Part shown: one piece after another, positions 1 through 64,000 of the stretch
How the letters are laid out: each line of letters starts with the position of its first letter
How positions within the stretch are numbered: position 1 is the stretch's first letter
NCBI RefSeq assembly: GCF_014353015.1
Contig: NZ_CP060704.1
Location: forward strand, 1,282,210 to 1,346,209
From: Chitinimonas koreensis
Lineage (GTDB): Bacteria; Pseudomonadota; Gammaproteobacteria; Burkholderiales; Chitinimonadaceae
Length of the DNA: 64,000 nucleotides
Direction of reading: 5' to 3'
The notes under the pieces: model-generated
What the model saw: only the letters and a program-made list of their open reading frames with translations
What the model was told of the DNA's origin: nothing
Databases searched by the model: none
Position numbers and translations under genes: made by a program

Positions 1-165
1 TCCCCCTTTGAAGGGGGAGGAGCAGGGCGCGCCGAATTCAATCGTCGGTGAACGTCAGACCTGTCGCCATGCGGCTCCCTCCCTTCAAGGGAGGGCTGGG
101 GTGGGGATGGGTTACACCTCACCCCTCACGCCTCACCCCTCACACGACCTACCCTCTTCACCCGC
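1..165. repeat. Palindromic intergenic repeat, family A (core CCCCCTTGAAGGGGGAGG plus GGGTTACACCTCACCCCTCAC arm)
   Basis: Same composite element recurs at 46610-46835, 48741-48945 and 56700-56875. Both arms are inverted repeats. Confidence 0.7.
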
Positions 166-2038
166 CGTCCGCTCACTGCCGCTCGTCGACCGCCATGCAC
201 TCCACCCCCTCTACCGCCTGCTCGCCTGCACCGCGCTCGCCTTGGCCGCCGCGCCCAGCGCCCTGCGGCTCGGTCAGCCCGTGCTGCAGCGCCTGCTCGA
301 TCCGGCTGCCACCACCGTGGCCGTGCGCGAGGATGCGCCGCTGGCCGTCGCCGAGCTGTCGGCGCGCGCCGCCGCAGCCTTCCCCGGCCGGCCCTTGCGG
401 GCCGTCGCCGCGCCGGACCGTCCCGGCCTGGCCGCCCGCGTCGAGCTGGCAACGGCCGGGGGCGGCGTCGATACCCGCTACCTCGATCCCTACGACGGCA
501 AGCCGCTGGCGCGGCCGGCCGGCCGCCGCTTCTTCGCCGCGCTGGCGCAGCGCCATGCCCGGCTCGGCGGCCATCCGGCCAGCCTGCTGCTGGGCGCGGC
601 GGCGCTGGCCGCGCTGTGGCGGCTGCGCCGGACGGCGCCGGCGGCCGGCGCGCGCCGCGCCGCACTGCTGGTGGCTCACGCCAGCCAGACCGGCCATGCG
701 GAGGCGCTGGCCGGCCAGACCGCCGCGGCGCTGGCCGCCGCCGGCCTGGAGGTCGAGCTCCGGCCGCTCGGCGAATTGCGCCCGGCCGACCTCGCGCGCC
801 ACGCGCGCGCACTGCTGCTGGTCAGCACCTTCGGCGACGGCGAGTCGCCCGACAGCGCCCACGCCTTCGCCCGCCAGCTGCGCGGCGGCGCGGCGCTGGC
901 CGGGCTCGAATACGGCCTGCTGGCGCTGGGCGACCGCAGCTACCCGGCGTTCTGCGGCTTCGGCCGCCAGCTCGACGGCTGGCTGCGCGAGCACGGCGCG
1001 CGGCCGTGGTTCGACCGCATCGAGGTCGACCGCAGCGATCCGGCCGCCATCGCCGCCTGGCGCCGCGCGATCGAAGCCCATTGCGCGCTGCCCGGCGGCG
1101 CGGCGCTGCCGGCCTGGCAGGAGGCGGCGTTCGAGCCGTGGCCGCTGACCGGCCGCGCGCTGCTCAATCCGGGCAGCCTCGGCGGCGCCACGGTGCAGGT
1201 GACGCTGCAGCCGCCGTCCGGCGCGGCCGGCTGGGATTCGGGCGACGTGGTCGAAATCCTGCCGCGCCAGGCGCCCGCGCGGGTGGCCGGCTGGCTGGCC
1301 GAACGCGGGCTGGACGGCGCCGCGCCGGTCCGCTTCGGCGGCCGCGACGCCACGCTGGCCCAAGCGTTGGCCGCCAGCGAGGCGCCGCCGGCCGGGCCGG
1401 CCGCCTCGGCGCAGGCGCTGGCCGACGCGCTGCAGCCCTTGCGGCCGCGCGAATACTCGATCGCCTCGCTGGCGAGCGAAGGCCGGCTCGAGCTGATGGT
1501 GCGGCAGATCGCCCTGGCCGACGGCCTCGGCATCGGCTCCGGCTGGCTCACCGAATACGCCGAGCCCGGCGGCCCGGTGCTGGCGCGGCTGCGCGCCAAC
1601 CCGTCCTTCCACCTGCCGGCCGAGCCGCGGCCGCTGGTGCTGGTCGGCAACGGCACCGGCCTGGCTAGCCTGCGCGCCCATCTCAAGGCCTGCGCCGCGG
1701 CCGGCCACGGCGGCCACTGGCTGATCTTCGGCGAGCGCAGCGCGGCGCACGACTTCTACCATCGCGGCGAACTCGAGGCCTGGCTGGCCGACGGCACGCT
1801 GGCGCGGCTCGACACCGCCTTCTCGCGCGACCAGGCCGAGCGCATCTACGTGCAGGACCTGCTGCGCGCGGCGGCCGACGAGCTGCAGGCCTGGCTGGCG
1901 CGCGGCGCCGCGATCTACGTCTGCGGCAGCGCGGCCGGCATGGCGCCGGCGGTGCACGCGGTGCTGCTGGAGCGGCTCGGCGAGGCCGGGCTCGATGCGC
2001 TGATCGCGGCCGGCCGCTACCGGCGCGACGTGTACTAG
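8..2038 (+). CDS. Flavodoxin/FAD/NAD(P)-binding reductase (sulfite-reductase-flavoprotein / CysJ-like) with N-terminal membrane (PepSY-TM-like) segment. True start uncertain, probably near 170-200 after the repeat
   Basis: ORF translation shows flavodoxin motif LLLVSTFGDGESPD, FAD motif REYSIAS, NAD motif LVLVGNGTGLA and C-terminal YVCGS. The ORF's 5' end runs through the family A repeat, so the start is unclear. Confidence 0.7.
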   Translation: MKGEEQGAPNSIVGERQTCRHAAPSLQGRAGVGMGYTSPLTPHPSHDLPSSPAVRSLPLVDRHALHPLYRLLACTALALAAAPSALRLGQPVLQRLLDPAATTVAVREDAPLAVAELSARAAAAFPGRPLRAVAAPDRPGLAARVELATAGGGVDTRYLDPYDGKPLARPAGRRFFAALAQRHARLGGHPASLLLGAAALAALWRLRRTAPAAGARRAALLVAHASQTGHAEALAGQTAAALAAAGLEVELRPLGELRPADLARHARALLLVSTFGDGESPDSAHAFARQLRGGAALAGLEYGLLALGDRSYPAFCGFGRQLDGWLREHGARPWFDRIEVDRSDPAAIAAWRRAIEAHCALPGGAALPAWQEAAFEPWPLTGRALLNPGSLGGATVQVTLQPPSGAAGWDSGDVVEILPRQAPARVAGWLAERGLDGAAPVRFGGRDATLAQALAASEAPPAGPAASAQALADALQPLRPREYSIASLASEGRLELMVRQIALADGLGIGSGWLTEYAEPGGPVLARLRANPSFHLPAEPRPLVLVGNGTGLASLRAHLKACAAAGHGGHWLIFGERSAAHDFYHRGELEAWLADGTLARLDTAFSRDQAERIYVQDLLRAAADELQAWLARGAAIYVCGSAAGMAPAVHAVLLERLGEAGLDALIAAGRYRRDVY

Positions 2039-2061
2039 GGCTGCGTCGTCCACATCCGATG

Positions 2062-2232
2062 GCCGGGGCTGCAGGAGCGGCTTCAGCCGCGAATGCGTGG
2101 GGGCGCCGTCTGCCATTCGCGGCTGAAGCCGCTCCTACGCGGGGGCCTGGCAGGTCGGGCTTCATGCCCGACGGCGCCGCCGGCCGAGGCCGCTGTCGGG
2201 CGTAAAGCCCGACCTGCTTCGCTCGCGCAACG
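2062..2232. repeat. REP-like palindromic element, family C (GCAGGAGCGGCTTCAGCCGCGAAT...ATTCGCGGCTGAAGCCGCTCCTACG plus GTCGGGCTTCATGCCCGAC hairpins)
   Basis: Near-identical units at 4800-4925, 12345-12500, 45258-45350 and 61088-61200. All copies are intergenic. Confidence 0.75.
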
Positions 2233-2471
2233 ACGCCGTTGCCGGGAACGACGGCATGACGGCGCGCCGGCCGCTCGGCGCCTCGCCGGCCACCGTCCCG
2301 AATTCGTCGGCCGGCCGGCGGTCAGCTCAGGCAGGAGCCCGTCGCGCACGCTCTCCTCTCGTCCGCGCCCGACTCGGACTAAGCTTTAGCCAGCCGCGAC
2401 GCGGCCGGCGAGGTTCCGGCCGGGCCGGATGCCGTGGGGGCATCGATCGCCGCGGCGCCGAGAGAGGACGC

Positions 2472-4758
2472 ATGGACCACACCCTGGAGCGCATCGGCCG
2501 CGTGATACGCCGCCATCCGCGCCGCGCCATCGCGCTGTTCGCCCGTGCCGAGGAGAGCGCGCGCGAGGCCGGCGCGCTCGCCTGCCAGCTCGATGCGCTG
2601 TACCAGCGCTATTTCACGCTCGAATACCTGGGCGAGGAGGGCGGCATCGCCGACGCGCTCTACCACGGCCTGCAACTGGCCGAGCAGCACGGCATGGCGC
2701 GCCAGGCCGGCCGCATGCTGGAGGCGATCGGGCGGCTGCGCTATGCCCGCGGCGAGTACCGCGAGGCGGCCCAGTTCTGGGCGCGCTGCCTCGATACCTG
2801 CGCGCTGTCGGGCGATCTGCACGCCGGCATCGAGGCGCGCATCGGCCTCGGCCAGATCTACGACGCGATGGCGACAGCGCCACCGCGGCGCGCTTCCATC
2901 GCGATGCCGGCGAGCTGGCCGACCGGCTCGACGAGCCCTACCTGGCCAGCAAGGTCGCCATCAACCGCGGCTACAACCTGCGCAGCATCGGCGAGGCCGG
3001 CCAGGCCGCCGAGCAGTTCCGCCTGGCGCTGGCGGCAGCCCGCCGCGGCGGCATCAAGGAATACGTGGCCGAGAGCCATTGGCACCTGGGCGCGCTGGCG
3101 CTGGACCAGGGCGATCTGGTGCAGGCCGAGCAGGAGACGCGCACCGCGCTGGCGCTGGCCGAGGCCTCCGGCTACGGCTGGCTGCGCGGCGGCGCCTTCC
3201 GCACGCTGGCCGACATCCTGCTCAAGCAGCGCCGCTTCGACGACGCCAGCGAGGTCTACCGCCGCGCGCTCGAGCATGCGCGCCAGGTCGGCTCGCGCCG
3301 CCAGCAGGCCGATTGCCACGAGGCGTTGTCGGCGCTGGCCGAGGGGCGCGGCGACTACCGCGAGGCGCTCGGCCATGCGCGCCAGCACGCCGCGCTGCAG
3401 GCGGTGCTGCTCGAGCAGCTGGTGGTGGCCGAGCGGCTGCCGGAGCTGCAGCAGTACGACCTGTCGCAGAAGCCGCCGATCGAACAGCTGCTCGACCTGT
3501 CGACCGATGCGCTGCCGCTGGACGCGTCGGCCGCCGGCGCCGCGCTGGAGCCGGCGCTGGAACGCGTGGTGCGCGCCTCGCTGGGCATCCTGCGCATCGA
3601 ATTCGTCGCCATCTGGCTGCGCGAGCGGGCCGGCGCCGATGTGGTCTGCTGCAGCGTGGCCGGCCCGCCCGGCTTGCCGCTGGCGCCGGGGCGGGTGCTG
3701 GCGGCGGCCGAGCTGCCGCTGTACCACCGGCTGCATGCCCAGGTCAGCGATCCGCTGGTGGTGCACGACGCCCGGCTGCACCCGGCGGCGGCCGAGCTGC
3801 CGGCGCTGTTCGGCCCGGCCGGAGTGCGCTCGCTGCTGGAAGTGCCGCTGCGGGTGCGCGGCGACGATCTGGGCTTCGTCAGCTTCGGCCAGCTCGGCGG
3901 CCAGCGGAACTGGACCCGCGACGACGTGCTGTTCGGCACCCACCTGGCCAGCCTGGTCGAGCGCATCCTCGGCCAGCTCGAGCACGTCGCGATCCAGCAG
4001 GCGCTGGAGCGCAGCAACGAGGCGCTGGAACTGAGGGTGGCGCAGCGCACCCGCGAACTCGAGCTGGCCAACCTGGCGCTGGAAGAGGCCAGCCTGACCG
4101 ACCCGCTGACCGGCCTGCGCAACCGCCGCTTCCTGCTGCGCTACCTCGACGCCGACGTGGCGCTGAGCGTGCGCCGCCACGAGGACCGGGCGACCCGCCT
4201 GGTCGACGCCGACCTGCTGTTCTTCCTGGTCGACATCGATCATTTCAAGGCGGTGAACGACCACTGGGCCATGCCGCCGGCGACCAGGTGCTGGTGCAGC
4301 TGTGCGAGCGGCTGCGCCTGGTGGTGCGCGAGGCCGACTACCTGGTGCGCTGGGGCGGCGAGGAATTCCTGGTGGTGGCGCGCGAATCGAACCGCGACAA
4401 GGCGGCGGTGCTGGCCGAGCGGATCCGCCTGGCGGTGGCCGAGCGCGCCTTCAAGCTGGAGGACGGCACCTCGCTGGCGATGAGCTGCTCGATCGGCTTC
4501 GCCTGCTTCCCGTTCGCGCCGACCCGGCCGGCGCAGGCGAGCTGGCCCCAGGTGGTGGACCTGGCCGACCAGGCGCTCTACCTGGCCAAGCACGGCGGCC
4601 GCAACGCCTGGTTCGGCCTGGTCGGCGCGCGTCCGGCCCGGCCCGCGCTGCCCGACGGCCAGGGCGCGCTGCGTGCGGCGGTGCTGCGCGGCGACCTGAA
4701 CGTGGCGACCAGCCTGGCGCCGGCCGCGGTCGAGGCGGCCTGGGCGGCGCTGGGCTGA
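2472..4758 (+). CDS. TPR-repeat / GAF / GGDEF diguanylate cyclase, with two apparent frameshifts (~2870 and ~4270)
   Basis: Three overlapping frames together give MDHTLER..TPR repeats..GAF (EVPLRVRGDDLGFVSF)..GGDEF (RWGGEEF, DHFKAVND, GHAAGD). The shifts fall at CCGCCACCGCGG and CCACTGGGCCATGCCGCC runs. Confidence 0.7.
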
Positions 4759-4924
4759 GGCGGGTACTTCGCCGGTACGGTTGTCGCCGTCAAGCACCGA
4801 TCGCGCGCATGGTAGGCCGGGCTTTATGCCCGACGGCGATCTTTATCGGCGTGGCTGTCGGCATAAAGCCCGACCTGCGAAAGTCCCGCCGCAGGAGCGG
4901 CTTCGGCCGCGATGCGTGGGGCGC

Positions 4925-5035
4925 GTACTGCCGGCAAATCCTTCACCGCCGAGGACCCGGAGCGGGAACGGCAGCGCGGAAACGCATGGATCTTCGAAGC
5001 CTCGGCTTTTCCTCGGCGTCCTCCGCGGTGAATCT
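4925..5035. repeat. Palindromic repeat, family D (CACCGCCGAGGAC...GTCCTCGGCGTCCTCCGCGGTG)
   Basis: Inverted-repeat element. Other copies at 5715-5812 and 59375-59465. Together with the 5715 copy it flanks the PepSY-TM gene. Confidence 0.6.
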
Positions 5036-5041
5036 GTTTTA

Positions 5042-5599
5042 TCAGGGCACGAAGACGAAGAAGATCACCGCCAGCACCGCCAGGCTCACGCCGGTCAGCT
5101 GCAGGCTGGTGGCCAGCCGGAAGCGCAGGCTGAAGAACAGCACATAGCCCAGCAGCGAGAACGCCAGCGTCAGCACCGCGGTCAGGTCGATCACCCAGCT
5201 CCAGGCTGCGCCGCTGTTCTTGCCGCGGTGCAGGTCGTGCAGCATGGTGGTCACCGTGGCCGGCTCGACCGTGGCCTCGACCTGGCCGCTGGCCAGGTCG
5301 ATCAGCAGGTCCGACTTGCCGCTGACGCCTTCGAAGCGGATCTGCGCCTCGCCGTCGATCACCTCGCCGCTCTTGTAGCCGCCCTTGAGCGCAATGCGCT
5401 CGGCCACGATGGCCGCCAGCGCGCGCGCCGGATCGGCCGAGCCAGCCGCCTCGCGCAGCTCGGCCGCGTCGAGCCTGAGCGTGTGGTCGACCGCCGGATT
5501 GCGGCCCTTGAACCAGTCCGGGTGGTTGAGCAGCAGGCCGGACAGCGAGAACAGCATCAGTGCGATGAAGGCGAAGGCCGACAGGTAGGCATGCAGCAT
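5042..5599 (-). CDS. PepSY-associated TM-helix family membrane protein
   Basis: 185 aa with N- and C-terminal TM helices and a periplasmic core. Lies next to ApbE/DUF2271/DUF4198 genes. Confidence 0.55.
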   Translation of the reverse strand: MLHAYLSAFAFIALMLFSLSGLLLNHPDWFKGRNPAVDHTLRLDAAELREAAGSADPARALAAIVAERIALKGGYKSGEVIDGEAQIRFEGVSGKSDLLIDLASGQVEATVEPATVTTMLHDLHRGKNSGAAWSWVIDLTAVLTLAFSLLGYVLFFSLRFRLATSLQLTGVSLAVLAVIFFVFVP

Positions 5600-5714
5600 G
5601 CGCGACTGGCGGTAGAGCCAGCTCTTGTCGAAGCGGGGCGGGGAGCGGTCATGGGGGTGGGCAACTAAAGCGGGGGCGACTGGCAGGCAGGGGGCCGACC
5701 TCGACGGACTCCAT

Positions 5715-5812
5715 TGACCGCAGAGGACGCCGAGGACATGGAGCTAGGCCGCACGCATTCCTGCCTTCGGCCTTTCCTCCGCGTCCTCGGCGTCCTCCGC
5801 GGTGCAATGCTT
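5715..5812. repeat. Palindromic repeat, family D
   Basis: CGCAGAGGACGCCGAGGACATGGAG....TCCTCCGCGTCCTCGGCGTCCTCCGCGGTG, inverted repeat. Confidence 0.6.
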
Positions 5813-5822
5813 TTCGCTGCGC

Positions 5823-7406
5823 TCAGGCGGCTTTGCCGAAGCGCAGCACGATGGCGCCGAGCTCGTCCTTGGCCGGCGCCGGCTGGCTCAGCGGCTTGGC
5901 GCCGAGCTCGACCTCGAAGGTCTGGTAGGTATGGCCGCCGTGCTCGCGCGAGGCTTCGACGTGCACCAGGTACTTGCCTTGGCCGACCTTGCGGCCGCTC
6001 TCGTCGCTGCCGTCCCAGCCGATCGAATACTTGCCCGGCATGCGGGTGGGCTTGGTCACCGCGTCGAGCTGCTCGATCTTGCGGCCGTAGCGGCGCCACC
6101 AGACGTAGTTCGAATCGATCCACTTCTCCTTGTTGCCGAGGTGGGTCAGGTTGCGCACCAGCTTGCGCTCGGTGTCGGTGATCCAGATCGCCAGGTAGGG
6201 CGCCTTGTATTCGCCGGTGTCGATCTTGGGCACTTCGTAGTCGATGCTCAGCGCGAAGCTGGCCGGCCACGGCGCGGCGGCGGCCGCATCGGCCGTGCGC
6301 AGGAAACGCGGTTCGGCGGCGGCCTGTTCGCGCCGGGCGGCCAGCGCCGGCCAGCCGGCCGAATGCAGCTGGCGGCCGTCGGCGGTGAACAGCAGCGCCT
6401 CGACGCCGGGCAGGCTGTCGGCCAGCGCCAGGCTCTGCGCCGGCGGCATCACCGCGAAGGCGGTCGCCAGCGCGTCGGCGTCGGCGGCGCGGGCGGCCAC
6501 TACGGTGGCGCGCTCGACCAGCGTCACCGCCTGGCCGGTGCGCGGCGACACGATATGGGCGTGGCGCTCGCCGGCCACCGTCAGGTCGCGCTGGCCGCGG
6601 CCGCTGGTGGCGACCGCCTGGTCGCCGACCAGCAGCACCGCCGCCACCGGCGCGTTGTCGTGGGTCTGTTCCGGCTGGGCGACGCCGACGCGCCAGCCCT
6701 CGAGCTGCGGCGCGCGGCCCCAGCTGCGCAGGTCGCCGCCGAGGTCGACCAGCAGGCCGTCGAGGCCTTCGACCTGGTCGCGTGCCGCCTCGAGCGCGCG
6801 GTCGATGATGTAGCCCTTGGCCAGCGCGTCCATCGCCAGCTTCAGGCCGGCCGGCTTGGTCACCGTGCGGCCGGCCGGGTCGAGCGTCAGCGTGGCGGAT
6901 TCGGCCTGTGCCACGGCCTGCTGCAGCGCGGCCGCATCCAGCGTCCCGCCGGCCGCGGCGGCCTGCCACTGCGCCAGCGCGGCGCCGAGCCGGCCGCTGA
7001 AGGCGCCGCCGGTGGCCGTGCGCCATCGCTCGCAGGCGGCGATCACGGCGTAGAGGTCGTCCGATACCGCCATGCCGTCGCAGGCGTTCAGCGCGGCCAG
7101 TTCGCTGTCGGGCCGGTAATTGCTCAGCACGCGGTCGAGCCGGTCGATCTCGGCGCGCACCACCGCCAGCGCCTCGCGCGCGGTCGCCTCGTCGCGGCTC
7201 ACCGCCACCACGTCGAGCGAGGTGCCCAGCACGTGATCGGCATGGAAGCTCCAGCTCGGCGCGGCGGCTGGCCGGGTCGCCGGCGCGTCGGGCCGGGCGG
7301 CCGGGGCGGGCAGTTCGGCCTGCGCCGCGAGCGGGGCCAGCAGGCCGGCCGCGGCGAGCAGCCGGGTGCCGATGGAAAGGCGGTGAGGCCAGGAAAGTTG
7401 CCGCAT
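5823..7406 (-). CDS. apbE: FAD:protein FMN transferase (ApbE family) fused to a C-terminal DUF2271 domain. Signal peptide present
   Basis: N-terminal signal peptide. ApbE-like core (HVLGTSLDV.., GYIIDRA). C-terminal 140 aa is typical of DUF2271 (KAPYLAIWITD..KYLVHVEASREHGGH). Confidence 0.7.
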   Translation of the reverse strand: MRQLSWPHRLSIGTRLLAAAGLLAPLAAQAELPAPAARPDAPATRPAAAPSWSFHADHVLGTSLDVVAVSRDEATAREALAVVRAEIDRLDRVLSNYRPDSELAALNACDGMAVSDDLYAVIAACERWRTATGGAFSGRLGAALAQWQAAAAGGTLDAAALQQAVAQAESATLTLDPAGRTVTKPAGLKLAMDALAKGYIIDRALEAARDQVEGLDGLLVDLGGDLRSWGRAPQLEGWRVGVAQPEQTHDNAPVAAVLLVGDQAVATSGRGQRDLTVAGERHAHIVSPRTGQAVTLVERATVVAARAADADALATAFAVMPPAQSLALADSLPGVEALLFTADGRQLHSAGWPALAARREQAAAEPRFLRTADAAAAAPWPASFALSIDYEVPKIDTGEYKAPYLAIWITDTERKLVRNLTHLGNKEKWIDSNYVWWRRYGRKIEQLDAVTKPTRMPGKYSIGWDGSDESGRKVGQGKYLVHVEASREHGGHTYQTFEVELGAKPLSQPAPAKDELGAIVLRFGKAA

Positions 7407-7541
7407 TTTTTAGTTCTCCCGCGCGCGAGGGGCGCCGCTGATCGAGTGGTTCGGACAGACCGCGATTGTCTTGAAAATGAGAGTTATTTTCAATAAGATT
7501 CCCGGCTCATCCTCGAATGTAATCAGCACACGGAGACGGCA

Positions 7542-8462
7542 ATGAAGCGGACGGGCGGGCAACTCAGAACAACCGTGACCTTGCTGGGCCTGGCGGCCGC
7601 ATTGCTGGCCCCGGCGGCATCGGCCCACGGCGGCCCCTACCTGTTGCCGACCAGCTTCGCGGTGACGCGCGACTACGTGAGCGTGCAGGGCGCGATGGGC
7701 AACGAGGTGTTCTTCATCCCGACCGGCCCGATCCGCAACGCGGTCTACTACGCGGTGAGCCCGGCCGGCACGCGGCAGAAGCTCGACGGCGTGACCGCGC
7801 TGAAGGACTACAGCGTGATCGAGGCGCCGACCACCGAGAAGGGCACCTACCGGCTGACCACCGGCGACGAGATCGCGCGCACCAGCCGCGTGGCGCTGAT
7901 CGAAGGCACCTGGCGCATGGTGCGGCCGGCCAACCCGAACCAGGGCAACCAGGCCGGCGGCCAGCGTCCGCAAGGCGAAGGCCGCCCTGCCGCGCCCGCC
8001 AACCCGGCCCAGCCGCCGCGGCCGCCGCGTTTCATCGAGGAATCGGCCTTGCCGGCCGACGCCAAGGTGATCGAAGTGCGCAGCCTGGCGCGCGCCGAGA
8101 CCTACGTCACCCGCGGCAAGCCGACCGACGGCGCGCTCAAGCCGAGCGGCCAGGGCTTCGAGCTCAAGCCGATCACCCATCCGAACGACATCTACGTCGA
8201 CCAGGGCTTCGAATTCGAGCTGCTCGAAGACGGCAAGCCCTTGCCCGGCGTGGCGGTCGAGATCGCCCGCGCCGGCAACTTCTACGACGAGAAGAAGGAA
8301 TACGCCGAGCTCAAGACCGACGCCAACGGCCGCGGCAAGGTCAAGTTCGACCAGCCGGGCGCCTACATCCTGCTGACCAGCTACCCGGCCCCGCGCGAGC
8401 GCACCGAGCAGCCGGCGGCGCGCAGCTACAGCTACACGCTGACCTTCGAAGTGATGCGCTGA
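7542..8462 (+). CDS. DUF4198 domain periplasmic protein (metal-uptake associated)
   Basis: Signal peptide followed by HGGPYLLPTSF; family commonly found next to ApbE/DUF2271. Confidence 0.6.
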   Translation: MKRTGGQLRTTVTLLGLAAALLAPAASAHGGPYLLPTSFAVTRDYVSVQGAMGNEVFFIPTGPIRNAVYYAVSPAGTRQKLDGVTALKDYSVIEAPTTEKGTYRLTTGDEIARTSRVALIEGTWRMVRPANPNQGNQAGGQRPQGEGRPAAPANPAQPPRPPRFIEESALPADAKVIEVRSLARAETYVTRGKPTDGALKPSGQGFELKPITHPNDIYVDQGFEFELLEDGKPLPGVAVEIARAGNFYDEKKEYAELKTDANGRGKVKFDQPGAYILLTSYPAPRERTEQPAARSYSYTLTFEVMR

Positions 8463-8561
8463 ACGCGATCGTCGAACTGAAAAAAGCCCCGCCATGGCGG
8501 GGCTTTTCGTTTGGGCCGCGGTGCTGCGACGGCCTTGATCCGTCCGGCCGAACCGCTCCGC

Positions 8562-9209
8562 TCAAGCCGCGCTGGCGGCGGTGAAGCGACGGCGCGAATG
8601 CTTCGGCGCCTCGATCTCGTCGAGCACCGCCACCGCCAGGTCGGCGCTGCTGATGCCGGCCGGCTTGTCGCCGTCGAACAGCACCTCGTCGCCGCCGGTG
8701 CGGTAACGGCCGCTGCGCGCGCCCGGGGCCAGGAAGACCGGCGGCGAGACGAAGGTCCAGTCCAGCCCGGCCTCGCCCTGCAGCCGGCGCAGCGCGTCGC
8801 GCGCGCCCTCGGCGCCTTCCTTCCATTCGGCCGGGAAGTCCGGCGTATCGAGCAGCTGCACGCCCGGCGCCACGTAGAGGCTGCCGGCGCCGCCGATCTC
8901 GACCAGGCGCGCCACGCCGGCCGCCTTGCTGCCGGCGACGATGGCGTCGTGGCCCTGCACGAACAGCGCGCGGATGTCGGCCTTGCCCCAGCCGGGGTTG
9001 AAGGCGCTCAGCACGACGTCGGCGCCGGCCACCGCCGCGGCCACCTGGGCCGGGTCGTAGACGTCGGCGATCGCCGGCTGCAGCTTGGGATGGGCGTGCA
9101 GCTTCGAGGCGTCGCGGGTCAGCGCGATCACGTCGTGGCCGCGTTCGAGCGCTTCGGCCAGCAGGGCGCTGCCGACGAAGCCGGTGGCACCGATCAGGGC
9201 GATTTTCAT
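8562..9209 (-). CDS. NAD(P)H-binding atypical SDR (NmrA/BVR-like)
   Basis: MKIALIGATGFVGSALL Rossmann motif; 215 aa; ATG placed at 9207-9209. Confidence 0.75.
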   Translation of the reverse strand: MKIALIGATGFVGSALLAEALERGHDVIALTRDASKLHAHPKLQPAIADVYDPAQVAAAVAGADVVLSAFNPGWGKADIRALFVQGHDAIVAGSKAAGVARLVEIGGAGSLYVAPGVQLLDTPDFPAEWKEGAEGARDALRRLQGEAGLDWTFVSPPVFLAPGARSGRYRTGGDEVLFDGDKPAGISSADLAVAVLDEIEAPKHSRRRFTAASAA

Positions 9210-9241
9210 GGGTCGTTCTCCTTGGCTTGGATGAGTGGGTT

Positions 9242-9859
9242 TCAGGCGACGAGCGTCGCGATGTGGTCGATCAGCGTTTGCGGCTGGTACAGATACTGGC
9301 CCGGCACCACCCGCTCGCCGGCCAGCAGCGCCGGCACGCCTTGCAGCCGGTGGCGCTGCATCAGGTCGCGGGCGGCGTCGAGCCGGGCCTGCGCGCCGGC
9401 AGGCCAGCCCGCGGCCAGGCGCTGGCGGAAATCCGCCGCGTCGAGGCCGAACTCGGCTGCCGCCTCGGCCAGCGTGGCCGGCGTATGCGGCAGGCCGTCG
9501 AGGTAGCGCAGTGCCTGGATGCGGTGCAGCGCGGCCAGCGCGGCGTCGGGCCGGGCGGCCTCGATCAGCAGCCAGGCCTGGGTCGCCAGGGTGGAATCGA
9601 ACGGCGTCTCCAGGTCGGCCAGCACGCGTTCGCGGTAGGCGGCGCTGAACGGTTGGCCGGTCATCTCGGCGATGCGGCGGTCGTTGCGCCAGAAGTAGTC
9701 GGCGCGCTCGGCGCTCATCGCTTGCGGCCGGGCGAACAGGCCGGTCGGCAGCAGCGTCCAGTCGGGCGACAGCGCCGCGTCGAGCGCGGCCAGCGCCGGC
9801 TGGGCGCCGTAGCACCAGCCGCACAGCGGGTCGAACAGCAGGGTGAGCTTGGCTTGCAT
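9242..9859 (-). CDS. DsbA-family thioredoxin-like oxidoreductase (FrnE-like)
   Basis: LLFDPLCGWCYG CxxC motif. Confidence 0.75.
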   Translation of the reverse strand: MQAKLTLLFDPLCGWCYGAQPALAALDAALSPDWTLLPTGLFARPQAMSAERADYFWRNDRRIAEMTGQPFSAAYRERVLADLETPFDSTLATQAWLLIEAARPDAALAALHRIQALRYLDGLPHTPATLAEAAAEFGLDAADFRQRLAAGWPAGAQARLDAARDLMQRHRLQGVPALLAGERVVPGQYLYQPQTLIDHIATLVA

Positions 9860-9971
9860 GACGGGGATTCCGGCTTGGTTTGCGATGGCGCCATCATGCC
9901 CGCGTCGATTGATCGGATAAACATTGCAAAGCAGAATTCATCGTTCCTGAATTGAGAACGATGAGACGGCC

Positions 9972-10865
9972 ATGCAGATCGATCTGAACCGGCTGACGGT
10001 GTTTGCGGCGGTGGTGGAAGCCGGCGGCTTCACCGCCGCGGCCGAGCGGCTGGGCCTGGCCAAGTCGCAGGTGAGCCAGCAGGTGGCGCGGCTCGAGGCC
10101 GAGCTCGGCGTGGCGCTGTTCACCCGCAGCACCCGCCGGGTGGCGGTGACCGAGGCCGGCGAGACGCTGTACGCCGACAGCATGCCGCTGCTGGGCGGCC
10201 TGCAGGATGCGCTGGCGCGCGTCAGCGGCGGCCGGCTCGAAGGGCGGCTGCGCATCACTGCCGGCCAGGCCTATAGCGATGCGCTGCTCGGCGGCCTGCT
10301 GGCCCAGTTCGCCGCGCTGCATCCGGGGCTCGAGCTCGAGCTGATCGCCAGCGACAGCTCGCTCGACCTGCTGGCCGAGGGCATCGACCTGGCCATCCGC
10401 GGCGGCATGCTGCGCGATTCCAGCCTCAAGGCGGTGCGGCTGGACAGCTTCGCCCAGCTCGCGGTGGCCGCGCCGGCCTTGCTCGAGCGCATCGGCACGC
10501 CGGCCGAACCGGCCGCGCTCGACGGCCAGCCCTGGGTCGCGCTGACGGTGCTGGCCAGCCCGCTGAGCTGGACCTTCAGCCACCGCGACGGCCGCCGCGT
10601 CGCCATCCGCGGCCGCGCCGCCATGCGGGTGAACAGCGCCTCGGTGGCGCGCGAATGCGCCCGCGCCGCGATCGGCTGCGCCGTGCTGCCCGACTTCATG
10701 GCGCGCGACGACCTGGCCGGCGGCCGGCTGGTCCGCTTGCTGCCGGAGTGGGAACTGCCGCTGGCCGGCACCCACGCGGTCTGGCCGGCCGCGCGCTACC
10801 TGCCGACCAAGGTGCGCGTGCTGATCGAATTCCTGCGCCAGCGGCTGGCGCCCGCACCGGAGTAG
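9972..10865 (+). CDS. LysR-family transcriptional regulator
   Basis: N-terminal HTH (LTVFAAVVEAGGFTAAAERLGLAKSQVSQQVARLE) and LysR substrate-binding domain. Divergent from the two redox genes. Confidence 0.85.
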   Translation: MQIDLNRLTVFAAVVEAGGFTAAAERLGLAKSQVSQQVARLEAELGVALFTRSTRRVAVTEAGETLYADSMPLLGGLQDALARVSGGRLEGRLRITAGQAYSDALLGGLLAQFAALHPGLELELIASDSSLDLLAEGIDLAIRGGMLRDSSLKAVRLDSFAQLAVAAPALLERIGTPAEPAALDGQPWVALTVLASPLSWTFSHRDGRRVAIRGRAAMRVNSASVARECARAAIGCAVLPDFMARDDLAGGRLVRLLPEWELPLAGTHAVWPAARYLPTKVRVLIEFLRQRLAPAPE

Positions 10866-10936
10866 GCATTGGCCGACGCAATCCAGAGGGCTGCTGTTGC
10901 GAAGAGCGGCACATGGTCGAAAAGGTCACGAACGAG

Positions 10937-11345
10937 CGCAGCGAGGCTCCCTCGCGGCGGCGAGGGCGGGGGAGTCGGGGTGAAACAGGGGAGCGCCGTT
11001 GGTTGAGGACTCTTTGACTGCAAGCGCCCGGCTTTGCCGGGTGCCTGAGCGGCTGATTGACTTCAAGCAACCCGTTCTACGAAGTAAGCGACTGCTCCCT
11101 CGCGGCGGCGAGAGCGGGGGAGTCGGAGTGAAACAGGGGAGCGCCGTCGGTTGAGGACTCTTTGACTGCAAGCGCCCGGCTTTGCCGGGTGCCTGAGCGG
11201 CTGATTGACTTCAAGCAGCCCGTTCTACGAAGTAAGCGACCGCTCCCTCGCGGCGGCGAGGGCGGGGGAGTCGGGGTGAATCAGGGAAGCGCCTGTCGCC
11301 GAGTTTCGCCAATCGCAAACGCCCGACTTTGCCGGGCGCTGCGTC
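10937..11345. repeat. Tandem array, about 2.7 copies of a 149 bp unit (family B)
   Basis: Unit starts with GCTCCCTCGCGGCGGCGAG at 10945, 11094 and 11242. Each unit contains a GCGCCCGGCTTTGCCGGGTGCCTG hairpin. Solo copy at 53325-53462. Confidence 0.85.
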
Positions 11346-11510
11346 TACTGCTCAGTCAACGCCACGGCCAGTCCAAAGCCCTAGGCTCTTAGGGGAATCT
11401 TAGGGATTGTTTAGCCTCGATTTAGCAAACGCTTAACCGAGTCGGCCGTAGTCTTCACTCCGTGCTCCAGGCCCGATCCGCGGCGGAGCAAATCCGCAGG
11501 AGTGCAGACC

Positions 11511-12239
11511 ATGGCCAGTCCCCGTCGTTTCGATCTCTACGCCTACATCCACAAGGCTTTGCGCGCCCAGATGAGCCACGTGCTGGTCGAGATCGGCCGC
11601 ACCGACTGGGACGACGGCGCCGAGCGCGACGCCGGCCTCGCCGCGGTGCGCGACCTGCTTGGCCTGTGCCACGGCCACCTCGAGCAGGAGAACACCTACA
11701 TCCATCCGGTGCTCGAGCTGATCCGGCCGCGTTCCAGCCTGCTGGCCGACAGCGACCACAAGATGCAGGCGGCCGAGATCGAAGCGCTGTTCGACCTGTG
11801 CAACGCCATCGACGGCGGCCGCCCGAGCAGCCGCGCCGAAGCCGGCGAGAAGCTCTATCGCGCGCTGTCGGTCTTCATCGCCGACAACTTCGAGCACATG
11901 GCCTACGAGGAGCGCGAGCACAACCGCCTGCTGTGGGCGGCCTACGGCGACGACGAGATCCGCGCGATCCACCATGTCATGGTCGCCAGCATCCCGCTCG
12001 AACAGTCGATGCGCACGCTGCGCTGGATGGTGCCCAACCTGACGCCGCAGGAGCGTACCGAGCTGCTGCTCGGCCTGCGCCGCACCGCGCCGCTGGACAT
12101 GTTCAACGCCGTGATGGGCATGCTGCGCGGCCTGCTCAAGGCCGGCGACTGGAGCAAGCTGACGCTGGCGCTGAGCGGCCTCGGCCCGGCGCCTGCGGCC
12201 AACGATCCCGGCCCCGACACCCGCGCGGTGCACGCCTGA
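11511..12239 (+). CDS. Hemerythrin-like (HHE) metal-binding domain protein
   Basis: HxxxE...HxxxE motifs (HGHLEQENTYIHPVLE; FEHMAYEEREH). AGGAG RBS 9 nt upstream of ATG 11511. Confidence 0.45.
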   Translation: MASPRRFDLYAYIHKALRAQMSHVLVEIGRTDWDDGAERDAGLAAVRDLLGLCHGHLEQENTYIHPVLELIRPRSSLLADSDHKMQAAEIEALFDLCNAIDGGRPSSRAEAGEKLYRALSVFIADNFEHMAYEEREHNRLLWAAYGDDEIRAIHHVMVASIPLEQSMRTLRWMVPNLTPQERTELLLGLRRTAPLDMFNAVMGMLRGLLKAGDWSKLTLALSGLGPAPAANDPGPDTRAVHA

Positions 12240-12344
12240 GGCGTCGTGCCGCCGCCCTACCGATTTTCTCCTCGCTTCTTATCTCAGTTCTCCGGGCCTC
12301 GCGCCCGGACTTTTTTTGCCTGTCGGAAACGACCGGGCGGCAGG

Positions 12345-12500
12345 GCAGCTCGGCACGCCCAGGAGCGGAAAGCACGCAGGAGCGGCTTCGGCGGCGAATC
12401 GGCCGGTTCGACTGCCCGGCCATTCGCGGCTGAAGCCGCTCCTGCGGATCGCCTGGCGGATCGGCGCCGGGAGGGCGCCCAGGCCGGGCTTTGCACCCGG
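12345..12500. repeat. REP-like element, family C
   Basis: GCAGGAGCGGCTTCGGCGGCGAATCG...ATTCGCGGCTGAAGCCGCTCCTGCGG. Confidence 0.7.
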
Positions 12501-12534
12501 CCGCACCGCCCTCGAGGTCGCGGGGACGCCCGGC

Positions 12535-13931
12535 CTAACCGGCCAGCGTGGCCGTCAGCCGTGCCAGCACCGTCTCGCGGCCTAGCAGCGCCAGCACCTT
12601 GTCGATCGACGGCGTCTGGGTGGTGCCGCAGACCGCCGCGCGCAAGGGCATGCCCACCAGCGGCATCTTCACGCCTTCGGCGGCGACGAAGGCCTTGATG
12701 GCGGCGGACAGCGCCTCGGGGTTCCACTCGGCGGCGGCCAGCACGTCCTTGAAGCGGCCGAGCCGCGCGCGCGATTCCTCGCCCAGGTGCTGGGCGGCCA
12801 GCTCGGCCGGCGCGGCGTCGTGGCGGTAGAAGTAGGTGGCCTGCGCCGCCAGGTCGACCAGGTTGGTCACGCGCTCCTTGAGCAGCGCGATCACCTCGGC
12901 CAGCGCCGGGCCCTGGCCGGCATCGCAGCCGAGGCGGGCCAGGAAGGGCAGGGTCAGCGCCGCCAGCCGCGCATCGTCGGCCGCCTTCATGTGCTGCTGG
13001 TTGATCCACAGCATCTTGTCGCGGTCGAAGCGCGACGGGCTCGGGCTGACCTGCTCGAGGTCGAACCAGTCGACGAACTGGCCGAGCGTGAAGAACTCGT
13101 CGTCGCCGTGGCCCCAGCCCAGCCGCGCCAGGTAGTTGAGCAGCGCCTCGGGCAGGATGCCCTGCTCGCTGTAGTCGACCACGCTGACGGCATCGCGCCG
13201 CTTGCTCATCTTCTGGCCGTCGGCGTTGAGGATCATCGGCAGGTGGCCGTAGACCGGCAGCGGCGCGCCGAGCGCGGCCAGGATGTTGATCTGGCGCGGC
13301 GTGTTGTTGACGTGGTCGTCGCCGCGGATCACGTGGGTGATCGCCATGTCCCAGTCGTCCACCACCACGCAGAAGTTGTAGGTCGGCGTGCCGTCGGGAC
13401 GGGCGATGATCAGGTCGTCGAGTTCTTCGTTGGCGATCTCGATGCGGCCCTTGACCGCGTCGTCCCAGGCCACCGCGCCATCGAGCGGGTTGCGGAAGCG
13501 CACCACCGGATCGACGCCGGCCGGCGGTTGCGGCAGCGTCTTGCCGCGCTCGGGCCGCCAGCGCCGGTCGTAGCGCGGCTTCTCGCCGCGCGCTTCGGCC
13601 TCGGCGCGCATCGCGTCGAGCTCTTCCCGGCTGCAATAGCAGTGGTAGGCGGTGCCGTCGGCCAGCATGCGCTGGATCACCTCCTTGTACCGGTCCATCC
13701 GCTGCATCTGGTAGAACGGGCCCTCGTCGTAGTCGAGACCGACCCAGTGCATGCCGTCGAGGATGGCCTGCACCGATTCGGGCGTCGAACGCTCGAGGTC
13801 GGTGTCCTCGATGCGCAGCACGAACACGCCTTGGCGCTTGCGGGCATAGGCCCAGGAGAACAGCGCGGTGCGCACGCCGCCGATGTGCAGGAGGCCGGTG
13901 GGGGAGGGGCGAAACGGGTACGGACGGTCAT
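12535..13931 (-). CDS. gltX: Glutamyl-tRNA synthetase, with a 1-nt homopolymer frameshift near 13895
   Basis: N-term MTVRTRFAP(S)PTG..HIGG lies in one frame. The rest ([15 protein letters not shown]...KMSKR...) lies in the 12535..13875 frame. The shift is in a CCTCCCCCA run. Confidence 0.85.
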
Positions 13932-14017
13932 GATGGGCCGGGTCGGGAATGGGCGGAAACGCGCATTTTACCCGGCCGCAGCCCGGCGGGCGATCCGGCC
14001 GGACCGCCCTGGACGGC

Positions 14018-14755
14018 TCAGAGGCTGAAGCGCAGCCGCCGTTCGGCGGCCGGGTCGCCCTGGCCGACCTGGTTCAGGAACGGCGCCAGCGCGGCCTCGG
14101 CGCCGGCCGCGGCGCGCAGGCCGACTTCCATGCTCAGGCCCTGGCCGGCGCGCAATTCGCCGCCGCCGTTGAGCTGCAGCTGGCCGCCCAGCGTGGCGAG
14201 CTGGACGCGCCAGGCGTCGCCGGCCGGCACCAGGGTGAGCCGGTAGTCGCCGAGCGGGCTGACCGAGGGCGCCAGCGACGAGGCGGCGCCGCGCCAGTCG
14301 AGGTTGAGCTGGCCCTCGCCCTTGCCGCCGCGCCAGTTGAATTCGGCGGTCGACAGCCGCAGCTGGCCCGACAGCCCGTAGTTGCGGGTCCGCTCGTCGA
14401 GCAGGAACAGCGGCGTGGCGGCGAGGCCGAGGTCGGCCTCGGTCAGGCGGATACCGCCGATGCCGACGCCGAGCAGCGCCCGGCCGTCATCCAGCGTCAG
14501 CGCGTAGCCGAGCTGGCCCTTCAGCAGAGCCTTGGGCTGCCAGCTCCAGCTCAGCCGTTCGGCCAGTGCCGCGCCGTCGAGCACCGGCTGGGCCGAACCG
14601 TTCCACAAGGTGCCCTCGGCCGCGGCGAAGGTCAGCTTGCCGCCGCTCTGCGACGACACGATGGCGCCGACGACGCCGGCCGGCAGCCGCACCAGCAGGA
14701 AGGCCACGGTCAACAGGCCCAGCGCCAGCCAATATCCCCAGTGCAGCCGCTTCAT
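14018..14755 (-). CDS. gspN: Type II secretion system protein N
   Basis: [15 protein letters not shown].. TM helix and GspN-like C-terminal region. ATGA overlap with the gspM stop. Confidence 0.7.
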
Positions 14756-15216
14756 CGCGTCCACTCCGCGTCGACGTCGACCGTCGCGCCGCCGTCGGCG
14801 TGCGGGTCGACAGCTTTTCCAGTTTCCAGCCCTGCGTCTCGGCCTCGCCCAGGAGCCGCGTCACCGCCTGCCAGTTGACGCCCTGGGCGTGCAGGCTGCT
14901 GCGCTTGTCGTTCTTCTCGATGCGCGCCAGTTCGGCCGGCAGGCCGGCGGCCTGGGCCAGCCCGGCCAGGTCGGGCGCATTGGCCGCCGCGGTGCTGCGG
15001 CCCTTGAACTGGGCCAGGTCGCGGGCGAAGCGGGCCACGTCGGCGCGCAGCGTCGGCAGCGATTGCTCGAGCCGCTTGCGCTCGCGCAGCACCGGGTCGA
15101 TCGCCAGCGCGTAGATCAGCGACAGCGCCAGCACCGCGCCGGCCGCGGCGAGCAGGCTGCGCTCGCGCGCGTCGCGCTGCTTCCAGAATTCGGCAAGGGG
15201 GCGAGGGCGGGGATCA
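14756..15216 (-). CDS. gspM: Type II secretion system protein M, with two apparent frameshifts (~14800, ~15170)
   Basis: MIPALAPL..EFWKQRDARERSLLAAAGAVLALSLIYAL...LPTLRADVARFARDL...GVNWQAVTRLLGEAETQGWKLEKLS; C-terminus and stop recovered in an alternate frame. Confidence 0.6.
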
Positions 15217-16374
15217 TGGCTTGAGGGTCAGGTTGATGCGCATCTGGTCGGGCGCGGTCTGGCTGGTCTCGACCTGGCCGAGCGCGGCCAGCGACTTGCT
15301 GAAGCCGAGCAGCTCGGCCGGCTGGCCGCGGTATTCGGCGCTGACGCGGCCGGCCGCGTATTCGAACGACAGCAGCTTGATCTGGCCGCCGACCGCCAGG
15401 TGGGTGGCGGCCTTCAGCACCGGCGCCAGCGTGCCGGCATCGACCGCGCCGGTACTGGCGGCATTGCGCAGCTTGCCTTGCAGCTGCAGTTGCGGTTCGA
15501 CCACCGGTTCGCCCGGGAAGGCGGCGGCGTAGGCGGCGTTGATCGACTGCTTGAGCCGCGCCTCTTCGCCGCGCCAGCTCAGCCACTGGCCGAACCAGCC
15601 GACGGCTGCCAGCGCCAGCGCGGCGGCGGCCAGCGCCAGGCTCGGCTTGATCCGGTCCCAGTCGAAATCGAATTGCGGGCCGGCGGCGAACTCGCCCTGC
15701 ATCAGGTCGATCGCATCGGCGGCGACCGGCGCGGCGAGCGGGTCGCCCACCGCCACTTCGACCGGGCAGCCGAGCACCGCCTGCCAGCGCTCGAGCGCCA
15801 CCGCGTCGGCGTCCACGCCGGCCAGCAGCAGCGATTCGCATTCGCCCAGCGCGGCGACCAGCAGCGCCGGCGGTTCGGCCGGCGAGGCGGCGTCGAACCA
15901 TTGCGCCGCCGCCTCGCTGCGGCGCGCCCAGCCGTGGCCGCACCACAGCAGCGTGCGGCCGTCGGCGGCGACCAGCGCGTCGGCGGTCCAGGCCGCGCGC
16001 GGCCGGCGGCCGGCTTGGCTCAGCCGCTGGATGGTCTCGGCGAACGCGGCGCGGTCGACCGCGGCGACGCGGCATTGCTCGCCGACCATGCGATGGGCGA
16101 GGTGCTGCTCGCCCGGTTCGGCCAGCAGGACCTGGTCGAGCGCAAACGGGATCAGCTTGCGCGCCTGCTTGCGCGCGCCCGGCGGCAGCGGCGCGACCGC
16201 GCGCAGCACGCGGGCCGGCGGCAGGAACAGCTCGACCCGCGCGGCGGCCGGCAGCTGGGCCAGCGGCGAGCGGCCCCGGCTGACGCGCAGTCCGTCGAGC
16301 AGGCGCCATTCGACGGCCTGGTCGCCGGCGAGCGGGAGATCGGATTCGGCGGGGAAGATGCGCAGCGTGCTCAC
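15214..16374 (-). CDS. gspL: Type II secretion system protein L (GTG start assumed)
   Basis: Cytoplasmic N-domain, TM segment (LALAAAALALAAVGWF) and periplasmic domain. Stop overlaps the gspM ATG. Confidence 0.65.
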   Translation of the reverse strand: MSTLRIFPAESDLPLAGDQAVEWRLLDGLRVSRGRSPLAQLPAAARVELFLPPARVLRAVAPLPPGARKQARKLIPFALDQVLLAEPGEQHLAHRMVGEQCRVAAVDRAAFAETIQRLSQAGRRPRAAWTADALVAADGRTLLWCGHGWARRSEAAAQWFDAASPAEPPALLVAALGECESLLLAGVDADAVALERWQAVLGCPVEVAVGDPLAAPVAADAIDLMQGEFAAGPQFDFDWDRIKPSLALAAAALALAAVGWFGQWLSWRGEEARLKQSINAAYAAAFPGEPVVEPQLQLQGKLRNAASTGAVDAGTLAPVLKAATHLAVGGQIKLLSFEYAAGRVSAEYRGQPAELLGFSKSLAALGQVETSQTAPDQMRINLTLKP

Positions 16375-16605
16375 GATGGACGGCGGCCGGAAGGAGGGTG
16401 GGTCGAAAAATGCGCGCCAGTATGACACAGCGCTAGGCCGCCGCTGCAAGCGGCCGCCACGACCCTGATCGCGGCGTTGCTAAGGTGCTGGCCGGGTTTG
16501 TTTTTTGCGGTGGGCCTCGCCTATAATCGGCGATTCTTCACGCGCCGGGTCCGGGTTTTGAGCTTATCTATATAAGTTCGGCCGATCGGGGCCGCGGCAG
16601 GCGTG

Positions 16606-16690
16606 GGCGAGAGTGGCGAAATTGGTAGACGCACTGGATTTAGGTTCCAGCGCCGCAAGGTGTGGGGGTTCGAGTCCCCCTCTCGCACCA
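16606..16690 (+). tRNA. tRNA-Leu (anticodon TAG)
   Basis: D-arm AATTGGTAGAC, anticodon loop TTTAGGT, long variable arm, T-arm GGGGGTTCGAGTCCCCC, terminal CCA. Confidence 0.8.
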
Positions 16691-16759
16691 GGGTTTCGCT
16701 GTCGCCGGCAACGGCCGGCGCCAAACAAGAGATAACGCAGCAATACAGGATCGATCGAC

Positions 16760-18062
16760 ATGCAAGCACAACTGGAAACGCTGGGCCAACTGGAGCGCCG
16801 CCTCGACTTCGCGATCCCGGCCGCCGACATCGAAAGCGCCGTGGATGCCCGCCTCAAGCGCGTGGCCCGTACCGCGCGCATCCAGGGCTTCCGCCCGGGC
16901 AAGGCACCGATGAAGATCGTGGCCGCCAACTACGGCCTGCAGGTCCGTGAAGAAGTGCTCGGCGAGCAGGTGCAGAACGCCTTCGCCAGCGCCGTCGAAG
17001 CGCAGAAGCTGCGCGTGGCCGGCTACCCGCGCTTCGAAGGCAAGCCCGCCAGCGAAGAAGCGTTCCAGTTCAGCGCCACCTTCGAGGTCTATCCCGAAGT
17101 GGTGGTCGGCGACCTGGCCGCCAAGGAAGTCGAGCGCCCGGTGCTCGAAGTGAGCGAAGCCGAAGTCGACAAGACCATCGACATCCTGCGCAAGCAGCGC
17201 ACCAAGTTCGAGCGCGTCGAGCGCGCCGCCGAGAAGGGCGACCGCGTGATCGTCGACTTCAAGGGCACCATCGACGGCGTCGCCTTCGCCGGCGGCTCCA
17301 GCGAAAACTACGCCTTCCAGGCCGGCGAAGGCCAGATGCTGCCCGAGTTCGACGCCGCCGTGATCGGCATGAAGGAAGGCGACAGCAAGACCTTCGACTT
17401 GGCCTTCCCGGCCGATTACCACGGCAAGGACGTGGCCGGCAAGACCGCCCAGTTCGAAGTGACGGTCAAGAACGTGGCCGCCGCCCAGTTGCCCGAAGTC
17501 GACGGCGAATTCGCCAAGCTGCTCGGCATCGAGGACGGCGACATCGCCAAGCTGCGCGCCGAGATCCGCAAGAACGTCGAGCGCGAAGTGAAGCGCCGCC
17601 TGAGCGCCCGTGCCAAGGAAGGCGTGATGCAGGCGCTGCTGGACGTGACGCCGGTCGAGCTGCCGCGCGCGCTGGTGCAGGTCGAGATCGGCCGCCTGAT
17701 CGAGAACGCCCGCAACGAGATGAAGCAGCGCGGCTTCGATCCGCAGAACATGCCCTTCCCGCCGGAACTGTTCGAAGAGCAGGCCAAGCGCCGCGTCGCG
17801 CTCGGCCTGATCCTGGCCGAAGTGGTGCGCGCCAACGGCCTGCAAGCCAAGCCCGAGCAGATCAAGGCCATCGTCGGCGAATTCGCCGAGAGCTACGAGC
17901 ACCCGGAAGAAGTGGTGCAGTGGTACTACGCCAGCCCGAGCGCCTCGAAGGCCCGAGTCGCTGGCGCTCGAGGACAACGTGGTCGAATTCGTCCACGCCA
18001 AGGCCAAGACCGTCGACAAGCAGCTGTCGTTCGACGAGCTGATGGGCCAGCAGCAAGCCTAA
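16760..18062 (+). CDS. tig: Trigger factor, with two homopolymer indels near 17945-17975
   Basis: Full-length trigger factor with RIQGFRPGKAPMK motif. C-terminus ..SFDELMGQQQA recovered in a second frame. Confidence 0.9.
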
Positions 18063-18084
18063 ATTGCGTCGGTACCATTGAAAA

Positions 18085-18137
18085 GCGGGCTCGCCCGCTC
18101 CATCTTGACTGGAGCAGCCGAGCCCGTTTTTTTCGGC
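18085..18137 (+). terminator. Rho-independent terminator / attenuator between tig and clpP
   Basis: Nested GC hairpins (GCGGGCTCGCCCGC; GGAGCAGCCGAGCCCG) followed by TTTTTTT. Confidence 0.5.
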
Positions 18138-18170
18138 CACTCCATTCAACTCGAGATACGACAGGACACC

Positions 18171-18818
18171 ATGAGCAACTGGAACCCCGCCGACTGGACC
18201 CGCCGCCAACCCGATCCGCAGGCGCTCGGCCTCGTGCCGATGGTGGTCGAACAGAGCGGTCGTGGCGAACGCGCCTACGACATCTACTCGCGCCTGCTCA
18301 AGGAACGCGTGATCTTCATGGTCGGCCCGGTGGACGACAACACCGCCAACCTGGTGGTCGCGCAGCTCTTGTTCCTCGAGTCCGAGAACCCGGACAAGGA
18401 CATCTCGCTGTACATCAACAGCCCGGGCGGCTCGATCTCGGCCGGCATGTCGATCTACGACACCATGCAGTTCATCAAGCCGCAGGTCTCGACGCTGTGC
18501 GTGGGCATGGCCGCCAGCATGGGCGCCTTCCTGCTGCAGGCCGGCGCCAAGGGCAAGCGCTTCGCGCTGCCCAATTCGACGGTGATGATCCACCAGCCGC
18601 TCGGCGGCTATCAGGGCCAGGCCACCGACATCGAGATCCACGCCAAGTACATCCTGAGCCTGCGCGAGCGGCTCAACCGCCTGATGGCCGAGCACACCGG
18701 CCGCAGCGTCGAGGAAGTGACGCGCGACAGCGAACGCGACAACTTCATGACCGCGCAGCAGGCCAAGGATTACGGCCTGATCGACGAAGTGCTGACGGCA
18801 CGGCAGTCGGTCGAATAA
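18171..18818 (+). CDS. clpP: ATP-dependent Clp protease proteolytic subunit
   Basis: [29 protein letters not shown]..; catalytic Ser/His/Asp context conserved. Confidence 0.95.
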
Positions 18819-18832
18819 AATAGCCAGCATCG

Positions 18833-18866
18833 CCGGGCCGGTTCCGACCGGCCCGTTTCATTTTTC
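18833..18866 (+). terminator. Rho-independent terminator after clpP
   Basis: CGGGCCGGTTCCGACCGGCCCG hairpin followed by TTTCATTTTT. Confidence 0.5.
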
Positions 18867-18914
18867 AGCCCATTCCCGCCCGGCCGTCAGGCCGAGTCAG
18901 ATGGCGAGGTTGCC

Positions 18915-20182
18915 ATGTCCGACAAGGAAAAACTGCTCTACTGCTCGTTCTGCGGCAAGAGCCAGCACGAAGTGCGCAAACTGATCGCCGGTCCGCAGGT
19001 CTTCATCTGCGACGAGTGCATCGAGCTGTGCAACGACATCATCCGCGAGGAGCTGCAATCGGGCGGCACCGGCAACGCCCCGGCCAAGACGCCCGGCGGC
19101 GGCAAGCTGCCGACCCCGGCCGAGATCCGCGACACGCTCGACCAGTACGTGATCGGCCAGGAAAAGGCCAAGAAGTCGCTCGCGGTGGCGGTCTACAACC
19201 ACTACAAGCGGCTGGCCCATCCGGCCGCCAAGGCCGGCGACGTCGAGCTGTCCAAGTCCAACATCCTGCTGGTCGGCCCGACCGGTTCGGGCAAGACGCT
19301 GCTGGCGCAGACGCTGGCGCGGCTCCTGGACGTGCCCTTCGTGATGGCCGACGCCACCACGCTGACCGAGGCCGGCTACGTCGGCGAGGATGTCGAGAAC
19401 ATCATCGCCAAGCTCCTGCAGAAGTGCGACTGGGACATCGAGAAGGCGCAGCGCGGCATCGTCTACATCGACGAGATCGACAAGATCTCGCGCAAGTCGG
19501 ACAACCCCTCGATCACCCGCGACGTCTCGGGCGAAGGCGTGCAGCAGGCGCTGCTCAAGCTGATCGAGGGCACCGTCGCCTCGATCCCGCCGTCGGGCGG
19601 CCGCAAGCACCCGAACCAGGAGTTCCTGCAGGTCGACACCACCAACATCCTGTTCATCTGCGGCGGCGCCTTCGACGGCCTGGCGGCGGTGATCCGCCAG
19701 CGCGCGCAGAAGGGCGGCATCGGTTTCGGCGCCTCGGTGCATTCCAAGGACGACAGCAAGGACATCGGCAAGGTGCTGCGCGAGGCCGAGCCGGAGGATC
19801 TGATCAAGTTCGGCCTGATCCCCGAATTCGTCGGCCGGCTGCCGGTGGTGGCGACGCTCGATCAGCTCGACGAGGCGGCCCTGGTCACCATCCTGACCGA
19901 GCCGAAGAACTCGCTGGTCAAGCAGTACCAGAAGCTGTTCGAACTCGAAGGCGCCGAACTCGAAGTCCGGCCGAGGCGCTCGGCGCCATCGCCCGCAAGG
20001 CGCTGGCGCGCAAGACCGGCGCCCGCGGCCTGCGTTCGATCCTCGAGGGCGCGCTGCTCGAGACCATGTACGAGCTGCCGTCGCAGCACGACGTGAAGAA
20101 GGTCGTGATCGACGAGAACGTGATCGAGCAGGGCGGCCAGCCCCTGCTGGTGCACGAGGACAGCAAGCAGGCCGCGGCCTGA
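18915..20182 (+). CDS. clpX: ATP-dependent Clp protease ATP-binding subunit ClpX, with a frameshift near 19975 in a CCC run
   Basis: Zn-finger [26 protein letters not shown] and Walker [10 protein letters not shown]-terminus continues in the 19016..20182 frame. Confidence 0.9.
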
Positions 20183-20365
20183 TCCGCGTCTCTGCAGCAC
20201 GTCGTCAGGAAGCCGCCCTCCGGGCGGTTTCTTTTTTTGGCCGGTTGCGGAGCGCCCCGCATATCGTTCAATATGGTCCGGCGCTCCGAATCGGTCCCCG
20301 GCCGATTGAAATTCGCGTCCGGCGCCCCATCTTCCAGCTACTGACTCCTCGCACTGGATGCCTCC

Positions 20366-22789
<2,424 letters not shown>

Positions 22790-22848
22790 ACCGTGCCGAA
22801 AATGCCGTGTCGAATCCCCGCAAAGCGAGATTTGACGCGGCTTTGCGC

Positions 22849-22879
22849 TTGACACCCGAAAAATGCGCTTGCTATAAAG
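22849..22879 (+). promoter_or_regulatory. Putative sigma-70 promoter for hupB (TTGACA..19 nt..TATAAA)
   Basis: Consensus -35 TTGACA at 22849-22854 and -10 TATAAA at 22874-22879. The spacer is long at 19 nt. Confidence 0.4.
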
Positions 22880-22930
22880 CTCGTGCGATTGACCTCGTTT
22901 GACCCATCTACCAATCGAAAGGGGACATAA

Positions 22931-23203
22931 GTGAACAAGTCGGAACTGATTGACGCCATCGCCGCCGAAGCCGAGATTTCCAAGGCGGCTGCCGGCAAGG
23001 CGCTGGATGCCACCATCGCCGCAGTGACTCAGGCCCTCAAGGGCGGTGATCTGGTCACGCTGGTGGGCTTCGGCACCTTCTACGTCGGTGAGCGCAGCGC
23101 GCGCAGTGGCCGCAATCCACGCACCGGCGCCACCATCAAGATCAAGGCAGCAAAGCAGCCGAAATTCCGCGCTGGCAAGTCGCTCAAGGATGCCGTACAA
23201 TAG
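22931..23203 (+). CDS. hupB: DNA-binding protein HU-beta
   Basis: [16 protein letters not shown]...RNPRTG..; 90 aa. Confidence 0.95.
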
Positions 23204-23260
23204 CTGGCTTCCCTGTTCCCGAAGCTAAGCGCCCCGGGACGGGCCCGCAGCAGCGGGTAG

Positions 23261-23336
23261 GGGTGGTTAGCTCAGTTGGTAGAGCGTCTGCCTTACAAGC
23301 AGAATGTCGGCGGTTCGATCCCGTCACCACCCACCA
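23261..23336 (+). tRNA. tRNA-Val (anticodon TAC)
   Basis: GGGTGGTTAGCTCAGTTGGTAGAGC..CCTTACAAGC..GGTTCGATCCCGTCACCACCCACCA. Confidence 0.9.
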
Positions 23337-23388
23337 GTAGGATCGACGATCGAGCTGATTTGCAGCCTCACTCGGTTGCACGGAATTC

Positions 23389-23465
23389 GGAGCGGTAGTT
23401 CAGTTGGTTAGAATACCGGCCTGTCACGCCGGGGGTCGCGGGTTCGAGTCCCGTCCGCTCCGCCA
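23389..23465 (+). tRNA. tRNA-Asp (anticodon GTC)
   Basis: GGAGCGGTAGTTCAGTTGGTTAGAAT..CCTGTCACG..GGTTCGAGTCCCGTCCGCTCCGCCA. Confidence 0.9.
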
Positions 23466-23547
23466 AACAAAAGGGTGAACGTCATGTTCACCCTTTTTTA
23501 TTGTCTCGTTCGAACCAGGCGCCCGCGGGCGTGGAGATGCGTTCCCC

Positions 23548-25344
23548 ATGTTTGAATTCGTCCATAACAATCGCCGCCTGGTCGGTGTCGCGCTGGGCCT
23601 GGTGGTCCTCGGCCTGATGGTCGGCGGCGGCGTCGCCGGCTACAGCGCCGTCGGCGGCGAGGTCTTCCTGGCCAAGGTCGACGGCGTCAAGATCACCGAG
23701 CGCGACCTGGCCGATGCGGCCGGTGGCCAGGCGGTGCCCGACGCGATGAAGCCGCAACTGGTGCAGCAACTGGTGCAGCGCCAACTGCTGCTGGGCGAGT
23801 CGGCCAAGCGCCACGTGCTGGCCGACGATGCGCGGCTGCGCGAGCAGATCCTGCAGATCGACGCGTTCAAGGACAACGGCAAGTTCAGCAAGGAGCAATA
23901 CGAGCGCCTGCTGGCGGCCCGCCAGATGACGGTCGACCAGTTCGAGAAGAAGCTGCGCGAGGACCTGGCGGTGCAGCTCCTGGCCGGTTCGCTCGGCGAC
24001 AGCGCCTTCGGCTCGCGCCTTGCCGCCGCCAGGCTGTCGAGCGCGCTGGTCGAGCCGCGCACGGTCGAGAGCCATGCCTACACTGCGGAGGGCTTCATGG
24101 CCCAGGCCGCCGTGGGCGAAGACAAGGTCAAGCAGTATTACGATGCCCACCTGTCCGACTATCGTCAGCCCGAGCGCGTGAAGCTCGCCTACGTGGTGCT
24201 GTCCAAGGAAGAGCTGGCGCAGAAGGTGACGATCGAGCCGGCCAAGCTGCAGCGCTACTTCGACGAGCACAAGAACGAGCTGGCGCCGGAAGAGCGCCAG
24301 GTGCGCCATATCCTGATCCAGGCCGACAAGTCGGCCACGGCCGAGCAGAAGGCTGCCGCACGCAAGAAGGCCGAAGGCATCCTGGCCGAGCTCAAGCAGA
24401 ACCCGGCCAAGTTCGCCGAGCTGGCCAAGCAGCATTCGCAGGATCCGGGCTCGGCCGCGCAGGGCGGCGACCTCGGCTTCTTCGGCCGCGGCGCCATGGT
24501 CAAGCCGTTCGAGGACGTGGCCTTCAAGCTGGCCAAGGGCGAGCTGAGCGATGTGGTCGAGACCGACTTCGGCTACCACGTGCTGCAGCTCGAGGCGATC
24601 AAGACCAAGACCTTCGACGAACTGAAGCCGGTGATCGAGCAGCGCCTCAAGCAGGAGGAGGCGCAGAAGCGCTTCCAGGCCGAGATCGAGAAGTTCTCCG
24701 ACCTCGCCTACCAGCAGGCCGACAGCCTGCAGCCGCTGGTCGACGCCTACGGCCTGACGCTGCGCAACAGCGACTGGATGACGCGCGAAGCCTCGCCGGA
24801 CCCGCAGCTCAACACGCCCAAGCTGCGCGAGGCGGTGTTCGCCGAGGACGTGCTGAAGAACAAGCACAACAGCGAGGCGGTCGAGGTCGCCCCGGGTACG
24901 CTGCTGGTGGCCCGCGTGGCGCAGCACGAGCCGGCCAAGCAGCAGGCACTGGCCGAAGTGGCGCCGGCGATCACCGACAAGCTCAAGCGCGAGGCGGCGG
25001 AGAAGCTGGCCCGCGACGCCGGCCAGAAGACGCTGGCCGCGCTGCGCAAGGGCGAGACGGTGGCGGTCGAGTGGACGCCGGCGGTCACCGCTTCGCGCAT
25101 CCAGCCGCAGGGCCTGGCCAAGACGGCGGTCGACGCCGTCTTCGCCGTGGCGACCCCCGGTTATGCCGGCGTGGAAGTGCCGGGCGGCTACACCGTCTAC
25201 CGCGTCGCCAAGGCCGCGGCGCCGGCGCAGGACCAGGCCGCGCTGGCCGGCCTGCAGGCTTCGCTGGGCCGGGTCGGCTCGGAGCAGGCGCTGGCCGCCT
25301 ACCTGGCCGGCCTGCGGACCCGTGCGAAGGTGGAGACCCGCTGA
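23548..25344 (+). CDS. ppiD: Periplasmic chaperone / peptidyl-prolyl isomerase PpiD
   Basis: N-terminal TM anchor, SurA-like domains and parvulin domain. Conserved position after lon-hupB. Confidence 0.85.
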
Positions 25345-25429
25345 GCACCGTGATGCGCCGCTAGCTCGAAGGCCGGAGCCCGACCCGTTTCTTCGGGAAT
25401 TCCGGCTCGGCGCTTCGGCGCTCTCTGCC

Positions 25430-25465
25430 AAAACAAAAACGCCCCATCCGGGGCGTTTTTGTCTT
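25430..25465. terminator. Bidirectional rho-independent terminator between ppiD and cheR
   Basis: AAAAACGCCCCATCCGGGGCGTTTTTG, a perfect hairpin with A/T tracts on both sides. Confidence 0.7.
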
Positions 25466-25489
25466 TCCGGGCCGAACGGCGCGAGCGGA

Positions 25490-26364
25490 TCAGCGGCCGC
25501 GCCCGGGCGCCGCGCCGGCGGCCTTGGCCTCGGGTGAATTGAGCTCGTACACGGTCTTGCCGCGCAGGCGGAACAAGTGGGCGGCGTGGTAGAGGTTTTC
25601 CGAGTGGCCGACGAACAGCAGGCCGTTCGACCGCAGCAGCGGGGCGAAGCGTTCGAGGATGCGTAACTGGGTCGACCGGTCGAAATAGATCATCACGTTG
25701 CGGCAGAAGATCGCGTCGAACGGCCCGCGCACCGACCAGACCGGATCGATCAGGTTCTGCCGGCGGAAGGTCATCATCTCGCGCAGTTCGGGCCGGATCT
25801 CGTACTGGCCGTCGGCGCGCTTGCTGAAGAAGCGGCTCAGCTGCAGCGGCGTCAGCTTGTCGACCTTGTCGGCGCTGTAGACGCCGGCCTGGGCGGTCTT
25901 GAGCACGCTGGTGTCGAGGTCGGTCGAGATGATCTTGACCGGCGGCTTGAGGCTGTCGAAGGCCTCGGCCGCGGTGATGGCGATCGACCACGGCTCCTCG
26001 CCGGTCGAGGCGGCCGAGCACCAGATGTTCAGCGTGCCCTGCGCCTTGTTGGCGCGCAGATGCTCGAGCAGGGCGGGAAGTGGTGCTGTTCGCGGAAGAA
26101 CGAGGTCAGGTTGGTGGTCAGCGAGTTGATGAACGCTTCCCACTCGGCCTCGTTGCCGCGCTCCAGCAGCACCAGGTATTCCTGGAAGGTGGCGAAGCCG
26201 TGCGCCCTGAGCCGCTTGGCCAGCCGGCCGTAGACCATGTCGTGCTTGCTGTCGTTGAGCGCGATGCCGGCGTAGTCGTAGATCAGCTTCTTCACGCGCT
26301 CGAAATCCTGCTGCGTGAACTTGAACTCGCGGTGGGCGGGCGGTACCGCTGCGCTGCTGGGCAA
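25490..26364 (-). CDS. cheR: Chemotaxis protein methyltransferase CheR (orphan), with a frameshift near 26070
   Basis: N-terminal helical domain (FKFTQQDFERVKKLIYDYAGI) in one frame. SAM-MTase domain (NIWCSAASTGEEPWSIAI..FCRNVMIYFD) in the other. Confidence 0.75.
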
Positions 26365-26559
26365 GGGCGGCAGGATCGGGCGGGCGGGGGCGGCGTATCT
26401 CTCATCGTGACCTCATCTTAGCAGCCCGCCGGAACAAGCCAATCGGTGTCTGCATATATGGAGCCATAGCCAGAGCAAGCTTGTCGCCGTCAGTGAATGC
26501 ACGCCCGCGCGCGGCAAGACGGGCGGCCGAGCCGGCGCCCAGGCTGCATCCGACGCCAC

Positions 26560-26830
26560 CGAACTGCCCGCTGGGGCCAGGTCACTGCCGGTAGCGCCAG
26601 CATCAGCAGCACGGTCGATACGCTGAAGGTGCAGCAGGCCAGCCAGCGCGCCGCCATCAACTGGCAGACTTTCTCGATCGGCAGCAATGCCACCATCGCC
26701 AGCGCCAGCGGAGGCGGCGACATCTGCGTCAACGACGCGATCGGCTGGGCGACCGGCAATGCCCTGACGTTGAACGCCTCCATGCGGCCGGCCACGACAA
26801 CGTCGGCGGCCTGGCCGGCGGGAACTCGGG
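26560..26830 (+). pseudogene. Remnant of a two-partner-secretion (filamentous haemagglutinin N-terminal/TPS domain) gene
   Basis: Translation contains TLKVQQASQRAAINWQTFSIGSNATI, matching the conserved NxxxINWxxFNIG secretion-domain motif. Only about 90 aa; no surrounding intact ORF. Confidence 0.4.
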
Positions 26831-27062
26831 TGGCGCCGTCGGCAATACCGCGGTGACGCGTGGCACCGTCACCGGCCAAGCGTACGGCCGGACAAGGAAG
26901 AACCACTCAGCGAACCGGCGCCGCGCAACCGCGGATTGGCGCAGGCGGGCTGGGTGTTCTGACGGCCGGCCCGGACGAAGAAAAGCCCGCATCGCTGCAA
27001 CGATGCGGGCTTTGCGTATCTTGGGGCCTGGCGCCAAGGACGAGGCGGTCTGGTGCCCGGAG

Positions 27063-27147
27063 CCGGGGTCGAACCGGCACGGCTTGCGCCGAGGGATTTT
27101 AAGTCCCTTGTGTCTACCAGTTTCACCATCCGGGCGGAGGCGTAGGA
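27063..27147 (-). tRNA. tRNA-Leu (anticodon TAA)
   Basis: Reverse complement GCCCGGATGGTGAAACTGGTAGACAC..CTTAAAATC..GGTTCGACCCCGGCTCCGGGCACCA. Confidence 0.85.
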
Positions 27148-27323
27148 AGGCTGGCTGCCGCGCGGGTGCTGCCCTTGCCCGGTGGCTCGGCAGGCCTTGG
27201 GCCGCGCGCTCCGTTCCTACGCTGGAGAGCGGCGGATTGTAGCCCTACCGTGCTGTTTTCGCCACATGCGGCCGGTGCTGCGCCGGGTCCGGCGCGGCCT
27301 GCCGCGGTACGGCGCGGCGACGC

Positions 27324-27524
27324 TCAGGCGGCGAGCGGGTAGGCCATGGCGAACGGTTCGGGCTGCGGCAGCGCGTCGGCCAGGCCGAGCGCCAGCGCGC
27401 GTTCGGTCACGGCGATCTCGCGCCGGCCGAGCCGCGACGCGATGTCGCGCAGCGGTCGTTTTTCTCGCAGGCCCGTCAGCAGGATTTCGTCTTCGAAACT
27501 GCTCCAGCGCGTTGCCTTGCTCAT
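27324..27524 (-). CDS. Small hypothetical protein (66 aa)
   Basis: MSKATRWSSFEDEILLTGLREKRPLRDIASRL..; short ORF between tRNA-Leu and rtcA. Confidence 0.3.
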   Translation of the reverse strand: MSKATRWSSFEDEILLTGLREKRPLRDIASRLGRREIAVTERALALGLADALPQPEPFAMAYPLAA

Positions 27525-27807
27525 GCCTTGCTCCCGGGATCTGAGGCGTTTGGTTGGACTGGAGATTACGTCGTGCCGGGGCGGACGGGGTGTGAGAAGT
27601 GCCGGGGAGGCTGCGTAAAGATTCCCATGCATCGGAACTTGGCTTTTTTCGCCGTTATGCAGGGAGATTTGCACAATCGCCATCGCCGAGGATGTGCGTT
27701 TCCGCCCTGGCGCCGCGCGACCCAACCGGCCGCTCGAGCCAAGGTCCGCCTCGTTCCGGAGCCCGGCATCCGCGTCGGCCATGGCGCTTGCGACACGGCT
27801 GCAAGGC

Positions 27808-28830
27808 CTAGCCGATCTCGACCAGCCACCTGCCGTCGGCCTGCGCGCTGGCCGCGATCTCCACCGGCAGGAATTTCTCGATGACCGCGATATTGGTCAG
27901 CAGATGCGAAGACGCCGACACCGTGGTGAAGGCGCCGCCTCCCGCCAGGGCCAGCGGCAGCAGCAACTGGTCGGCCAGGTACTCGCCGACGGCCGCGCCG
28001 CTCTCGAGATAGAGCCGGGCCTGCCGCGCCGCATGGTCGGCCACGGCCTCGGCCGATACGCCGCGTTCGCCGAAGCTGGTGAACAGCTCGGTCACCTGCG
28101 CATGCGCCACTTCGATCAGCAGGGCGTTGCCCGGCCCCTCGCCGGCCGGCAGCTCGCGCACCCGGCCGCCCAGGCAGGCCAGTTGCGCGCCGGCGCGTTC
28201 CAGCTCGCGCCGGGCCACGCTGCCGGGGACGGCGGCGACCAGGGCCTCGGCCTTGAGCGCCTGCCGCTCGCCGCGGTCGATCAGCGTGATCGCCTGCAAG
28301 CCGCAGGGCTCGGTCGACGCGACGACCTCGCCGCCGCCGGCCGGGTAGAAGCCGTGCCGGCGCAGGGTGATATCGAGCTTGGCGCCCATGCGCCGGACCA
28401 GCGGCTGCCAGGCCCGGATCAGGAAATCGGCCGGCGGCGCCGCCTTGTTGTGGGTGCCGCCGCTCACCGTCACGGTGCTCGGCGCGTCGGCGAACCACAG
28501 CGCCGGCAGCACGGTCTGCAGCACCAGCGTGCAGCTGCCGGCCGTGCCGATGGCGAGACGGTAGTCGCCGCCGCGGATCGGTCCCGGCGCGAAGCGCAGG
28601 GTCTGCGAGCCGACCGCGGCGCCGTCCACCTGGGCTGACGAGACGGCCGCAGCGGCCTGTACCGCCGTCAGGTGCTGGCGCAGCAGGCCGGGCTTGCTGC
28701 GCTTGGCGCGGATATGTTCGATGCGGAACGGCCGGCCGGTGATCATGGCCAGCGTCAGCGCCGTGCGCAGCACCTGACCGCCGCCTTCGCCCTGTGAGCC
28801 GTCGAGTTCGATGATGTCTTGTTCTTTCAT
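27808..28830 (-). CDS. rtcA: RNA 3'-terminal phosphate cyclase
   Basis: EGGGQVLRTALTLAMITGRPFRIEHIRAKRSKPGL; full-length 340 aa. Confidence 0.9.
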   Translation of the reverse strand: MKEQDIIELDGSQGEGGGQVLRTALTLAMITGRPFRIEHIRAKRSKPGLLRQHLTAVQAAAAVSSAQVDGAAVGSQTLRFAPGPIRGGDYRLAIGTAGSCTLVLQTVLPALWFADAPSTVTVSGGTHNKAAPPADFLIRAWQPLVRRMGAKLDITLRRHGFYPAGGGEVVASTEPCGLQAITLIDRGERQALKAEALVAAVPGSVARRELERAGAQLACLGGRVRELPAGEGPGNALLIEVAHAQVTELFTSFGERGVSAEAVADHAARQARLYLESGAAVGEYLADQLLLPLALAGGGAFTTVSASSHLLTNIAVIEKFLPVEIAASAQADGRWLVEIG

Positions 28831-28903
28831 GGTTTTTCTTGTGGATTGAAGTCGTCCGACGCGCTCGCTCCGGACGGATTGTCAACAGCGTGAAGGTTCT
28901 TCT

Positions 28904-29698
28904 TTAGCAATCACGGATCGCGTTGAACAGCAGTGCATCGAGCGCCGATTCCTCGCCCCCGGGCCGCTTGAAATCCGCCGGCGGCTTGTCGGCAGCCAGT
29001 TCGTGTTCGATGAAGGCGTGGATGCGCGGGAAACGCGCACCGTATTCGGCTTCGCCGGCCGCCATCTTGATCGCCAGCAGCTGGTTGATTTCCTCGCGCA
29101 AGGCCGGATCGGTCACCATCGTGCCGGCCAGTTCGGCGAAGCGCATCGGCGGCATGCCGCGGCCGGTGTCGATCCACTGCGCGGCCAGCAATGGGCGCAG
29201 CACGTAGAGATACTTCTTGAGCCGTACCGTCTCGCCTTGCAGATAGCCGCGGAAATTCTTCTTCGCCATCGCCAGGTAATGCCAGCGCCCCTTGCGTTCG
29301 GAAAAGAATGCCGGTGCCAGGCTCTGCAACTGGCCGGCCACCTGTGCGTCTTCGCGGTAGACGACGGGCGAGTCGAGCCATTCGAACAGCGTCGGATTGG
29401 ACCGCCGTATCAGTTGCAGCGCCTTGCGCAGCTCCCAGCCGCACACGTCGAGCTCGTCGCTGATCGGCACTTCGATGACGTCGCGCTGCGGCTCGACGCG
29501 CAGGTACCAGTCGAGCTCGTGCACGTAGAGAAAGCGTACGTCGTAGTCGCTGTCGGGCGAGGCGAAGCCCCAGCCGCGGCTGCCGGATTCGCAGGCGAAC
29601 AGCACGCGCACGGCGTGGCGCTGCTCGATCGCCGCCAGTTCGGCCTCAATGCGCTGCCGTATTGCCTCATCGATCGGATGAGCGCTCAGAATGGTCAT
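28904..29698 (-). CDS. Pol-beta-superfamily nucleotidyltransferase domain protein, encoded between rtcB and rtcA
   Basis: Minimal NTase motif FACESGSRGWGFASPDSDYDVRFLY (GS...DxD); 264 aa. Confidence 0.6.
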   Translation of the reverse strand: MTILSAHPIDEAIRQRIEAELAAIEQRHAVRVLFACESGSRGWGFASPDSDYDVRFLYVHELDWYLRVEPQRDVIEVPISDELDVCGWELRKALQLIRRSNPTLFEWLDSPVVYREDAQVAGQLQSLAPAFFSERKGRWHYLAMAKKNFRGYLQGETVRLKKYLYVLRPLLAAQWIDTGRGMPPMRFAELAGTMVTDPALREEINQLLAIKMAAGEAEYGARFPRIHAFIEHELAADKPPADFKRPGGEESALDALLFNAIRDC

Positions 29699-29817
29699 GG
29701 AAATTCCCCGTCTTTCAAATCCCGGCGGTCCAGCTTGTATTCCGGCATCTTGCCGCCGGTCGTCACCCGCCCCGGCATTCTGCCAGCCGCAGCCCGGCCA
29801 TCGCCGGGCTGCCGGGC

Positions 29818-31032
29818 TCAACCCTTCACGCAGACCACCTGCCGCAAGGTATGCACGATCTCCACCAATTCCGACTGCGCCGCCATCACCTTGTCGATGT
29901 CCTTGTAGGCCATCGGGATCTCGTCGATCACGTCTTCGTCCTTGCGGCACTCGACGTGGGCCGTCGCCTTGATCTGGTCTGCCACGGTGAACAGCTTCCT
30001 GGCCTTGGTGCGGCTCATGGTGCGGCCCGCGCCATGGCTGCACGAGCAGAACGCTTCCTCGTTGCCGAGTCCGCGCACGATGAAGCTCCTGGCGCCCATC
30101 GAGCCGGGGATGATGCCGAGCTGGCCCTTCCGGGCCGACACGGCACCCTTGCGCGTCACCAGCACTTCGCGGCCGAAGTGGGTCTCCTTCTGCACGTAGT
30201 TGTGGTGGCAGTTCACCGCTTCCACGTCGGCGGCGAAGGGCTTGGCGATCACCTTGCGGGCGGCGGCGACGACGTTCTGCATCATCACCGCGCGGTTCCG
30301 CCGGGCGAAGTCCTGCGCCCAGCCGACTGCTTCGACATAGTCGTCGAAGTGCCGGCTGCCTTCCTCGAAGTAGGCCAGGTCGCGATGCGGCAGGTTGGCG
30401 ATGTGCTGGCGCATGTCCGCCTGCGCCAGTTCGATGAACAGGTTGCCGATGGCGTTGCCCACGCCGCGCGAACCCGAGTGCAGCATGAACCAGACGCGGT
30501 TTTCCTCGTCGAGGCAGACCTCGATGAAGTGGTTGCCGGTTCCCAGCGTTCCCAGGTGCTTGTGGTTGTTGGTGCGCTCCAGCTGCGGATGCTTTTCGGT
30601 GATCCGCTTGAAGCCCTGGTGCAGCTCGCCCCACATGGCGTCGACCGTCGCCGGCGGGACCTCCCAGGCGCCCTTGTCGCGCTTGCCCATCGTCTTGCCG
30701 TGCGGGACCGCGGCTTCGATGGCCGAACGCAGGCCGGCCAGGTCGTCGGGCAGGTCCGCGGCGGTCAGTGTGGTGCGGGCGGCCATCATGCCGCAGCCGA
30801 TATCCACCCCGACCGCGGCCGGGATGATGGCACCGAGCGTCGGGATCACGCTGCCGATGGTCGAACCCTTGCCCAGGTGCACGTCCGGCATCACCGCCAG
30901 GTGCTTGTAGATGAAGGGCATCCTGGCCGTGTTCATCAGCTGGGCGCGCGCTTCTTCTTCGACCGGCACGCCTTGGGTCCACATCTTGATCGGGGCGCCG
31001 TGGGGCACGGCGAGAGTGTCGTACTTGTTCAT
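29818..31032 (-). CDS. rtcB: RNA-splicing ligase RtcB
   Basis: MNKYD..; metal-binding His/Cys motifs (HSGSRGVGNAIG, NCHHNY, CSCSHGAGR); 404 aa. Confidence 0.95.
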   Translation of the reverse strand: MNKYDTLAVPHGAPIKMWTQGVPVEEEARAQLMNTARMPFIYKHLAVMPDVHLGKGSTIGSVIPTLGAIIPAAVGVDIGCGMMAARTTLTAADLPDDLAGLRSAIEAAVPHGKTMGKRDKGAWEVPPATVDAMWGELHQGFKRITEKHPQLERTNNHKHLGTLGTGNHFIEVCLDEENRVWFMLHSGSRGVGNAIGNLFIELAQADMRQHIANLPHRDLAYFEEGSRHFDDYVEAVGWAQDFARRNRAVMMQNVVAAARKVIAKPFAADVEAVNCHHNYVQKETHFGREVLVTRKGAVSARKGQLGIIPGSMGARSFIVRGLGNEEAFCSCSHGAGRTMSRTKARKLFTVADQIKATAHVECRKDEDVIDEIPMAYKDIDKVMAAQSELVEIVHTLRQVVCVKG

Positions 31033-31391
31033 TGCCTGTTTTCCTTGATCGTTCCCGCCATTTTCCGGCGCCGTGCCTGGCGGCAGGCGAGGCAGCGGAC
31101 GGCGGTCGTATACACATCGCCCTGGGCGGTTTCGTACCACCATTGCTGCTGTTCTGCTGTCCATACCTGGTGCGCGCCGCAATCGCGGCAGGTGAAGGCC
31201 AGGTCCTCGTAGTAACCGCGCCCGACGAATGCGGGCGCCCAGTCGCTGCAGTGGGGCGCCAGGAGTGCCAGATTGACCTGCCTGGCTCTCTTGGGTCGGA
31301 CCGCTGCGGGGGCGATCGGCGTCGCTGCTTCCCGCCGCGCCTGGCGTCGCGCCATGATGGCGGCCCGTTTCTGTTTTCCGCTTCGCATCAT
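31029..31391 (-). CDS. Small basic zinc-ribbon protein; stop overlaps the rtcB start
   Basis: CRDCGAHQ...CLACRQ (CxxC..CxxC), Lys/Arg-rich N-terminus. ATGA overlap with rtcB. Confidence 0.45.
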   Translation of the reverse strand: MMRSGKQKRAAIMARRQARREAATPIAPAAVRPKRARQVNLALLAPHCSDWAPAFVGRGYYEDLAFTCRDCGAHQVWTAEQQQWWYETAQGDVYTTAVRCLACRQARRRKMAGTIKENRQ

Positions 31392-31432
31392 GCATTTCCT
31401 TGCCGCCCGGCGGACTCGTCCGCCGGGCGTAT

Positions 31433-32569
31433 CTAGGCTTTCAGTTTCACCAGTCCGTTCAGCAACTGGTCGAGGCCGCCGAATACCGAGATCTTGTCGA
31501 TCCGCTCGGCCAGCCGTTCCAGCGTTTCCAGCTCCTTGAGCCGCAGGGCCGTCGGGTTGTCTTCCATCACCTTGGCGGTGTTCAGCAAGGAGCGGGTCGC
31601 CCCGGTTTCCTCGCGCCGGCGGATCACGTTGGCCTGGGCCGCCTTCTCGGCCTCGACCACCTGGGCCAGCAGCGCCTTCATCTCGCCGGGCAGCACGATG
31701 TCCTTCACGCCCAGGCTGGTCACCTTCACGCCGAAGCCCTGCAGCTTGGCGTCCAGGTGGCGGCTCACCACCTCGTCCACCAGCTGCTTGTTCTCCAGCA
31801 GCTCGTCGAGCGTACGGGTGCCGACGGCGGCGCGCAGGCCGAACTGCAGCTCGCGGTAGATGTGCTCGGCCGGCTTGGGCAGGCAGGAATACGCCAGCTC
31901 GACGTCGTCGAAGTACCAGGTGGCCGCCAGGTTGATGCGCAGGCTCACCTTGTCGCGGGTCAGGATTTCCTGGCCGCCGACTTCCAGCGCCTGCAGGCGG
32001 GTATCCACCAGCTCGACCGCGATGTCGCGGTTGAAGCGCCAGTAGCCGTAGCGCCCCGGCTGCAGCAGCCGGGCCAGCTTGCCGTCCACCCGCAGCAGGC
32101 CGAGATGGAACGCCGGCACCTGCACGTTCAGCACCGCGCCGAGGCCGGCGATGGAACGGCCGCGCAGGCCGGGCTGGGCCATGCGCGCCAGCAGCTCGGC
32201 CGGGACTTCGCAGCCCTCGTTCAGCGCCACGCGCTCCAGGCGTTGCGGCGCGGCGGATTTCCAGTACAGCTTGCGCGAGCCCGGCGGCAGGATTTCCGCC
32301 AGCGCCTCGTTTTCGAAGCGCAGCCCCGCTTCCTCGTCGCCGAGGTCGAACACCTGGAACTGGTCGGCGATCAGGGCCGGCTCGTTGCGCCGCAGGTAGT
32401 CGGCCAGCGGGTGTTCGAACAGCGCCGTTTCCAGCGGGAAGGCGCAGACGCTGTAGCGCTTGTTCGGATCGAACAGCCGGATTTCGCCCGGCGCCAGCAG
32501 GCGCTGGAAATCGCCGTCGCGCAGCAGGAGTGCGCGTTCGTTCTTACGGATGAGGAAGCGTTGCCACAT
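31433..32569 (-). CDS. SPFH/band-7 (stomatin/slipin-like) domain protein
   Basis: Band-7 core (VKDIVLPGEMKALLAQVVEAEKAAQANVIRRREETGA) with long N-terminal extension; 378 aa. Confidence 0.7.
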   Translation of the reverse strand: MWQRFLIRKNERALLLRDGDFQRLLAPGEIRLFDPNKRYSVCAFPLETALFEHPLADYLRRNEPALIADQFQVFDLGDEEAGLRFENEALAEILPPGSRKLYWKSAAPQRLERVALNEGCEVPAELLARMAQPGLRGRSIAGLGAVLNVQVPAFHLGLLRVDGKLARLLQPGRYGYWRFNRDIAVELVDTRLQALEVGGQEILTRDKVSLRINLAATWYFDDVELAYSCLPKPAEHIYRELQFGLRAAVGTRTLDELLENKQLVDEVVSRHLDAKLQGFGVKVTSLGVKDIVLPGEMKALLAQVVEAEKAAQANVIRRREETGATRSLLNTAKVMEDNPTALRLKELETLERLAERIDKISVFGGLDQLLNGLVKLKA

Positions 32570-32828
32570 ATTGTTTTTCTCCTGTTTTCGAATGAGCCGG
32601 CGGTCGCCGATCCGGCCGGGAGGCGGAATGGCCGGCAAGGGTGCGGACGGGCTTCGTGCTGGTCTGTCACGCGACACCTGGCCTGCCAGTGTCGATCGCT
32701 CAGTCACAGCGTCGTGCCTGTCTCTGCCTTGCGGCGATTCCCGTCCCGGGCCGGATCGGCGGCGACGTCGCCGTCGCACCGGGTACTGCCTGTTGCTGCT
32801 TCAAGTCACCTTGTCAGGTGGTTTCGAG

Positions 32829-32901
32829 CGGGAGTCGAACCCGCGACACGCTGATCGGAACCAGCTGCTCTACCCATTGAGCTATCGAATGGCGGCGATT
32901 C
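32829..32901 (-). ncRNA. tRNA-like RNA B (near-complete cloverleaf, anticodon loop TTCCGAT = Arg-CCG-like; acceptor stem imperfect)
   Basis: D-arm GCTCAATGGGTAGAGC, T-arm GCGGGTTCGACTCCCGC, 3' ..CCA. The anticodon stem is 1 nt short (possible indel) and two acceptor pairs are mismatched. Confidence 0.5.
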
Positions 32902-32948
32902 CGGGAATCGAACCCGGAGCGAGCTGCCCGCATCGCCGATGACCGTCT
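32900..32948 (-). ncRNA. tRNA-like minihelix A (acceptor stem + T-arm + CCA only)
   Basis: 5'-CGGCGAT-GCGGGCAGCTCGCT-CCGGGTTCGATTCCCGG-A-ATCGCCG-CCA. Perfect 7 bp acceptor-like stem; no D or anticodon arm. Confidence 0.4.
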
Positions 32949-33057
32949 CCTCGTCGCCGCGGCATGTACGTCCACGACTGGACTGGTGGCGTACACCGGA
33001 GCGGCATCGGAACCGCTGCCCGTCGGCGTGCGCCGATTCGGCGGTCGAGGCTTCCAT

Positions 33058-33073
33058 TGCGAGATGCGTGCCA
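33058..33073 (-). promoter_or_regulatory. Sigma-54 (-24/-12) promoter driving the tRNA-like/SPFH/rtcBA operon
   Basis: Minus strand reads TGGCACGcatcTCGCA against consensus TGGCACG-N4-TTGCA. About 100 nt upstream of minihelix A, divergent from rtcR. Confidence 0.65.
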
Positions 33074-33217
33074 GCTGGGTCCGGCGCATCGGGCAAGGTG
33101 GGTAAGTATCTGTATGGAAATGAATATCGCGTAGCGAGGCCGCCCAGTCCGTTCCGCGTGTCCCGGTTATTTGCAATACAATGAGATAGCTATTTATCCA
33201 AAAAGATAAGGTCGACC

Positions 33218-34800
33218 ATGAAGAAGAACGTCGTATTCGGATTCGTCGGCACCGTGCTGGACTACGTCGGCCGCGGCAGGGATCGCTGGAAGAAATGGCG
33301 GCCGACCATCGGCCTGTGCCAGCAGGAGGATTTGCTGGTCGACCGGCTGGAGCTGCTGCACGACAGCCGGAGCCGCAGCCTGTACGAGCGGCTCAAGGCC
33401 GATATCGCCGCGGTGTCGCCGGAGACCGAGGTGGTGAGCGTCGAAGTCGATCTGCGCGACCCGTGGGATTTCGAGGAGGTCTACGGCCTGCTGCACGACC
33501 TGGCGCGCGGCTACGACTTCGATACCGAGGCCGAGAACTACCTGGTCCACATCACCACCGGCACCCACGTGGCGCAGATCTGCTGGTTCCTGCTGGCCGA
33601 GGCGCGCTACCTGCCGGCCAGGCTGGTGCAGACCTCGCCGCCGCGCAACAAGGAGCAGGGCGACAGCGCCGGCAGCCATGCGGTGATCGATCTCGACCTG
33701 TCGCGCTATGACCGGATCGCGACCCGCTTCGCCCGCGAGCAGGCCGAGACGGTGTCCTTCCTGAAGTCCGGCATCGCCACCCGCAATGCCGGCTTCAACC
33801 GCATGATCGAGCAGATCGAGCGGGTGGCGGTGCGCTCGAAGGCGCCGATGCTGTTCTGCGGTCCGACCGGGGCAGGCAAGTCCTTCCTGGCGCGGCGGGT
33901 ATACGAGATGAAGAAGGTCCGGCACCGGTTGGCCGGCCGCTTCGTCGAGGTCAATTGCGCCACTTTGCGCGGGGACAGCGCCATGTCGGCCCTGTTCGGC
34001 CATGTGAAAGGCGCCTTCACCGGCGCCCAGTCCGAGCGTGCCGGCCTGCTGCGCAGCGCCGACGGCGGCCTGCTGTTCCTGGACGAGATCGGCGAACTGG
34101 GCCTGGACGAGCAGGCCATGCTGCTCAAGGCCATCGAGGAGAAGCGTTTCTTCCCCTCGGCGGCGACCGCGAGGTGGGCAGCGATTTCCAGCTGATCGCC
34201 GGCACGGTGCGCGATCTCAGGCAGTGGGTGGCCGAGGGCCGGTTCCGCGAGGATCTGTACGCCCGGATCAACCTGTGGACCTATGAATTGCCCGGCCTGG
34301 CCGATCGCGCCGAGGACATCGAGCCCAACCTGGAGTTCGAGCTGGCGCGCTTTGCCGGCGAGCACGGCGAGCAGGTGCGGTTCAATGCCGAGGCCAAGCG
34401 CGCCTACCTGAAGTTCGCCGGATCGGCCGAGGCCAGGTGGTCGGGCAATTTCCGCGAGCTGTCCGCCTCGGTCACCCGCATGGCCACCCTGGCCGAGGCG
34501 GGGCGCATCACCGAGACCTGCGTGCAGGAGGAGATCGGACGCCTGCGCCACGCCTGGGGCGGCGCCGAGCGGAGCGCGCTGGAGAGCGTGCTGGGCGAAC
34601 GGCTGCAGGCGCTCGACCTGTTCGACCGGCTGCAGCTGGAAAGCGTGGTCGACGTCTGCCGCCGGTCGAGCTCGCTGTCGGATGCCGGCCGGCGCCTGTT
34701 CGGCATATCGCGGCAGGAGAAGGCCAAGGCCAACGATGCGGACCGGTTGCGCAAATACCTGGCCCGCTTCGATCTGAGCTGGGCGGCCGTGCGCGGGTAG
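33218..34800 (+). CDS. rtcR: Sigma-54-dependent transcriptional regulator RtcR (CARF + AAA+ + HTH), with a frameshift near 34160
   Basis: N-terminal CARF-like domain, Walker A GPTGAGKS, GAFTGA motif. C-terminal HTH in the 33955..34800 frame. Confidence 0.85.
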
Positions 34801-34830
34801 CGGGCCGGCCTGGATGCGCGCCGGCGGCGG

Positions 34831-35220
34831 TCAGAACCAGTAGTCGGCCACGCACTTGCCGTCGCGCGGCAGATCGTCGAAGGTGTCCAGGCCGTCGAAG
34901 TGATCGATCGGGATCTGCGCCACGGCGCCGGGCTCGGCCAGGCGCAGGTTGACGGCGATCCGGCGGCGGCCGTCCTGGCTAGGCCGTTGCGATCGCCAGA
35001 AGGCGACGCAGCCGCAGGTCGGGCAGAAGTGGAACTCGATGGCCTTGCCGCGGATGTAGGTGCGGGTTTCGCCCGAGACCCGGATGCCCTCGTCCTGGTA
35101 GTCGTAGGCCCAGAGCACGCCGTAGCGCCGGCAGACCGTGCAGTTGCAGGCCGTGGCGCCATCGGGCAGGCCGTCGAACTGCCATCGAACCGCGCCGCAG
35201 TGGCAAGTACCTTCGATCAT
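34831..35220 (-). CDS. GFA family (glutathione-dependent formaldehyde-activating / CENP-V-like) zinc protein
   Basis: CHCGAV...CNCTVC...CPTCGC Cys motifs; 129 aa. Confidence 0.7.
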   Translation of the reverse strand: MIEGTCHCGAVRWQFDGLPDGATACNCTVCRRYGVLWAYDYQDEGIRVSGETRTYIRGKAIEFHFCPTCGCVAFWRSQRPSQDGRRRIAVNLRLAEPGAVAQIPIDHFDGLDTFDDLPRDGKCVADYWF

Positions 35221-35316
35221 CGCCGTGTCGCTCCTTCCGTGCCGGCCGCTGCCCGGCGTGAATTCGATCGCGCCTGCCCGGTCGGATCGGCGAGGCGCGC
35301 GCTCGAACCATTCTAG

Positions 35317-35922
35317 TTGCCGCATTTGAAAGAGAGACTCGCGATGACCGCTACGCCATGCCGCACGATCTGCTGGTCGCCCATCTGGAACCGGGATCGT
35401 GAAGGGATCGGGCTGGAGCATCTGGTGCTGGCCGATCGCATCGCCGACGGCGTCGTCCTGGCGATCGACGACGACGGCACGGCCTTCCGGCTCGCCTATC
35501 ACCTCGCCTGGGACGAGTCGTGGCGGCTGCGGGAGGCCGATCTCGCGGTGTTCGCCGCCGGATCCCGCCGCACGCTCGGCCTGCGGGCGGACGGCGAGGG
35601 CTGCTGGCGGCAGGCCGACGGCCGGCACCTGCCCGGGCTCGACGGCTGCATCGATATCGACATCTGGCCCACGCCGTTCACCAACAGCTTTCCGATCTGG
35701 CGTTCGGCGCTGGCCATCGGCCAGCGGCGGGAATTCCGCATGGCCTGGATCTCGGCGCCGGCGCTGACCGTGGCGGCGAGACCGCAGGCGTATACGCGGC
35801 TGGCAGAACGCCGCTACCTGTTCGAAAGCCTGGACGGCGATGGCTTCCGGGCCGAGTTGCCGGTGGACGAGGCAGGCGTGGTGCTGGACTACCCGGGCCT
35901 GTTCCGGCGGGTGGAGGTCTGA
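35317..35922 (+). CDS. Hypothetical protein (putative glycolipid-binding family)
   Basis: ~190-200 aa: RTICWSPIWNRDREGIGLEHLVLAD...; no catalytic motifs recognised. Confidence 0.35.
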   Translation: MPHLKERLAMTATPCRTICWSPIWNRDREGIGLEHLVLADRIADGVVLAIDDDGTAFRLAYHLAWDESWRLREADLAVFAAGSRRTLGLRADGEGCWRQADGRHLPGLDGCIDIDIWPTPFTNSFPIWRSALAIGQRREFRMAWISAPALTVAARPQAYTRLAERRYLFESLDGDGFRAELPVDEAGVVLDYPGLFRRVEV

Positions 35923-35946
35923 TGCGGGAACGCGCTCGGGCCGGCC

Positions 35947-36024
35947 TTGCGGCGGGCCTGGACGTTCTGCCCGATCTGGCGGCGGGCGCCGGAATCCGAC
36001 CGATGTGGACGGGTTTGCGATCCG
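35947..36024. repeat. Degenerate duplicate of the tRNA-Cys 3' half plus 32 bp downstream flank (att-like direct repeat)
   Basis: About 85% identical to 42091-42171 (..GATCTGGCGGCGGGCGCCGGAATCCGACCGATGTGGACGGGTTTGCGATCCGC). Confidence 0.7.
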
Positions 36025-36079
36025 CGGCACGGAAGGGGACGATCCGTCGCCGCCGATCGCCGTCCGGCTGGTCGCGGCT

Positions 36080-37071
36080 TCAGCGCATCGTCAGCACGGC
36101 GGCGCCGTTGAAACGGCCGGCGCGGAGGTCGTCGAGCGCCTGGTTGGCGTCGTCCAGCGCGTAGGGCGTCGCCTGGATGCGCAGCGGCAGTTCGGCGGCG
36201 AGCGCCATGAATTCCAGGCCGTCGGCCCGGGTCAGGTTGGTCACCGAGCGCAGCACCCGTTCGCCCAGAGCAGGGCGTAGGGGAACTGCGGGATGTCGCT
36301 CATGTGGATGCCCGCGCAGACCACGGTGCCGCCTTTGCGCACGCGGGACAGCGCCAGCGGCACCAGCTCGCCTGCCGGGGCGAACAGGATCGCCGCGTCG
36401 AGGCGCTGCGGCGGCGCGGCCGTGCTGTCGCCCGCCCAGCTCGCGCCGAGCTCCCGCGCGAAGCGCTGCGCGGCGAGATCGCCCGGCCGGGTGAAGGCGT
36501 GGACCTCGATGCCCCGGTGGCGCGCGACCTGGGCAACGATGTGCGCCGCGGCGCCGAAGCCGTACAGGCCGAGGCGCCGCGCGGCCGCGACCAGGCGGAA
36601 GGCGCGGTAGCCGATCAGCCCGGCGCAGAGCAGCGGCGCCGCCTCGATGTCGCTGTATGCGGCGGGCAGGTGGAAGCAGAAGGCGGCATCCGCCACGACC
36701 CGGTCGGCGAATCCGCCTTGCAGGGTGTAGCCGTGGAAGCGCGCCTCGGCGCACAGGTTCTCCTGCCCGGCGCGGCAGTATTCGCACTGGCCGCAGACCT
36801 GGCCGAGCCAGGGCACGCCGACGCGATCCCCCGGGCGGAAGCCCGCCACCCCGTCGCCGATCGATTCGACCACGCCGACGATCTCGTGGCCCGGCACGAC
36901 CGGCAGCGCGAGGCCGGGCAGTTCCCCGTCCACCACGTGCAGGTCGGTGCGGCACACGCCGCAGGCGTGGATCCGGATGGACAGCTGTCCGGCGGCCGGC
37001 GCCGGCGTCTCGATCTCCCGGCCGGCGAGCGGAGCGCCGACGGCGACGCAGCACATGGCTCTGCTTTTCAA
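36080..37071 (-). CDS. Zinc-dependent alcohol dehydrogenase, with a frameshift near 36250
   Basis: GVCRTDLHVVDGE, GHEIVGVV, CGQCEYC structural-Zn motif. C-terminus in the 36080 frame. Confidence 0.8.
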
Positions 37072-37141
37072 GGTCTTTCTCCGTGCCTGGAGGCGGCGGC
37101 CGGTCCGGTCTGGAACGCTTTGTCCATGACCGCTCCAGCGC

Positions 37142-37384
37142 TCAGGCCGTCAGCCGCAGCGCCAGCCAGGGCACCAGGTTGAACAGCAGGATGGCGAGCT
37201 TGTAGCCGGCCATCGCGCCGTAGTGGATGGCATCGAAGCGCACCGCCGGCAGGGCGAACCAGCGGCCGTGCAGGCGCCGCAGCCGGTCGTGGCCGAGCGC
37301 GAACACGGCGAACCAGCACAGCAGCACGCCGTAGTTGAGCAGGGTGCAGGCCAGCAGCCAGGCCTCGAGATCGTGACGGTCCAT
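37142..37384 (-). CDS. Small hypothetical membrane protein (80 aa, 2 TM)
   Basis: Hydrophobic segments LLACTLLNYGVLLCWFAVFAL and LAILLFNLVPWLAL. Confidence 0.35.
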   Translation of the reverse strand: MDRHDLEAWLLACTLLNYGVLLCWFAVFALGHDRLRRLHGRWFALPAVRFDAIHYGAMAGYKLAILLFNLVPWLALRLTA

Positions 37385-37394
37385 GTCCGGCTCC

Positions 37395-38222
37395 TCAGTG
37401 CGACATCAGCACCGGCATCTTCATCGTCGCCAGCACGGTGCGGCTGACGCCGCCCAGCATCCGTTCGCGCAGGCGGCCGTGGCCGTACAGCCCCATCACC
37501 AGCAGGTCGGCCAGTTGCTCGGTCGCCAGCGACAGCAGCATTTCGCCGGTGTCTCGCCCCGGCCCGGCCACGCGCTTGATGATCGGGTGGATGCCGCGGC
37601 GGGAGAGGAAGTCGGCCGCATCGTCGCCGGGCGCCATGTCCGCCGTCCACTCGCTGCGGTCGGGATCGATGCACAGCAGCGTGACGCGCGGCGACTCGCG
37701 CAACAGCGGCAGGGCGTCGGTCATCGCGCGCACCGCCTCGCGGCTGCCGTCCCAGGCCACCAGCGCATGCGTCAGCTGTTCGGGCCAGTCTCCGCCGCAG
37801 GGCAGCACCAGCGCCGGGCGGCCGCAGCGCAGCACGGTCGATTCGACAAAATCGGCCGGCAGGGCGGGCCTGGGTCCGTCGCCGTCGTGTTGGCCCAGTA
37901 TCAGCAGATCGTGCCGGCGCGCTTCGCGGCAAGCGGCTGCGACCGGATCGCCGTCCACCTGCCGCCAGTCGGCCTCCTTGCCGACGTGCTGCTCGAACAC
38001 CGTGCGGACCAGGCCGGCGCGGCGTTCGGCCTCCGCGGCCAGGCGGGACTGCAGTTCGCCGACCGGGTGGGGGCCGAGCGCGGGCGAAGGCGTCGTTACG
38101 GCCAGGAACAGCCCGGTCAGGCGGGCATGCCTGTAGCGTTCGGCCAGCCGGGCCGCGTAGCGGACCCGTTCAGCCGCATCCGCGCCGTCGGGCACATGGA
38201 CCAGGATGCTGCGGTAGGACAT
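37395..38222 (-). CDS. Tandem-domain universal stress protein (UspA family)
   Basis: Two Usp domains (ILVHVPDG...; LVAWDGSREAVRAM...GHGRLRERMLGGVSRTVL). Confidence 0.8.
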   Translation of the reverse strand: MSYRSILVHVPDGADAAERVRYAARLAERYRHARLTGLFLAVTTPSPALGPHPVGELQSRLAAEAERRAGLVRTVFEQHVGKEADWRQVDGDPVAAACREARRHDLLILGQHDGDGPRPALPADFVESTVLRCGRPALVLPCGGDWPEQLTHALVAWDGSREAVRAMTDALPLLRESPRVTLLCIDPDRSEWTADMAPGDDAADFLSRRGIHPIIKRVAGPGRDTGEMLLSLATEQLADLLVMGLYGHGRLRERMLGGVSRTVLATMKMPVLMSH

Positions 38223-38367
38223 GGTGGGGTTCTCCTCTTCGACGCCGCCTGCGTGGTGGCTGACCGGATATGTACCCCCGCCGACGCGGCGGCGACTTGA
38301 CCGCAATCAACAGCCTGCGCGGAACGCTGGAGGCGCGACGCCGCGCAAGGACGGCGAGACGGCGAAG

Positions 38368-39207
38368 CTAGGCCGCCAGCCGGATCGGCACGATCGAGCG
38401 GACGATGCCCATCCGGTCGGCCGAGGCCCGCCGCGCATGCGGCGGCGCATTGCCGGCGCCTGCGCTCAGCCCTGCCCGGTCGAGCAGGCGGACGTGCTTG
38501 TTCTGCACGCCGATCCAGCCCATCTCCTGGAACTTGGAAAAGGCGCGGCTCACGGTTTCCAGCTTCAGGCCGAGGTAGCTGCCGATCTCTTCGCGCGTCA
38601 TGCGCAGGTGGAACTCGGCCGGCGAATAGCCGCGTTCGGCCAGCCGGTGCGACAGGTCAAGCAGGAAGGCCGCCACGCGTTCCTCGGCACGCATGTTGCC
38701 CAGCAGCAGCGAGACGCCATAGCTGCGTGCGATCTCGCTGCTCATCGCGCCCAGCAGCCGCTGCTGCAGGCCGGGCAGCTCGCGGCAGGCCTGCTGCAGC
38801 CTGGCGAAGGGCAGGGCGCAGACCTGGCTGTCCTCCAGCGCGATGGCGGTGGTGCCGTGCCAGCCGGTCTGGATCGCGTCCAGGCCGATCAGGTCGCCGG
38901 CCATGTAGAAGGCGGTGACCTGCTCGCGACCGTCCTCGCTCACGATGCAGGTCTTGAAGCAGCCGCTGCGGATGGCGTACAGCTCCTTGAACGCATCGCC
39001 GGCCAGGCAGAGCGTCTTGCCGCGGCGGATCGTCAGGCTGCTCGACATCAGCGCGCCGGACACCTCCCGCGACCCGCCGGCCAGGCAGCCGTCGTGCCGC
39101 CGGCAGTCGGAGCAGGGGTGCCGGCCTCCGCCGCAGTCCGTCGCCGGGCCGAGCCGGCCCGGGCCCTGGGTCATGCCGATTTCACCTGTCGTTTCCATGG
39201 CGTACAT
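38368..39207 (-). CDS. fnr: CRP/FNR-family regulator with N-terminal Cys cluster (FNR/ANR-like oxygen sensor)
   Basis: Cys cluster CGGGRHPCSDCRRHDGC. cNMP-binding fold, then HTH EIGSYLGLKLETVSRAFSKF. Confidence 0.75.
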   Translation of the reverse strand: MYAMETTGEIGMTQGPGRLGPATDCGGGRHPCSDCRRHDGCLAGGSREVSGALMSSSLTIRRGKTLCLAGDAFKELYAIRSGCFKTCIVSEDGREQVTAFYMAGDLIGLDAIQTGWHGTTAIALEDSQVCALPFARLQQACRELPGLQQRLLGAMSSEIARSYGVSLLLGNMRAEERVAAFLLDLSHRLAERGYSPAEFHLRMTREEIGSYLGLKLETVSRAFSKFQEMGWIGVQNKHVRLLDRAGLSAGAGNAPPHARRASADRMGIVRSIVPIRLAA

Positions 39208-39237
39208 CTCCTCCGGTCGTCGGTGCTGCGCTGCGCA

Positions 39238-39633
39238 TCAGATTCCGGGCCTGCCGCCGCCGATCATGCGGACGACGTCCCGGATGCGTTGGAATTCGCT
39301 GCTCTTGTCGAAGAAGTACTGCGCTCCGGCCGCCAGACAGGCATCGCGATAGCGCTTGTCGGCATGGTTGGTCAGCACTGCGAACACGCTGGCGGGCACC
39401 TGCGCCTGCACGGCGCGCAATACCGTCAGGCCGTTGCCGCCGCGCAGCTGCAGGTCGAGCACCACGCAATCGGGCCGTTCGCGCAGGATGCCGACGATGG
39501 CGTCCTCCACCGTGGCCGCCTGGCCGACCAGCTCGACGCCGGACAGCGGGCCGAGCAGTTCCACCAGCCGGACGCGGATGGCGGTGGAGTCGTCGGCCAG
39601 GAAGACCCGGACCGGTTTCGTTGCGATTTCCAT
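39238..39633 (-). CDS. Single-domain response regulator (CheY-like receiver)
   Basis: VRVFLADDSTAIRVRL...VVLDLQLRGGNG receiver motifs; 131 aa. Confidence 0.8.
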   Translation of the reverse strand: MEIATKPVRVFLADDSTAIRVRLVELLGPLSGVELVGQAATVEDAIVGILRERPDCVVLDLQLRGGNGLTVLRAVQAQVPASVFAVLTNHADKRYRDACLAAGAQYFFDKSSEFQRIRDVVRMIGGGRPGI

Positions 39634-39763
39634 GGCAGCCAGTATGGGCGGCGGCCATGGGCCGGCCTATCGGCCCCGGCTGAAGCGGGTGGTCGGCGGA
39701 ATCCGCTATGCGGGGTAGGCGGAAAGGGGAGGCGTGTAGGCGGCCGCCTACACGGGCGGAGGG

Positions 39764-40414
39764 CTAGAGCGGCTTGCCGGCTTCGTCGATCAGCCGCTGG
39801 GCGATGGCGTAGCGCACCAGCTCGGCCGGATTGCTCATGCCCATCTTCTGCAGCAGGCGGGCCTTGTGGGTGCTGACCGTCTTGACCGACAGATGCAGCC
39901 GCTCGGCGATGTCGGTGACGGCCACGCCGGCCACCAGCAGCTGGAAGACTTCGTATTCGCGGTCGGACAGGGTGGTGTGCGGCAGGCCGTGAGCCTGCGG
40001 CATGGCGTCGAGCGCGAGCTGCTCGGCCACCTCGGCGCTGATGTAGGCGCCGCCGCCGGCCACCTTGCGGATGGCCGACACCAACTGGGCCGAGGCGCTG
40101 TCCTTGGTGAGATAGCCCGAGGCGCCGGCGCGGATGGCGCGGATGGCGTACTGGCGCTCCTCGTGCATGCTCAGCACCAGGATCCGCAGCCGCGGCTTCT
40201 CGCCCTTGATCTGCTTGATCAGTTCGATCCCGCTGCGGCCCGGCATCGACATGTCGAGCAGCAGCAGCTCGAACTCCTGCTCGCGCACGCGTTGCAGGGC
40301 CTGGTGGCCGTCCTGCGCCTCGCCCACCACGGCCAGGTCGGGCGCCGCCTGCAACAGCTGCTTGAGTCCTTCGCGGACCAGCGTGTGGTCGTCGGCCAGC
40401 ACGATGCGGATCAT
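39764..40414 (-). CDS. NarL/FixJ-family response regulator (receiver + LuxR HTH)
   Basis: MIRIVLADDHTLVREGL..LLLDMSMPGRSGIELI; C-terminal LSDREYEVFQLLVAGVAVTDIAERLHLSVKTVSTHK. Confidence 0.9.
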   Translation of the reverse strand: MIRIVLADDHTLVREGLKQLLQAAPDLAVVGEAQDGHQALQRVREQEFELLLLDMSMPGRSGIELIKQIKGEKPRLRILVLSMHEERQYAIRAIRAGASGYLTKDSASAQLVSAIRKVAGGGAYISAEVAEQLALDAMPQAHGLPHTTLSDREYEVFQLLVAGVAVTDIAERLHLSVKTVSTHKARLLQKMGMSNPAELVRYAIAQRLIDEAGKPL

Positions 40415-41726
40415 GTCGTCTCCTGTTCGGGGGCAGCGGCAGGCGCACCTCCACGCGGGTGCCGCCGCCGGGCCGGCTGTCGATCGTCGCCTCGCCGCCG
40501 AGCAGGAAGGCCCGCTCGCGCAGGCCGAGCAGGCCTAAGGAGCCCGGCCGCCGCGCCGCGTCGGGCACGAAGCCGCGACCGTCGTCGAGCACCCGGATCC
40601 GCACTTCGCCGGCGGCCTGGTCGAGGTCGATCTCGGCCCGGCTGGCTTCGGCGTGGCGCGCCACATTGGTCAGCGCCTCCTGGACGATGCGGAAGATGGC
40701 CGTCGCCATCGGGTCCCGCCAGGCCAGCGCGGGATTGCCGACCCGGAATACGCAGGGGATGCCGGTGCGTTCGCTGAAGTTGTCGGCCAGCCATTCGATG
40801 CCGGCGACCACGCCCAGGTCGTCGAGGATCAGGGGCCGCAGCTCGGTGGCCAGGCGGCGGGTGGCCTTCACGGTATCGTCGAGCAGCGCCTCCATGCCGG
40901 CCAGCTTGCCCTGCACCGCCGCTTCGGCCGGCAGGCGCTCTCTGAGCCAGCCGACGTCCATCTTGAGCGCGGTCAGCGCCTGGCCCAGCTCGTCGTGCAG
41001 CTCGCGCGCGATGCGGCTCTGTTCCTGCTCGCGCATGGTATGGGCCGCCGCCGCCATCGCCTGCACCTCCTCCTTGGAGTGGCGCAGCGCCTCCTCGGTG
41101 CGGACCCGCTCGGTGACGTCGCGCAGGATCACGGTGTAGAAGCGTGCGCCGTGCTCCTCGACCTGGGAGATCGAGGCGTCGATCGGGAATTCCTCGCCGT
41201 TGCGGCGCAGCCCGGTGATGATGCGGGCCGCGCCCATCCGGCGCGAGCTGACGCCGGTGGCGCCGAACTGGCGGATGTGCTCCCGGTGAACGGCGCGATA
41301 GCGGTCGGGCAGGAACCAGTCGAGCGGCGCGCCGATCGCGCTGTCGCGCGGGCAGCCGAACATCGCTTCGGCGGCGGCGTTGAACAGCACCACGCGCTGC
41401 GATTGGTCGATGGTGATGATGGCATCCATGGCCGATTCGACGATGCCGCCGATGCGCGCCTCGACATCGCGCAAGGCCGCGTGGGCCGCGCGGTCGGCGA
41501 CGGTCTGTCGATGCAGCCACCACAGGTCCAGGGCGGCCAGCGCCAGGCCCAGCAGGGCGGCGAGCGCGAGCGGTAGGGGAGAGGGCCAGCGCAGCAGGCC
41601 CGCGATCAGTACGGCTGCGATCAGCAGCAGGCCGGCCAGCTGCATGTGCACGAACCGGCCGGCCGGACCGGTTCGTCGTGCAGCCGACCGCTCGAATGGC
41701 GACGTACGCACGGCGTCCTCCTTCAT
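40411..41726 (-). CDS. PAS-domain sensor histidine kinase (HisKA_3/HATPase, NarX/DevS class). C-terminus needs a 1-nt correction in a C5 run near 40437
   Basis: TM helices, PAS (IITIDQSQRVVLFNAAAEAMFG), H-box ELHDELGQALTAL and HATPase. Stop and start overlap with the regulator. Confidence 0.8.
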
Positions 41727-42122
41727 GACACGCGCCGTCGGCGCGCACCGAATTGAAATGGTTGGCCGAATCTAAGCCGGTTTCGCCACGCCGCTCAAGC
41801 TGCGTCGACTGCGGCCTCGGGCGTTGTCTTTTTTCGGTGCAGCGCCGGCGGCCCGGACTGGTCCTGGAGCCAGGCGGCACAAGGGCTTGGCCGTCTTTCG
41901 CCCGGCCCGGTCCGGTGAGCGTACGCCAGCGGCTTTGCAGCCCCGAGGCCGGTGCACCCGCTTTTTGGCAACCTTCCCGCTCGCCTTTCCGGTTTGGAAG
42001 ATGGCGCAGGCGCTGGCCTGTCGACGGACGTCTTGTCCGTCAAGCGAGTGGCGTGGGGTGGTTTCAGGCGGCTAAAAGCATTCAGGCCCACCTGGCGGCG
42101 GGCCTGAGCGTTCTGCTTGATC

Positions 42123-42196
42123 TGGAGGCGGGTACCGGAATCGAACCGATGTGGACGGATTTGCAATCCGCTGCATAACCACTTTGCTAACCCGCC
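42123..42196 (-). tRNA. tRNA-Cys (anticodon GCA)
   Basis: Reverse complement GGCGGGTTAGCAAAGTGGTTATGCAGCGGATTGCAAATCCGTCCACATCGGTTCGATTCCGGTACCCGCCTCCA. Confidence 0.9.
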
Positions 42197-42262
42197 ATCG
42201 ACACCCGGGCGGGCGCCGAGACGAAAAAGGGAAAGTAGACACTTTCCCTTTTTTCTAGAAGC

Positions 42263-42338
42263 TGGAGCGGGAGAAGAGTCTCGAACTCTCGACCTCAACC
42301 TTGGCAAGGTTGCGCTCTACCAACTGAGCTACTCCCGC
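42263..42338 (-). tRNA. tRNA-Gly (anticodon GCC), copy 1
   Basis: Reverse complement GCGGGAGTAGCTCAGTTGGTAGAGCGCAACCTTGCCAAGGTTGAGGTCGAGAGTTCGAGACTCTTCTCCCGCTCCA. Confidence 0.9.
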
Positions 42339-42364
42339 ATGGCAATCACACATTCGAAGCAGTT

Positions 42365-42440
42365 TGGAGCGGGAGAAGAGTCTCGAACTCTCGACCTCAA
42401 CCTTGGCAAGGTTGCGCTCTACCAACTGAGCTACTCCCGC
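42365..42440 (-). tRNA. tRNA-Gly (anticodon GCC), copy 2
   Basis: Identical to copy 1. Confidence 0.9.
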
Positions 42441-42600
42441 TTCGCTTTCGCTTGTGTGTTGCGAAGAGCCGCCATTATAGGGAGGCGAAAAATCGTGTCA
42501 AGCATCGAGCAGCGTTTATTTGCATTCTTCTGCATCAATCATACTAAGTCATTGTTCTGAAATGCGGCCGCTTCCGGCAGCGATTCGCTCCGCCGCCGCC

Positions 42601-43599
42601 TCAGCCGCCGGTGGCCGACATGAAGCGCACGATCTTGCCCGGCTTTTCGCGGAATTCGTGGCGTTCGGGCTTGCGCTCGATGGCCTGGCGCAGCGCGGCC
42701 TCGAGGCCGGCGTCGTCGATGCCGCCGCGCAAGAGCGGCCGCAGCTCGAGCTTGTCGTCCTGGCCCAGGCACAGGTAGAGCGTGCCGTCGACCGACAGCC
42801 GCACGCGGTTGCAGGTGGCGCAGAAGTGCTGCGAGATCGGCGTGATGGCGCCGAGCGTGAAGCCGCCGTCGCGGCTTTGCCAGTAGCGCGCCGGGCCGCC
42901 GCCGAGCTCGCGTGCGCTCGGAGCCAGGTCGAAGCGCTGCGCCAGCGCGGCGATCACCTGCTGCAGGTCGACGTGTCGCGAGGCGCGGCCGCTGTCGCCG
43001 ACCGGCATGGTCTCGATCAGCCGCAGGATGAAGCCGCGTTCGATGCAGAAGGCGACCATGGCCTCGATCTCGTCGTCGTTCACGCCGGCCTGCACCACCA
43101 TGTTGAGCTTGATCGGGGCGAAGCCCTGCGCGCACGCGGCGTCGAGCCCGGCCAGCACCTCGCCGAGCACGTCGCGGCCGGCGATCGCGGCGATCCGTTC
43201 GGCCTGCAGCGAATCGAGGCTGACGTTGATCCGGCGCACGCCGGCGGCGCGCAGCGCGGCGGCATGGCGGTCGAGCCGGGTGGCGTTGGTGGACAGCGAC
43301 AGGTCGTCGACGCCGGGCAGGGCGCCGAGCCGGGCCGCCAGCAGCGGCAGGTCGCGCCGCAGCAGCGGTTCGCCGCCGGTCAGCCGCAGGCGGCGCACGC
43401 CGAGCCGGGCGAAGGCGGCGACCACCCGCTCGATCTCGTCGAACGTCAGCCAGTTGGCCGGTTCCTCGAATCCCTTGAAACCCTTGGGCATGCAGTAGCT
43501 GCAGCGCAGGTCGCAGCGGTCGGTCACGCTCAGGCGCAGGTAGTCGATGCGGCGGCCGTGGCCGTCGAGCAGGACTGGGGTGGAGGTGGGCGCGTTCAT
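42601..43599 (-). CDS. moaA: GTP 3',8-cyclase (molybdenum cofactor biosynthesis protein A)
   Basis: Radical-SAM motif DRCDLRCSYCMP; C-terminal FCATCNRVRLS. Confidence 0.9.
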   Translation of the reverse strand: MNAPTSTPVLLDGHGRRIDYLRLSVTDRCDLRCSYCMPKGFKGFEEPANWLTFDEIERVVAAFARLGVRRLRLTGGEPLLRRDLPLLAARLGALPGVDDLSLSTNATRLDRHAAALRAAGVRRINVSLDSLQAERIAAIAGRDVLGEVLAGLDAACAQGFAPIKLNMVVQAGVNDDEIEAMVAFCIERGFILRLIETMPVGDSGRASRHVDLQQVIAALAQRFDLAPSARELGGGPARYWQSRDGGFTLGAITPISQHFCATCNRVRLSVDGTLYLCLGQDDKLELRPLLRGGIDDAGLEAALRQAIERKPERHEFREKPGKIVRFMSATGG

Positions 43600-43705
43600 A
43601 CGGACTGGGTCGGACGAGATTGCTGCGGATGACGCCCAGTGTAGGCGCTTTGCGCCCTGGCGGGTTCCGGCCGCCGATCGGCCGGGACGCGGCGGAAGGG
43701 TCGCG

Positions 43706-44275
43706 CTACGCCGCGACCGGGCAGAACGCGGCGCCGTCGGCGAAGGTCACCGCCACGCCGCCCGGCTCGCGCAGCCAGTCGACCAGGTCGATGCGCGGCG
43801 CGGCCAGCCGCCGGCGCAGCTGCGGCAGCACGCGGTGGGTGAGCAGGCAGACGCCCGAGGGCTCGATGCCGTCGCACACCGCGTAGGCGTACGGCGCGTC
43901 GCTGAGCGCCAGTGGCCGCCACAGCTTGGCGGCGGCGTCGAACGGCAGCTCGGGCAGGTCGCACGGCACCACCAGCAGGCAGTCGGCGTCGCTGGCGCTC
44001 AGCGCGGCTTCGAGCGCGGCCAGCGGGCCGGGCCAGTCGGCGAAATTGTCGGCGACCGGCTCGAAGCCGAGCCGGCGATAGCTGTCGTGATGGTCGTTGG
44101 CGCTGGCGAACACCGTGTCGGGCAGGCAGCTCTGCCGCTGCAGCCGCTCGCGCGCATGCAGCGCCAGCGGGCGGCCGCCGTGCAGCGCCAAGCCCTTGTC
44201 GCCGTGCGGGCGCTGGCGGCTGGCGCAGAGGATCAGCGCATCGAGTTCGGGTTGCCACGGTACCGAGATGGTCAT
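43706..44275 (-). CDS. mobA: Molybdenum cofactor guanylyltransferase
   Basis: MobA-like ~190 aa (LHGGRPLALHARERL...LVVPCDLPELP). Start could also be 44308. Confidence 0.65.
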   Translation of the reverse strand: MTISVPWQPELDALILCASRQRPHGDKGLALHGGRPLALHARERLQRQSCLPDTVFASANDHHDSYRRLGFEPVADNFADWPGPLAALEAALSASDADCLLVVPCDLPELPFDAAAKLWRPLALSDAPYAYAVCDGIEPSGVCLLTHRVLPQLRRRLAAPRIDLVDWLREPGGVAVTFADGAAFCPVAA

Positions 44276-44431
44276 GCCGATTTCCTTGGGGCGTAAGGGC
44301 CAGGTCATGCCGGCGCGCGATGCGAACGGCATGTTGCACTGCGGCAGTCTCAGCCATTTCGGATGCCGGTGAAAGTCTGCCGGCCAGGCTGCCGTCAACT
44401 GTTGCTGCGCCGCCGCAAATTCCGGTCGTTT

Positions 44432-45181
44432 TCATGCTGCGCAGCGCTCCGGCAGGGCCGTGCCGGCGTCGGCCAGCGCCGCGACCTGGCCGATCACCAC
44501 GATGGCCGGGCTGCCCATCGCGGCGGCGCGCGCAGCCTGCGGCAGCCGGCCCAGCGTGGTGGCCAGCCGGCGCTCGTCGGGCAGGGTGGCGCGCTCGATC
44601 ACCGCGGCCGGGGTGGCGGCGGCCAGGCCGGCCGCGATCAGGCCGGCCGCCATGCCGTCGAGGTGGCGCATGCCCATGTAGACCACCAGCGTGGTGTCGA
44701 GCCCGGCCAGCGCGGCCCAGTCGGGTTCGCCGCCGTCCTGGGTGTGGCCGGTGACGAAGGTGACGCCGCGGCAGGCGTCGCGGTGGGTCAGCGGGATGCC
44801 GGCCGCGGTGGCGGCGGCGAGGCCGGCGGTGATGCCGTTGACCACCTCGTGGCGGATGCCGGCGGCGCGCAGCGCCTCGACTTCCTCGCCGCCGCGGCCG
44901 AACACGAACGGGTCGCCGCCCTTGAGCCGGCCGACCACGCGGCCCTGGCGGGCGTGGCGCAGCATCAGCCGGGTGATGAAATCCTGCGGCGTGGAGCGGC
45001 AGCCGCCGCGCTTGCCGACCGCCACGATGCGCGCGTCGGGCCGGGCGTGGGCCAGTACCGCGCGGTTGACCAGGTCGTCGACCAGCAGCACGTCGCAGGC
45101 GCCGATGGCGCGCACGGCCTTGAGGGTGAGCAGCTCGGGATCGCCGGGGCCGGCGCCGATGAGGTAGACCTGGGTGGACAT
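44432..45181 (-). CDS. cobA: Uroporphyrinogen-III C-methyltransferase (SUMT, CobA / CysG C-domain); likely supplies sirohaem for NirB
   Basis: VYLIGAGPGDPELLTLKA...GKRGG...GDPFVFGRGGEE...VVNGITAG. Confidence 0.85.
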   Translation of the reverse strand: MSTQVYLIGAGPGDPELLTLKAVRAIGACDVLLVDDLVNRAVLAHARPDARIVAVGKRGGCRSTPQDFITRLMLRHARQGRVVGRLKGGDPFVFGRGGEEVEALRAAGIRHEVVNGITAGLAAATAAGIPLTHRDACRGVTFVTGHTQDGGEPDWAALAGLDTTLVVYMGMRHLDGMAAGLIAAGLAAATPAAVIERATLPDERRLATTLGRLPQAARAAAMGSPAIVVIGQVAALADAGTALPERCAA

Positions 45182-45257
45182 CGCGTGCTCCTGGCGGTCG
45201 GGTTGACTGGAAATCGGAAGGCGGAAGTCGCCGAGGCCGTGGCAATGGTCGGGTGCG

Positions 45258-45350
45258 AGGTCACTGGGCGGCCTGGCAGGTCGGGCTTCATGCCCGACAG
45301 CGCCATCTGCCAAGGGCGCTGTCGGGCGTAAAGCCCGACCTAGGGGAGCG
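45258..45350. repeat. REP-like element, family C
   Basis: GGCAGGTCGGGCTTCATGCCCGACAGCGCC...CTGTCGGGCGTAAAGCCCGACCT. Confidence 0.7.
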
Positions 45351-45381
45351 TCCGGCGTCGCTGCGGTCGACGGGCGCATCG

Positions 45382-48378
45382 CTAGGCCGCCTCGCCTGCG
45401 ATGGCCGGGCGCGGCGCGGCCGCCATGCGCTTGAGCTCGGGGATGCAGGAGCCGCACTTGCTGCCGCAGCCGAGCCGCGCCTTGAGGCCGTCGAGGTCGC
45501 AGCCCTCGGCCAGCGCGGCCTCGATCGCGTCGGCGGCGACGTCCATGCAGTTGCAGACCACCTTGCCGCGGCTCTGCTGGCCGCTCGGCGGCGAGGCCAG
45601 CGGCGCCAGCAGCCAGGGCCGCAATGCGGCCGCCTCGGCGCCTTCGGCGATCAACTGCCTGAGCCAGTCCTGCGCCGCCGTCTCGCCGCACAGGCGGATG
45701 CCGACCAGCCGGCCGGCGCGGATCTCGGCGTGCTTCTCCACGCCGCGGCGCGCGTCGCGGTAGCTCAGCGTGGCGAGCGGATCGTCGAAGCCGAACACCG
45801 CGTCGAGCCGGGCCAGGAAATCGGCCGGCGGCGCAGCGCGATGGGCCAGCCGCAGGATCACCGCCGGCCGTTCGCGCCCGAACAGGCCGACCGTGCCGTA
45901 GTCGAAGCCGGCCAGCAGCGCGGCGGCGCGGTGCATCAGCGCGACCGCGTCGGCGCTCTGCTTCATCGCCACCGCCTGCCACGGCAGCTCGGCGCGTTCG
46001 AGCCGCACCGCGGCGTGCTTGAGCTCGGGCTGCTTCGACACCGGGTCGACCTTGGCCAGCGTCAGCGCATTGCTGCCGTCGCCGGCCATGAAGCGGCCCG
46101 ACCAGTGCATCGGCAGGAACACCTCGCCGCGGCGCTGGGCGTCGCTGGCCTCGACCCGCAGCACCAGGCTGCCGCGGCGGCTCCTGATGCGCGCCAGCGT
46201 GCCGGGCGCGATGCGGGCGGCGGCCAGGTCGGCCGGGTGGACCGCCAGCCGCGGCTCGTCGGCGTGGCTGAACAGCCGGGCCACGGTGCCGGTGCGGCTC
46301 ATGCCGTGCCATTGGTCGCGCAGCCGGCCGGTGTTCAGGCGCAGCGGGTAGCGCGCGTCGGTCTTCTCGGCCACCGGCAGGTAGTCGAGCGCGACGAAGC
46401 GGGCGCGGCCGCTCGCGGTGGGGAAGCGGCCGTCGGCGTAGAGCCGCGCGGTGCCGTGGGCGGCGCCGGCGGGGTAGGGCCATTGCTGCGGGCCCTGGGC
46501 ATCGAGCAGGGCGTAGCCGAGGCCGCCGATGTCGAGGTCGCGGCCGGCGGTGGTGCGCTTGTGTTCTTCGAAGATCGATTCGGGGTCGGCATAGGGGAAG
46601 AGCGTGCGGCCGCGGGGGACCGGCGCGCCGCCCTCCCTCTCTCCCTGGGAGAGGGCCGGGGTGAGGGGGCGCGGTTCAGGCTGGACTGCGTGCTCCAGCG
46701 CGATCGGAATGGTCAGCGCTGTATTTTCCGGTGTGTACGAAGCGGTCTGCGCGCTTTTCTCCGGCAGCGAGCGCTCCGCCGGCGCTCCCTCACCCCCGGC
46801 CCCTCTCCCGGGGGAGAGGGGAGCGGCAGGTCGGACTTCAGTCCGGCGGCGTTCTTGGCCGACGGTGCCGCCGGACTGGGGCCGGCCTGGCCGGCAGGCG
46901 CCGTTCCAGCCGGCGGGCGAAATCGGCCGCGATTTGCCAATCGTGGCGCGCCTCGCCCGGCGCCGGCACGGCGGCGTGCACGCGGGTGATGCGGCGTTCG
47001 GAATTGGTCACCGTGCCGTCCTTCTCGGCCCAGCTCGAGGCCGGCAGCAGCAGGTCGGCGTAGGCGGTGGTGTCGGTGTGGGCGTAGGCCTCCTGCACCA
47101 CCACGAATTCGGCGGCCGCCAGCGCGCGGCGCACCTGGGCGCTGTCGGGCATCGAGTGGGCCGGGTTGGTGCAGGCGATCCACACCGCCTTGATCTCGCC
47201 GCGCTCGACCGCCTCGAACAGTTCCACCGCGGTCTTGCCCGGCCGCTCCGGCACCGACGGCACGCCCCACAGCGCGGCGACCTCGGCGCGGTGCTGCGGG
47301 TCGGCCAGGTCGCGGTGGCCCGACAGCAGGTTGGCCATGCCGCCGACCTCGCGGCCGCCCATCGCGTTGGGCTGGCCGGTCAGGCTGAACGGCCCGGCGC
47401 CGGGCCGGCCGAGCTGGCCGGTGGCGAGGTGCAGGTGGATCAGCGCGGCATTCTTGTCGGTGCCGTGGCTGGACTGGTTGAGCCCCATGCACCACAGCGA
47501 CAGCGCGGCCGGCGCGGTGCCGAACCATTCGGCCGCGCGCACGATGTCGTCGGGCCGGATGCCGCACAGCTCGGCGGCGAAGCGCGGCGTGTATTCGCGG
47601 ATGCGGCGCTTGAGCGCCTCGAAGCCCTCGGTGTGGGCGGCGATGTAGTCCTCGGCGATCCAGCCTTCCCACACCAGCACGTTGAGCATGGCGTGGAACA
47701 GCGCGACGTCGGTGCCGGGCAGGATGGCCAGGTGCAGGTCGGCCAGCTCGGCGCTGTCGGTGCGGCGCGGATCGACCACGATCAGCTTCATGCCGGGCCG
47801 CGCCGCCTTGGCCTCCTCGATGCGGCGGAACAGCACCGGGTGGGCATAGGCCGGGTTGGCGCCGGCGATCAGCAGGCAGTCGGCCAGCGCCAGATCCTCG
47901 TAGCTGCACGGCGGCGCGTCGGCGCCGAGCGTGGCCTTGTAGCCGGCCACCGCGCTGGACATGCACAGCCGCGAATTGGTGTCGATGTTGTTGCTGCCGA
48001 TCAGGCCCTTGGCCAGCTTGTTGAAGACGTAGTAGTCCTCGGTCAGCAGCTGGCCGGAGATATAGAAGGCGACGGCGTCGGGGCCGTGCTCGGCGACGAT
48101 CGCGGCGAAGCGGTCGGCGGCGTGGTCGAGCGCGGTGTTCCAGTCGACCCGGCGGCGCGCTTCGCTGCGCGCGGTGCGCAGCTCGGGATGCAGCGCGCGG
48201 CCCTGGCGCATGTCGGTCAGGTGCAGGGTGGCGCCCTTGCTGCACAGCCGGCCGAAGTTGGCCGGGTGGTCGGGATCGCCCTCGACCTGGACGACCCGGT
48301 CGCCGTCGGCGTGGATCAGCACGCCGCAGCCGGTGCCGCAGTAGCAGCAGGTCGATTTGACGATGTGGGGGCGGGCAT
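45382..48378 (-). CDS. nasA: Assimilatory nitrate reductase catalytic subunit NasA (molybdopterin oxidoreductase with C-terminal BFD-like [2Fe-2S] domain), interrupted by a family A repeat (46610-46835) and at least two frameshifts
   Basis: N-term MPAP(H)IVKSTCCYCGTGCG 4Fe-4S motif (shift in a CCCCC run near 48365). Mid-domain in the 46838..48322 frame. C-terminal MoCo/BFD domain (CNCMDV..CGSKCGSC) in the 45382..46374 frame. Confidence 0.8.
46610..46835. repeat. Family A inverted-repeat element (MITE-like) lying inside nasA
   Basis: Arms CCCTCCCTCTCTCCCTGGGAGAGGGCCGGGGTGAGGG and CCCTCACCCCCGGCCCCTCTCCCGGGGGAGAGGGGAG flank a lower-GC ~120 bp core. Confidence 0.65.
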
Positions 48379-48412
48379 GCGCGGGCTCCGGTGATCGGCG
48401 GGCGGGACGAGG

Positions 48413-48727
48413 TCAGGCGTCGGTGTCGAGGTAGACCTCGCCGCCTTCGAGCCGCACCGGGTAGCGGCGCGCGCAGCCGACGTCGGGCGCCTGCGCCTGG
48501 CCGCAGCCGAGGCCGATCTGCCAGCCGTGCAGCGGGCAGGCGACGGTGTCGCCGTAGACGATGCCCTGCGACAGCGGGCCGCCCTTGTGCGGGCAGCGGT
48601 CCTCGAGCGCGAAGACGGCGTCGGCGGCGGTGCGGAACACGGCGATGTCGCCGGCCGGGTGGCGCACCACGCGGGCGCCGAGCGGGGGGATTTCGGTTAG
48701 CGGGCAGATGTGTTTCCAGGTGCTCAT
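48413..48727 (-). CDS. nirD: Nitrite reductase [NAD(P)H] small subunit (Rieske-type)
   Basis: CPHKGGPL...CPLHGW Rieske motifs; 104 aa. Confidence 0.9.
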   Translation of the reverse strand: MSTWKHICPLTEIPPLGARVVRHPAGDIAVFRTAADAVFALEDRCPHKGGPLSQGIVYGDTVACPLHGWQIGLGCGQAQAPDVGCARRYPVRLEGGEVYLDTDA

Positions 48728-48740
48728 GTCTGATCCTTGT

Positions 48741-48945
48741 GAGGTGGGAGGGGTGAGGGTGAGGTGTAACCCCATCCCCACCCCGGCCCTCCCCTTGAAG
48801 GGGAGGGAGTGATGCGGTGACGCCTGAACGATCGTCGACGGTTCCGATCGATGCGGCCTGCTCCTCCCCCTTCAAGGGGGAGGTTGGGTGGGGGGTGGGG
48901 TTACACCTCACCCCTCACTCCTGACCCCTCACGCGCCGATCGCCT
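48741..48945. repeat. Family A palindromic element between nirD and nirB
   Basis: GGGTGAGGGTGAGGTGTAACCCCATCCCCACCCC..CCCCTTGAAGGGGAGGG...CCTCCCCCTTCAAGGGGGAGG..GGGTTACACCTCACCCCTCAC. Confidence 0.75.
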
Positions 48946-51370
48946 CGTACTCATGCCGCTGCGCCCCGCGCACCCGCTCGGCCCAAGGGTCCTGGCCGAA
49001 GCTCAGCGCATACTTCAGCCGCTCGAACAGCTCGCGCCGGCGGCCGGCGTCCTCCACCACCTGGCGGCGCGCATGCTCCAGGCCGACGCGCGCCAGGTAG
49101 TGCACCGTGCGTTCGAGGTAGAAGCCCTCCTCGCGGTAGAGCTGCAGGAAGGCGCCGCTGTACTCCATCACCTCCTCGGCGCTGGCCACCTTGGCGAAGA
49201 ACTGGGCGACCTCGGTCTTGATGCCGCCGTTGCCGCCGACGTACAGCTCCCAGCCCGATTCCACCCCGATCACGCCGACGTCCTTGATGCCGGCCTCGGC
49301 GCAGTTGCGCGGGCAGCCGCTGACCGCCAGCTTCACCTTGTGCGGGCTCCACATGCAGGCCAGCATGGTTTCGAGGTCGATGCCCATCTGCGTGCTGTTC
49401 TGCGTGCCGAAGCGGCAGAACTCCGATCCGACGCAGGTCTTCACCGTGCGGATCGACTTGCCGTAGGCGTGGCCGCTCGGCATGTCCAGGTCGCGCCAGA
49501 CGCCGACCAGGTCTTCCTTCTTCACGCCCAGCAGGTCGATACGCTGGCCGCCGGTCACCTTCACCAGCGGGATGCGGTACTTGTCGGCCACGTCGGCGAT
49601 GCGGCGCAGCTCGGCCGCGTTGGTGACGCCGCCCTTCATCTGCGGCACCACCGAGTAGGTGCCGTCCTTCTGGATGTTGGCGTGCACCCGCTCGTTGACG
49701 AAGCGGCTCTGCGGGTCGTCCTGCGCCTCGCCGGGCCAGGTCGAGATCAGGTAGTAGTTGAGCGCCGGCCGGCACGAGGCGCAGCCGTTCGGGGTGCGCC
49801 ATTCGAGCGCGCGCATGGTGTCGGGGATGGTCAGCAGGTGCCGCTCGCGGATCGCGTCGCGCACCGCCTGGTGGGTGCGGTCGGTGCAGCCGCACACCGT
49901 GCGGGTCTTGGGCGTGGCGTCGAAGCTCGAACCGAGGCAGTTCATCAGGATCTGCTCGCACAGGCCGGCGCAGGAGCCGCACGAGCCCGAGGCCTTGGTG
50001 TGCTTCTTCACCTCGTCCAGCGTGGTCAGGCCCTGCTCGCGGATCGCCTTGACGATGACGCCCTTCTTCACGCCGTTGCAGCCGCACACCTCGGCGTCGT
50101 CGGCCATCGCCGCGGCGCGGTTCTCGCCGGCGTGGCCGGTGTCGCCGAGGTTCTGCTCGCCCCACATCAGGTGGTCGCGCATCGCGCCGACCGGGGCGCC
50201 GTCCTTGAGCAGGCGGAAGTACCAGGCGCCGTCGGCGGTGTCGCCGTAGAGGCAGGCGCCGATCAGCCGGTCGTCCTTCAGCACCAGCTTCTTGTAGACG
50301 CCGCCGACCGGGTCGGCCAGCGTGATCTCCTCGCAGCCTTCGCCGCCCATGAAGTCGCCGGCCGAGAACAGGTCGATGCCGGTGACCTTGAGCTTGGTCG
50401 ACAGCACCGAGCCGGTGTAGCGGCCATAGCCCCAGCCGGCCAGGTGGTTGGCGCAGACGCGCGCCTGCTCGAACAAGGGCGCCACCAGGCCGTAGGCGGT
50501 GCCGCGGTGGTTCACGCATTCGCCGACCGCGTAGATGCGCGGGTCGAAGGTCTGCAGCGTGTCGCTGACCACGATGCCGCGGCTGCACTGCAGGCCGGCC
50601 GATTCGGCCAGCTCGGTGTTGGGGCGGATGCCGACCGCCATCACCACCAGGTCGGCCGGGATCTCCTCGCCGTCCTTGAAGCGCAGCGCGGCGACCCGGC
50701 CCGGCTCGGCCGCGCCGGGACCGGCGCCGACCAGTTCGGCGGTCTGCTTCTGCAGCGCGAACTTCAGCCCGCGCTGCTCCAGCGAGGCCTGCAGCAGCTT
50801 GCCGGCGACGCGGTCGAGCTGGCGTTCGAGCAGCCATTCGCCGATGTGCACCACCGTCACGTCCATGCCGCGCAGCTTGAGCCCGTTGGCGGCCTCGAGG
50901 CCCAGCAGGCCGCCGCCGATCACCACCGCGTGCTTGTAGCGGCCGGCCGCCGCGATCATCGCCTCGGTATCGGCGATGTCGCGGTAGCTGATCACGCCGG
51001 GCAGATCGCGCCCCGGCACCGGCAGCACGAACGGTTTGGAGCCGGTGGCGATCAGCAGCCGGTCGTAGTGCGCCTCGCTGCCGTCGTCGGCGTGGACGAT
51101 GCGGCGCAGCCGGTCGATCTTGACCGCCTTGCGGCCCAGGCGCAGGTCGATGCCGTGCTCGGCGTACCACTCGAGCGGGTTGAGGACGATCTCGTCGACC
51201 GTCTGCTCGCCGGCCAGCACCGGCGACAGCAGGATGCGGTTGTAGTTGGGGTGCGGCTCCTCGCCGAACACGGTGATCTCGTAGCGGTTCGGCGTGAGCT
51301 TGAACAGTTCTTCCAGCGTGCGTACGCCGGCCATGCCGTTGCCGATCATCACGAGTTTCAGTTTTTGCAT
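48929..51370 (-). CDS. nirB: Nitrite reductase [NAD(P)H] large subunit
   Basis: MQKLKLVMIGNGMAG.. FAD/NAD Rossmann folds, BFD-like [2Fe-2S], sirohaem/4Fe-4S domain (CxxxC..C); 813 aa. Confidence 0.9.
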   Translation of the reverse strand: MQKLKLVMIGNGMAGVRTLEELFKLTPNRYEITVFGEEPHPNYNRILLSPVLAGEQTVDEIVLNPLEWYAEHGIDLRLGRKAVKIDRLRRIVHADDGSEAHYDRLLIATGSKPFVLPVPGRDLPGVISYRDIADTEAMIAAAGRYKHAVVIGGGLLGLEAANGLKLRGMDVTVVHIGEWLLERQLDRVAGKLLQASLEQRGLKFALQKQTAELVGAGPGAAEPGRVAALRFKDGEEIPADLVVMAVGIRPNTELAESAGLQCSRGIVVSDTLQTFDPRIYAVGECVNHRGTAYGLVAPLFEQARVCANHLAGWGYGRYTGSVLSTKLKVTGIDLFSAGDFMGGEGCEEITLADPVGGVYKKLVLKDDRLIGACLYGDTADGAWYFRLLKDGAPVGAMRDHLMWGEQNLGDTGHAGENRAAAMADDAEVCGCNGVKKGVIVKAIREQGLTTLDEVKKHTKASGSCGSCAGLCEQILMNCLGSSFDATPKTRTVCGCTDRTHQAVRDAIRERHLLTIPDTMRALEWRTPNGCASCRPALNYYLISTWPGEAQDDPQSRFVNERVHANIQKDGTYSVVPQMKGGVTNAAELRRIADVADKYRIPLVKVTGGQRIDLLGVKKEDLVGVWRDLDMPSGHAYGKSIRTVKTCVGSEFCRFGTQNSTQMGIDLETMLACMWSPHKVKLAVSGCPRNCAEAGIKDVGVIGVESGWELYVGGNGGIKTEVAQFFAKVASAEEVMEYSGAFLQLYREEGFYLERTVHYLARVGLEHARRQVVEDAGRRRELFERLKYALSFGQDPWAERVRGAQRHEYEAIGA

Positions 51371-51479
51371 GGCTGGGCTCCGGGGAGGCGCCGTCCGCGC
51401 AGGCGGCGGCTGGGGTGGATTGCATGGGTTTGGAATGCGGACCTGGAGAGGCGAAGGGCAGGGCGAGCGGCGGGGCGAG

Positions 51480-53310
51480 GGAAGCCAGGCCGGCCGTGCG
51501 CAGCGGCCTGGCGGCGGCCGGCGCCGCGGGCTGCTTCGCCTGCTCCCTGGCGGGCCCCCGTGTTTCGACGCGGGACTTCGTTTTTGCGCGGCGGCCGGTT
51601 CGCGGCTCAGCAGGGCGAACAGCAGCACGACGTTGCAGCCGAGCGAGGCCAGCGCCAGCGCCTGCCACAGCCGGCCCGGCGCGCGCCGGGCCAGCGGGCT
51701 GCGGCGCGCCACCGCCAGCGGCCGCGCCTCGCCGAGCTCGAGCGCCAGCCGCAGCTCCTCGGCGGTCTCGAAGCGCTGCGCCGGATCGCGCGCCACCGCC
51801 TTGAGCAGCACGCTTTCGAGCCACACCGGCAGGTCGGGCCGGTAGCGCGTCGGCGGCACCGGGTCGCCGAACTGCGGCGCCTGGAACGGCTCGATCTCGC
51901 CGTAGGGATAGCGCCGCGTCAGCGCGTGGTAGAGCGTCACGCCGGCCGCGTACAGGTCGCTGCCCGCGCCGGCCGCGCCGCCGGCGAACAGCTCGGGCGC
52001 CAGGTAGCTCGGCGTGCCCGGCGTCTCGCCGCGCTCGGCGGTGATGCCGGGCAGTGCGCCACGCCGAGGTCCAGGAGGCGCAGCCGGCCGTCCGGGTCGA
52101 GGTGCAGGTTGGCCGGCTTGACGTCGCGGTGGACGATGTCGAGCCGGTGCAGCGCGCCGAGCGCGCGCGCCAGCCGCAGGCCGATGCGCACCGCCTCGGC
52201 CGCGCCGATCCGCTCGCCGCGCTCGAGCCGGGCCGCCAGCGTCTCGCCCGGGTACCAGCGCATCGCCAGCAGCAGCCACTGGCGGTCGGCCGGTTCGACC
52301 GGCTCGGGCAGGTAGCGGCTGGCGGCGCGCTGCAGCAGCCAGCCCTCGGTCAGCAGGTCCTCGGCCTGGGCCGGGTCCTGCGCCGCCAGCGCGGTCAGGG
52401 TCTTGAGCACCACGCGCTGGCCCTGGCCGTCGCGCGCCAGGTAGACCAGGCTGCTGCGGCTCTCGGCCAGCAGCGCCTCGACGGTGAAGCCGGCGATCGC
52501 CTGGCCGGGCCTGAGCCGCGGCGGCACCGCGCGGCCGGCGGCGCCGGCCACTTCGTCGAGCAGCCGGCCGGCCGGCAGCGACTCGACCCGCAGCACCACG
52601 GCCGAGACGTTGTCCTGCGAGCCGGCCGCCAGCGCCGCCGCGACCAGCGCCTCGGCGGCGCGCTGCGGCGCGTCGTGCAGTTGCAGCAGCCGGTGCACCT
52701 CGGCATCGCCGAGCGGCTCCCACACGCCGTCGCACAGCAGCGCGAACACGTCGCCGGCCGCCAGCTCGCCGTCGCGGAAATCGGCCACCAGGTGGGCATC
52801 GAGCCCGACCGCGCGCTTGAGCACGTGGCTGAAGCCGGCGTGCTGCCAGACGTGGTCCTCGCTCAGCTGCTCGCAGCGGCCGCCGCGCAGCAGGTAGGCG
52901 CGGCTGTCGCCGACGTGGGCCAGCGTGTAGCGGCGGCCGCGCAGCACCAGCGCGGTCAGGGTGGTGGCCAGCGGCTCGCCGTGGCGGGCCTGGCCCTGCA
53001 GCCACAGGTTCTGCGCCGCCAGCACGCGGTCGAGCGCATGGGCCGGCTCCCAGGTATCGGGCGTGGCGTAGTAGTCGGCCGCCAGGCCCTTCACCGTGGC
53101 CTGGGCCGCCAGCCGGCCGTCGGCCGACTGGCTGACGCCGTCGGCCAGCGCCGCCAGCCAGCCCTTGGCCGCTTCGAGTCCGGCCGGCGGCTCGATCACC
53201 GCGACGGCGTCCTCGTTGCGCGGCTTGCGGCCGGTTTCGCTGGCGGTGCCGATGGCGAGCGCGAGCATCATGCCGACTCCCGTCCCGGAGCAACGCCTGA
53301 TCGACTGCAC
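51480..53310 (-). CDS. PP2C phosphatase / Ser-Thr protein kinase fusion with C-terminal TM segment (frameshift near 52070; 3' end uncertain)
   Basis: PP2C motifs (AVADGVSQS..; LCDGVW); kinase motifs (VLKTL, HRDVKPANL, DLGVA, SYLAPE); hydrophobic tail LWQALALASLGCNVVLLFALL. Confidence 0.7.
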
Positions 53311-53324
53311 GTTCTAGCGAGCGC

Positions 53325-53462
53325 AGCGAGGCTCCCTCTGGACCACCCCACAAAGCCTTCGACTTTGTGGGGACCCCGGCGCGGCGAGGGCGGGGGAGTA
53401 GGGATGAAACAGGATGAGCCGGTGGTTGAGTACCCGCGGACCTGAAGCGCCCGGCTTTGCCG
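53325..53462. repeat. Solo copy of the family B 149 bp unit
   Basis: GCAGCGAGGCTCCCTC...GGCGAGGGCGGGGGAGTAGGGATGAAACAGGATGAGCC...GCGCCCGGCTTTGCCGGGGGCCTG. Confidence 0.6.
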
Positions 53463-53495
53463 GGGGCCTGCACAGAAGCCCATTCCATGGCGGCC

Positions 53496-54707
53496 TCAGA
53501 CCCGCGCGCCGGCGATATGCACGGCGCCCCAGGTGGTGCGCCAGCGTTGCTTGACGGAGAGCAGCCCGACCCAGGCCAGCAGCGCCAGCGCGGCGAAGAT
53601 CGTCAGCCCGGTCGAATAGCCGCCGGTGAGCTGCTTGGAATAGCCGAGCCCGGCCGCCAGCAGGAAGCCGCCGATGCCGCCGGCCATGCCGACAAGCCCG
53701 GTCATCACCCCGATCTCGCGGCGGAAGCGCTGCGGTACCAGCTGGAACACCGCGCCGTTGCCCATGCCCAGCCACAGCATGCCGGCCACCAGGGCGGTCA
53801 GCGCCATCCAGGCCTCGGGCAGGTCGCGGCCGACCAGCCACAGGCAGGCCGAGGCCAGCGTGTACAGCACCAGCAGCGAGCGGATGCCGCCGACGCGGTC
53901 GGCCAGCGCGCCGCCGATCGGCCGCATCAGGGAACCGGCGAACACGCACAGCGCGGTGTAGAAGCCGGCCTTGACCGGGTCGAGCCCGTACTGGTCGTTG
54001 AAATAGACGGTGAGCGAGGAGGCGAGGCCGGAGAAGCCGCCGAAGGTGACGCAGTAGAAGAACATGAACCACCAGGCGTCGCGGTCGCGCAGCACGGCGA
54101 GGTAGGCCGACAGCTTCTTGGCCGGCGGGCAGTCGGGGCTGTCGCGGGCGAAAGCCAGGTAGACCAGGAAGACCAGCGCCAGCGGCGCCAGCGCCAGGCC
54201 GAACACCGCGTTCCAGCCGAAAGCCTTGGCCAGCGAGGGCGCGAACAGCGCGGCGATGGCGGTGCCCGAGTTGCCGGCGCCGGCGATGCCCATGGCGGCG
54301 CCCTGGTAGTGCGGCGGATACCAGCGGCTGGCCAGCGGCAGCGCCACCGCGAACGAGGCGCCGGCCACGCCGAGGAAGACCGCCAGCAGCATCACCTGGC
54401 CGAAGCTGTGCACGCCGGCCAGCCAGGCCACCGCCAGCGCCGCCATCACGATCAGTTGGCCGATCGCGCCGGCGCGCTTGGGCCGCAGGTGGTCGACCAG
54501 CACGCCCATCACCAGCCGCAGCAGCGCGCCGGCCAGCAGCGGGGTGGCCACCATCAGGCCTTTCTGCGCCGGGGTGAGGCCGAGGTCGCGGGCGATGTGC
54601 ACCGCCAGCGGGCCGAGCAGCACCCAGACCATGAAACTCAGGTCGAAATAGAGGAAGGCCGACAGCAGCGTGGGCGGGTGGCCCGCTTTCCAGAAACCCT
54701 TGTCCAT
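53496..54707 (-). CDS. narK: MFS nitrate/nitrite transporter (NarK/NasA family)
   Basis: 12-TM MFS with nitrate-transporter signature region (GGALLRLVMGVLVD; AGAGNSGTA). Confidence 0.8.
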   Translation of the reverse strand: MDKGFWKAGHPPTLLSAFLYFDLSFMVWVLLGPLAVHIARDLGLTPAQKGLMVATPLLAGALLRLVMGVLVDHLRPKRAGAIGQLIVMAALAVAWLAGVHSFGQVMLLAVFLGVAGASFAVALPLASRWYPPHYQGAAMGIAGAGNSGTAIAALFAPSLAKAFGWNAVFGLALAPLALVFLVYLAFARDSPDCPPAKKLSAYLAVLRDRDAWWFMFFYCVTFGGFSGLASSLTVYFNDQYGLDPVKAGFYTALCVFAGSLMRPIGGALADRVGGIRSLLVLYTLASACLWLVGRDLPEAWMALTALVAGMLWLGMGNGAVFQLVPQRFRREIGVMTGLVGMAGGIGGFLLAAGLGYSKQLTGGYSTGLTIFAALALLAWVGLLSVKQRWRTTWGAVHIAGARV

Positions 54708-55132
54708 CTGTGTTCTCCATGCGTGAAGACGCAAAAAAGGCGTCCGCGCTGGGCGGCGGGTCTGCGATGAGAGACCGCCGCGTAGCGAGGACGCCTTTGT
54801 CCGGATTCGAGGGTTCGACGTTGAACCGTTGTCTTGCCAGGCCAGCGGTCCGCCGTTGAACCGTTGGGTGCTGCTTCATTCTGGCGGAACGCTAACAGCA
54901 ACTGCCGTGCCAGCGTCGTGGCCTAGCTGGATCAAGGGCTTGCAGGCATGATGGCCGCGGCGCGGCCCGGTCCGTGCGCGCGGTTTGTGCATTGCAGCAG
55001 CGGCATGCACCGCAGCTGTGCGGAGCGGCGGCGGCCGTCGCGGCCGGCCGGCTTGTATGACACCGGGCTTCCCGCTACCCTCGCGCCCTTTCTGAAAACG
55101 CACCGGCCCGTCGCCCGGGGAGGAAAACAGCC

Positions 55133-56674
55133 ATGTCGTCCAACAAGAACAACGCGCCGTCCGGCGTCCTCGCCACGCTCGCGCTGGCCCTGCTGCTGGC
55201 CGGTTGCGGCGGCGGCGGCGAAGGATCGGGCCCGGCGCCATGGAACGGCGGCGGGAGCAACGGCGGTGGCGGCGTGGCGGTGGCGCAGAAGTGCGCGGCC
55301 AACAACCCGTACCGCCAGGACGCCAGCGCGGCCACCACGCCGGGCACCCTGGCCGACGAGAAGGCCTGGCTGCGCGCCTACATGGGCGAGGCCTACCTGT
55401 GGTACGGCGAGATCCCGGCGGTGAACGCCGCGGCGGCGGCCTACTCGGACGAGCGCGACGTCTACGGCTCGCTCGACAACTATTTCGAAGCGCTGAAGAC
55501 GCCGGCGCGCACCGCCTCGGGCAAGCGCAAGGACCAGTTCAGCTTCATCTACCCGACCCGGGAATGGGATGCGCTGTCGCAGTCGGGCGCGGTGCTCGGC
55601 TACGGCATCGAGTGGCACATGACCAGCAGCACGCCGCCGCGCGGCCTGCGCGTGGCCTACGTCGAGCCGGGCTCGCCGGCGGCGGCGGCCGGCGTGCTGC
55701 GCGGCGACGTGCTGGTGAGCGCCGACGGCATCCCTGCCGACGCCAGCGCGTCGTCGGAAGTGGCGCTGATGAACGCCGCGCTCTACCCGACCGGCGCCGG
55801 CCGCCACGGCTTCGTGTTCAGCCGAGCCGGCGTGGTGCAGCCGGCGCTGCAGCTCGACGCGACCACGGTGGTCAAGCAGCCGGTGCTGGTGGCCAAGACG
55901 GTCGACGTGGCGGGCCAGAAGGTCGGCTACATCGCCTTCAACGACCATATCGCCAGCGCCGAGTCGCAGCTGATCGCCGCGGTGAACCAGCTCAAGGCCG
56001 CCAGCGTGACCGACCTGGTGCTGGACCTGCGCTACAACGGCGGCGGCTATCTCTATATCGCCAACGAGCTGTCCTACATGATCGCCGGCCCGGCGCGCAC
56101 CGGCGGCAAGGTGTTCGAGCGCCAGCAGTACAACGACAAGCGCGCGGCCGAGACCGCGGCGGCGGTCGATACCTTCAGCAGCACTGCCTGCCTGCTCGAC
56201 GCCAACTACAACTGCACCTCGAACCAGGCGCTGCCGACGCTGAACCTGGGCCGCGTCTACGTGCTGGCCGGTTCGTCGACCTGTTCGGCCAGCGAGGCCA
56301 TCGTCAACGGCCTGCGCGGCATCGACGTCGACGTGCGGCTGATCGGCGGCACCACCTGCGGCAAGCCCTACGGCTTCACTGCCAAGGACAACTGCGGCAT
56401 CTCGTACTTCCCGATCGAATTCAAGGGCGCCAACGCCAAGGGCTACGGCGACTACGCCGACGGCTTCGCGCCGACCTGCCAGGCGGCGGACGACTTCTCC
56501 AAGCCGCTGGGCGACCCGAGCGAGGGGCTGTTCGCGGCGGCGCTGTACCACCGTGCCAATGCCAGCTGCAAGCCGGCGGCGGCGGGGAAGATGGTCGGGG
56601 AGGTGGCGACGGAGGGGTTCCTGCTGCGCGGGCCGGCGCGTGAGAACCGGATTCTGTTGCCTATCGGCAGGTGA
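55133..56674 (+). CDS. S41-family peptidase lipoprotein (tail-specific/C-terminal processing peptidase-like)
   Basis: Lipobox LLAGC; PDZ-like region (AAAGVLRGDVLVSADG); S41 catalytic region (LDLRYNGGGY..; GSSTCSASEAIV). Confidence 0.7.
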   Translation: MSSNKNNAPSGVLATLALALLLAGCGGGGEGSGPAPWNGGGSNGGGGVAVAQKCAANNPYRQDASAATTPGTLADEKAWLRAYMGEAYLWYGEIPAVNAAAAAYSDERDVYGSLDNYFEALKTPARTASGKRKDQFSFIYPTREWDALSQSGAVLGYGIEWHMTSSTPPRGLRVAYVEPGSPAAAAGVLRGDVLVSADGIPADASASSEVALMNAALYPTGAGRHGFVFSRAGVVQPALQLDATTVVKQPVLVAKTVDVAGQKVGYIAFNDHIASAESQLIAAVNQLKAASVTDLVLDLRYNGGGYLYIANELSYMIAGPARTGGKVFERQQYNDKRAAETAAAVDTFSSTACLLDANYNCTSNQALPTLNLGRVYVLAGSSTCSASEAIVNGLRGIDVDVRLIGGTTCGKPYGFTAKDNCGISYFPIEFKGANAKGYGDYADGFAPTCQAADDFSKPLGDPSEGLFAAALYHRANASCKPAAAGKMVGEVATEGFLLRGPARENRILLPIGR

Positions 56675-56699
56675 AATGTGAAACGTGAAATGTGAAAGG

Positions 56700-56875
56700 T
56701 GAAACGTGTAGCCCCATCCCCCACCCAGCCTTCCCCTTGAAGGGGGAGGGCAGGGCGCCTGAGTCTCGATCGGTAGTGACCGTCAAGCGCGTCGCTGCGC
56801 TGCGCCCTCCCTTCAAGGGGAGGGGCGGGGTGGGGACGGGGTCAACACCTCACGCCTCACCCCTCACGCCTCACA
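56700..56875. repeat. Family A palindromic element
   Basis: CCCCATCCCCCACCC..CCCCTTGAAGGGGGAGGG...CCCTCCCTTCAAGGGGAGGGGCGGGGTGGGG..ACACCTCACGCCTCACCCCTCAC. Confidence 0.75.
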
Positions 56876-56880
56876 TCATT

Positions 56881-57810
56881 TCAGTCGACCAGCCCCTGGA
56901 ACAGCGCCGTCGACAGATACCGCTCGCCGAACGACGGGATCACCACCACGATCAGCTTGCCGGCGTTCTCCGGCCGCCGGGCCACTTCCAGCGCCGCCCA
57001 CACCGCCGCGCCCGAGCTGATGCCGACCAGCAGGCCCTCCTCGGTCGCCATCCGCCGCGCCAGCGCGAAGGCGTCCTCGTTCTTCACCCGCACCACCTCG
57101 TCGTAGGCCGCCGTATTGAGCACGCCCGGCACGAAGCCGGCACCGATGCCCTGGATCGGGTGCGGGCCCTTGGCGCCGCCGCTGAGCACCGGGCTGGCGT
57201 CGGGCTCGACCGCGACCGCGCGGAAACCGGGCCTGCGCGCCTTGATCACCTCGGCCACGCCGGTGATGGTGCCGCCGGTGCCGACGCCCGCCACCAGGAT
57301 GTCGACCTGGCCGTCGGTGTCGTTCCAGATCTCCTCGGCCGTGGTCTCGCGGTGGATCTTCGGATTAGCCGGGTTCTCGAACTGCTGCGGCATGAACCAG
57401 CCGTTGGCCTCGGCCAGCTCGCGCGCCTTGTTGACCGCGCCGGTCATGCCCTCGGCCCCGGGCGTCAGCACCAGCTCGGCGCCGTAGCCGCGCAGGAGCG
57501 CGCGGCGTTCCTTCGACATGGTTTCCGGCATGGTCAGCACGCACTTGTAGCCGCGCGCGGCGCAGACCATGGCCAGGCCGATGCCGGTATTGCCCGAGGT
57601 CGGCTCGACCACCGTGGCGCCGGCCTGCAGCTGGCCGGCCGCCTCGGCCGTGTCGATCATGCTGACCGCGATGCGGTCCTTCACGCTGTGCGAGGGGTTG
57701 AAGAACTCGAGCTTGGCCACCACGCGGGCCTGGCAGCCGGCGGTGACACGGTTGAGCTGGACCAGCGGGGTATGGCCGATCAGTCGGCTGATGTCCTGGG
57801 CGATGCGCAT
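56881..57810 (-). CDS. cysK: Cysteine synthase A (O-acetylserine sulfhydrylase)
   Basis: PLP-lysine context SVKDRIA; [10 protein letters not shown]; 309 aa. Confidence 0.9.
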
Positions 57811-58105
57811 GGGGAGTCTCCGGTTGGGGCGCGGCGCCGGGCCGCGTCGAGGCGAATGATAGGCCGGCCGGGGGCCGGCGATACAATGGCGGCTGACCAT
57901 TACTTTAGAAGCTGTCTGCAGGCGGCGGCCGGATCGCCGATCCGGCGTCGGCCGGGCGCGCTGCTTTGCTTTTGCAGGCGCGGCCGGCCCGTATTGGGCT
58001 TTAGCCGCGAAGGCGTCGGTGGGATGTCCACCAATCGTGGCTGAAGCCGCGCCTACAAGAACCCACCGCGTGCAGGCGGTTCTCGAACCAACCGGACCGA
58101 TCCCG

Positions 58106-59329
58106 ATGAAAACCTATGTCGTAGGCGGCGCCGTGCGCGACGAGCTGCTCGGCCTGCCGGTGAAGGACCGCGACCACGTGGTGGTGGGCGCCACGCCCGA
58201 GGAGATGCTGGCGGCCGGCTTCAGGCCGGTCGGCAAGGATTTCCCGGTGTTCCTGCATCCGCGCACCCACGAGGAATACGCGCTGGCGCGCACCGAGCGC
58301 AAGTCCGGCCGCGGCTACACCGGCTTCGCGGTCTACGCCGCGCCCGACGTCACGCTGGAGGACGACCTGGGCCGGCGCGACCTGACCATCAACGCCATCG
58401 CCATGGACGAGGACGGCGAGCTGATCGACCCCTACCACGGCCAGGCCGACCTGGCCGCGCGGGTGCTGCGCCACGTCGGCGAGGCCTTCGTCGAGGACCC
58501 GGTGCGCATCCTGCGGCTGGCCCGCTTCGCCGCGCGCTTCGGTTTCGAGGTGGCCGGCGAGACGATGGCGCTGTGCCGCCACATGGTGGCGATCGGCGAG
58601 GTCGACCACCTGGTGGCCGAGCGGGTCTGGCAGGAGCTGGCCCGCGGCCTGATGGAAGACCGGCCCTCGCGCATGTTCATGGTGCTGCGCGACTGCGGCG
58701 CCTTGGCGCGGCTGCTGCCCGAGCTCGACGCGCTGTTCGGCGTGCCGCAGCCGCCGCAATGGCATCCGGAAATCGACAGCGGCGACCACGCGATGCGCGT
58801 GCTCGACTACGCCGCGGCGCAGCGCTGGCCGCTCGACACCCGCTTCGCCGCGCTGTGCCACGACCTCGGCAAGGGCGCCACGCCGGAGGAAGAGTGGCCG
58901 CGCCACATCGCCCACGAGCAGCGCGGCGTGCAACTGGTCGAGGCGCTGTGCGAGCGCCTGCGCGTGCCGGGCGACTGCCGCGAGCTGGCGCTGCTGGTAT
59001 GCCGCGAGCACGGCGTCGTCCACCGCGCCGGCGAGCTGCGGCCCGAGACCGCGCTGGCGCTGCTGACGCGCTGCGACGCGCTGCGCCGGCCCGAGCGCTT
59101 CGAACGGCTGCTCGACGCCTGCGTGGCCGATGCGCGCGGCCGGCCGACCTTCGAGGCGGCCGCCTATCCGCAGGCCGACTACCTGCGCGCCTGCCGCGAC
59201 GCCGCGGCCAAGGTCGACGCCGGCGCGATCGCGGCGGCCTGCGCCGACAAGTCGAAGATCGCCGACGAAGTGCAGCGCGCGCGGCGCGAGGCGATCGCGC
59301 GGGTGGCGCGGCCCGAGCGGGCGGGCTGA
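58106..59329 (+). CDS. cca: Multifunctional CCA-adding tRNA nucleotidyltransferase (with HD phosphohydrolase domain)
   Basis: [19 protein letters not shown].. head domain; HD motif HDLGK. Confidence 0.9.
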
Positions 59330-59374
59330 GCGCAGTGTCCGTCGGGCACGGGCGGCTCGCCAGGAAAGAAAGGC

Positions 59375-59465
59375 TTCACCGCCGAGGACGCCGAGGACAC
59401 GGAGGAAATCCATGCGCGGAACGCCTTCCTCCATGTCCTCGGCGGCGAATCCCTTGCGGCGGATG
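59375..59465. repeat. Family D palindromic repeat
   Basis: CACCGCCGAGGACGCCGAGGACACGGAGGAAATCCATGCGCGGAACGCCTTCCTCCATGTCCTCGGCGGCG. Confidence 0.6.
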
Positions 59466-59567
59466 CCGGCGGGCCGCGCCGGGCAGTACGCGGCGCCCGG
59501 CCCCATCTACCATGTGACGAGCAGGCCCGTTCCGCTGCCGTCTTCCATCCCTGAAAGGACTCACCCC

Positions 59568-59918
59568 ATGCGCATGCTCGCCGTCTGGCTGATCGACGCC
59601 GTCAGCCTCTTGCTGCTCACCCACCTGATGCCCTCGGTGCAGGTCAGCAGCTTCGTCACCGCGCTGGTGATCGCGCTGGCGCTGGGCCTGGTCAACCTGC
59701 TGATCCGGCCGCTGCTCTTGATCCTGACCCTGCCGGTCAACCTGCTCACGCTCGGTCTGTTCACCTTGGTCATCAACGGCTTCTGCTTCTGGCTGGTGGC
59801 CGAGGTGATCGGCGGCTTCAGCGTGCCGGGCTTCGGCACCGCCATCGTGGCCTCGCTGATCTTCAGCGTGATCAGCTGGCTGGCCACCAGCCTGCTGCTC
59901 GGCAGCGGCAAGGACTGA
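59568..59918 (+). CDS. Phage-holin-family (PF04020-like) 4-TM membrane protein
   Basis: 116 aa, four hydrophobic helices (LMPSVQVSSFVTALVIALALGLVNLLIRPLLLILTLPVN..). Confidence 0.5.
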   Translation: MRMLAVWLIDAVSLLLLTHLMPSVQVSSFVTALVIALALGLVNLLIRPLLLILTLPVNLLTLGLFTLVINGFCFWLVAEVIGGFSVPGFGTAIVASLIFSVISWLATSLLLGSGKD

Positions 59919-59921
59919 GCG

Positions 59922-61061
59922 ATGGCGCTGCACCGCATCGTCGCCACGCTGCTGCGCGGCGGCACCTCCAAGGGCGTGTTCATGCGCGCCGACGCGCTGC
60001 CGGCCGATCCGGCGCTGCGCGATGCGCTGCTGGCGCGGCTGATCGGCAGCCCCGACCCCTACGGCCGCCAGATCGACGGGCTCGGCACCGGCATCTCGTC
60101 GACCAGCAAGGTGGTGCTGGTGTCGAAGTCGAGCCGGCCCGGCTGCGACGTCGATTACCTGTTCGGCCATGTCGGCATCGAGGACGGCCGCATCGACTGG
60201 TCGGGCAACTGCGGCAACCTGTCGGCCGCGGTCGGCCCGTTCGCCGTGCTCGAAGGCCTGGTCGAGGCGCCGCGCGACGGCCAGGCCACGGTGCGCATCT
60301 GGCAGGCCAATACCGGCAAGGTGATCGTGGCCGAGCTGCCGGTGCGCGACGGCCTGCCCGATCAATCGGGCGATTTCCGCATGGACGGCGTGGCCTTCGC
60401 CGGCGCGCCGGTGCGGCTCGATTTCCTCGACCCGGCCGGCGGCGCTTCGGGCGCGCTGTTCCCGACCGGCCGCCGCGTCGACCGGCTCGAGGTGCCCGGC
60501 GTCGGCGCGCTGGAGGTCACGCTGATCGACGCCGGCAATCCGCTGGTGATCGTGATGGCCGCTGCGCTCGGGCTCGATGCGCGCGAGATGCCCGCCGGCT
60601 TCAACGACCGCGCCGGGCTGCTGGCGCGCATCGAGGCGGTGCGCGCCGCGGCGACGGTGGCGATGGGCCTGGCGGCCAGCGCGGAAGCCGCCACGCGCGA
60701 GCGGCCGAGCAATCCCAAGCTGTGCTGGATCGCGCCGCCGGCCGATTACCTGGCGGCCGACGGCACGCCGGTGGCGGCGGAACGCATCGACCTCGCCGCC
60801 CGCATCGTCTCGATGGGCAAGCTGCACCACGGCTTCACCGGCACCGGCACCATCGCGCTGGCCGCCGCCGCGGCGCTCGAAGGCACGCTGGCCAGCGGCC
60901 TGCTCGGCGCGCCGCTGGCCGGCCGGCCGCTGCGCTTCGGCCATCCGAGCGGCGTCAACGAGATCGAGACCGTGCTCGACGGCGAGCGGGTGGCGGCGTC
61001 GCGGCTGGTGCGCAGCGCGCGGGTGCTGATGCGCGGCGAGGCGTGGGTGCCGCTGGATTGA
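59922..61061 (+). CDS. PrpF/AcnD-accessory family isomerase (2-methylaconitate isomerase-like)
   Basis: LLRGGTSKGVF..SKVVLVS..GNCGN..; 379 aa typical of the PrpF family. Confidence 0.7.
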   Translation: MALHRIVATLLRGGTSKGVFMRADALPADPALRDALLARLIGSPDPYGRQIDGLGTGISSTSKVVLVSKSSRPGCDVDYLFGHVGIEDGRIDWSGNCGNLSAAVGPFAVLEGLVEAPRDGQATVRIWQANTGKVIVAELPVRDGLPDQSGDFRMDGVAFAGAPVRLDFLDPAGGASGALFPTGRRVDRLEVPGVGALEVTLIDAGNPLVIVMAAALGLDAREMPAGFNDRAGLLARIEAVRAAATVAMGLAASAEAATRERPSNPKLCWIAPPADYLAADGTPVAAERIDLAARIVSMGKLHHGFTGTGTIALAAAAALEGTLASGLLGAPLAGRPLRFGHPSGVNEIETVLDGERVAASRLVRSARVLMRGEAWVPLD

Positions 61062-61087
61062 CCGCGAAGGCTCGATCGGGCCTGTAG

Positions 61088-61200
61088 GCGCGGCTTCAGC
61101 TGCGAATGGCCACCGACGTCGCCATGGTGAGGTGCCCGCGCGGGCCGCGGCGCATGCTCGGCGATTCGCGGCTGAAGCCGCTCCTACGGTGTAACTGCCG
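61088..61200. repeat. REP-like element, family C
   Basis: GCTTCAGCTGCGAATGGCC....ATTCGCGGCTGAAGCCGCTCCTACGG. Confidence 0.7.
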
Positions 61201-61214
61201 GCGGCGGCGGGACG

Positions 61215-62936
61215 CTAGCCCCGCCAGGCCTCGACCCGGTTGCGACCGGTGTGCTTGGCGCCGTACAGCGCCTGGTCGGCGCGGGCGATCAGCGTGTCGA
61301 TGCCGATGCCGGGTTCCCACTCGGCCGCGCCGAAGCTGGCGGTGATCGCGATCGGGCCGGCCGGGCAGGGGATCGAGATGGCGGCGACGTCGATGCGCAG
61401 CCGTTCGGCGATCTCGAGCGCGGCGTCGAGCGTGGTGTTGGGCAGCAGCGCGACGAATTCCTCGCCGCCGAAGCGCGCCAGGATGTCGACGTCGCGCAGC
61501 TGCTGGCTCACCGTGCGGGCCAGCAGGCGGATCGCCTCGTCGCCGATGTCGTGGCCGTAGCCGTCGTTGACGCGCTTGAAGTGGTCGATGTCGAAGATCA
61601 GCGCCGACAGCGGGCCGGGCTGGCGCTCGACCCGGCGCAGCTCGATCTCGGCGCGCTCGTGGAAGGCGCGCCGGTTGTAGAGGCCGGTCAGGCTGTCGGT
61701 GCTGGCCAGCTCCTCCAGCTTGTTCACCAGCCGCTGGCGTTCCTCCAGCGCGCCGAACAGGTGCTGGTTGGCGCTGTCGAGCAGCTGGGTGCGCTCGAGC
61801 ACCTGCTCCTCGAGCGAGGCGTTCAATTGCGCCAGCTTGGACTGCTCGCCGCGCAGCGCGCGCAGCAGGTGGTCGAGCGAGCTGGCCAGCCGGCGCGTCT
61901 CCAGCAGCCGGCCGCCGATCGGCACCTCCAAATCCTCGCCGCTGCGCAGCCGGTCGGCGGTGCTGGCCAGCGCCGCCAGCGGCTGCGCCACCTGGCCGGC
62001 CAGCCAGATCCCGAACAGCGCGAACAGCACCGCGAAGCCGCCGCCGAGCGCCAGCACCGTGGCCTGCAACTGGTAGACCGGCGCATAGGCCTCCGCCGCC
62101 GCCTGCCGCACCACCACGGTCCAGCCCAGGCCGGCGTAATCGCCGTAGCCGCGCGTCGGCACCACCGTGGTCAGGTAGTCGCGCCCGTCGGGCCAGCGCA
62201 GCAGCAGGCCGCCGTGGCTGGCCGCCTGGGCAAGGCCGCCGGGCAGCCCGGCCGCCTCCTTGCCGGCCGGCGCCAGCAGCACCTTGCCCTCGCGGTTGAG
62301 CACGAAGGTCTCCACCCCCTTGGCGCGGCGGCCGAGGCTGAACACCGTATGCTCGACCTCGCGCGCCCATTCCCACGACAGATGCACCCCGAGCACGCCG
62401 CTGAAGCGGCCTTCGAGGTCGAATACCGGCGCCGCCACGTCGACGAAGCGCAGCGGCTCGCCGCTGGCCGGCGGCGGCAGGATCTTGGCCAGCAGCTTGG
62501 CCTCGTGCACGTCGCCGACGAAGCTGCCCTTGCCGCCCTCGATGAACCACGGCCGCTTCGACACGTCGGCGCCCTCGAGGATGCTGTCGGCCGAGTAGAC
62601 CACCTTGCCGTCGGGCCGGGCGAAACCGATCCAGGCGATCTCGCCGGTGCTGCGGCGCAGCTTTTCCAGCACCAGCCGGTTGTCGCCGACCTGGGTGGCC
62701 GGGTCGCGCAGCTGGTGCAGCGCCACCAGCGTCTCGACGTCGCGCAGCCGCTCGTACAGGCCGAGGTCGAGCCGCGAGCGCATTTGCTCGGCCAGCTCGC
62801 TCAGCGCGGCGCCGATGTCGCGCCGCACCGCGTCGGTCGCCAGCTGGCCGAGCGACCACGACAGCACCACCGCCATCAGCACCGAGACGGCAGCGAAGGC
62901 CAGCGCCAGGGCGGTACGCAGGGAGAGCGGCGGCAT
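61215..62936 (-). CDS. Membrane-bound Cache/HAMP diguanylate cyclase (GGDEF)
   Basis: N-terminal TM, periplasmic Cache-like domain, second TM, HAMP, GGDEF (RFGGEEF; DIDHFKRVND; GHDIGD). Confidence 0.85.
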   Translation of the reverse strand: MPPLSLRTALALAFAAVSVLMAVVLSWSLGQLATDAVRRDIGAALSELAEQMRSRLDLGLYERLRDVETLVALHQLRDPATQVGDNRLVLEKLRRSTGEIAWIGFARPDGKVVYSADSILEGADVSKRPWFIEGGKGSFVGDVHEAKLLAKILPPPASGEPLRFVDVAAPVFDLEGRFSGVLGVHLSWEWAREVEHTVFSLGRRAKGVETFVLNREGKVLLAPAGKEAAGLPGGLAQAASHGGLLLRWPDGRDYLTTVVPTRGYGDYAGLGWTVVVRQAAAEAYAPVYQLQATVLALGGGFAVLFALFGIWLAGQVAQPLAALASTADRLRSGEDLEVPIGGRLLETRRLASSLDHLLRALRGEQSKLAQLNASLEEQVLERTQLLDSANQHLFGALEERQRLVNKLEELASTDSLTGLYNRRAFHERAEIELRRVERQPGPLSALIFDIDHFKRVNDGYGHDIGDEAIRLLARTVSQQLRDVDILARFGGEEFVALLPNTTLDAALEIAERLRIDVAAISIPCPAGPIAITASFGAAEWEPGIGIDTLIARADQALYGAKHTGRNRVEAWRG

Positions 62937-63198
62937 GCAGGCATCCTCGTCGGGTCGGTCAGGCCAGTGTAGACAAACCGGCGGATATATAGGCCGCCGC
63001 CGATGCGCGCCCAGGGCTCGGCGCGGCCCGCCTTCGCTTCCTCCGGAATCGCGGCTGCCGCCCGCGGCGCTGCGCCTGCATCATAGCTTTAAGGCTATCG
63101 ATTTTATTTAAACAATCAAATTTTCAAATCATGTGGAATCGCTATCATTCGCACATATCGAAACACCCCCAACCCATTGATCCACAAGGAGTCGCAGC

Positions 63199-63747
63199 AT
63201 GAAGACCATCGGCGAGAAAATCGAAGCGTTCAGCGTCACCGGCGTGAAGCCCGGCTTCAACCACCACGAGGAGAACGGCGTCTCGGCCTTCGAGACGCTG
63301 ACCGAGGCGTCCTTCCCCGGCAAGTGGAAGGTCATCTACTTCTGGCCCAAGGACTTCACCTTCGTCTGCCCGACCGAGATCGTCGGCTTCGGCAAGCTGA
63401 ACCAGGCCTTCGAGGACCGCGACACGGTGCTGCTCGGCGGCTCGACCGACAACGAGTTCTGCAAGCTCGGCTGGCGCCGCGACCACAAGGATCTCGACCG
63501 CCTCAACCACTGGTCGTTCGCCGACGTGCAGGGCACGCTGGTCGACCAGCTGGGCATCCGCGACCGTGCCGCCGGCGTGGCCCTGCGCGCCACCTTCATC
63601 GTCGATCCGGACAACGTGATCCAGCACGTCTCGGTCAACAACCTCAACGTCGGCCGCAACCCGGAAGAGATCCTGCGCATCCTCGACGGCCTGCAGACCG
63701 ACGAACTGTGCCCGTGCAACCGCTCGGTCGGCGGCGACACGCTCTGA
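63199..63747 (+). CDS. ahpC: Peroxiredoxin, AhpC/Prx1 family
   Basis: Peroxidatic Cys in FTFVCPTE; C-terminal resolving Cys region ELCPCN. Confidence 0.8.
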   Translation: MKTIGEKIEAFSVTGVKPGFNHHEENGVSAFETLTEASFPGKWKVIYFWPKDFTFVCPTEIVGFGKLNQAFEDRDTVLLGGSTDNEFCKLGWRRDHKDLDRLNHWSFADVQGTLVDQLGIRDRAAGVALRATFIVDPDNVIQHVSVNNLNVGRNPEEILRILDGLQTDELCPCNRSVGGDTL

Positions 63748-63810
63748 TCGACCGCGGCGCCGGCCGCGAACGCCGCCGGCGCCGTGCATGAACCCCGCCC
63801 AGGAGAAGAC

Positions 63811-64000
63811 ATGGAATTCCTCACCACGCTGCAAGCCCGCATCCCCGACTACGCCAAGGACATCCGGCTCAACCTCGACGCGGTGATCAAGCGTTCGAGC
63901 CTGGCGCCCGAGGAGGCGCTCGGCGCCGCGCTGGCGGCCGCCTTCGCCGCGCGCTCGAAGACGCTGGTCGATGCCATCCGCGACAGCGGCGCGCTGTCCG
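63811..64000 (+). CDS. ahpD: Alkylhydroperoxidase AhpD-family (carboxymuconolactone decarboxylase-like) protein, truncated by the window end
   Basis: MEFLTTLQARIPDYAKDIRLNLDAV.. typical AhpD N-terminus, immediately downstream of ahpC. Confidence 0.6.
   Translation, partial: MEFLTTLQARIPDYAKDIRLNLDAVIKRSSLAPEEALGAALAAAFAARSKTLVDAIRDSGALS

Follow-up and report, generated by a model that had tools for sequence, protein, structure and literature searches.

The question raised by the locus at 27808-34800 of the window (the whole stretch of 64,000 nt of Chitinimonas koreensis DNA that was analysed, from contig NZ_CP060704.1) is whether its combination of repair enzymes, tRNA-like RNAs and accessory proteins represents a new RNA-repair system or a copy of a known one. 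The parts named in the original prediction, i.e., rtcR, a sigma-54 promoter, tRNA-like elements, SPFH, zinc-finger, rtcB, nucleotidyltransferase and rtcA, were all located where they had been predicted, and the gene identities obtained from Pfam and NCBIfam profile searches agreed with the predicted operon composition, the SPFH, Zn-ribbon and nucleotidyltransferase proteins matching Band_7, PF13451 zf_Tbcl and PF10127 RlaP, respectively. However, the description of the locus as an uncharacterised variant did not hold, as two sources (10.1101/312249; PMC12776372) attribute a Band-7 protein, its cognate b7a-tRNA and an RlaP nucleotidyltransferase beside RtcB to Burroughs & Aravind (NAR 2016). 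It is further contradicted by the P. aeruginosa copy PA4581-PA4585, in which PA4581 is rtcR and PA4581.1, annotated as 'tRNA-Arg4', is the mimic, followed by PA4582-PA4585, and by the biochemistry now available for the RlaP family (PMC12776372). At least 565 species genomes of beta/gamma-proteobacteria, among them P. aeruginosa, carry the layout. In C. koreensis, the locus represents the 'Band-7 / b7a-tRNA / RlaP' type of RNA-repair operon under RtcR/sigma-54 control, and because this arrangement is widespread and had already been predicted in 2016, the cluster, stress-inducible as judged from its sequence, is an ordinary member of a known system with a predicted function. What is possibly new is that the tRNA mimics lie within a larger conserved structured RNA comprising two further domains, D1 and D3 (Table 1).

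Table 1. Features of the C. koreensis RNA-repair locus, in window coordinates.
Feature	Position	Strand	Evidence or description
rtcA, RNA 3'-terminal phosphate cyclase, 340 aa	27808-28830	-	PF01137 (RTC) 9e-81; NCBIfam equivalog NF003246 6e-141
rlaP, RNA-ligase-associated Pol-beta nucleotidyltransferase, 264 aa	28904-29698	-	PF10127 RlaP 1.6e-97
rtcB, 3'-phosphate/2',3'-cyclic-phosphate RNA ligase, 404 aa	29818-31032	-	PF01139 9.4e-130
zf_Tbcl basic zinc-finger protein (treble clef), 120 aa	31029-31391	-	PF13451 4.6e-14
SPFH/Band-7 ('slipin') protein, 378 aa	31433-32569	-	Band_7 5.5e-25
Non-coding structured leader, ~477 nt	32570-33046	-	Predicted start to SPFH ATG
Leader domain D3, long irregular rod	32596-32780	-	RNAalifold, 38 loci
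Small hairpin H3, CACC-UGACA-GGUG	32807-32819	-	Directly 3' of unit B
tRNA-like unit B, full cloverleaf	32823-32889	-	Rfam tRNA 43.3 bits
tRNA-like unit A, mini-tRNA	32893-32938	-	T-arm and acceptor-like helix; comparative support
Leader domain D1, three-helix junction	32956-33043	-	Covariation; covariance model R1
D1 helix P1	33028-33026 with 32960-32958	-	
D1 helix P2, hairpin	33020-33013 with 33004-32998	-	
D1 helix P3	32997-32989 with 32971-32961	-	
Sigma-54 promoter TGGCACGCATCTCGCA	33058-33073	-	-24 GG, -12 GC; predicted transcription start ~33046
Inverted repeat TTATC-N6-GATAA	33194-33209	no strand	9 nt from rtcR start codon
rtcR	33218-34800	+	CARF domain, sigma-54 AAA+ domain (GAFTGA), HTH

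The genes from SPFH to rtcA are tightly spaced, with a 41-nt gap, a 4-nt overlap (ATGA, between the zf_Tbcl ORF and the start of rtcB), a 119-nt gap and a 73-nt gap. The catalytic metal-binding and His motifs of RtcB were conserved in an alignment to solved RtcB structures, and the rlaP product also matched phrog_14344 (1e-94). Other genomes also carry the accessory genes together with rtcB, as had been predicted: among the 61 loci whose flanks are complete, all gathered via SPFH, rtcB was present in 59, rtcR in 55, RlaP in 42, rtcA in 35, and zf_Tbcl, lying between SPFH and rtcB, in 14. The predicted absence of a TROVE/Ro60 gene was likewise confirmed, none being called within the 15-kb neighbourhood.

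The results showed that the control region is also conserved. The predicted sigma-54 promoter is one of 2 matches in the window versus 0.18 expected, and about 60 of 81 related intergenic regions keep it at this position, in the form TGGCAC-N5-TCGCW. The CARF and AAA+ domains with GAFTGA claimed for rtcR were recovered (Pfam RtcR 1.8e-87; Sigma54_activat 2.9e-34), but in the window a C-run at 34153 carries a 1-nt deletion that splits the ORF, so that NCBIfam RNA_repair_RtcR matches in two frames, at profile positions 1-310 and 306-528. This frameshift is a homopolymer under-call, and the gene is intact in the public C. koreensis record, with 527 aa in NCBI GCA_000428465.1 and in the Logan assembly of the same genome (loci L082/L083). 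The inverted repeat next to rtcR occurs once in the window versus 0.07 expected and lies no more than 60 nt from the start of rtcR in 34 of 67 loci by a strict pattern and in 50 of 67 by a relaxed one, which makes it a candidate RtcR operator/UAS.

The original prediction had confined the leader to ~220 nt, whereas the conserved structure extends over ~477 nt, with a folding z-score of -3.5 and conserved modules that show covariation; neither an intrinsic terminator nor a sigma-70 consensus was found on the leader strand. The Rfam tRNA model and ARAGORN recognised unit B as a tRNA. In unit A, an acceptor-like helix of 7 bp (CGGCGAU/AUCGCCG) is combined with a short D-like hairpin and a T-arm of canonical form (CCGGG-UUCGAUU-CCCGG); an anticodon arm is absent, and CCA follows directly at 32890-32892. 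The acceptor-like helix reaches at least 6 bp in 24 of 26 beta-type loci, compared with 14% at decoy positions, and varies in sequence between lineages; in Pseudomonas loci unit A is a full cloverleaf. Unit B, which is probably the published 'b7a-tRNA', is canonical in its D- and T-arms, and its anticodon loop is non-decoding (ARAGORN reports a tRNA at 32820-32891 with a malformed loop and a 2-nt 'anticodon'), and in alignment A2 all 5 pairs of its anticodon stem covary while the loop varies from 4 to 20 nt. A hairpin is found at the H3 position in most of the 70 loci listed, with differing sequences such as CUGUCC..GGACAG and CUGCCC..GGCAG.

The two flanking domains matched no Rfam family. 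D1, which holds a near-invariant G-Y-AUGCCGC motif, had 93.1% of cells paired in alignment A3 in comparison to 81.1% after shuffling, and a covariation of 0.391 in comparison to 0.168 (0/500 shuffles; slid controls at most 0.117). For D3, the central helix of which pairs 32761-32745 with 32605-32620, the 45 pairs predicted by RNAalifold were 82.2% paired in comparison to 67.7% after shuffling, with a covariation of 0.437 in comparison to 0.206 (0/300 shuffles; slid controls at most 0.12). Covariance model R1, built on D1 and scoring 63.6 bits in the window, matched once per locus, on the same strand and upstream of SPFH, in 79 of 80 SPFH loci, including four (L001, L059, L071 and L077) in which tblastn, with the downstream ORFs checked as well, found no full-length rtcB; in these loci, which were gathered via SPFH, the RNA therefore travels with SPFH. 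In the P. putida group, SPFH, rtcB, D1 and D3 are all kept, whereas tRNA-like units can no longer be recognised, and tRNA mimicry is thus dispensable in some lineages.

The SPFH protein, 68% identical to its P. aeruginosa counterpart, comprises a beta-rich N-terminal domain, the SPFH domain and a long C-terminal helix. It had been described as a membrane-scaffold protein, but it is probably soluble, because no transmembrane segment was predicted (highest 19-residue hydropathy 1.45) and, in the AlphaFold model, the beta-rich domain takes the place of stomatin's membrane hairpin. By fold it is closest to stomatin, HflK and prohibitin, all of them oligomeric cage formers, and MVP was also matched. 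When the P. aeruginosa gene (PaFlo8) was deleted, the assays applied revealed no phenotype (PMC13086221). The zf_Tbcl protein has 22 K+R in 120 aa and 5 Cys, and its distant relatives are located outside rtc operons.

Taken together, we consider it reasonably probable that the locus works as follows. RtcR, probably bound to the inverted repeat, would be activated by tRNA fragments ending in 2',3'-cyclic phosphate, a signal suggested by Salmonella work in which damaged tRNA activates RtcR (PMC7790460), and would open the sigma-54 promoter. A single transcript is predicted to start near 33046, its leader running in the order D1, unit A, unit B, hairpin and D3 before the coding part for SPFH, zf_Tbcl, RtcB, RlaP and RtcA. 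By the activities known from literature, RtcA would cyclise 3'-phosphate ends, RtcB would seal 3'-P or 2',3'>P ends to 5'-OH ends, and RlaP would restore 1-2 nucleotides on trimmed 3'-OH ends. Either intact or after tRNA-processing enzymes have cut it at the tRNA-like units, the leader RNA would bind the soluble, stomatin-like, ring- or cage-forming SPFH protein, and perhaps also the basic zinc finger. The ribonucleoprotein formed in this way would bring in or arrange damaged tRNA/rRNA and the repair enzymes, as a functional counterpart of Ro60 and Y RNA (YrlA) in the Salmonella operon. A cofactor hypothesis linking Band-7 and b7a-tRNA appears in 10.1101/312249, and the PA4582-PA4585 proteins are co-induced under RNA stress (PMC13637947). 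However, the level of 'tRNA-Arg4', which qRT-PCR detects in P. aeruginosa, stays unchanged while the Rtc proteins are strongly induced (PMC13637947); simple co-induction would account for this only if the RNA is highly stable or has a constitutive source as well.

The same leader could act mainly in cis, as a regulatory 5'-UTR and not as a trans-acting ribonucleoprotein subunit. The stability or translation of the SPFH-rtcB mRNA would then be set by how the leader folds, or by RNase P or the ribotoxins that also damage tRNAs cleaving or processing it at the tRNA-like units. The leader is always physically joined upstream of SPFH with no terminator before the ORFs, D1 and D3 persist where the tRNA-like units are lost, and the D3 rod stops ~27 nt before the SPFH ATG, adjoining the Shine-Dalgarno sequence. 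On the other hand, the base helix of D3 has its 3' strand terminating at 32596, ~13 nt upstream of AGGAG (~32583-32579), so that the predicted helix leaves the Shine-Dalgarno sequence free; known translational leaders need far less than a covarying, multi-domain structure of ~450 nt that carries two elbow-forming tRNA mimics; and the P. aeruginosa RNA, at about half the canonical tRNA level and independent of Rtc induction (PMC13637947), suggests a stable species. We regard a mainly cis-acting role as rather unlikely.

It is very unlikely that the tRNA-like RNAs serve as decoys or competitive inhibitors soaking up tRNA-targeting toxins or nucleases during the inducing stress, an idea raised for YrlA (PMC7790460). 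Having canonical T-arms, a canonical D-arm and acceptor-like helices, they would resemble a tRNA in its elbow and acceptor shapes, but with anticodon loops that are non-conserved and often tetraloops, and with the whole arm missing in unit A, they cannot serve as decoys for anticodon nucleases, which are the main tRNA toxins known, and the strict SPFH linkage and the D1 and D3 domains are left unexplained. Hardly any probability attaches to their being ordinary decoding tRNA genes merely placed between rtcR and the operon, as the 'tRNA-Arg4' annotation has it. The Rfam tRNA scores of unit B and of Pseudomonas unit A (43-60 bits) do exceed the gathering threshold, and the 7-nt loops of some loci read as Arg, Met, Ile and so on, but the 'anticodon' changes near-randomly among related loci, often being a tetraloop, with many loops of 4-6 nt or with insertions of up to ~20 nt. 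In addition, the acceptor stem is limited to 5-6 pairs, a 3' CCA is not encoded behind unit B in most loci (it is missing in 'tRNA-Arg4' too; PMC13637947), the beta-type unit A has no anticodon arm, and the elements hold a fixed position in 70 of 81 related intergenic regions. The prediction that both RNAs are tRNA mimics is thus upheld.

The Salmonella enterica rsr-yrlBA-rtcBA operon shares RtcR/sigma-54 control, a non-coding RNA with a tRNA-like domain encoded with rtcBA, and a ring- or cage-forming RNA-binding scaffold protein alongside (PMC7790460, PMC4201824), a role that the SPFH protein would fill in the window. The tRNA-like RNAs occupy the Y-RNA position of that operon, as predicted, while the window has no TROVE/Ro60 gene and the partner protein is SPFH. 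As a YrlA, the window RNA was rejected by the covariance model (30.1 bits versus a threshold of 69); its connectivity is that of normal tRNAs in tandem and not of the permuted YrlA module. E. coli rtcR-rtcBA has in common the RtcR CARF-AAA+ activator, the sigma-54 promoter, RtcB and RtcA, but, according to the cited literature, no structured RNA leader, SPFH, RlaP or zinc finger.

The P. aeruginosa-type system agrees with the window in gene content and order (rtcR and, divergent from it, the tRNA-like RNA, SPFH, rtcB, rlaP and rtcA) as well as in its sigma-54 promoter and leader modules. It differs in that the window adds the zf_Tbcl gene, as only 14 of the 61 complete loci do, and in that unit A is a truncated mini-tRNA in place of the full cloverleaf of Pseudomonas. 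The eukaryotic vault particle combines MVP, which has an SPFH-like shoulder, with vault RNA and the TROVE-domain protein TEP1. By analogy, a soluble cage, an SPFH-type fold with a long helix and small structured RNAs would be common to both.

The minus-strand series of genes claimed by the original prediction was found exactly as described, with its parts identified by Pfam and NCBIfam (see the table). The claim of a divergent rtcR with CARF and AAA+ GAFTGA domains also held in these databases, where the matches gave an architecture of a divergent CARF domain, a sigma-54 AAA+ domain with GAFTGA, a lid, and a C-terminal HTH, with the NCBIfam RtcR equivalog covered at positions 1-310 and 306-528. 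The metal-binding and guanylyl-His motifs of RtcB (DVH, DIGCG, GNHF, HSGSRG, HHN, and CSHGAGR) were aligned to solved RtcB, and the zf_Tbcl ORF overlaps the rtcB start through a shared ATGA. Sequence searches of the PDB with RlaP and with zf_Tbcl returned no match, and none of the five operon proteins matched a PADLOC defence model (E <= 0.001). About 290 nt downstream of rtcA and on the same strand, a 66-aa ORF (MSKATRWSSFEDEILL...) is called in the public record, and an ordinary tRNA-Leu(UAA) comes after it. The observation of the operon is thus confirmed, and the interpretation attached to it is partly supported.

Coordinates of the features of the Rtc locus and related sites in the window
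Feature	Position	Strand	Match or remark
tRNA-Leu(UAA)	27051-27135	-	
66-aa ORF	27321-27521	-	
rtcA	27808-28830	-	Pfam RTC 9e-81; NCBIfam equivalog 6e-141
RlaP, Pol-beta nucleotidyltransferase	28904-29698	-	full-length PF10127 member, 1.6e-97
rtcB	29818-31032	-	PF01139 9e-130
zf_Tbcl treble-clef protein, basic, 120 aa	31029-31391	-	4.6e-14; 22 K+R
SPFH/Band-7 gene	31433-32569	-	Band_7 5.5e-25
D3	~32596-32780	-	long rod, 45 consensus pairs
tRNA-like element (unit B)	32820-32891	-	ARAGORN and Rfam
CCA of the A-B linker	32890-32892		
D1	32956-33043	-	three-helix junction
Predicted transcript start	~33046		
sigma-54 element	33058-33073	-	TGGCACGCATCTCGCA
Inverted repeat	33194-33209		TTATCCAAAAAGATAA
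rtcR, divergent	33218-34800	+	Pfam RtcR 1.8e-87 and Sigma54_activat
Second, exact sigma-54 consensus match	54897-54912	-	TGGCACGGCAGTTGCT
Six 1-nt homopolymer deletions	36264, 34153, 32745, 27023, 26386, 26075		relative to GCA_000428465.1

The rtcR gene of the window is not one ORF, the frame being switched at 34153 within a C-run. The public record GCA_000428465.1 and the Logan assembly of Chitinimonas koreensis represent the same genome as the window and both carry an intact rtcR of 527 aa, and over 15 kb the window differed from GCA_000428465.1 by six 1-nt deletions and zero substitutions, all of the deletions being in G/C homopolymers. Because only homopolymer under-calls differ and rtcR is intact in both other assemblies, a pseudogene was ruled out and the apparent one is an artefact of sequence quality. 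This points to systematic homopolymer under-calling, and false frameshifts are to be expected elsewhere in the window too.

To place the locus among other genomes, GTDB species genomes were scanned, which gave at least 565 confirmed cases (565 of the first 600 candidates), and 80 beta- and gamma-proteobacterial loci were kept. Complete flanks were available for 61 loci, of which 59 had rtcB after SPFH and 55 had a divergent rtcR upstream; RlaP, rtcA, and zf_Tbcl were present in 42, 35, and 14, respectively, and the full order of the window (rtcR, SPFH, zf_Tbcl, rtcB, RlaP, rtcA) was seen in 11. The original prediction had made co-occurrence of the accessory genes with rtcB in other genomes one of its tests, and the counts for rtcB, RlaP, and zf_Tbcl show that they do co-occur. 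A general role of zf_Tbcl as an Rtc component was rejected, since its distant members stand alone in Beggiatoa, Tepidisphaeraceae, and Clostridia; it is a sporadic recruit to the operon.

The near-consensus sequence claimed as a sigma-54 promoter is present, divergent from rtcR and with the -24 GG and -12 GC elements. The sigma-54 consensus gave two matches in 64 kb in comparison to 0.18 expected, and the motif TGGCAC-N5-TCGCW was kept at the same offset in about 60 rtcR-SPFH intergenic regions. Where rtcR is divergent (67 loci), this intergenic region measures 605-775 nt. A perfect inverted repeat, TTATC-N6-GATAA, precedes the rtcR ATG by 9 nt and occurs only once in the window (0.07 expected); it was kept in 34 of the 67 loci under a strict pattern and in 50 under a relaxed one. 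We regard it as a candidate RtcR operator or UAS, and because it overlaps the ribosome-binding region of rtcR it could also autoregulate that gene. An IHF-like WATCAANNNNTTR site was found 5' of the sigma-54 element in 22 of 63 loci, the copy in the window being poor. Judged from these motifs, the inverted repeat, the IHF-like site, and the sigma-54 element fit a predicted classical enhancer-dependent promoter.

Between this promoter and the SPFH ORF, ARAGORN and Rfam each called a tRNA-like element with a malformed anticodon loop (unit B), which in the window scored 43.3 bits against the Rfam tRNA model (model positions 3-68) and had a 6-nt loop, a 2-nt "anticodon" according to ARAGORN, and a 5-bp acceptor. 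Just upstream lies unit A, with another T-arm and an acceptor-like helix, so that both of the claimed tRNA-like elements are present. Paired GGUUCGANUCC T-loops, 68-83 nt apart, were found in 70 of 81 intergenic regions. Across loci, unit B folds as a full cloverleaf, and all five anticodon-stem pairs covary (alignment A2, which covers this unit); its loop varies from 4 to 20 nt, with UUCG and GNRA tetraloops common, its acceptor has 5-6 pairs, and a small covarying hairpin comes next in place of CCA. Unit A is a second full cloverleaf in Pseudomonas, while in beta-proteobacteria, including the window, it is a mini-tRNA without an anticodon arm, composed of an acceptor-like helix of 5-7 bp, a hairpin of 2-4 bp whose loop contains GG, and a canonical T-arm. 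The sequence of this helix is different in almost every lineage, and 24 of 26 beta-type loci had one of 6 bp or more at the expected place, in comparison to 14% at decoy positions. The 3-5-nt linker between the two units is (N)CCA in about 12 of the 26 beta-type loci, the window among them. If RNase P cut immediately 5' of unit B, the CCA would stay on unit A as a tRNA-like 3' end; this arrangement could be functional or a relic.

The original prediction placed the tRNA-like region in the first ~220 nt of the transcript; measured from the predicted start to the SPFH ATG, the leader is 477 nt long and holds two further conserved domains. The leader alignments were made with E-INS-i and analysed with RNAalifold. 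The first domain, D1, is closed by a near-invariant G-Y-AUGCCGC motif. In 38 non-redundant loci, its pairing was kept in 93.1% of cells in comparison to 81.1% after shuffling, and its covariation was 0.391 in comparison to 0.168 (0 of 500 shuffles), with slid controls at or below 0.117. A D1 covariance model gave exactly one match in 79 of the 80 SPFH loci (against two T-loops in 70 of the 81 intergenic regions), as well as in the window and a close relative, and none elsewhere in 1.1 Mb; the matches were on the SPFH strand, preceded the ATG by about 400-540 nt, and included 42 loci outside the model-building set. The second domain, D3, has an end that adjoins the Shine-Dalgarno sequence, and showed pairing of 82.2% in comparison to 67.7% after shuffling and covariation of 0.437 in comparison to 0.206 (0 of 300 shuffles), with slid controls at or below 0.12. 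D1 and D3 are conserved with covariation across beta- and gamma-proteobacteria. Apart from "tRNA", no Rfam 15 family covers any part of the leader, and a search of the leader for an intrinsic terminator and a sigma-70 consensus found neither. A strict T-loop in the D1 hairpin P2 was ruled out, as the loop sequence varies. In a metagenome scan with the D1 sequence pattern, aimed at copies of the RNA apart from SPFH, one of 80 returned loci was scored by the D1 model (33.9 bits), in coding sequence without SPFH, and these are chance matches.

Five P. putida-group loci (L017 at 6168-6262, L019, L023, L064, and L072; P. donghuensis, P. aegrilactucae, P. rubra, and P. entomophila) keep D1 and D3 with only a short degenerate hairpin and no recognisable tRNA-like units, and they keep rtcR, SPFH, rtcB, and RlaP without rtcA; they are thus a natural "deletion series" for the role of the mimics. 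D1 is also present at L001 (Chitinimonas lacunae, 6068-10661), L059, L071, and L077, where tblastn shows no full-length rtcB. These four loci have the D1-bearing leader and SPFH and are also without rtcR; L001 keeps zf_Tbcl, with a 738-aa ORF without Pfam match downstream. As leader and SPFH stand there without full-length rtcB and rtcR, the RNA-SPFH pair may work with other partners. Rather than a lone tRNA-like gene, the probable RNA partner of SPFH is a multi-domain molecule of about 450 nt.

The SPFH protein had been proposed as a membrane scaffold. Its Kyte-Doolittle 19-residue mean reached a maximum of 1.45, with no segment at the usual TM hydropathy threshold, and the AlphaFold (AF2) model (pLDDT 79.9) consists of a beta-rich N-terminal domain (residues 1-135, pLDDT about 90), the SPFH domain, and a long coiled-coil helix of the type used for ring or cage oligomerisation. 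The membrane part of the proposal is unsupported because the TM threshold was not reached and the predicted N-terminus is a beta-rich domain in place of a TM or hairpin anchor; on this model, the protein is more likely a soluble oligomeric scaffold. An architecture like that of the major vault protein was weakly supported, stomatin and HflK matching better. Close relatives of the protein number thousands, and the P. aeruginosa protein is 68% identical. Seven close homologues (P0012, P0013, P0017, P0021, P0028, P0112, and P0114, Xenorhabdus among them) are 511-591 aa long in comparison to about 378 aa, and may have an extra N-terminal domain or starts mis-called through the leader region.

Several explanations of the leader were weighed. 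That the tRNA-like RNAs are ordinary tRNAs is extremely improbable, as ARAGORN labels across related loci are near-random (Asn, Ile, Pro, Arg, Met, Leu, Val, "stop", or no anticodon), and a decoding role was ruled out by the variable length and sequence of the unit B loop, by its short acceptor, and by the missing anticodon arm of unit A; the original prediction was thus right that they are not ordinary chromosomal tRNA genes. Membership of YrlA or the Y RNAs was also rejected (YrlA 30.1 bits in comparison to a gathering threshold of 69; Deinococcus Y RNA 20.3 in comparison to 80), and the predicted absence of a Ro60/TROVE gene was borne out in a 15-kb neighbourhood, where the precomputed Pfam hits for its 17 genes contain no TROVE family. 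Units A and B are tRNA mimics, neither decoding tRNAs nor YrlA. As mimics they might serve as toxin decoys, which we hold to be very doubtful because the anticodon loops are not conserved. That the leader is a cis-regulatory 5'-UTR seems unlikely to us, though less so.

The best-supported reading, which we consider moderately probable, is that RtcR would sense RNA damage and fire the sigma-54 promoter, giving a single transcript of the structured RNA and five ORFs; RtcA, RtcB, and RlaP, with the activities reported in the literature, would heal, seal, and refill broken RNAs, and an RNP scaffold comparable to that of Ro60 and Y RNA would be built from the leader RNA and the oligomeric SPFH protein, with the basic zinc finger as a possible third member. 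What links RNA and SPFH here is genomic co-occurrence; binding, processing, and scaffold function are inferred. Against this reading, the level of "tRNA-Arg4" was unchanged in P. aeruginosa when Rtc proteins rose (PMC13637947), deletion of the P. aeruginosa SPFH protein PaFlo8 gave no phenotype (PMC13086221), and some lineages have lost the mimics. A further, tentative possibility is that what is called the "band-7-associated tRNA" may represent just the central part of a ~450-nt uncurated RNA (D1, one or two tRNA modules, and the ~190-nt rod D3), forming with a soluble cage-type SPFH a damage-induced, vault- or Ro-like RNP that organises RtcB, RlaP, and RtcA.

The Rtc system influences survival after ribosome-targeting antibiotics and ribotoxins, and a larger structured leader with a probably soluble SPFH partner makes the long-standing question of what the accessory parts (SPFH, the tRNA-like RNA, and the zinc finger) do more concretely testable. 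The comparative work sharpens the targets, namely the probable ~450-nt RNA partner, the probably soluble SPFH protein, and the candidate RtcR operator, and brings no new kind of system; for annotators, it indicates that "tRNA-Arg4"-type genes beside rtcR are mimics and not decoding tRNAs. The abstract of Burroughs and Aravind from 2016 reportedly names SPFH/Band-7 modules, "a novel tRNA-like molecule", and "a novel nucleotidyltransferase". The preprint bioRxiv 10.1101/312249 and PMC12776372 attribute to that work the Band-7 plus b7a-tRNA type of RtcB system, and the RlaP name comes from it as well. According to the 2025 preprint PMC12776372, which also draws Pseudomonas rtcR-rtcB-rlaP-rtcA loci, RlaP extends RNA 3'-OH ends by 1-2 NMPs. 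In the pathogen P. aeruginosa the cluster is PA4581-PA4585, with its RNA annotated as PA4581.1 "tRNA-Arg4" and noted to be without CCA (PMC13637947). The gene arrangement, which had been called an uncharacterised variant, was therefore already predicted in 2016 and is known from P. aeruginosa.

Compared with the Ro60 (Rsr)/YrlA module, the window differs in having neither a TROVE gene nor a YrlA or Y RNA model match at the curated threshold. Compared with the membrane-anchored stomatin, HflK/C, and flotillin, the helix after the SPFH domain is alike, but the protein of the window is without a predicted N-terminal anchor. With Rtc operons the window shares an RtcR with CARF, AAA+, and HTH domains, a predicted sigma-54 promoter, and both RtcB and RtcA, and with the Band-7/b7a-tRNA type of RtcB system it shares an SPFH gene by rtcB, a predicted tRNA-like ncRNA by the Band-7 gene, and RlaP, which is a frequent but not obligatory component of that type. 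The locus is thus the C. koreensis member of a known, computationally predicted kind.

Follow-up and report, generated by a model that had tools for sequence, protein, structure and literature searches.

The rtc operon and its leader

The window (the whole 64,000-nucleotide stretch of Chitinimonas koreensis DNA analysed here) carries an SPFH-rtcB-rlaP-rtcA operon on its minus strand, with rtcR divergent from it, as assigned by Pfam searches. Up to 4 kb away from the RNA module described below, in both directions, the genes code for RtcA, RlaP, RtcB, SPFH, RtcR, GFA and ADH. The locus has the following features:

33218-34800, plus strand: rtcR (CARF domain and sigma-54 activator), divergent; frame broken near 34153-34156
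33058-33073, minus strand: sigma-54-type promoter TGGCACGCATCTCGCA, one mismatch to TGGCAC-N5-TTGC
32961-33017, minus strand: conserved 5' leader hairpins H1 and H2 (RNAalifold)
33000-33017, minus strand: leader hairpin H1, with T-loop-like loop TTCCGAT
32961-32997, minus strand: leader hairpin H2, with base GGUG.../...AUGCC
32605-32789, minus strand: 3' leader domain, a conserved block and a long-range helix around a variable region
32779-32789, minus strand: conserved block GCAGTACCCGG of the 3' leader domain
32745-32761 with 32605-32620, minus strand: long-range helix of the 3' leader domain
31433-32569, minus strand: SPFH/Band-7 ('slipin') gene, first after the leader; Pfam Band_7 E = 5.5e-25
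29818-31062, minus strand: rtcB; Pfam RtcB E = 1e-129
28904-29686, minus strand: rlaP nucleotidyltransferase; Pfam RlaP E = 1.3e-97
27808-28830, minus strand: rtcA; Pfam RTC E = 9.1e-81

We compared 80 related loci from beta- and gamma-proteobacteria, out of ~590 loci found. In most of them the order is rtcR, intergenic region, SPFH and RtcB, followed in some by RlaP and RtcA. The initial annotation had placed the RNA elements in an RNA-repair locus controlled by RtcR and sigma-54, a proposal borne out by the operon genes, by the synteny of the 80 loci and by the covariation described below. When the 80 loci and the window were scanned, 68 of these 81 sequences had the sigma-54 motif 450-575 nt 5' of the start codon of the SPFH gene, and we infer that transcription starts at this sigma-54-type promoter. 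By itself, the TGGCAC-N5-TTGC-type pattern is no commoner in the window than expected (3 matches vs. 5.3). The SPFH protein has a maximum Kyte-Doolittle hydropathy of 1.45 (19-residue window) and appears to lack a transmembrane helix.

The Pfam RtcR and Sigma54_activat domains of rtcR fall in two different frames, and the frame change is also visible by tblastn with the protein of an intact relative. At the break, the window has a run of four C residues where relatives have five; thus, the assembly probably contains at least one homopolymer indel. If the frameshift is real, the operon may be silent in this genome.

As judged by comparative sequence analysis, the leader, ~480 nt from the sigma-54 promoter to the SPFH gene, is conserved and structured, and as a whole it is possibly a new structured RNA. 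RNAalifold predicts 18 pairs in the H1/H2 region, 14 of them with compensatory changes (41 loci), and 20 pairs in the 3' leader domain, 16 of them with compensatory changes (19 loci). The folding energy of the whole leader is low relative to shuffled sequences (z = -3.12). Between hairpin C (see below) and the SPFH gene, the minus strand has no predicted intrinsic terminator.

Structure and conservation of the tandem tRNA-like units

In its predicted fold, the module at the centre of the leader is a minihelix (element A), a cloverleaf (element B) and a hairpin (hairpin C) arranged head to tail, namely:

32890-32938, minus strand: element A, 49-nt acceptor/T-arm minihelix; D-arm and anticodon arm absent
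32931-32938, minus strand: acceptor 5' strand of A
32918-32930, minus strand: middle hairpin of A, variable
32901-32917, minus strand: T-arm of A, CCGGG-TTCGATT-CCCGG
32893-32900, minus strand: acceptor 3' strand of A
32890-32893, minus strand: tail of A, (G)CCA
32823-32889, minus strand: element B, 67-nt tRNA-like cloverleaf; Rfam tRNA 43.3 bits
32885-32889 with 32823-32827, minus strand: acceptor of B, 5 bp
32867-32882, minus strand: D-arm of B, GCTC-AATGGGTA-GAGC
32850-32865, minus strand: 'anticodon' arm of B, 16 nt, GCUGGU-UCCG-AUCAGC, 6 bp and a UNCG-type tetraloop
32845-32849, minus strand: variable loop of B
32828-32844, minus strand: T-arm of B, GCGGG-TTCGACT-CCCGC
32807-32820, minus strand: hairpin C, CACCU-GACA-AGGUG, directly 3' of B; 5/5 pairs covary

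The initial annotation had recognized on the minus strand the stem CGGCGAT/ATCGCCG, small hairpin, T-arm and CCA of A, as well as the D-arm, T-arm and string TTCCGAT of B, and all of these are present. Its coordinates (32900-32948 for A and 32829-32901 for B) were off by 6-10 nt, and the 2-nt overlap it described between the elements is replaced by a junction, where the A tail GCCA (32893-32890) abuts the first paired base of B at 32889. Likewise, the anticodon stem of B, taken to be one nucleotide short, is a 16-nt hairpin of 6 bp with a UCCG tetraloop, while the acceptor stem said to contain two mismatches is a 5-bp stem that is kept in relatives.

The Rfam tRNA model matches B over 32823-32889 (model positions 3-68) with 43.3 bits, against a gathering score of 29, and at 32820-32891 ARAGORN reports 'tRNA-???', giving it an anticodon of 2 nt. 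With the Rfam model, the seven genuine tRNAs in the window score 48.8-73.1 bits, all above B. Like a tRNA, B has a D-arm and a T-arm with the elbow nucleotides. The window contains 7 matches to the T-loop motif GGTTCRANYCC where 0.31 would be expected; five of them lie in tRNA genes and two in A and B.

nhmmer detects a homologous module in 70 of the 80 loci, located as here in the interval that separates rtcR from the SPFH gene. Plain MAFFT alignments put the 5' strand of A out of register; the alignment used was obtained by building a covariance model from nine sequences with equal spacing and re-aligning to that model. Over 50 sequences, 95.7% of cells in the tandem fold are paired and 25 of 35 pairs show compensatory changes, counts that favour the tandem structure since the alignment was fitted to it; shuffle and slide controls served as the safeguard. 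The covariation score is 0.508, compared with 0.167 for shuffles (0/500 reach the observed value) and at most 0.094 for slid controls. The 141-nt A/B stretch is about as stable as its shuffles (z = -0.38), and its minimum free energy and centroid folds retain the stem, hairpin and T-arm of A and the D- and T-stems of B. Because this folding energy is unremarkable, the case that A and B are more than chance structures rests on conservation and covariation.

In B, compensatory changes are seen at 5/5 pairs of the anticodon stem, 3/5 of the T stem and 3/5 of the acceptor, while the D stem is invariant. Its D-arm and T-arm sequence (GCUC/GAGC, G18G19 and the GGUUCGAnUCC T-loop) is nearly invariant across relatives, and the acceptor, of 5 bp in the window, has 4-5 bp in most type I relatives. 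The apical loop is 4-7 nt long across 50 loci, with one exception of 17 nt; it has 7 nt in 23 of the 50 units, which carry 12 different triplets, and tetraloops elsewhere are of the GNRA type in Burkholderia and UUCG in many Pseudomonas units. ARAGORN accordingly assigns the orthologues 'anticodons' for Met, Ile, Val, Thr, Leu, Phe, Asn or Ser, or none. Since the 'anticodon' varies by locus or gives way to a tetraloop, we conclude from this comparison that B does not decode; the 'Arg-CCG-like' anticodon initially read in this loop is therefore unsupported. Near-invariant D- and T-arms and G18G19, together with a free anticodon loop, thus indicate selection on the tRNA body and elbow and not on decoding. 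The earlier view of the elements as tRNA mimics, and not working tRNAs, is supported by the conserved tRNA-like fold. The ACCA that lies 3' of B in the window belongs to hairpin C and is not kept in relatives.

Element A shows changes on both sides at 6/6 modelled acceptor pairs and 3/5 T-stem pairs (50 loci), which supplies the covariation support for A that the initial annotation had looked to comparative alignment for. CCA is present within the A-B linker in 22 of 50 loci. A matches the Rfam mascRNA-menRNA model weakly (22.9 bits, E = 0.066) and tmRNA T-arms weakly as well; these matches are under every gathering score and mostly driven by the T-arm. Further weak Rfam matches, such as RAGATH-10, have E of about 1 or more and were disregarded. 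In relatives, hairpin C usually has a 7-nt loop, which reads CU-NNN-A-[AC] in 38 of 43 such loops with 15 different triplets; the window has the short loop GACA.

The number and form of the units vary among lineages. There are two tRNA-like units in tandem, or three in some loci, and P. aeruginosa keeps only unit B. In five Pseudomonas loci (L017, L019, L023, L065 and L073), the operon and other leader parts are kept and plain hairpins replace both units; P. donghuensis has such plain hairpins. Thus, the tRNA shape is dispensable in some lineages; where cloverleaves are missing, helices remain at the same positions. The first unit takes the form of a full cloverleaf in some cases and of a minihelix or a bare hairpin in others, and this evolutionary plasticity of unit A, as it appears in the alignments, is possibly new. 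No SPFH residues were found to be changed in the lineages without tRNA-like units, as in control clades; therefore, the comparison lends no support to an obligate SPFH/tRNA-like pair or to direct contact with the SPFH protein. Among close Pseudomonas relatives, variation is highest in the loops of B and hairpin C, and the leader's remaining apical loops vary just as much. tRNA gene arrays flank the module in some loci.

Relation to YrlA, tRNA-Arg and b7a-tRNA

The initial annotation had suggested a Y RNA and an Rfam search as a check. YrlA (RF02553) resembles the present module in its rtc-operon settings, in having consensus tRNA D- and T-arm sequences (UAGCUCA..GGUAGAGC and GCGGGuUCGAgaCCCGC in the Rfam consensus, UAGCUCAAUGGGUAGAGC and GCGGGUUCGACUCCCGC in B) and in being non-decoding. 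The YrlA model matches 32837-32939 with 30.1 bits (E = 3.3e-4), so that a permuted tRNA-like domain could in principle be formed from the T-arm of A and the D-arm of B. This score is far under the gathering score of 69, however, and the YrlA-specific helices are paired in 42.9% of cells compared with 42.7% in shuffles (208/500 shuffles as high or higher), with no excess covariation. The YrlA fold would also destroy the T-arm of B, which covaries on its own. YrlA has a single tRNA-like domain in circularly permuted order, which an Rsr-binding stem with a GNCGAAN0-1G motif closes, and is encoded beside rsr, whereas here there are two units in ordinary order and the closing stem is absent; an Rsr/TROVE gene, the usual neighbour of YrlA, was found neither among the operon genes nor in the 4 kb to each side. 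Joining the T-arm of one tRNA-like unit to the D-arm of the next is a known source of false positives at tandem tRNAs, as Chen et al. 2014 warned. With a sub-threshold score, helices at shuffle level and no rsr nearby, we consider a Y RNA identity ruled out for practical purposes.

A decaying or mis-sequenced tRNA-Arg gene with a fragment left by mobile-element integration, the other possibility raised initially, is scarcely credible either. CCG is present in the loop of B, homologues are annotated as tRNA-Arg in P. aeruginosa, ARAGORN gives Arg(ACG/CCG) for those of some Pseudomonas loci, and the probable indel in the assembly would favour a mis-sequenced tRNA. Yet beta- and gamma-proteobacteria show the same architecture and position in 70 of the 80 loci, every variable helix has compensatory changes, and the 'anticodons' differ among orthologues. 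Correcting for indel errors does not turn B into a normal tRNA, as its unusual loops and 5-bp acceptor are shared by the family. A canonical tRNA-Arg is likewise rejected, given an acceptor of 5 bp and not 7, no conserved CCA, a tetraloop and variable triplets. No integrase match was found in the immediate neighbourhood of the module, and an integration scar is excluded because the module is conserved.

Instead, we identify the region as a local copy of the predicted Band-7-associated tRNA-like RNA (b7a-tRNA). According to bioRxiv 10.1101/312249, b7a-tRNA was predicted by Burroughs and Aravind 2016 as a tRNA-like RNA beside Band-7 and RtcB, interchangeable with YrlA, and b7a-tRNA is predicted there to fill the role that YrlA has in Rsr-containing operons. 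A full-text literature search found no account of b7a-tRNA beyond this preprint, and the local tandem, armless A, hairpin C and leader are compared with b7a-tRNA through that secondary description. The strong tRNA resemblance is seen in B (43.3 bits against 29, an ARAGORN call and a covarying cloverleaf); the Band-7/SPFH gene is adjacent, with B ending ~250 nt upstream on the same strand; and the RtcB repair neighbourhood consists of SPFH, RtcB, RlaP and RtcA downstream and a divergent RtcR. The locus thereby gives a covariation-backed structural definition of the SPFH-linked tRNA-like RNA, and shows the tRNA-like units within a larger conserved leader. It also bears on what bacterial RtcB repairs and on why its operons combine a tRNA-shaped RNA, be it YrlA or b7a-tRNA, with a scaffold protein, be it Rsr or SPFH.

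The closest annotated counterpart is PA4581.1 of P. aeruginosa PAO1 ('tRNA-Arg'), which lies between rtcR (PA4581) and PA4582-PA4585. It is a positional and sequence homologue of B, with acceptor GTTCGA/TCGAAC and the same D- and T-arms, and like B it is followed by hairpin C and then by the same leader blocks. The two differ in that the loop of PA4581.1 has 7 nt (CCACGAA, read as anticodon ACG) while that of B in the window is a tetraloop, and in that the first unit of P. aeruginosa is the bare hairpin CGCGAA...TTCGCG and that of the window a minihelix with a T-arm. PA4581.1, which has G20, was reported to lack CCA, to have an unusual D-loop and to be detected by qRT-PCR, with roughly half the amount of a canonical tRNA when the operon was not induced. 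Its signal did not rise under strong induction of the Rtc proteins, and this does not agree with simple sigma-54 co-transcription, even if qRT-PCR carries little weight for a tRNA-like sequence.

Proposed function and its alternatives

With moderate confidence, we favour the reading that the b7a-tRNA module would yield tRNA mimics that would work with the repair proteins of the operon. The leader would be transcribed when RtcR activates the operon, i.e. when damaged tRNA ends accumulate, and A and B would be recognized by enzymes that read the tRNA acceptor, T-arm and elbow. RNase P and 3' processing or CCA enzymes could then excise them as stable tRNA mimics, neither aminoacylated nor decoded, which may act with the operon proteins as a tRNA-shaped cofactor, or a platform on which RNA ends are healed and ligated. 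A 7-bp acceptor with a T-arm, as in A, is a minimal RNase P/CCA-enzyme substrate. Such recognition is uncertain for B, since its acceptor and T stack has 10 bp in place of 12. As the partner, a tRNA-recognizing component (one of RtcB, RlaP and RtcA, or else a housekeeping factor) is a likelier candidate than SPFH itself. The RNAs expected from this reading, of ~50 and ~70 nt, are defined well enough to be testable.

A purely cis-acting role, in which the tRNA-like domains and leader are processing or stability signals that set the half-life of the operon mRNA or the translation of SPFH/rtcB and no free RNA has a role, is a tentative and rather unlikely alternative. The units are embedded in a ~480-nt leader with conserved, covarying 5' and 3' domains and are separated from the SPFH gene by no predicted terminator, helices persist at the same positions where cloverleaves are lost, and the SPFH protein is unaltered in lineages without the units. 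The weak mascRNA-menRNA match of A also fits, as a mascRNA-type tRNA-like element marks the RNase P cut in MALAT1. Like the mascRNA of MALAT1 and the tRNA-like domain of tmRNA, which are reduced tRNA mimics, A has an acceptor, a T-arm and a CCA-like tail; it differs from them in being bacterial, in its place within an mRNA leader and in its fusion to a second tRNA-like unit. However, a bare cleavage signal leaves unexplained the near-invariant D- and T-arms and G18G19 of B, as well as the two or three units in tandem, and the reported level of PA4581.1 RNA without induction also speaks against a role confined to the mRNA.

Quite improbable, in our view, is a decoy or sentinel for tRNA-targeting nucleases, in which anticodon nucleases and further tRNases would be absorbed by the module or would cleave it, the 2',3'-cyclic-phosphate fragments would feed back on the CARF domain of RtcR, and RtcB would reseal them. 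RtcR senses tRNA fragments with a cyclic-phosphate end, and a competitive-inhibitor role was suggested for YrlA (Hughes 2020). The hairpin C loop of relatives usually resembles an anticodon loop, 7-nt loops with many triplets are frequent in B units, these loops vary most among close Pseudomonas relatives, and tRNA gene arrays stand beside the module in some loci. Against this, the candidate loops of the window (UCCG and GACA) are tetraloop-like, as are those of Burkholderia and many Pseudomonas, and cannot mimic an anticodon loop; moreover, because the other apical loops of the leader vary equally, relaxed constraint can account for the loop variability, which is thus no clear sign of an arms race. 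We also regard as very unlikely a reading in which the tRNA look-alikes are only an exchangeable plug-in of an undescribed, ~480-nt structured leader RNA of SPFH-rtcB operons and its tRNA- and anticodon-loop-shaped parts are sacrificial sensors of tRNA-cutting toxins. Cleavage of these parts would give a cyclic-phosphate, tRNA-like fragment that turns RtcR on, with resealing by RtcB as the reset. Besides the tRNA-like units, this leader comprises a T-loop-like hairpin, a conserved helix (GGUG/AUGCC), a long-range helix and a look-alike of an anticodon stem-loop.

Whichever function applies, the module affects annotation: genes such as PA4581.1 are not tRNA-Arg genes, and SPFH start codons are sometimes placed too far upstream, across the RNA.

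Anatomy of the tRNA-like elements and their leader

A conserved, covarying pair of tRNA-shaped elements (A and B) sits inside the leader of the RtcR-linked SPFH-rtcB-rlaP-rtcA operon. All sequence motifs named in the initial annotation were found on the minus strand, with its coordinates shifted by 6-10 nt, and a short hairpin (C) that it lacked lies 3' of B. The parts of this module and of the surrounding leader are:

33073-33058, minus: sigma-54-type motif, TGGCACGCATCTCGCA
33031-33043, minus: H0, conserved hairpin upstream of A
33000-33017, minus: H1, hairpin with T-loop-like loop TTCCGAT; compensatory changes, 41 loci
32961-32997, minus: H2, hairpin with conserved GGUG/AUGCC base; compensatory changes, 41 loci
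32938-32931, minus: 5' strand of A, sequence read CGGCGATG
32930-32918, minus: small hairpin of A
32917-32901, minus: T-arm of A, CCGGG-TTCGATT-CCCGG
32900-32893, minus: 3' strand of A, AATCGCCG
ending at 32890, minus: (G)CCA tail of A
32889-32885 with 32827-32823, minus: acceptor of B, TTCGA paired with TCGAA
32882-32867, minus: D-arm of B
32865-32850, minus: 16-nt hairpin of B, GCUGGU-UCCG-AUCAGC
32849-32845, minus: variable loop of B
32844-32828, minus: T-arm of B, GCGGG-TTCGACT-CCCGC
32820-32807, minus: hairpin C, CACCU-GACA-AGGUG
32779-32789, minus: conserved block downstream of C, GCAGUACCCGG (also given as GCAGTACCCGG)
32745-32761 with 32605-32620, minus: long-range helix, 16-17 bp, covarying in 19 loci
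32569-31433, minus: SPFH/Band-7 gene, downstream of A and B on the same strand

The 2-nt overlap of A and B described previously was a misreading, as were the "stem one nucleotide short" of B, actually the 16-nt hairpin, and its "7-bp acceptor with two mismatches", which is a 5-bp acceptor. ARAGORN reports B as "tRNA-???" with a 2-nt anticodon. Against the Rfam tRNA model it scores 43.3 bits (model positions 3-68; gathering score 29), lower than any of the 7 genuine tRNAs in the window. Of the 7 T-loop motifs present in the 64 kb (0.31 expected), 5 belong to tRNA genes and the other 2 to A and B. The folding energy of the A/B region is ordinary (z = -0.38); the fold of the whole leader gives z = -3.12. 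The loop of H1 is identical to a 7-mer in the "anticodon" arm of B, about 20 nt separate the end of the long-range helix from the ribosome-binding site, and the leader parts outside A, B and C have no match in Rfam.

The SPFH gene is followed on the same strand by rtcB, an RlaP nucleotidyltransferase gene and rtcA, while rtcR lies upstream of A and B in divergent orientation. As the minus strand has no predicted intrinsic terminator from hairpin C to the SPFH gene, and given the layout of promoter and operon, we infer that the operon mRNA has a ~480-nt leader that includes A and B. Neither the operon nor the 4 kb flanking it on each side contains a TROVE/Rsr gene. It should be noted that rtcR (33218-34800, plus strand) is split into two reading frames. 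At the break (34147-34160), the window has a CCCC run vs. CCC CTC (..FFPLGGDRE..) in intact relatives, so that one nucleotide of a C homopolymer is missing. Either the assembly is wrong at this point or rtcR is truly a pseudogene, in which case the operon would be silenced.

Distribution, fold and loop variation

Close homologues of the SPFH protein ("slipin family") number in the thousands and occur in Chitinibacteraceae, Chromobacterium, Burkholderia, Cupriavidus, Rhodocyclales, Pseudomonas and Xenorhabdus. In most of the 80 genomic loci compared, the gene order is rtcR, an intergenic region of ~650 nt, SPFH and RtcB, followed in some by RlaP and RtcA. Of 81 sequences scanned (the 80 loci and the window), 68 have a sigma-54 motif 450-575 nt before the SPFH start, and an nhmmer search with the window A+B as query gives a homologue 260-400 nt before that start in 70 of the 80 loci. 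Two types can be distinguished. Type I, found in 49 loci and the window and mostly in beta-proteobacteria, consists of minihelix A, cloverleaf B and hairpin C. Type II, found in 21 Pseudomonas loci, consists of two full, essentially spacerless tRNA-like cloverleaves and then hairpin C. Since a conserved "GGTC" leader block precedes the first unit in both types, A and the first type II cloverleaf are positional homologues. In P. aeruginosa (L081, 2120-2250), a bare hairpin stands in place of the first tRNA-like unit and is followed by B and C. In P. donghuensis, P. aegrilactucae, P. rubra and two P. entomophila strains (L017, L019, L023, L065 and L073, about 3650-3760), both units are plain hairpins, with the operon and the remaining leader kept.

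The initial annotation had placed the elements in the position of a Y RNA. To compare the folds, 50 sequences were aligned to a tandem-structure covariance model built on nine type I sequences; as such an alignment favours the tandem model, shuffle and slid controls were run. For the tandem fold, 95.7% of cells are paired vs. 78.1% in shuffles, none of 500 shuffles reaching the observed value, and the covariation score is 0.508 vs. 0.167 (at most 0.094 in slid controls), with changes on both sides in 25 of 35 pairs (300 cells). The YrlA-like fold stays at shuffle level, with 42.9% of cells paired vs. 42.7% (208 of 500 shuffles reach the observed value) and a score of 0.123 in both. Covarying pairs make up 6 of 6 modelled in the A acceptor, 5 of 5 in the B "anticodon" stem and in hairpin C, and 3 of 5 in each T stem and in the B acceptor; the D stem is invariant across the aligned loci. 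In view of the controls and of how far apart the two folds lie, the predicted tandem fold can safely be preferred despite the model-fitted alignment. The Rfam YrlA match is sub-threshold (30.1 bits vs. a gathering score of 69) and couples the A T-arm with the B D-arm, its closing stem taking up the T-stem of B; Chen et al. (2014) warn that tandem tRNAs yield such false matches. The Y-RNA reading is thus wrong, and we consider YrlA highly improbable.

ARAGORN assigns B across loci to Met, Ile, Val, Thr, Leu, Arg, Phe, Asn, Ser, Pro, Gln, "Stop" or nothing. In the 50 type I sequences its loop has 7 nt (23 sequences, with 12 different triplets), 6 nt (17), 5 nt (4), 4 nt (5) or 17 nt (1), whereas the D-arm, G18G19 and the T-arm are near-invariant, indicating that selection maintains the body and elbow of a tRNA and is blind to decoding. 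The B acceptor has 5 bp and lacks a conserved 3' CCA. A CCA is present in the A-B linker in 22 of 50 loci, by a rough estimate well above chance for a linker of 4-5 nt; this hints that A may be released with a tRNA-like 3' end. Origin as a decaying tRNA-Arg or as an integration remnant, the latter suggested initially, is excluded by the fixed position in two proteobacterial classes together with the compensatory changes in the helices, and carries almost no weight.

Of 73 loci, 43 carry a hairpin C with a 7-nt loop, and 38 of these loops match the anticodon-loop signature CU-NNN-A-[AC] (e.g. L042 from about 3757, L014 and L034); their middle triplets are of 15 kinds and change even between close Pseudomonas relatives. 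Hairpin C is tetraloop-like in Burkholderia and the window.

Related RNAs and possible function

The discussion of bioRxiv 10.1101/312249 describes, after Burroughs and Aravind (2016), b7a-tRNA (Band-7-associated tRNA-like RNA) as a predicted, strongly tRNA-like ncRNA adjoining RtcB and Band-7 genes in some bacteria, and presents it and YrlA as interchangeable in gene neighbourhoods, as a prediction only. In P. aeruginosa, PA4581.1 is annotated as a tRNA-Arg. A 2026 paper points out that its CCA is missing and its D-loop odd; by qRT-PCR its RNA amounted there to about half of a canonical tRNA and was unchanged on Rtc protein induction. PA4581.1 is the homologue of B, its position, arms, hairpin C and leader all being the same, and the window module is a further member of this kind. 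Three features may be new: a first unit in minihelix form, units that are modular and plastic, and a structured leader that is conserved.

The initial reading of a tRNA mimic in an RNA-repair operon holds, with coordinates and anatomy corrected. In the model that we favour with moderate confidence, operon induction would lead to the A and B domains being made, tRNA-processing enzymes would recognise and probably excise them, and, as has been proposed for both YrlA and b7a-tRNA, they would go on to work with the repair proteins as tRNA mimics that do not decode. Against this stand the P. aeruginosa qRT-PCR signal, which is not linked to induction, the loss of the units in some lineages, the short acceptor/T stack of B and the frame-shifted rtcR of the window. 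A purely cis role in processing or stability is a possible but doubtful explanation. Still less probable is a decoy or sentinel for anticodon nucleases: it has appeal for those relatives whose loops are anticodon-like, but the window loops are tetraloops and other leader loops are equally variable. In the Pseudomonas group without tRNA-like units, no lineage-specific SPFH substitutions were found; as SPFH is unchanged and the rest of the leader is conserved there, comparison of these sequences suggests that SPFH binding is a less likely role for the tRNA-like part than that of an "effector" module for a tRNA-recognising component.

The window SPFH protein (31433-32569, minus) has a maximum 19-residue hydropathy of 1.45, its TM helix is apparently missing, and ~150 residues precede the Pfam Band_7 match; it may be a soluble SPFH protein. 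The SPFH-family entries P0012, P0013, P0017, P0021, P0026, P0028, P0033, P0037, P0080, P0112 and P0114 have 511-591 aa vs. the usual ~380 aa, probably owing to start codons set too far upstream, across the tRNA-like leader. Finally, in Comamonadaceae-type loci without upstream rtcR, 1 to 13 canonical tRNA genes sit 0.8-2.8 kb upstream of the module, SPFH and RtcB, either singly (L045, 2145-2222; L075, 104-179) or in arrays (L078, 2145-2705, 6 genes; L079, 2491-2753, 2 genes; L076, 1135-2813, 13 genes: Gly, Glu, Asp, Phe, Arg, Asn, Ile, Pro, His, Lys, Leu, Met and Arg). Such loci may form a combined "spare tRNA plus repair" island.

What the first reader, a model, noticed from the sequence alone, without database searches (positions are those of the whole stretch)
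35947..42196. ~6 kb insertion at tRNA-Cys bounded by an ~80 bp direct repeat, carrying a hypoxia/redox regulon and no integrase
An intact tRNA-Cys(GCA) sits at 42123-42196 (minus). Its 3' half plus 32 bp of downstream flank is repeated with about 85% identity at 35947-36024. The segment between the repeats encodes a Zn-ADH, a small membrane protein, a tandem USP, an FNR-type oxygen sensor, a CheY-like receiver, a NarL-type regulator and a PAS histidine kinase. That gene set resembles dormancy/hypoxia regulons. A partial tRNA duplicate of this kind is the classic footprint of site-specific integration at a tRNA 3' end. No integrase or other mobility gene remains, and the repeats have diverged, which suggests an old, domesticated island.
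Basis: seen in the sequence. Interest (0 to 1): 0.55.

Follow-up and report, generated by a model that had tools for sequence, protein, structure and literature searches.

The report
Decayed tRNA-Cys island with low-oxygen genes
A 6-kb block of oxygen-sensing and stress genes in Chitinimonas koreensis sits between an intact tRNA-Cys gene and a decayed copy of that gene's 3' part, which is the usual scar of an old integrase-type insertion that has lost its integrase; it is a tidy but ordinary example.

Summary
tRNA-Cys(GCA) is at 42123-42196 (-). Its 3' 53 nt plus about 73 nt of downstream flank (42050-42175) recur at 35906-36029, and nowhere else in the window (core 77 nt at 86%, E=2e-13). The distal copy is a dead fragment.

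The window is Chitinimonas koreensis. Three congeners have moaA-tRNA-Gly(2-3)-tRNA-Cys-tRNA-Leu(TAA). Cys and Leu are 14 bp apart in two of them and 1.7 kb apart in the third. In the window they are 15 kb apart, so the whole interval is lineage-specific and the repeat bounds only its proximal 6 kb.

No integrase or remnant was found. GC and GC3 are not deviant.

The cargo is a mosaic of two modules:
- A FixL-like haem-PAS/HisKA_3 kinase, a NarL-type regulator, a lone receiver and a four-cysteine FNR. Their closest relatives are in Burkholderiales.
- USP-DUF6868-Zn-ADH behind a conserved FNR box. An 84% identical copy sits at a different locus in a relative.

The gene set resembles the Burkholderia cenocepacia lxa low-oxygen locus. 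Bordetella avium phages carry a comparable attP (tRNA-Cys 3' part plus terminator) next to int.

Verdict: a degenerate tRNA-anchored islet, a new member of a known kind. No empty site was found, so the mechanism is inferred, and interest is low to moderate.

The parts
42474..42501 (-). Consensus sigma-70 promoter (TTGACA-16-TATAAT) of the tRNA-Gly-Gly-Cys operon
   Evidence: 12 of 12 matches
42365..42440 (-). tRNA-Gly(GCC), copy 1
42263..42338 (-). tRNA-Gly(GCC), copy 2. This copy is collapsed in the public draft assembly.
42123..42196 (-). Intact tRNA-Cys(GCA), the regenerated target (attL-like side)
   Evidence: Rfam tRNA, 60.9 bits
42050..42175 (-). Proximal repeat copy: tRNA-Cys positions ~22-74 plus 73 nt of downstream flank
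42082..42107 (-). Terminator-like hairpin (11 pairs) followed by ATGCTTTTAG, inside the repeated flank
   Evidence: z = -3.5
41712..42049 (.). Non-coding gap between the repeat and the kinase gene. No integrase remnant was detected here.
40411..41711 (-). Sensor kinase with a FixL-type haem-PAS domain, HisKA_3 and HATPase. The window has a 1-nt homopolymer deletion at 40428; the gene is intact (433 aa) in the draft.
39764..40414 (-). NarL/FixJ-type response regulator (REC + GerE); its ATG overlaps the kinase stop codon as ATGA
39238..39633 (-). Single-domain receiver protein. Its best match among solved structures is the DevR/DosR receiver domain.
38368..39198 (-). FNR-type regulator with C-x2-C-x5-C plus a fourth cysteine, the [4Fe-4S] ligand pattern
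38297..38310 (.). FNR-box-like palindrome TTGACCGCAATCAA, about 80 bp upstream of the USP start. It is conserved in the relative L090.
37395..38222 (-). Tandem universal stress protein (275 aa)
37142..37384 (-). DUF6868 small membrane protein
36080..37071 (-). Zn-dependent alcohol dehydrogenase (TIGR02822 adh_fam_2). The window has a 1-nt homopolymer deletion at 36263; the gene is intact in the draft.
35906..36029 (-). Distal repeat copy: a decayed tRNA-Cys 3' fragment (35977-36029) plus flank (35906-35976), the displaced fragment (attR-like side). It overlaps the last 17 nt of the Glycolipid_bind coding sequence.
35344..35922 (+). Glycolipid_bind (PF06475) gene, convergent on the distal repeat
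27136..35343 (.). Remainder of the lineage-specific tRNA-Cys to tRNA-Leu interval. It contains GFA, rtcR, a tRNA-like element and the Band_7-zf-RtcB-RlaP-RtcA operon. No integrase is present.
27051..27135 (-). tRNA-Leu(TAA). In congeners this is the immediate neighbour of tRNA-Cys.

Best explanation
The segment 36030-42049 is the remnant of a genetic element that inserted by tyrosine-integrase-type site-specific recombination into the anticodon-arm region of tRNA-Cys in the Chitinimonas koreensis lineage.

**Proposed steps**
1. The incoming attP carried a copy of the 3' two-thirds of tRNA-Cys plus a terminator. It rebuilt a working tRNA and closed the Gly-Gly-Cys operon.
2. The host's original 3' part was pushed 6 kb away and has since decayed.
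3. The integrase gene was later lost.
4. The interior was remodelled into a mosaic that now behaves as ordinary chromosomal DNA. It holds a self-contained O2-sensing circuit and an FNR-box-controlled USP-DUF6868-ADH effector operon. The circuit consists of a haem-PAS kinase, a NarL-type regulator, a lone receiver and a [4Fe-4S] FNR.

**Shown:** the repeat and its geometry, the decay of the distal copy, absence of these genes at this locus in congeners, absence of an integrase, and the domain and ligand features of the cargo.

**Inferred:** that an integrase made the junctions, the order of events, and regulation by oxygen.
For: **Repeat and geometry**
- The intact tDNA and a cognate 3' fragment lie in the same orientation, with the island downstream of the tRNA 3' end. 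This is the principle the Islander database uses to map islands (PMC4383910).
- The fragment begins at the anticodon arm, matching the 'anticodon-centred attP' class that covers 2083 of 3919 Islander islands.
- A repeat of about 124 nt is within the 15-221 bp range reported for tDNA islands (bioRxiv 10.1101/2020.11.02.365908).

**Decay of the distal copy**
- Position 33 has changed from U to C.
- The T-loop reads TCGGA instead of TTCGA.
- The terminator hairpin is lost: z = -0.6, against -3.5 for the proximal copy.

**Relatives**
- Three congeners have tRNA-Cys followed by tRNA-Leu(TAA) after 14 bp (BJB300, PSY-7) or 1.7 kb (C. arctica). They share no DNA with the window's interval.

**Cargo origin**
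- The best non-self homologues of the kinase are Burkholderiales MAG proteins at 60-72% identity. No Chitinimonas protein other than C. koreensis's own appears in the top 120.
- The same four-gene cassette recurs in unrelated chromosomal contexts.
- Similar gene sets occur on a conjugative Paraburkholderia plasmid, and on a Cupriavidus plasmid close to an integrase and an IS3 element.

**Precedent**
- Bordetella avium temperate phages have, 84 bp after int, a tRNA-Cys fragment running from the anticodon loop to CCA. It is 38/45 identical to the C. koreensis sequence and is followed by a terminator hairpin. ARAGORN finds no full tRNA there.
Against: - No integrase, excisionase or remnant lies in the 6 kb, in the whole 15-kb interval or in the rest of the window.
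- No relative with an empty site carrying the same distal flank was found. The insertion is inferred against more distant congeners only.
- There is no compositional signal: GC is 0.70-0.74 and GC3 is 0.87-0.95, against 0.94-0.96 in neighbouring core genes.
- The repeat extends 73 nt beyond the tRNA and into the end of the neighbouring coding sequence. This is long for a simple att core and needs an extra assumption, either a related donor or tandem integration.
- USP-DUF6868-ADH has an 84% identical homologue at another locus in a relative. At least part of the cargo may therefore have arrived by rearrangement rather than with the element.
Confidence: 0.6

Rival explanations
1. Tandem accretion. 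The whole 15-kb tRNA-Cys to tRNA-Leu interval is an array of two decayed islands that used related attP sites. The 124-nt repeat is then the crossover core plus the element-derived P' arm shared by the resident and the incoming element. This would explain why it runs 73 nt past the tRNA and why identity falls with distance from the tRNA.
For: - In congeners tRNA-Cys abuts tRNA-Leu, so 27136-35905 is also inserted DNA.
- Identity falls along the repeat: 85% in the tRNA part, 84% in the near flank, and much weaker in the outer 41 nt.
- Tandem arrays at one tDNA are known, with 125 cases in Islander.
- Phage attP sites supply the tRNA 3' end plus a terminator.
Against: - No second tRNA-Cys fragment lies next to tRNA-Leu.
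- Neither block contains an integrase.
- The distal flank overlaps the 3' end of a functional Glycolipid_bind gene, which is awkward for an attP arm.
Confidence: 0.2
2. Origin without an integrase. A local duplication or illegitimate recombination copied the 3' part of tRNA-Cys and its flank. The genes between the copies accumulated by ordinary chromosomal rearrangement.
For: - There is no integrase and no compositional deviation.
- The repeat includes non-tRNA flank and part of a neighbouring gene.
- The USP-DUF6868-ADH module has demonstrably changed location within the lineage.
- tRNA-Gly genes at this locus duplicate in tandem.
Against: - A tandem duplication would leave the 5' 21 nt of the second tRNA copy next to the proximal flank. 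Nothing at 42025-42049 resembles it (read directly from the sequence).
- A fragment limited to the 3' part, starting at the anticodon arm and in direct orientation, is what integrases produce.
- The kinase cassette has no close homologue in any other Chitinimonas among its top hits.
Confidence: 0.15
3. The similarity is a chance match, or belongs to a dispersed repeat family unrelated to tRNA-Cys.
For: None was found. The genome is 70% GC, which inflates weak matches.
Against: - E=1.9e-13 within the window, with only two copies.
- The match aligns position for position with tRNA-Cys, including the anticodon loop and T-arm.
- The flank motif is absent from 93 other loci and from the metagenome and viral scans.
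Confidence: 0.01

Closest known systems
tDNA-anchored genomic islands and prophages, as mapped by Islander (Hudson, Lau & Williams 2015, PMC4383910), anticodon-centred attP class
   Same: - The target tRNA is regenerated.
- A displaced 3' fragment lies in direct orientation at the far end.
- The fragment starts at the anticodon arm.
- The repeat length is within the reported 15-221 bp range.
   Different: - There is no integrase gene, so the locus would fail Islander's filter.
- The repeat copies have diverged to 81-86% identity.
- There is no compositional deviation.
- The cargo is a mosaic.
- The islet is nested in a larger lineage-specific interval.
attP of Bordetella avium temperate phages vB_BaM-IFTN2/5/9
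   Same: A tRNA-Cys fragment from the anticodon loop to CCA, followed by a GC-rich terminator hairpin, lies beside int in phages of another betaproteobacterium, Bordetella avium. This is the kind of element end that would generate the proximal junction seen here.
   Different: - These are complete phages with an integrase.
- Only 38/45 of the tRNA part is identical.
- Homology of the flank beyond the hairpin is not established.
- No phage genes are present in the window's interval.
Burkholderia cenocepacia low-oxygen-activated (lxa) locus (Sass et al. 2013, PMC3721108)
   Same: - It holds the same kinds of genes side by side: ADH, an Anr/FNR-like CRP regulator, a response regulator, a sensor kinase, several USPs and a Zn-ADH.
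- It uses an Anr/FNR-type motif.
- It also lacks any compositional island signal.
- The relative's version of the USP module (L090) sits next to a metal-dependent RNase gene and a nitroreductase-like gene, gene kinds that are also in lxa.
   Different: - lxa has 50 genes over 50 kb, against 7 genes over 6 kb here.
- lxa is not tRNA-linked.
- Expression in low oxygen has not been tested for the C. koreensis genes.
FixL-FixJ(-FixT)-FixK oxygen-sensing cascade of alpha-proteobacteria
   Same: - The kinase has a haem-PAS sensor domain; FixL haem domains are the best matches among solved structures (E=5e-18) and the proximal histidine aligns.
- The response regulator is REC + GerE.
- A lone receiver is encoded alongside.
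- A Crp/FNR regulator is encoded downstream.
   Different: - The kinase core is HisKA_3 (DesK/NarX type), not the HisKA of FixL.
- The regulator scores below the NCBIfam FixJ and FixK cut-offs.
- The Crp-family protein keeps the four FNR cysteines, so it is an FNR rather than a FixK.
Mycobacterial DosS/DosT-DosR dormancy regulon
   Same: - A HisKA_3 kinase is paired with a NarL-type regulator.
- USP genes are the output.
- The lone receiver's best solved-structure match is DevR.
   Different: The sensor domain is PAS, not GAF. An FNR is present. The phylum is different and no orthology is implied.

Membership tests
tDNA-integrated genomic island (Islander definition) | Intact tDNA plus a cognate tDNA fragment on the same replicon, in the same orientation | tested here: met
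   tRNA-Cys at 42123-42196 (-) and the fragment at 35977-36029 (-): 45/53 identical, E=1.9e-13 for the 77-nt core
tDNA-integrated genomic island (Islander definition) | The fragment is the 3' part, and the island lies between the tRNA 3' end and the fragment | tested here: met
   The fragment covers tRNA positions ~22-74, and the genes lie downstream of the tRNA 3' end
tDNA-integrated genomic island (Islander definition) | Tyrosine (or serine) integrase gene inside the interval | tested here: not met
   - Pfam hits on the called genes include no integrase family.
- tblastn with five integrases found nothing significant in the 64 kb.
- ORFs in the non-coding gap have no Pfam hit.
tDNA-integrated genomic island (Islander definition) | Variable presence: relatives show the uninterrupted ('virgin') site | tested here: inconclusive
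   Three congeners lack the genes, and in them tRNA-Cys is followed by tRNA-Leu. No relative has tRNA-Cys followed by the Glycolipid_bind-side flank. The metagenome scans returned nothing, and the genome scan with MoaA returned only distant genera.
tDNA-integrated genomic island (Islander definition) | Excision to a circular form / regenerated attB | not testable with these tools
   This needs PCR on C. koreensis DNA or a read-level analysis.
lxa-like low-oxygen (Anr/FNR-controlled USP) locus | Clustered USP, Zn-ADH, Anr/FNR-like regulator and two-component system genes | tested here: met
   compared with Table 4 of PMC3721108. Similar clusters occur on Burkholderiaceae plasmids.
lxa-like low-oxygen (Anr/FNR-controlled USP) locus | Anr/FNR-type motif (TGA-N6-TCA) upstream of the genes | tested here: met
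   One site, TTGACCGCAATCAA at 38297-38310, lies upstream of USP and is conserved in L090. It is the only site in the window with one mismatch or fewer; 21 of 100 shuffles also gave at least one match.
lxa-like low-oxygen (Anr/FNR-controlled USP) locus | Induction at low oxygen and a survival phenotype | not testable with these tools
   This needs expression and mutant experiments.
FNR ([4Fe-4S] oxygen-sensing Crp-family regulator) | Four cluster-ligand cysteines (C-x2-C-x5-C at the N-terminus plus the equivalent of Cys122) and a Crp-type HTH | tested here: met
   The alignment to Aliivibrio fischeri FNR (5CVR/5E44, E about 1e-50) shows all four cysteines aligned. The NCBIfam Fnr subfamily model scores 202.9 bits, just under its cut-off of 228.
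FixL sensor kinase | Haem-binding PAS domain with the proximal histidine | tested here: met
   FixL haem domains are the top matches among solved structures (8JS5, 1DP6; E=5e-18 to 1e-16). The histidine of 'YRAVH' aligns with the FixL proximal histidine. Haem binding itself is untested.
FixL sensor kinase | HisKA-type (PF00512) phosphoacceptor domain / FixL equivalog score | tested here: not met
   Pfam assigns HisKA_3 (PF07730). The NCBIfam FixL model scores 84 bits against a cut-off of 850.

The most novel reading that the evidence does not exclude
The tRNA-Cys to tRNA-Leu gap of C. koreensis is a stack of two integrase-less, att-bounded islets. In this reading the 124-nt repeat is the crossover core plus a shared attP arm, with a tRNA-Cys-plus-terminator end like that of the Bordetella phage attP. 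The proximal islet delivered a complete plug-in oxygen-sensing circuit, consisting of a haem-PAS kinase, a NarL-type regulator, a receiver and FNR. That circuit then captured a resident FNR-box operon (USP-DUF6868-ADH) from its ancestral locus. This would be regulon assembly inside a decaying mobile element.
Probability: 0.2. Interest if true: 0.4.

Novelty: new member of a known kind. Interest (0 to 1): 0.25.

Why it matters
- **How a decayed island looks.** This is a clean worked example of a tRNA-anchored island after its mobility genes are gone. Only a diverged tRNA fragment betrays it, and composition-based or integrase-based island finders would miss it.
- **Effect on the tRNA operon.** The insertion cut an ancestral Gly-Cys-Leu tRNA cluster. 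The repeated flank now carries the terminator that ends the Gly-Gly-Cys unit, and a TACAAT motif lies upstream of the now separated tRNA-Leu.
- **A movable oxygen-sensing cassette.** The cargo documents that the haem-PAS/HisKA_3 kinase, NarL-type regulator, receiver and FNR recur together as one cassette across Betaproteobacteria. Here the cassette is joined to an FNR-box USP-ADH operon. This is useful background for work on low-oxygen persistence loci such as lxa.

None of this changes current understanding.

Tried and rejected
- **Genome scan with MoaA.** They had no synteny and no tRNA-Cys near moaA.
- **Metagenome scans** for the flank motif and for the C. koreensis tRNA-Cys T-arm variant returned no hits.
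- **Viral-contig scans** for the tRNA-Cys 3' half returned no hits.
- **Second tRNA-Cys or tRNA-Leu fragment near tRNA-Leu:** none found.
- **Shared DNA** between the C. arctica tRNA-Cys to tRNA-Leu spacer and the window's 15 kb: none apart from the tRNAs.
- **Glycolipid_bind remnant downstream of tRNA-Cys in C. arctica:** none by tblastn.
- **Integrase remnants.** The weak tblastn hits at 27357-27494 (E=0.07) and 63561-63722 (E=0.02) were rejected. The first was not returned in a repeat tblastn run at E<0.1, and the second lies in an AhpC gene.
- **Frameshifts in rtcR, ADH and the kinase** were considered as signs of pseudogenisation and rejected. All are 1-nt homopolymer deletions relative to the public draft, in which the genes are intact.
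- **Pseudomonas phage hits** to tRNA-Cys are full phage-encoded tRNA genes, not attP sites.
- **Williams 2002 (PMC100330)** is not held in the paper library.

Full report
**1. Observation**

ARAGORN and Rfam place tRNA-Cys(GCA) at 42123-42196 on the minus strand. Two identical tRNA-Gly(GCC) genes precede it at 42365-42440 and 42263-42338. A perfect sigma-70 consensus promoter (42501-42474) lies upstream of the array. An 11-pair terminator-like hairpin followed by ATGCTTTTAG (42107-42082) lies just after tRNA-Cys.

The reported repeat is real:
- The repeat finder gives 35929-36029 vs 42075-42175, 101 nt at 81% without gaps. This is the strongest direct repeat in the 30-48 kb region apart from the tRNA-Gly duplication.
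- blastn-short gives 77 nt at 85.7%, E=1.9e-13, with no third copy in the 64 kb.
- The best local alignment under strict scoring runs 35906-36029 vs 42050-42175.
- Identity is 45/53 in the tRNA part and 27/32 in the adjacent flank. The outer 41 nt are weaker but non-random: 32 of 20000 random window pairs score as well.

The repeated unit is therefore tRNA-Cys from about position 22 (the start of the anticodon arm) to CCA, plus about 73 nt of downstream flank. That flank includes the terminator. In the distal copy it also includes the last 17 nt of the convergent Glycolipid_bind gene.

The distal copy is dead. Position 33 has changed from U to C, an anticodon-stem pair is broken, and the T-loop reads TCGGA instead of TTCGA. 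Its hairpin no longer folds better than shuffled sequence, with z = -0.6 against -3.5 for the proximal copy.

**2. Source, and a caveat about the window**

The MoaA protein encoded next to the tRNAs is 100% identical to that of Chitinimonas koreensis. The window matches the public draft KE386750.1 at 99.9% or better in both aligned blocks. The differences are:
- three substitutions;
- a second tRNA-Gly copy, which is collapsed in the draft;
- twelve single-base deletions, all in G or C runs.

Three of those deletions frameshift rtcR, the ADH gene and the kinase gene. All three genes are intact in the draft. I read these as assembly artefacts, not pseudogenes.

**3. What lies between the repeats**

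All seven genes are on the minus strand.
- **Sensor kinase (40411-41711).** It has a PAS domain, HisKA_3 and HATPase. The best matches of the PAS domain among solved structures are FixL haem domains (E=5e-18) and DosP, and the FixL proximal histidine aligns. The kinase core resembles DesK and NarX.
- **NarL/FixJ-type response regulator (39764-40414).** Its ATG overlaps the kinase stop codon.
- **Lone receiver (39238-39633).** Its best solved-structure match is the DevR receiver domain.
- **FNR (38368-39198).** Its C-x2-C-x5-C motif and fourth cysteine align with the [4Fe-4S] ligands of Aliivibrio fischeri FNR, E about 1e-50.
- **Tandem USP (37395-38222).**
- **DUF6868 (37142-37384).**
- **Zn-ADH (36080-37071).** It passes the cut-off of TIGR02822.

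The only FNR-box-like site in the window with one mismatch or fewer, TTGACCGCAATCAA at 38297-38310, sits about 80 bp upstream of the USP start. It is conserved in a relative.

The likely logic is as follows, inferred from domain content. Oxygen is sensed twice, by the haem-PAS kinase and by the FNR cluster. FNR, and perhaps the NarL-type regulator, then switch on USP-DUF6868-ADH. The lone receiver may act as a phosphate sink or a feedback element. Induction by low oxygen is untested.

**4. Relatives**

The single genome scan returned only distant genera without synteny. Protein look-ups were more useful.
- In Chitinimonas sp. BJB300 and Chitinimonas sp. PSY-7, the order is moaA, three tRNA-Gly genes, tRNA-Cys, then tRNA-Leu(TAA) after only 14 bp. 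An integrase with phage genes follows tRNA-Leu.
- In C. arctica, tRNA-Cys and tRNA-Leu are 1.67 kb apart with a beta-lactamase gene between them. An integrase again follows tRNA-Leu.
- In the window, tRNA-Leu(TAA) is at 27051-27135. That is 14,987 bp beyond tRNA-Cys.

The ancestral neighbour of tRNA-Cys is therefore tRNA-Leu, and everything in 27136-42122 is lineage-specific. The distal 9 kb holds Glycolipid_bind, GFA, rtcR and a Band_7-zf-RtcB-RlaP-RtcA operon. It shares no DNA with the C. arctica spacer.

No second tRNA-Cys fragment lies next to tRNA-Leu.

**5. The 6 kb is a mosaic**

*Regulatory cassette.* The best non-self homologues of the kinase are Burkholderiales metagenome-assembled proteins at 60-72% identity. 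No protein from another Chitinimonas species is among the top 120. The four-gene cassette of kinase, NarL-type regulator, receiver and FNR recurs intact in unrelated chromosomal neighbourhoods, for example next to hemN, USP and haemerythrin genes.

*Effector module.* USP-DUF6868-ADH has an 84% identical DNA homologue on a Logan metagenome contig (L090 2480-4804, matching window 38364-36050). There it is flanked by a beta-CASP RNase gene and a thymidine-phosphorylase-like gene on one side. On the other side is a nitroreductase-like gene preceded by a perfect FNR box. C. viridis has its USP a few kilobases from the same beta-CASP/thymidine-phosphorylase pair, with only small ORFs between, so that location looks ancestral. 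In C. koreensis the module has moved. Homology with L090 stops at 36050, about 20 nt short of the tRNA fragment, and at 38364, at the 3' end of fnr.

*Composition.* GC is 0.70-0.74 across the island and GC3 is 0.87-0.95. Neighbouring core genes have GC3 of 0.94-0.96. There is no compositional signature.

*Mobility of similar gene sets.* Comparable sets (USPs, PAS kinase, regulator, receiver, Fnr, Zn-ADH) occur on a conjugative Paraburkholderia graminis plasmid. They also occur on a Cupriavidus metallidurans plasmid close to an integrase and an IS3 element.

**6. Mechanism**

Integrase-mediated insertion into a tRNA gene splits the gene. The element restores it with its own copy of the 3' part, and the displaced host fragment marks the far end (PMC4383910). 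The geometry here matches in four respects: orientation, a 3' fragment, a start at the anticodon arm, and genes downstream of the tRNA. The start at the anticodon arm corresponds to the 'anticodon-centred attP' class, 2083 of 3919 islands. The repeat length falls within the 15-221 bp reported for tDNA islands, some of which lack an integrase.

A direct precedent turned up. Bordetella avium temperate phages vB_BaM-IFTN2/5/9 carry a tRNA-Cys fragment 84 bp downstream of int. It runs from the anticodon loop to CCA, is 38/45 identical to the C. koreensis sequence, and is followed by a GC-rich terminator hairpin. ARAGORN finds no full tRNA there. An element end of that kind would produce the proximal junction seen here, including a terminator that now ends the Gly-Gly-Cys operon. 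The separated tRNA-Leu has a TACAAT motif (a possible -10 element, not detected by any scan) upstream of it.

Against the model:
- No integrase or remnant was found.
- No empty site was found.
- The repeat extends unusually far past the tRNA and into the neighbouring gene.

Two variants could account for the long repeat. The donor may have been a close relative with the same local arrangement. Alternatively, two related elements integrated in tandem, so that the repeat is the core plus a shared attP arm. The second variant also fits the decline in identity away from the tRNA. A duplication without an integrase is less parsimonious, because no 5' tRNA piece lies next to the proximal flank (read from the sequence).

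I put integrase-type origin at about 0.6 for the simple model, plus about 0.2 for the tandem variant. Non-integrase rearrangement is at about 0.15, and chance is negligible.

**7. Comparison with known systems**

As an island, this is a degenerate member of the tDNA-anchored class and fails the integrase criterion.

As a regulon, it is a compact counterpart of the core of the Burkholderia cenocepacia lxa low-oxygen locus. That locus has an ADH, an Anr-like CRP regulator, a response regulator, a sensor kinase, USPs and a Zn-ADH, with a metal-dependent RNase and a nitroreductase nearby. It uses an Anr/FNR-type motif and likewise shows no compositional island signal (PMC3721108).

The kinase works like FixL at its sensor end but is not a FixL. 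Its phosphoacceptor domain is HisKA_3, and it scores far below the FixL equivalog cut-off. The Crp-family protein is an FNR, not a FixK. The resemblance to DosS/DosR is limited to the HisKA_3/NarL pairing and the USP output.

**8. Verdict**

The scar, the absence of an integrase and the hypoxia theme all hold. However, the 'island' is the proximal, mosaic part of a larger lineage-specific insertion between tRNA-Cys and tRNA-Leu. The proposed empty site was not found in any available relative, and composition gives no signal.

This is a new member of a known kind. Interest is low to moderate (0.25).

Noticed in passing
window 32820-32891 (-), with 33059-33073 and ~32901-32914: A tRNA-like element lies in the leader between a sigma-54-like promoter (TGGCACGCATCTCGC) and the Band_7-zf-RtcB-RlaP-RtcA RNA-repair operon, which is divergent from rtcR. 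ARAGORN calls it 'tRNA-???'; Rfam scores it 43 bits for tRNA and 30 bits for YrlA, below the gathering score. A second T-arm-like motif precedes it. No Rsr/Ro gene is present. It may be a Y-RNA-like or tRNA-mimic RNA linked to RtcR control.
   Followed up: partly
window 32744, 34152, 36263, 40428, 46809, 46877, 48366, 48756, 51381, 51554, 52048, 53391: Twelve single-base deletions relative to the public draft KE386750.1, all in G/C homopolymers. Three of them frameshift rtcR, the ADH gene and the kinase gene; the effect of the other nine was not checked. These look like consensus errors of a long-read assembly, not pseudogenes. The window correctly resolves two tRNA-Gly copies where the draft has one.
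   Followed up: yes
L082 13378-14415, L083 11776-12783, L094 4367-5506: In all three congeners an integrase with phage genes sits immediately after tRNA-Leu(TAA). That tRNA is therefore an integration hotspot in the genus. C. koreensis has no element there; a strong terminator and CheR follow instead.
   Followed up: partly
L097 3501-3582 (Bordetella phage vB_BaM-IFTN2): An unannotated attP-like tRNA-Cys 3' fragment plus terminator hairpin lies 84 bp after the integrase gene. The same feature is present in phages IFTN5 and IFTN9.
   Followed up: partly
L082 11681-11712 (C. arctica): A possible second, heavily decayed tRNA-Cys fragment lies 100 nt after the intact gene. It is 75% identical over 32 nt and starts at the same tRNA position as the C. 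koreensis fragment. The match is too short to be sure it is not chance.
   Followed up: partly
L090 ~4815-4830: A perfect FNR box, TTGATGCGGATCAA, lies between the ADH gene and a nitroreductase-like gene in the relative's version of the USP-DUF6868-ADH locus. This suggests a wider FNR regulon at the ancestral location.
   Followed up: no
window 42123-42196 vs L082, L083, L094 tRNA-Cys: The C. koreensis tRNA-Cys has a different variable-loop and T-stem sequence (ACATCGG...CCGGTA) from all three congeners (TCCCGG/TCCCAG...CCGGGA/CTGGGA). The decayed distal fragment shares the C. koreensis variant. This variant was absent from the metagenome collection.
   Followed up: partly
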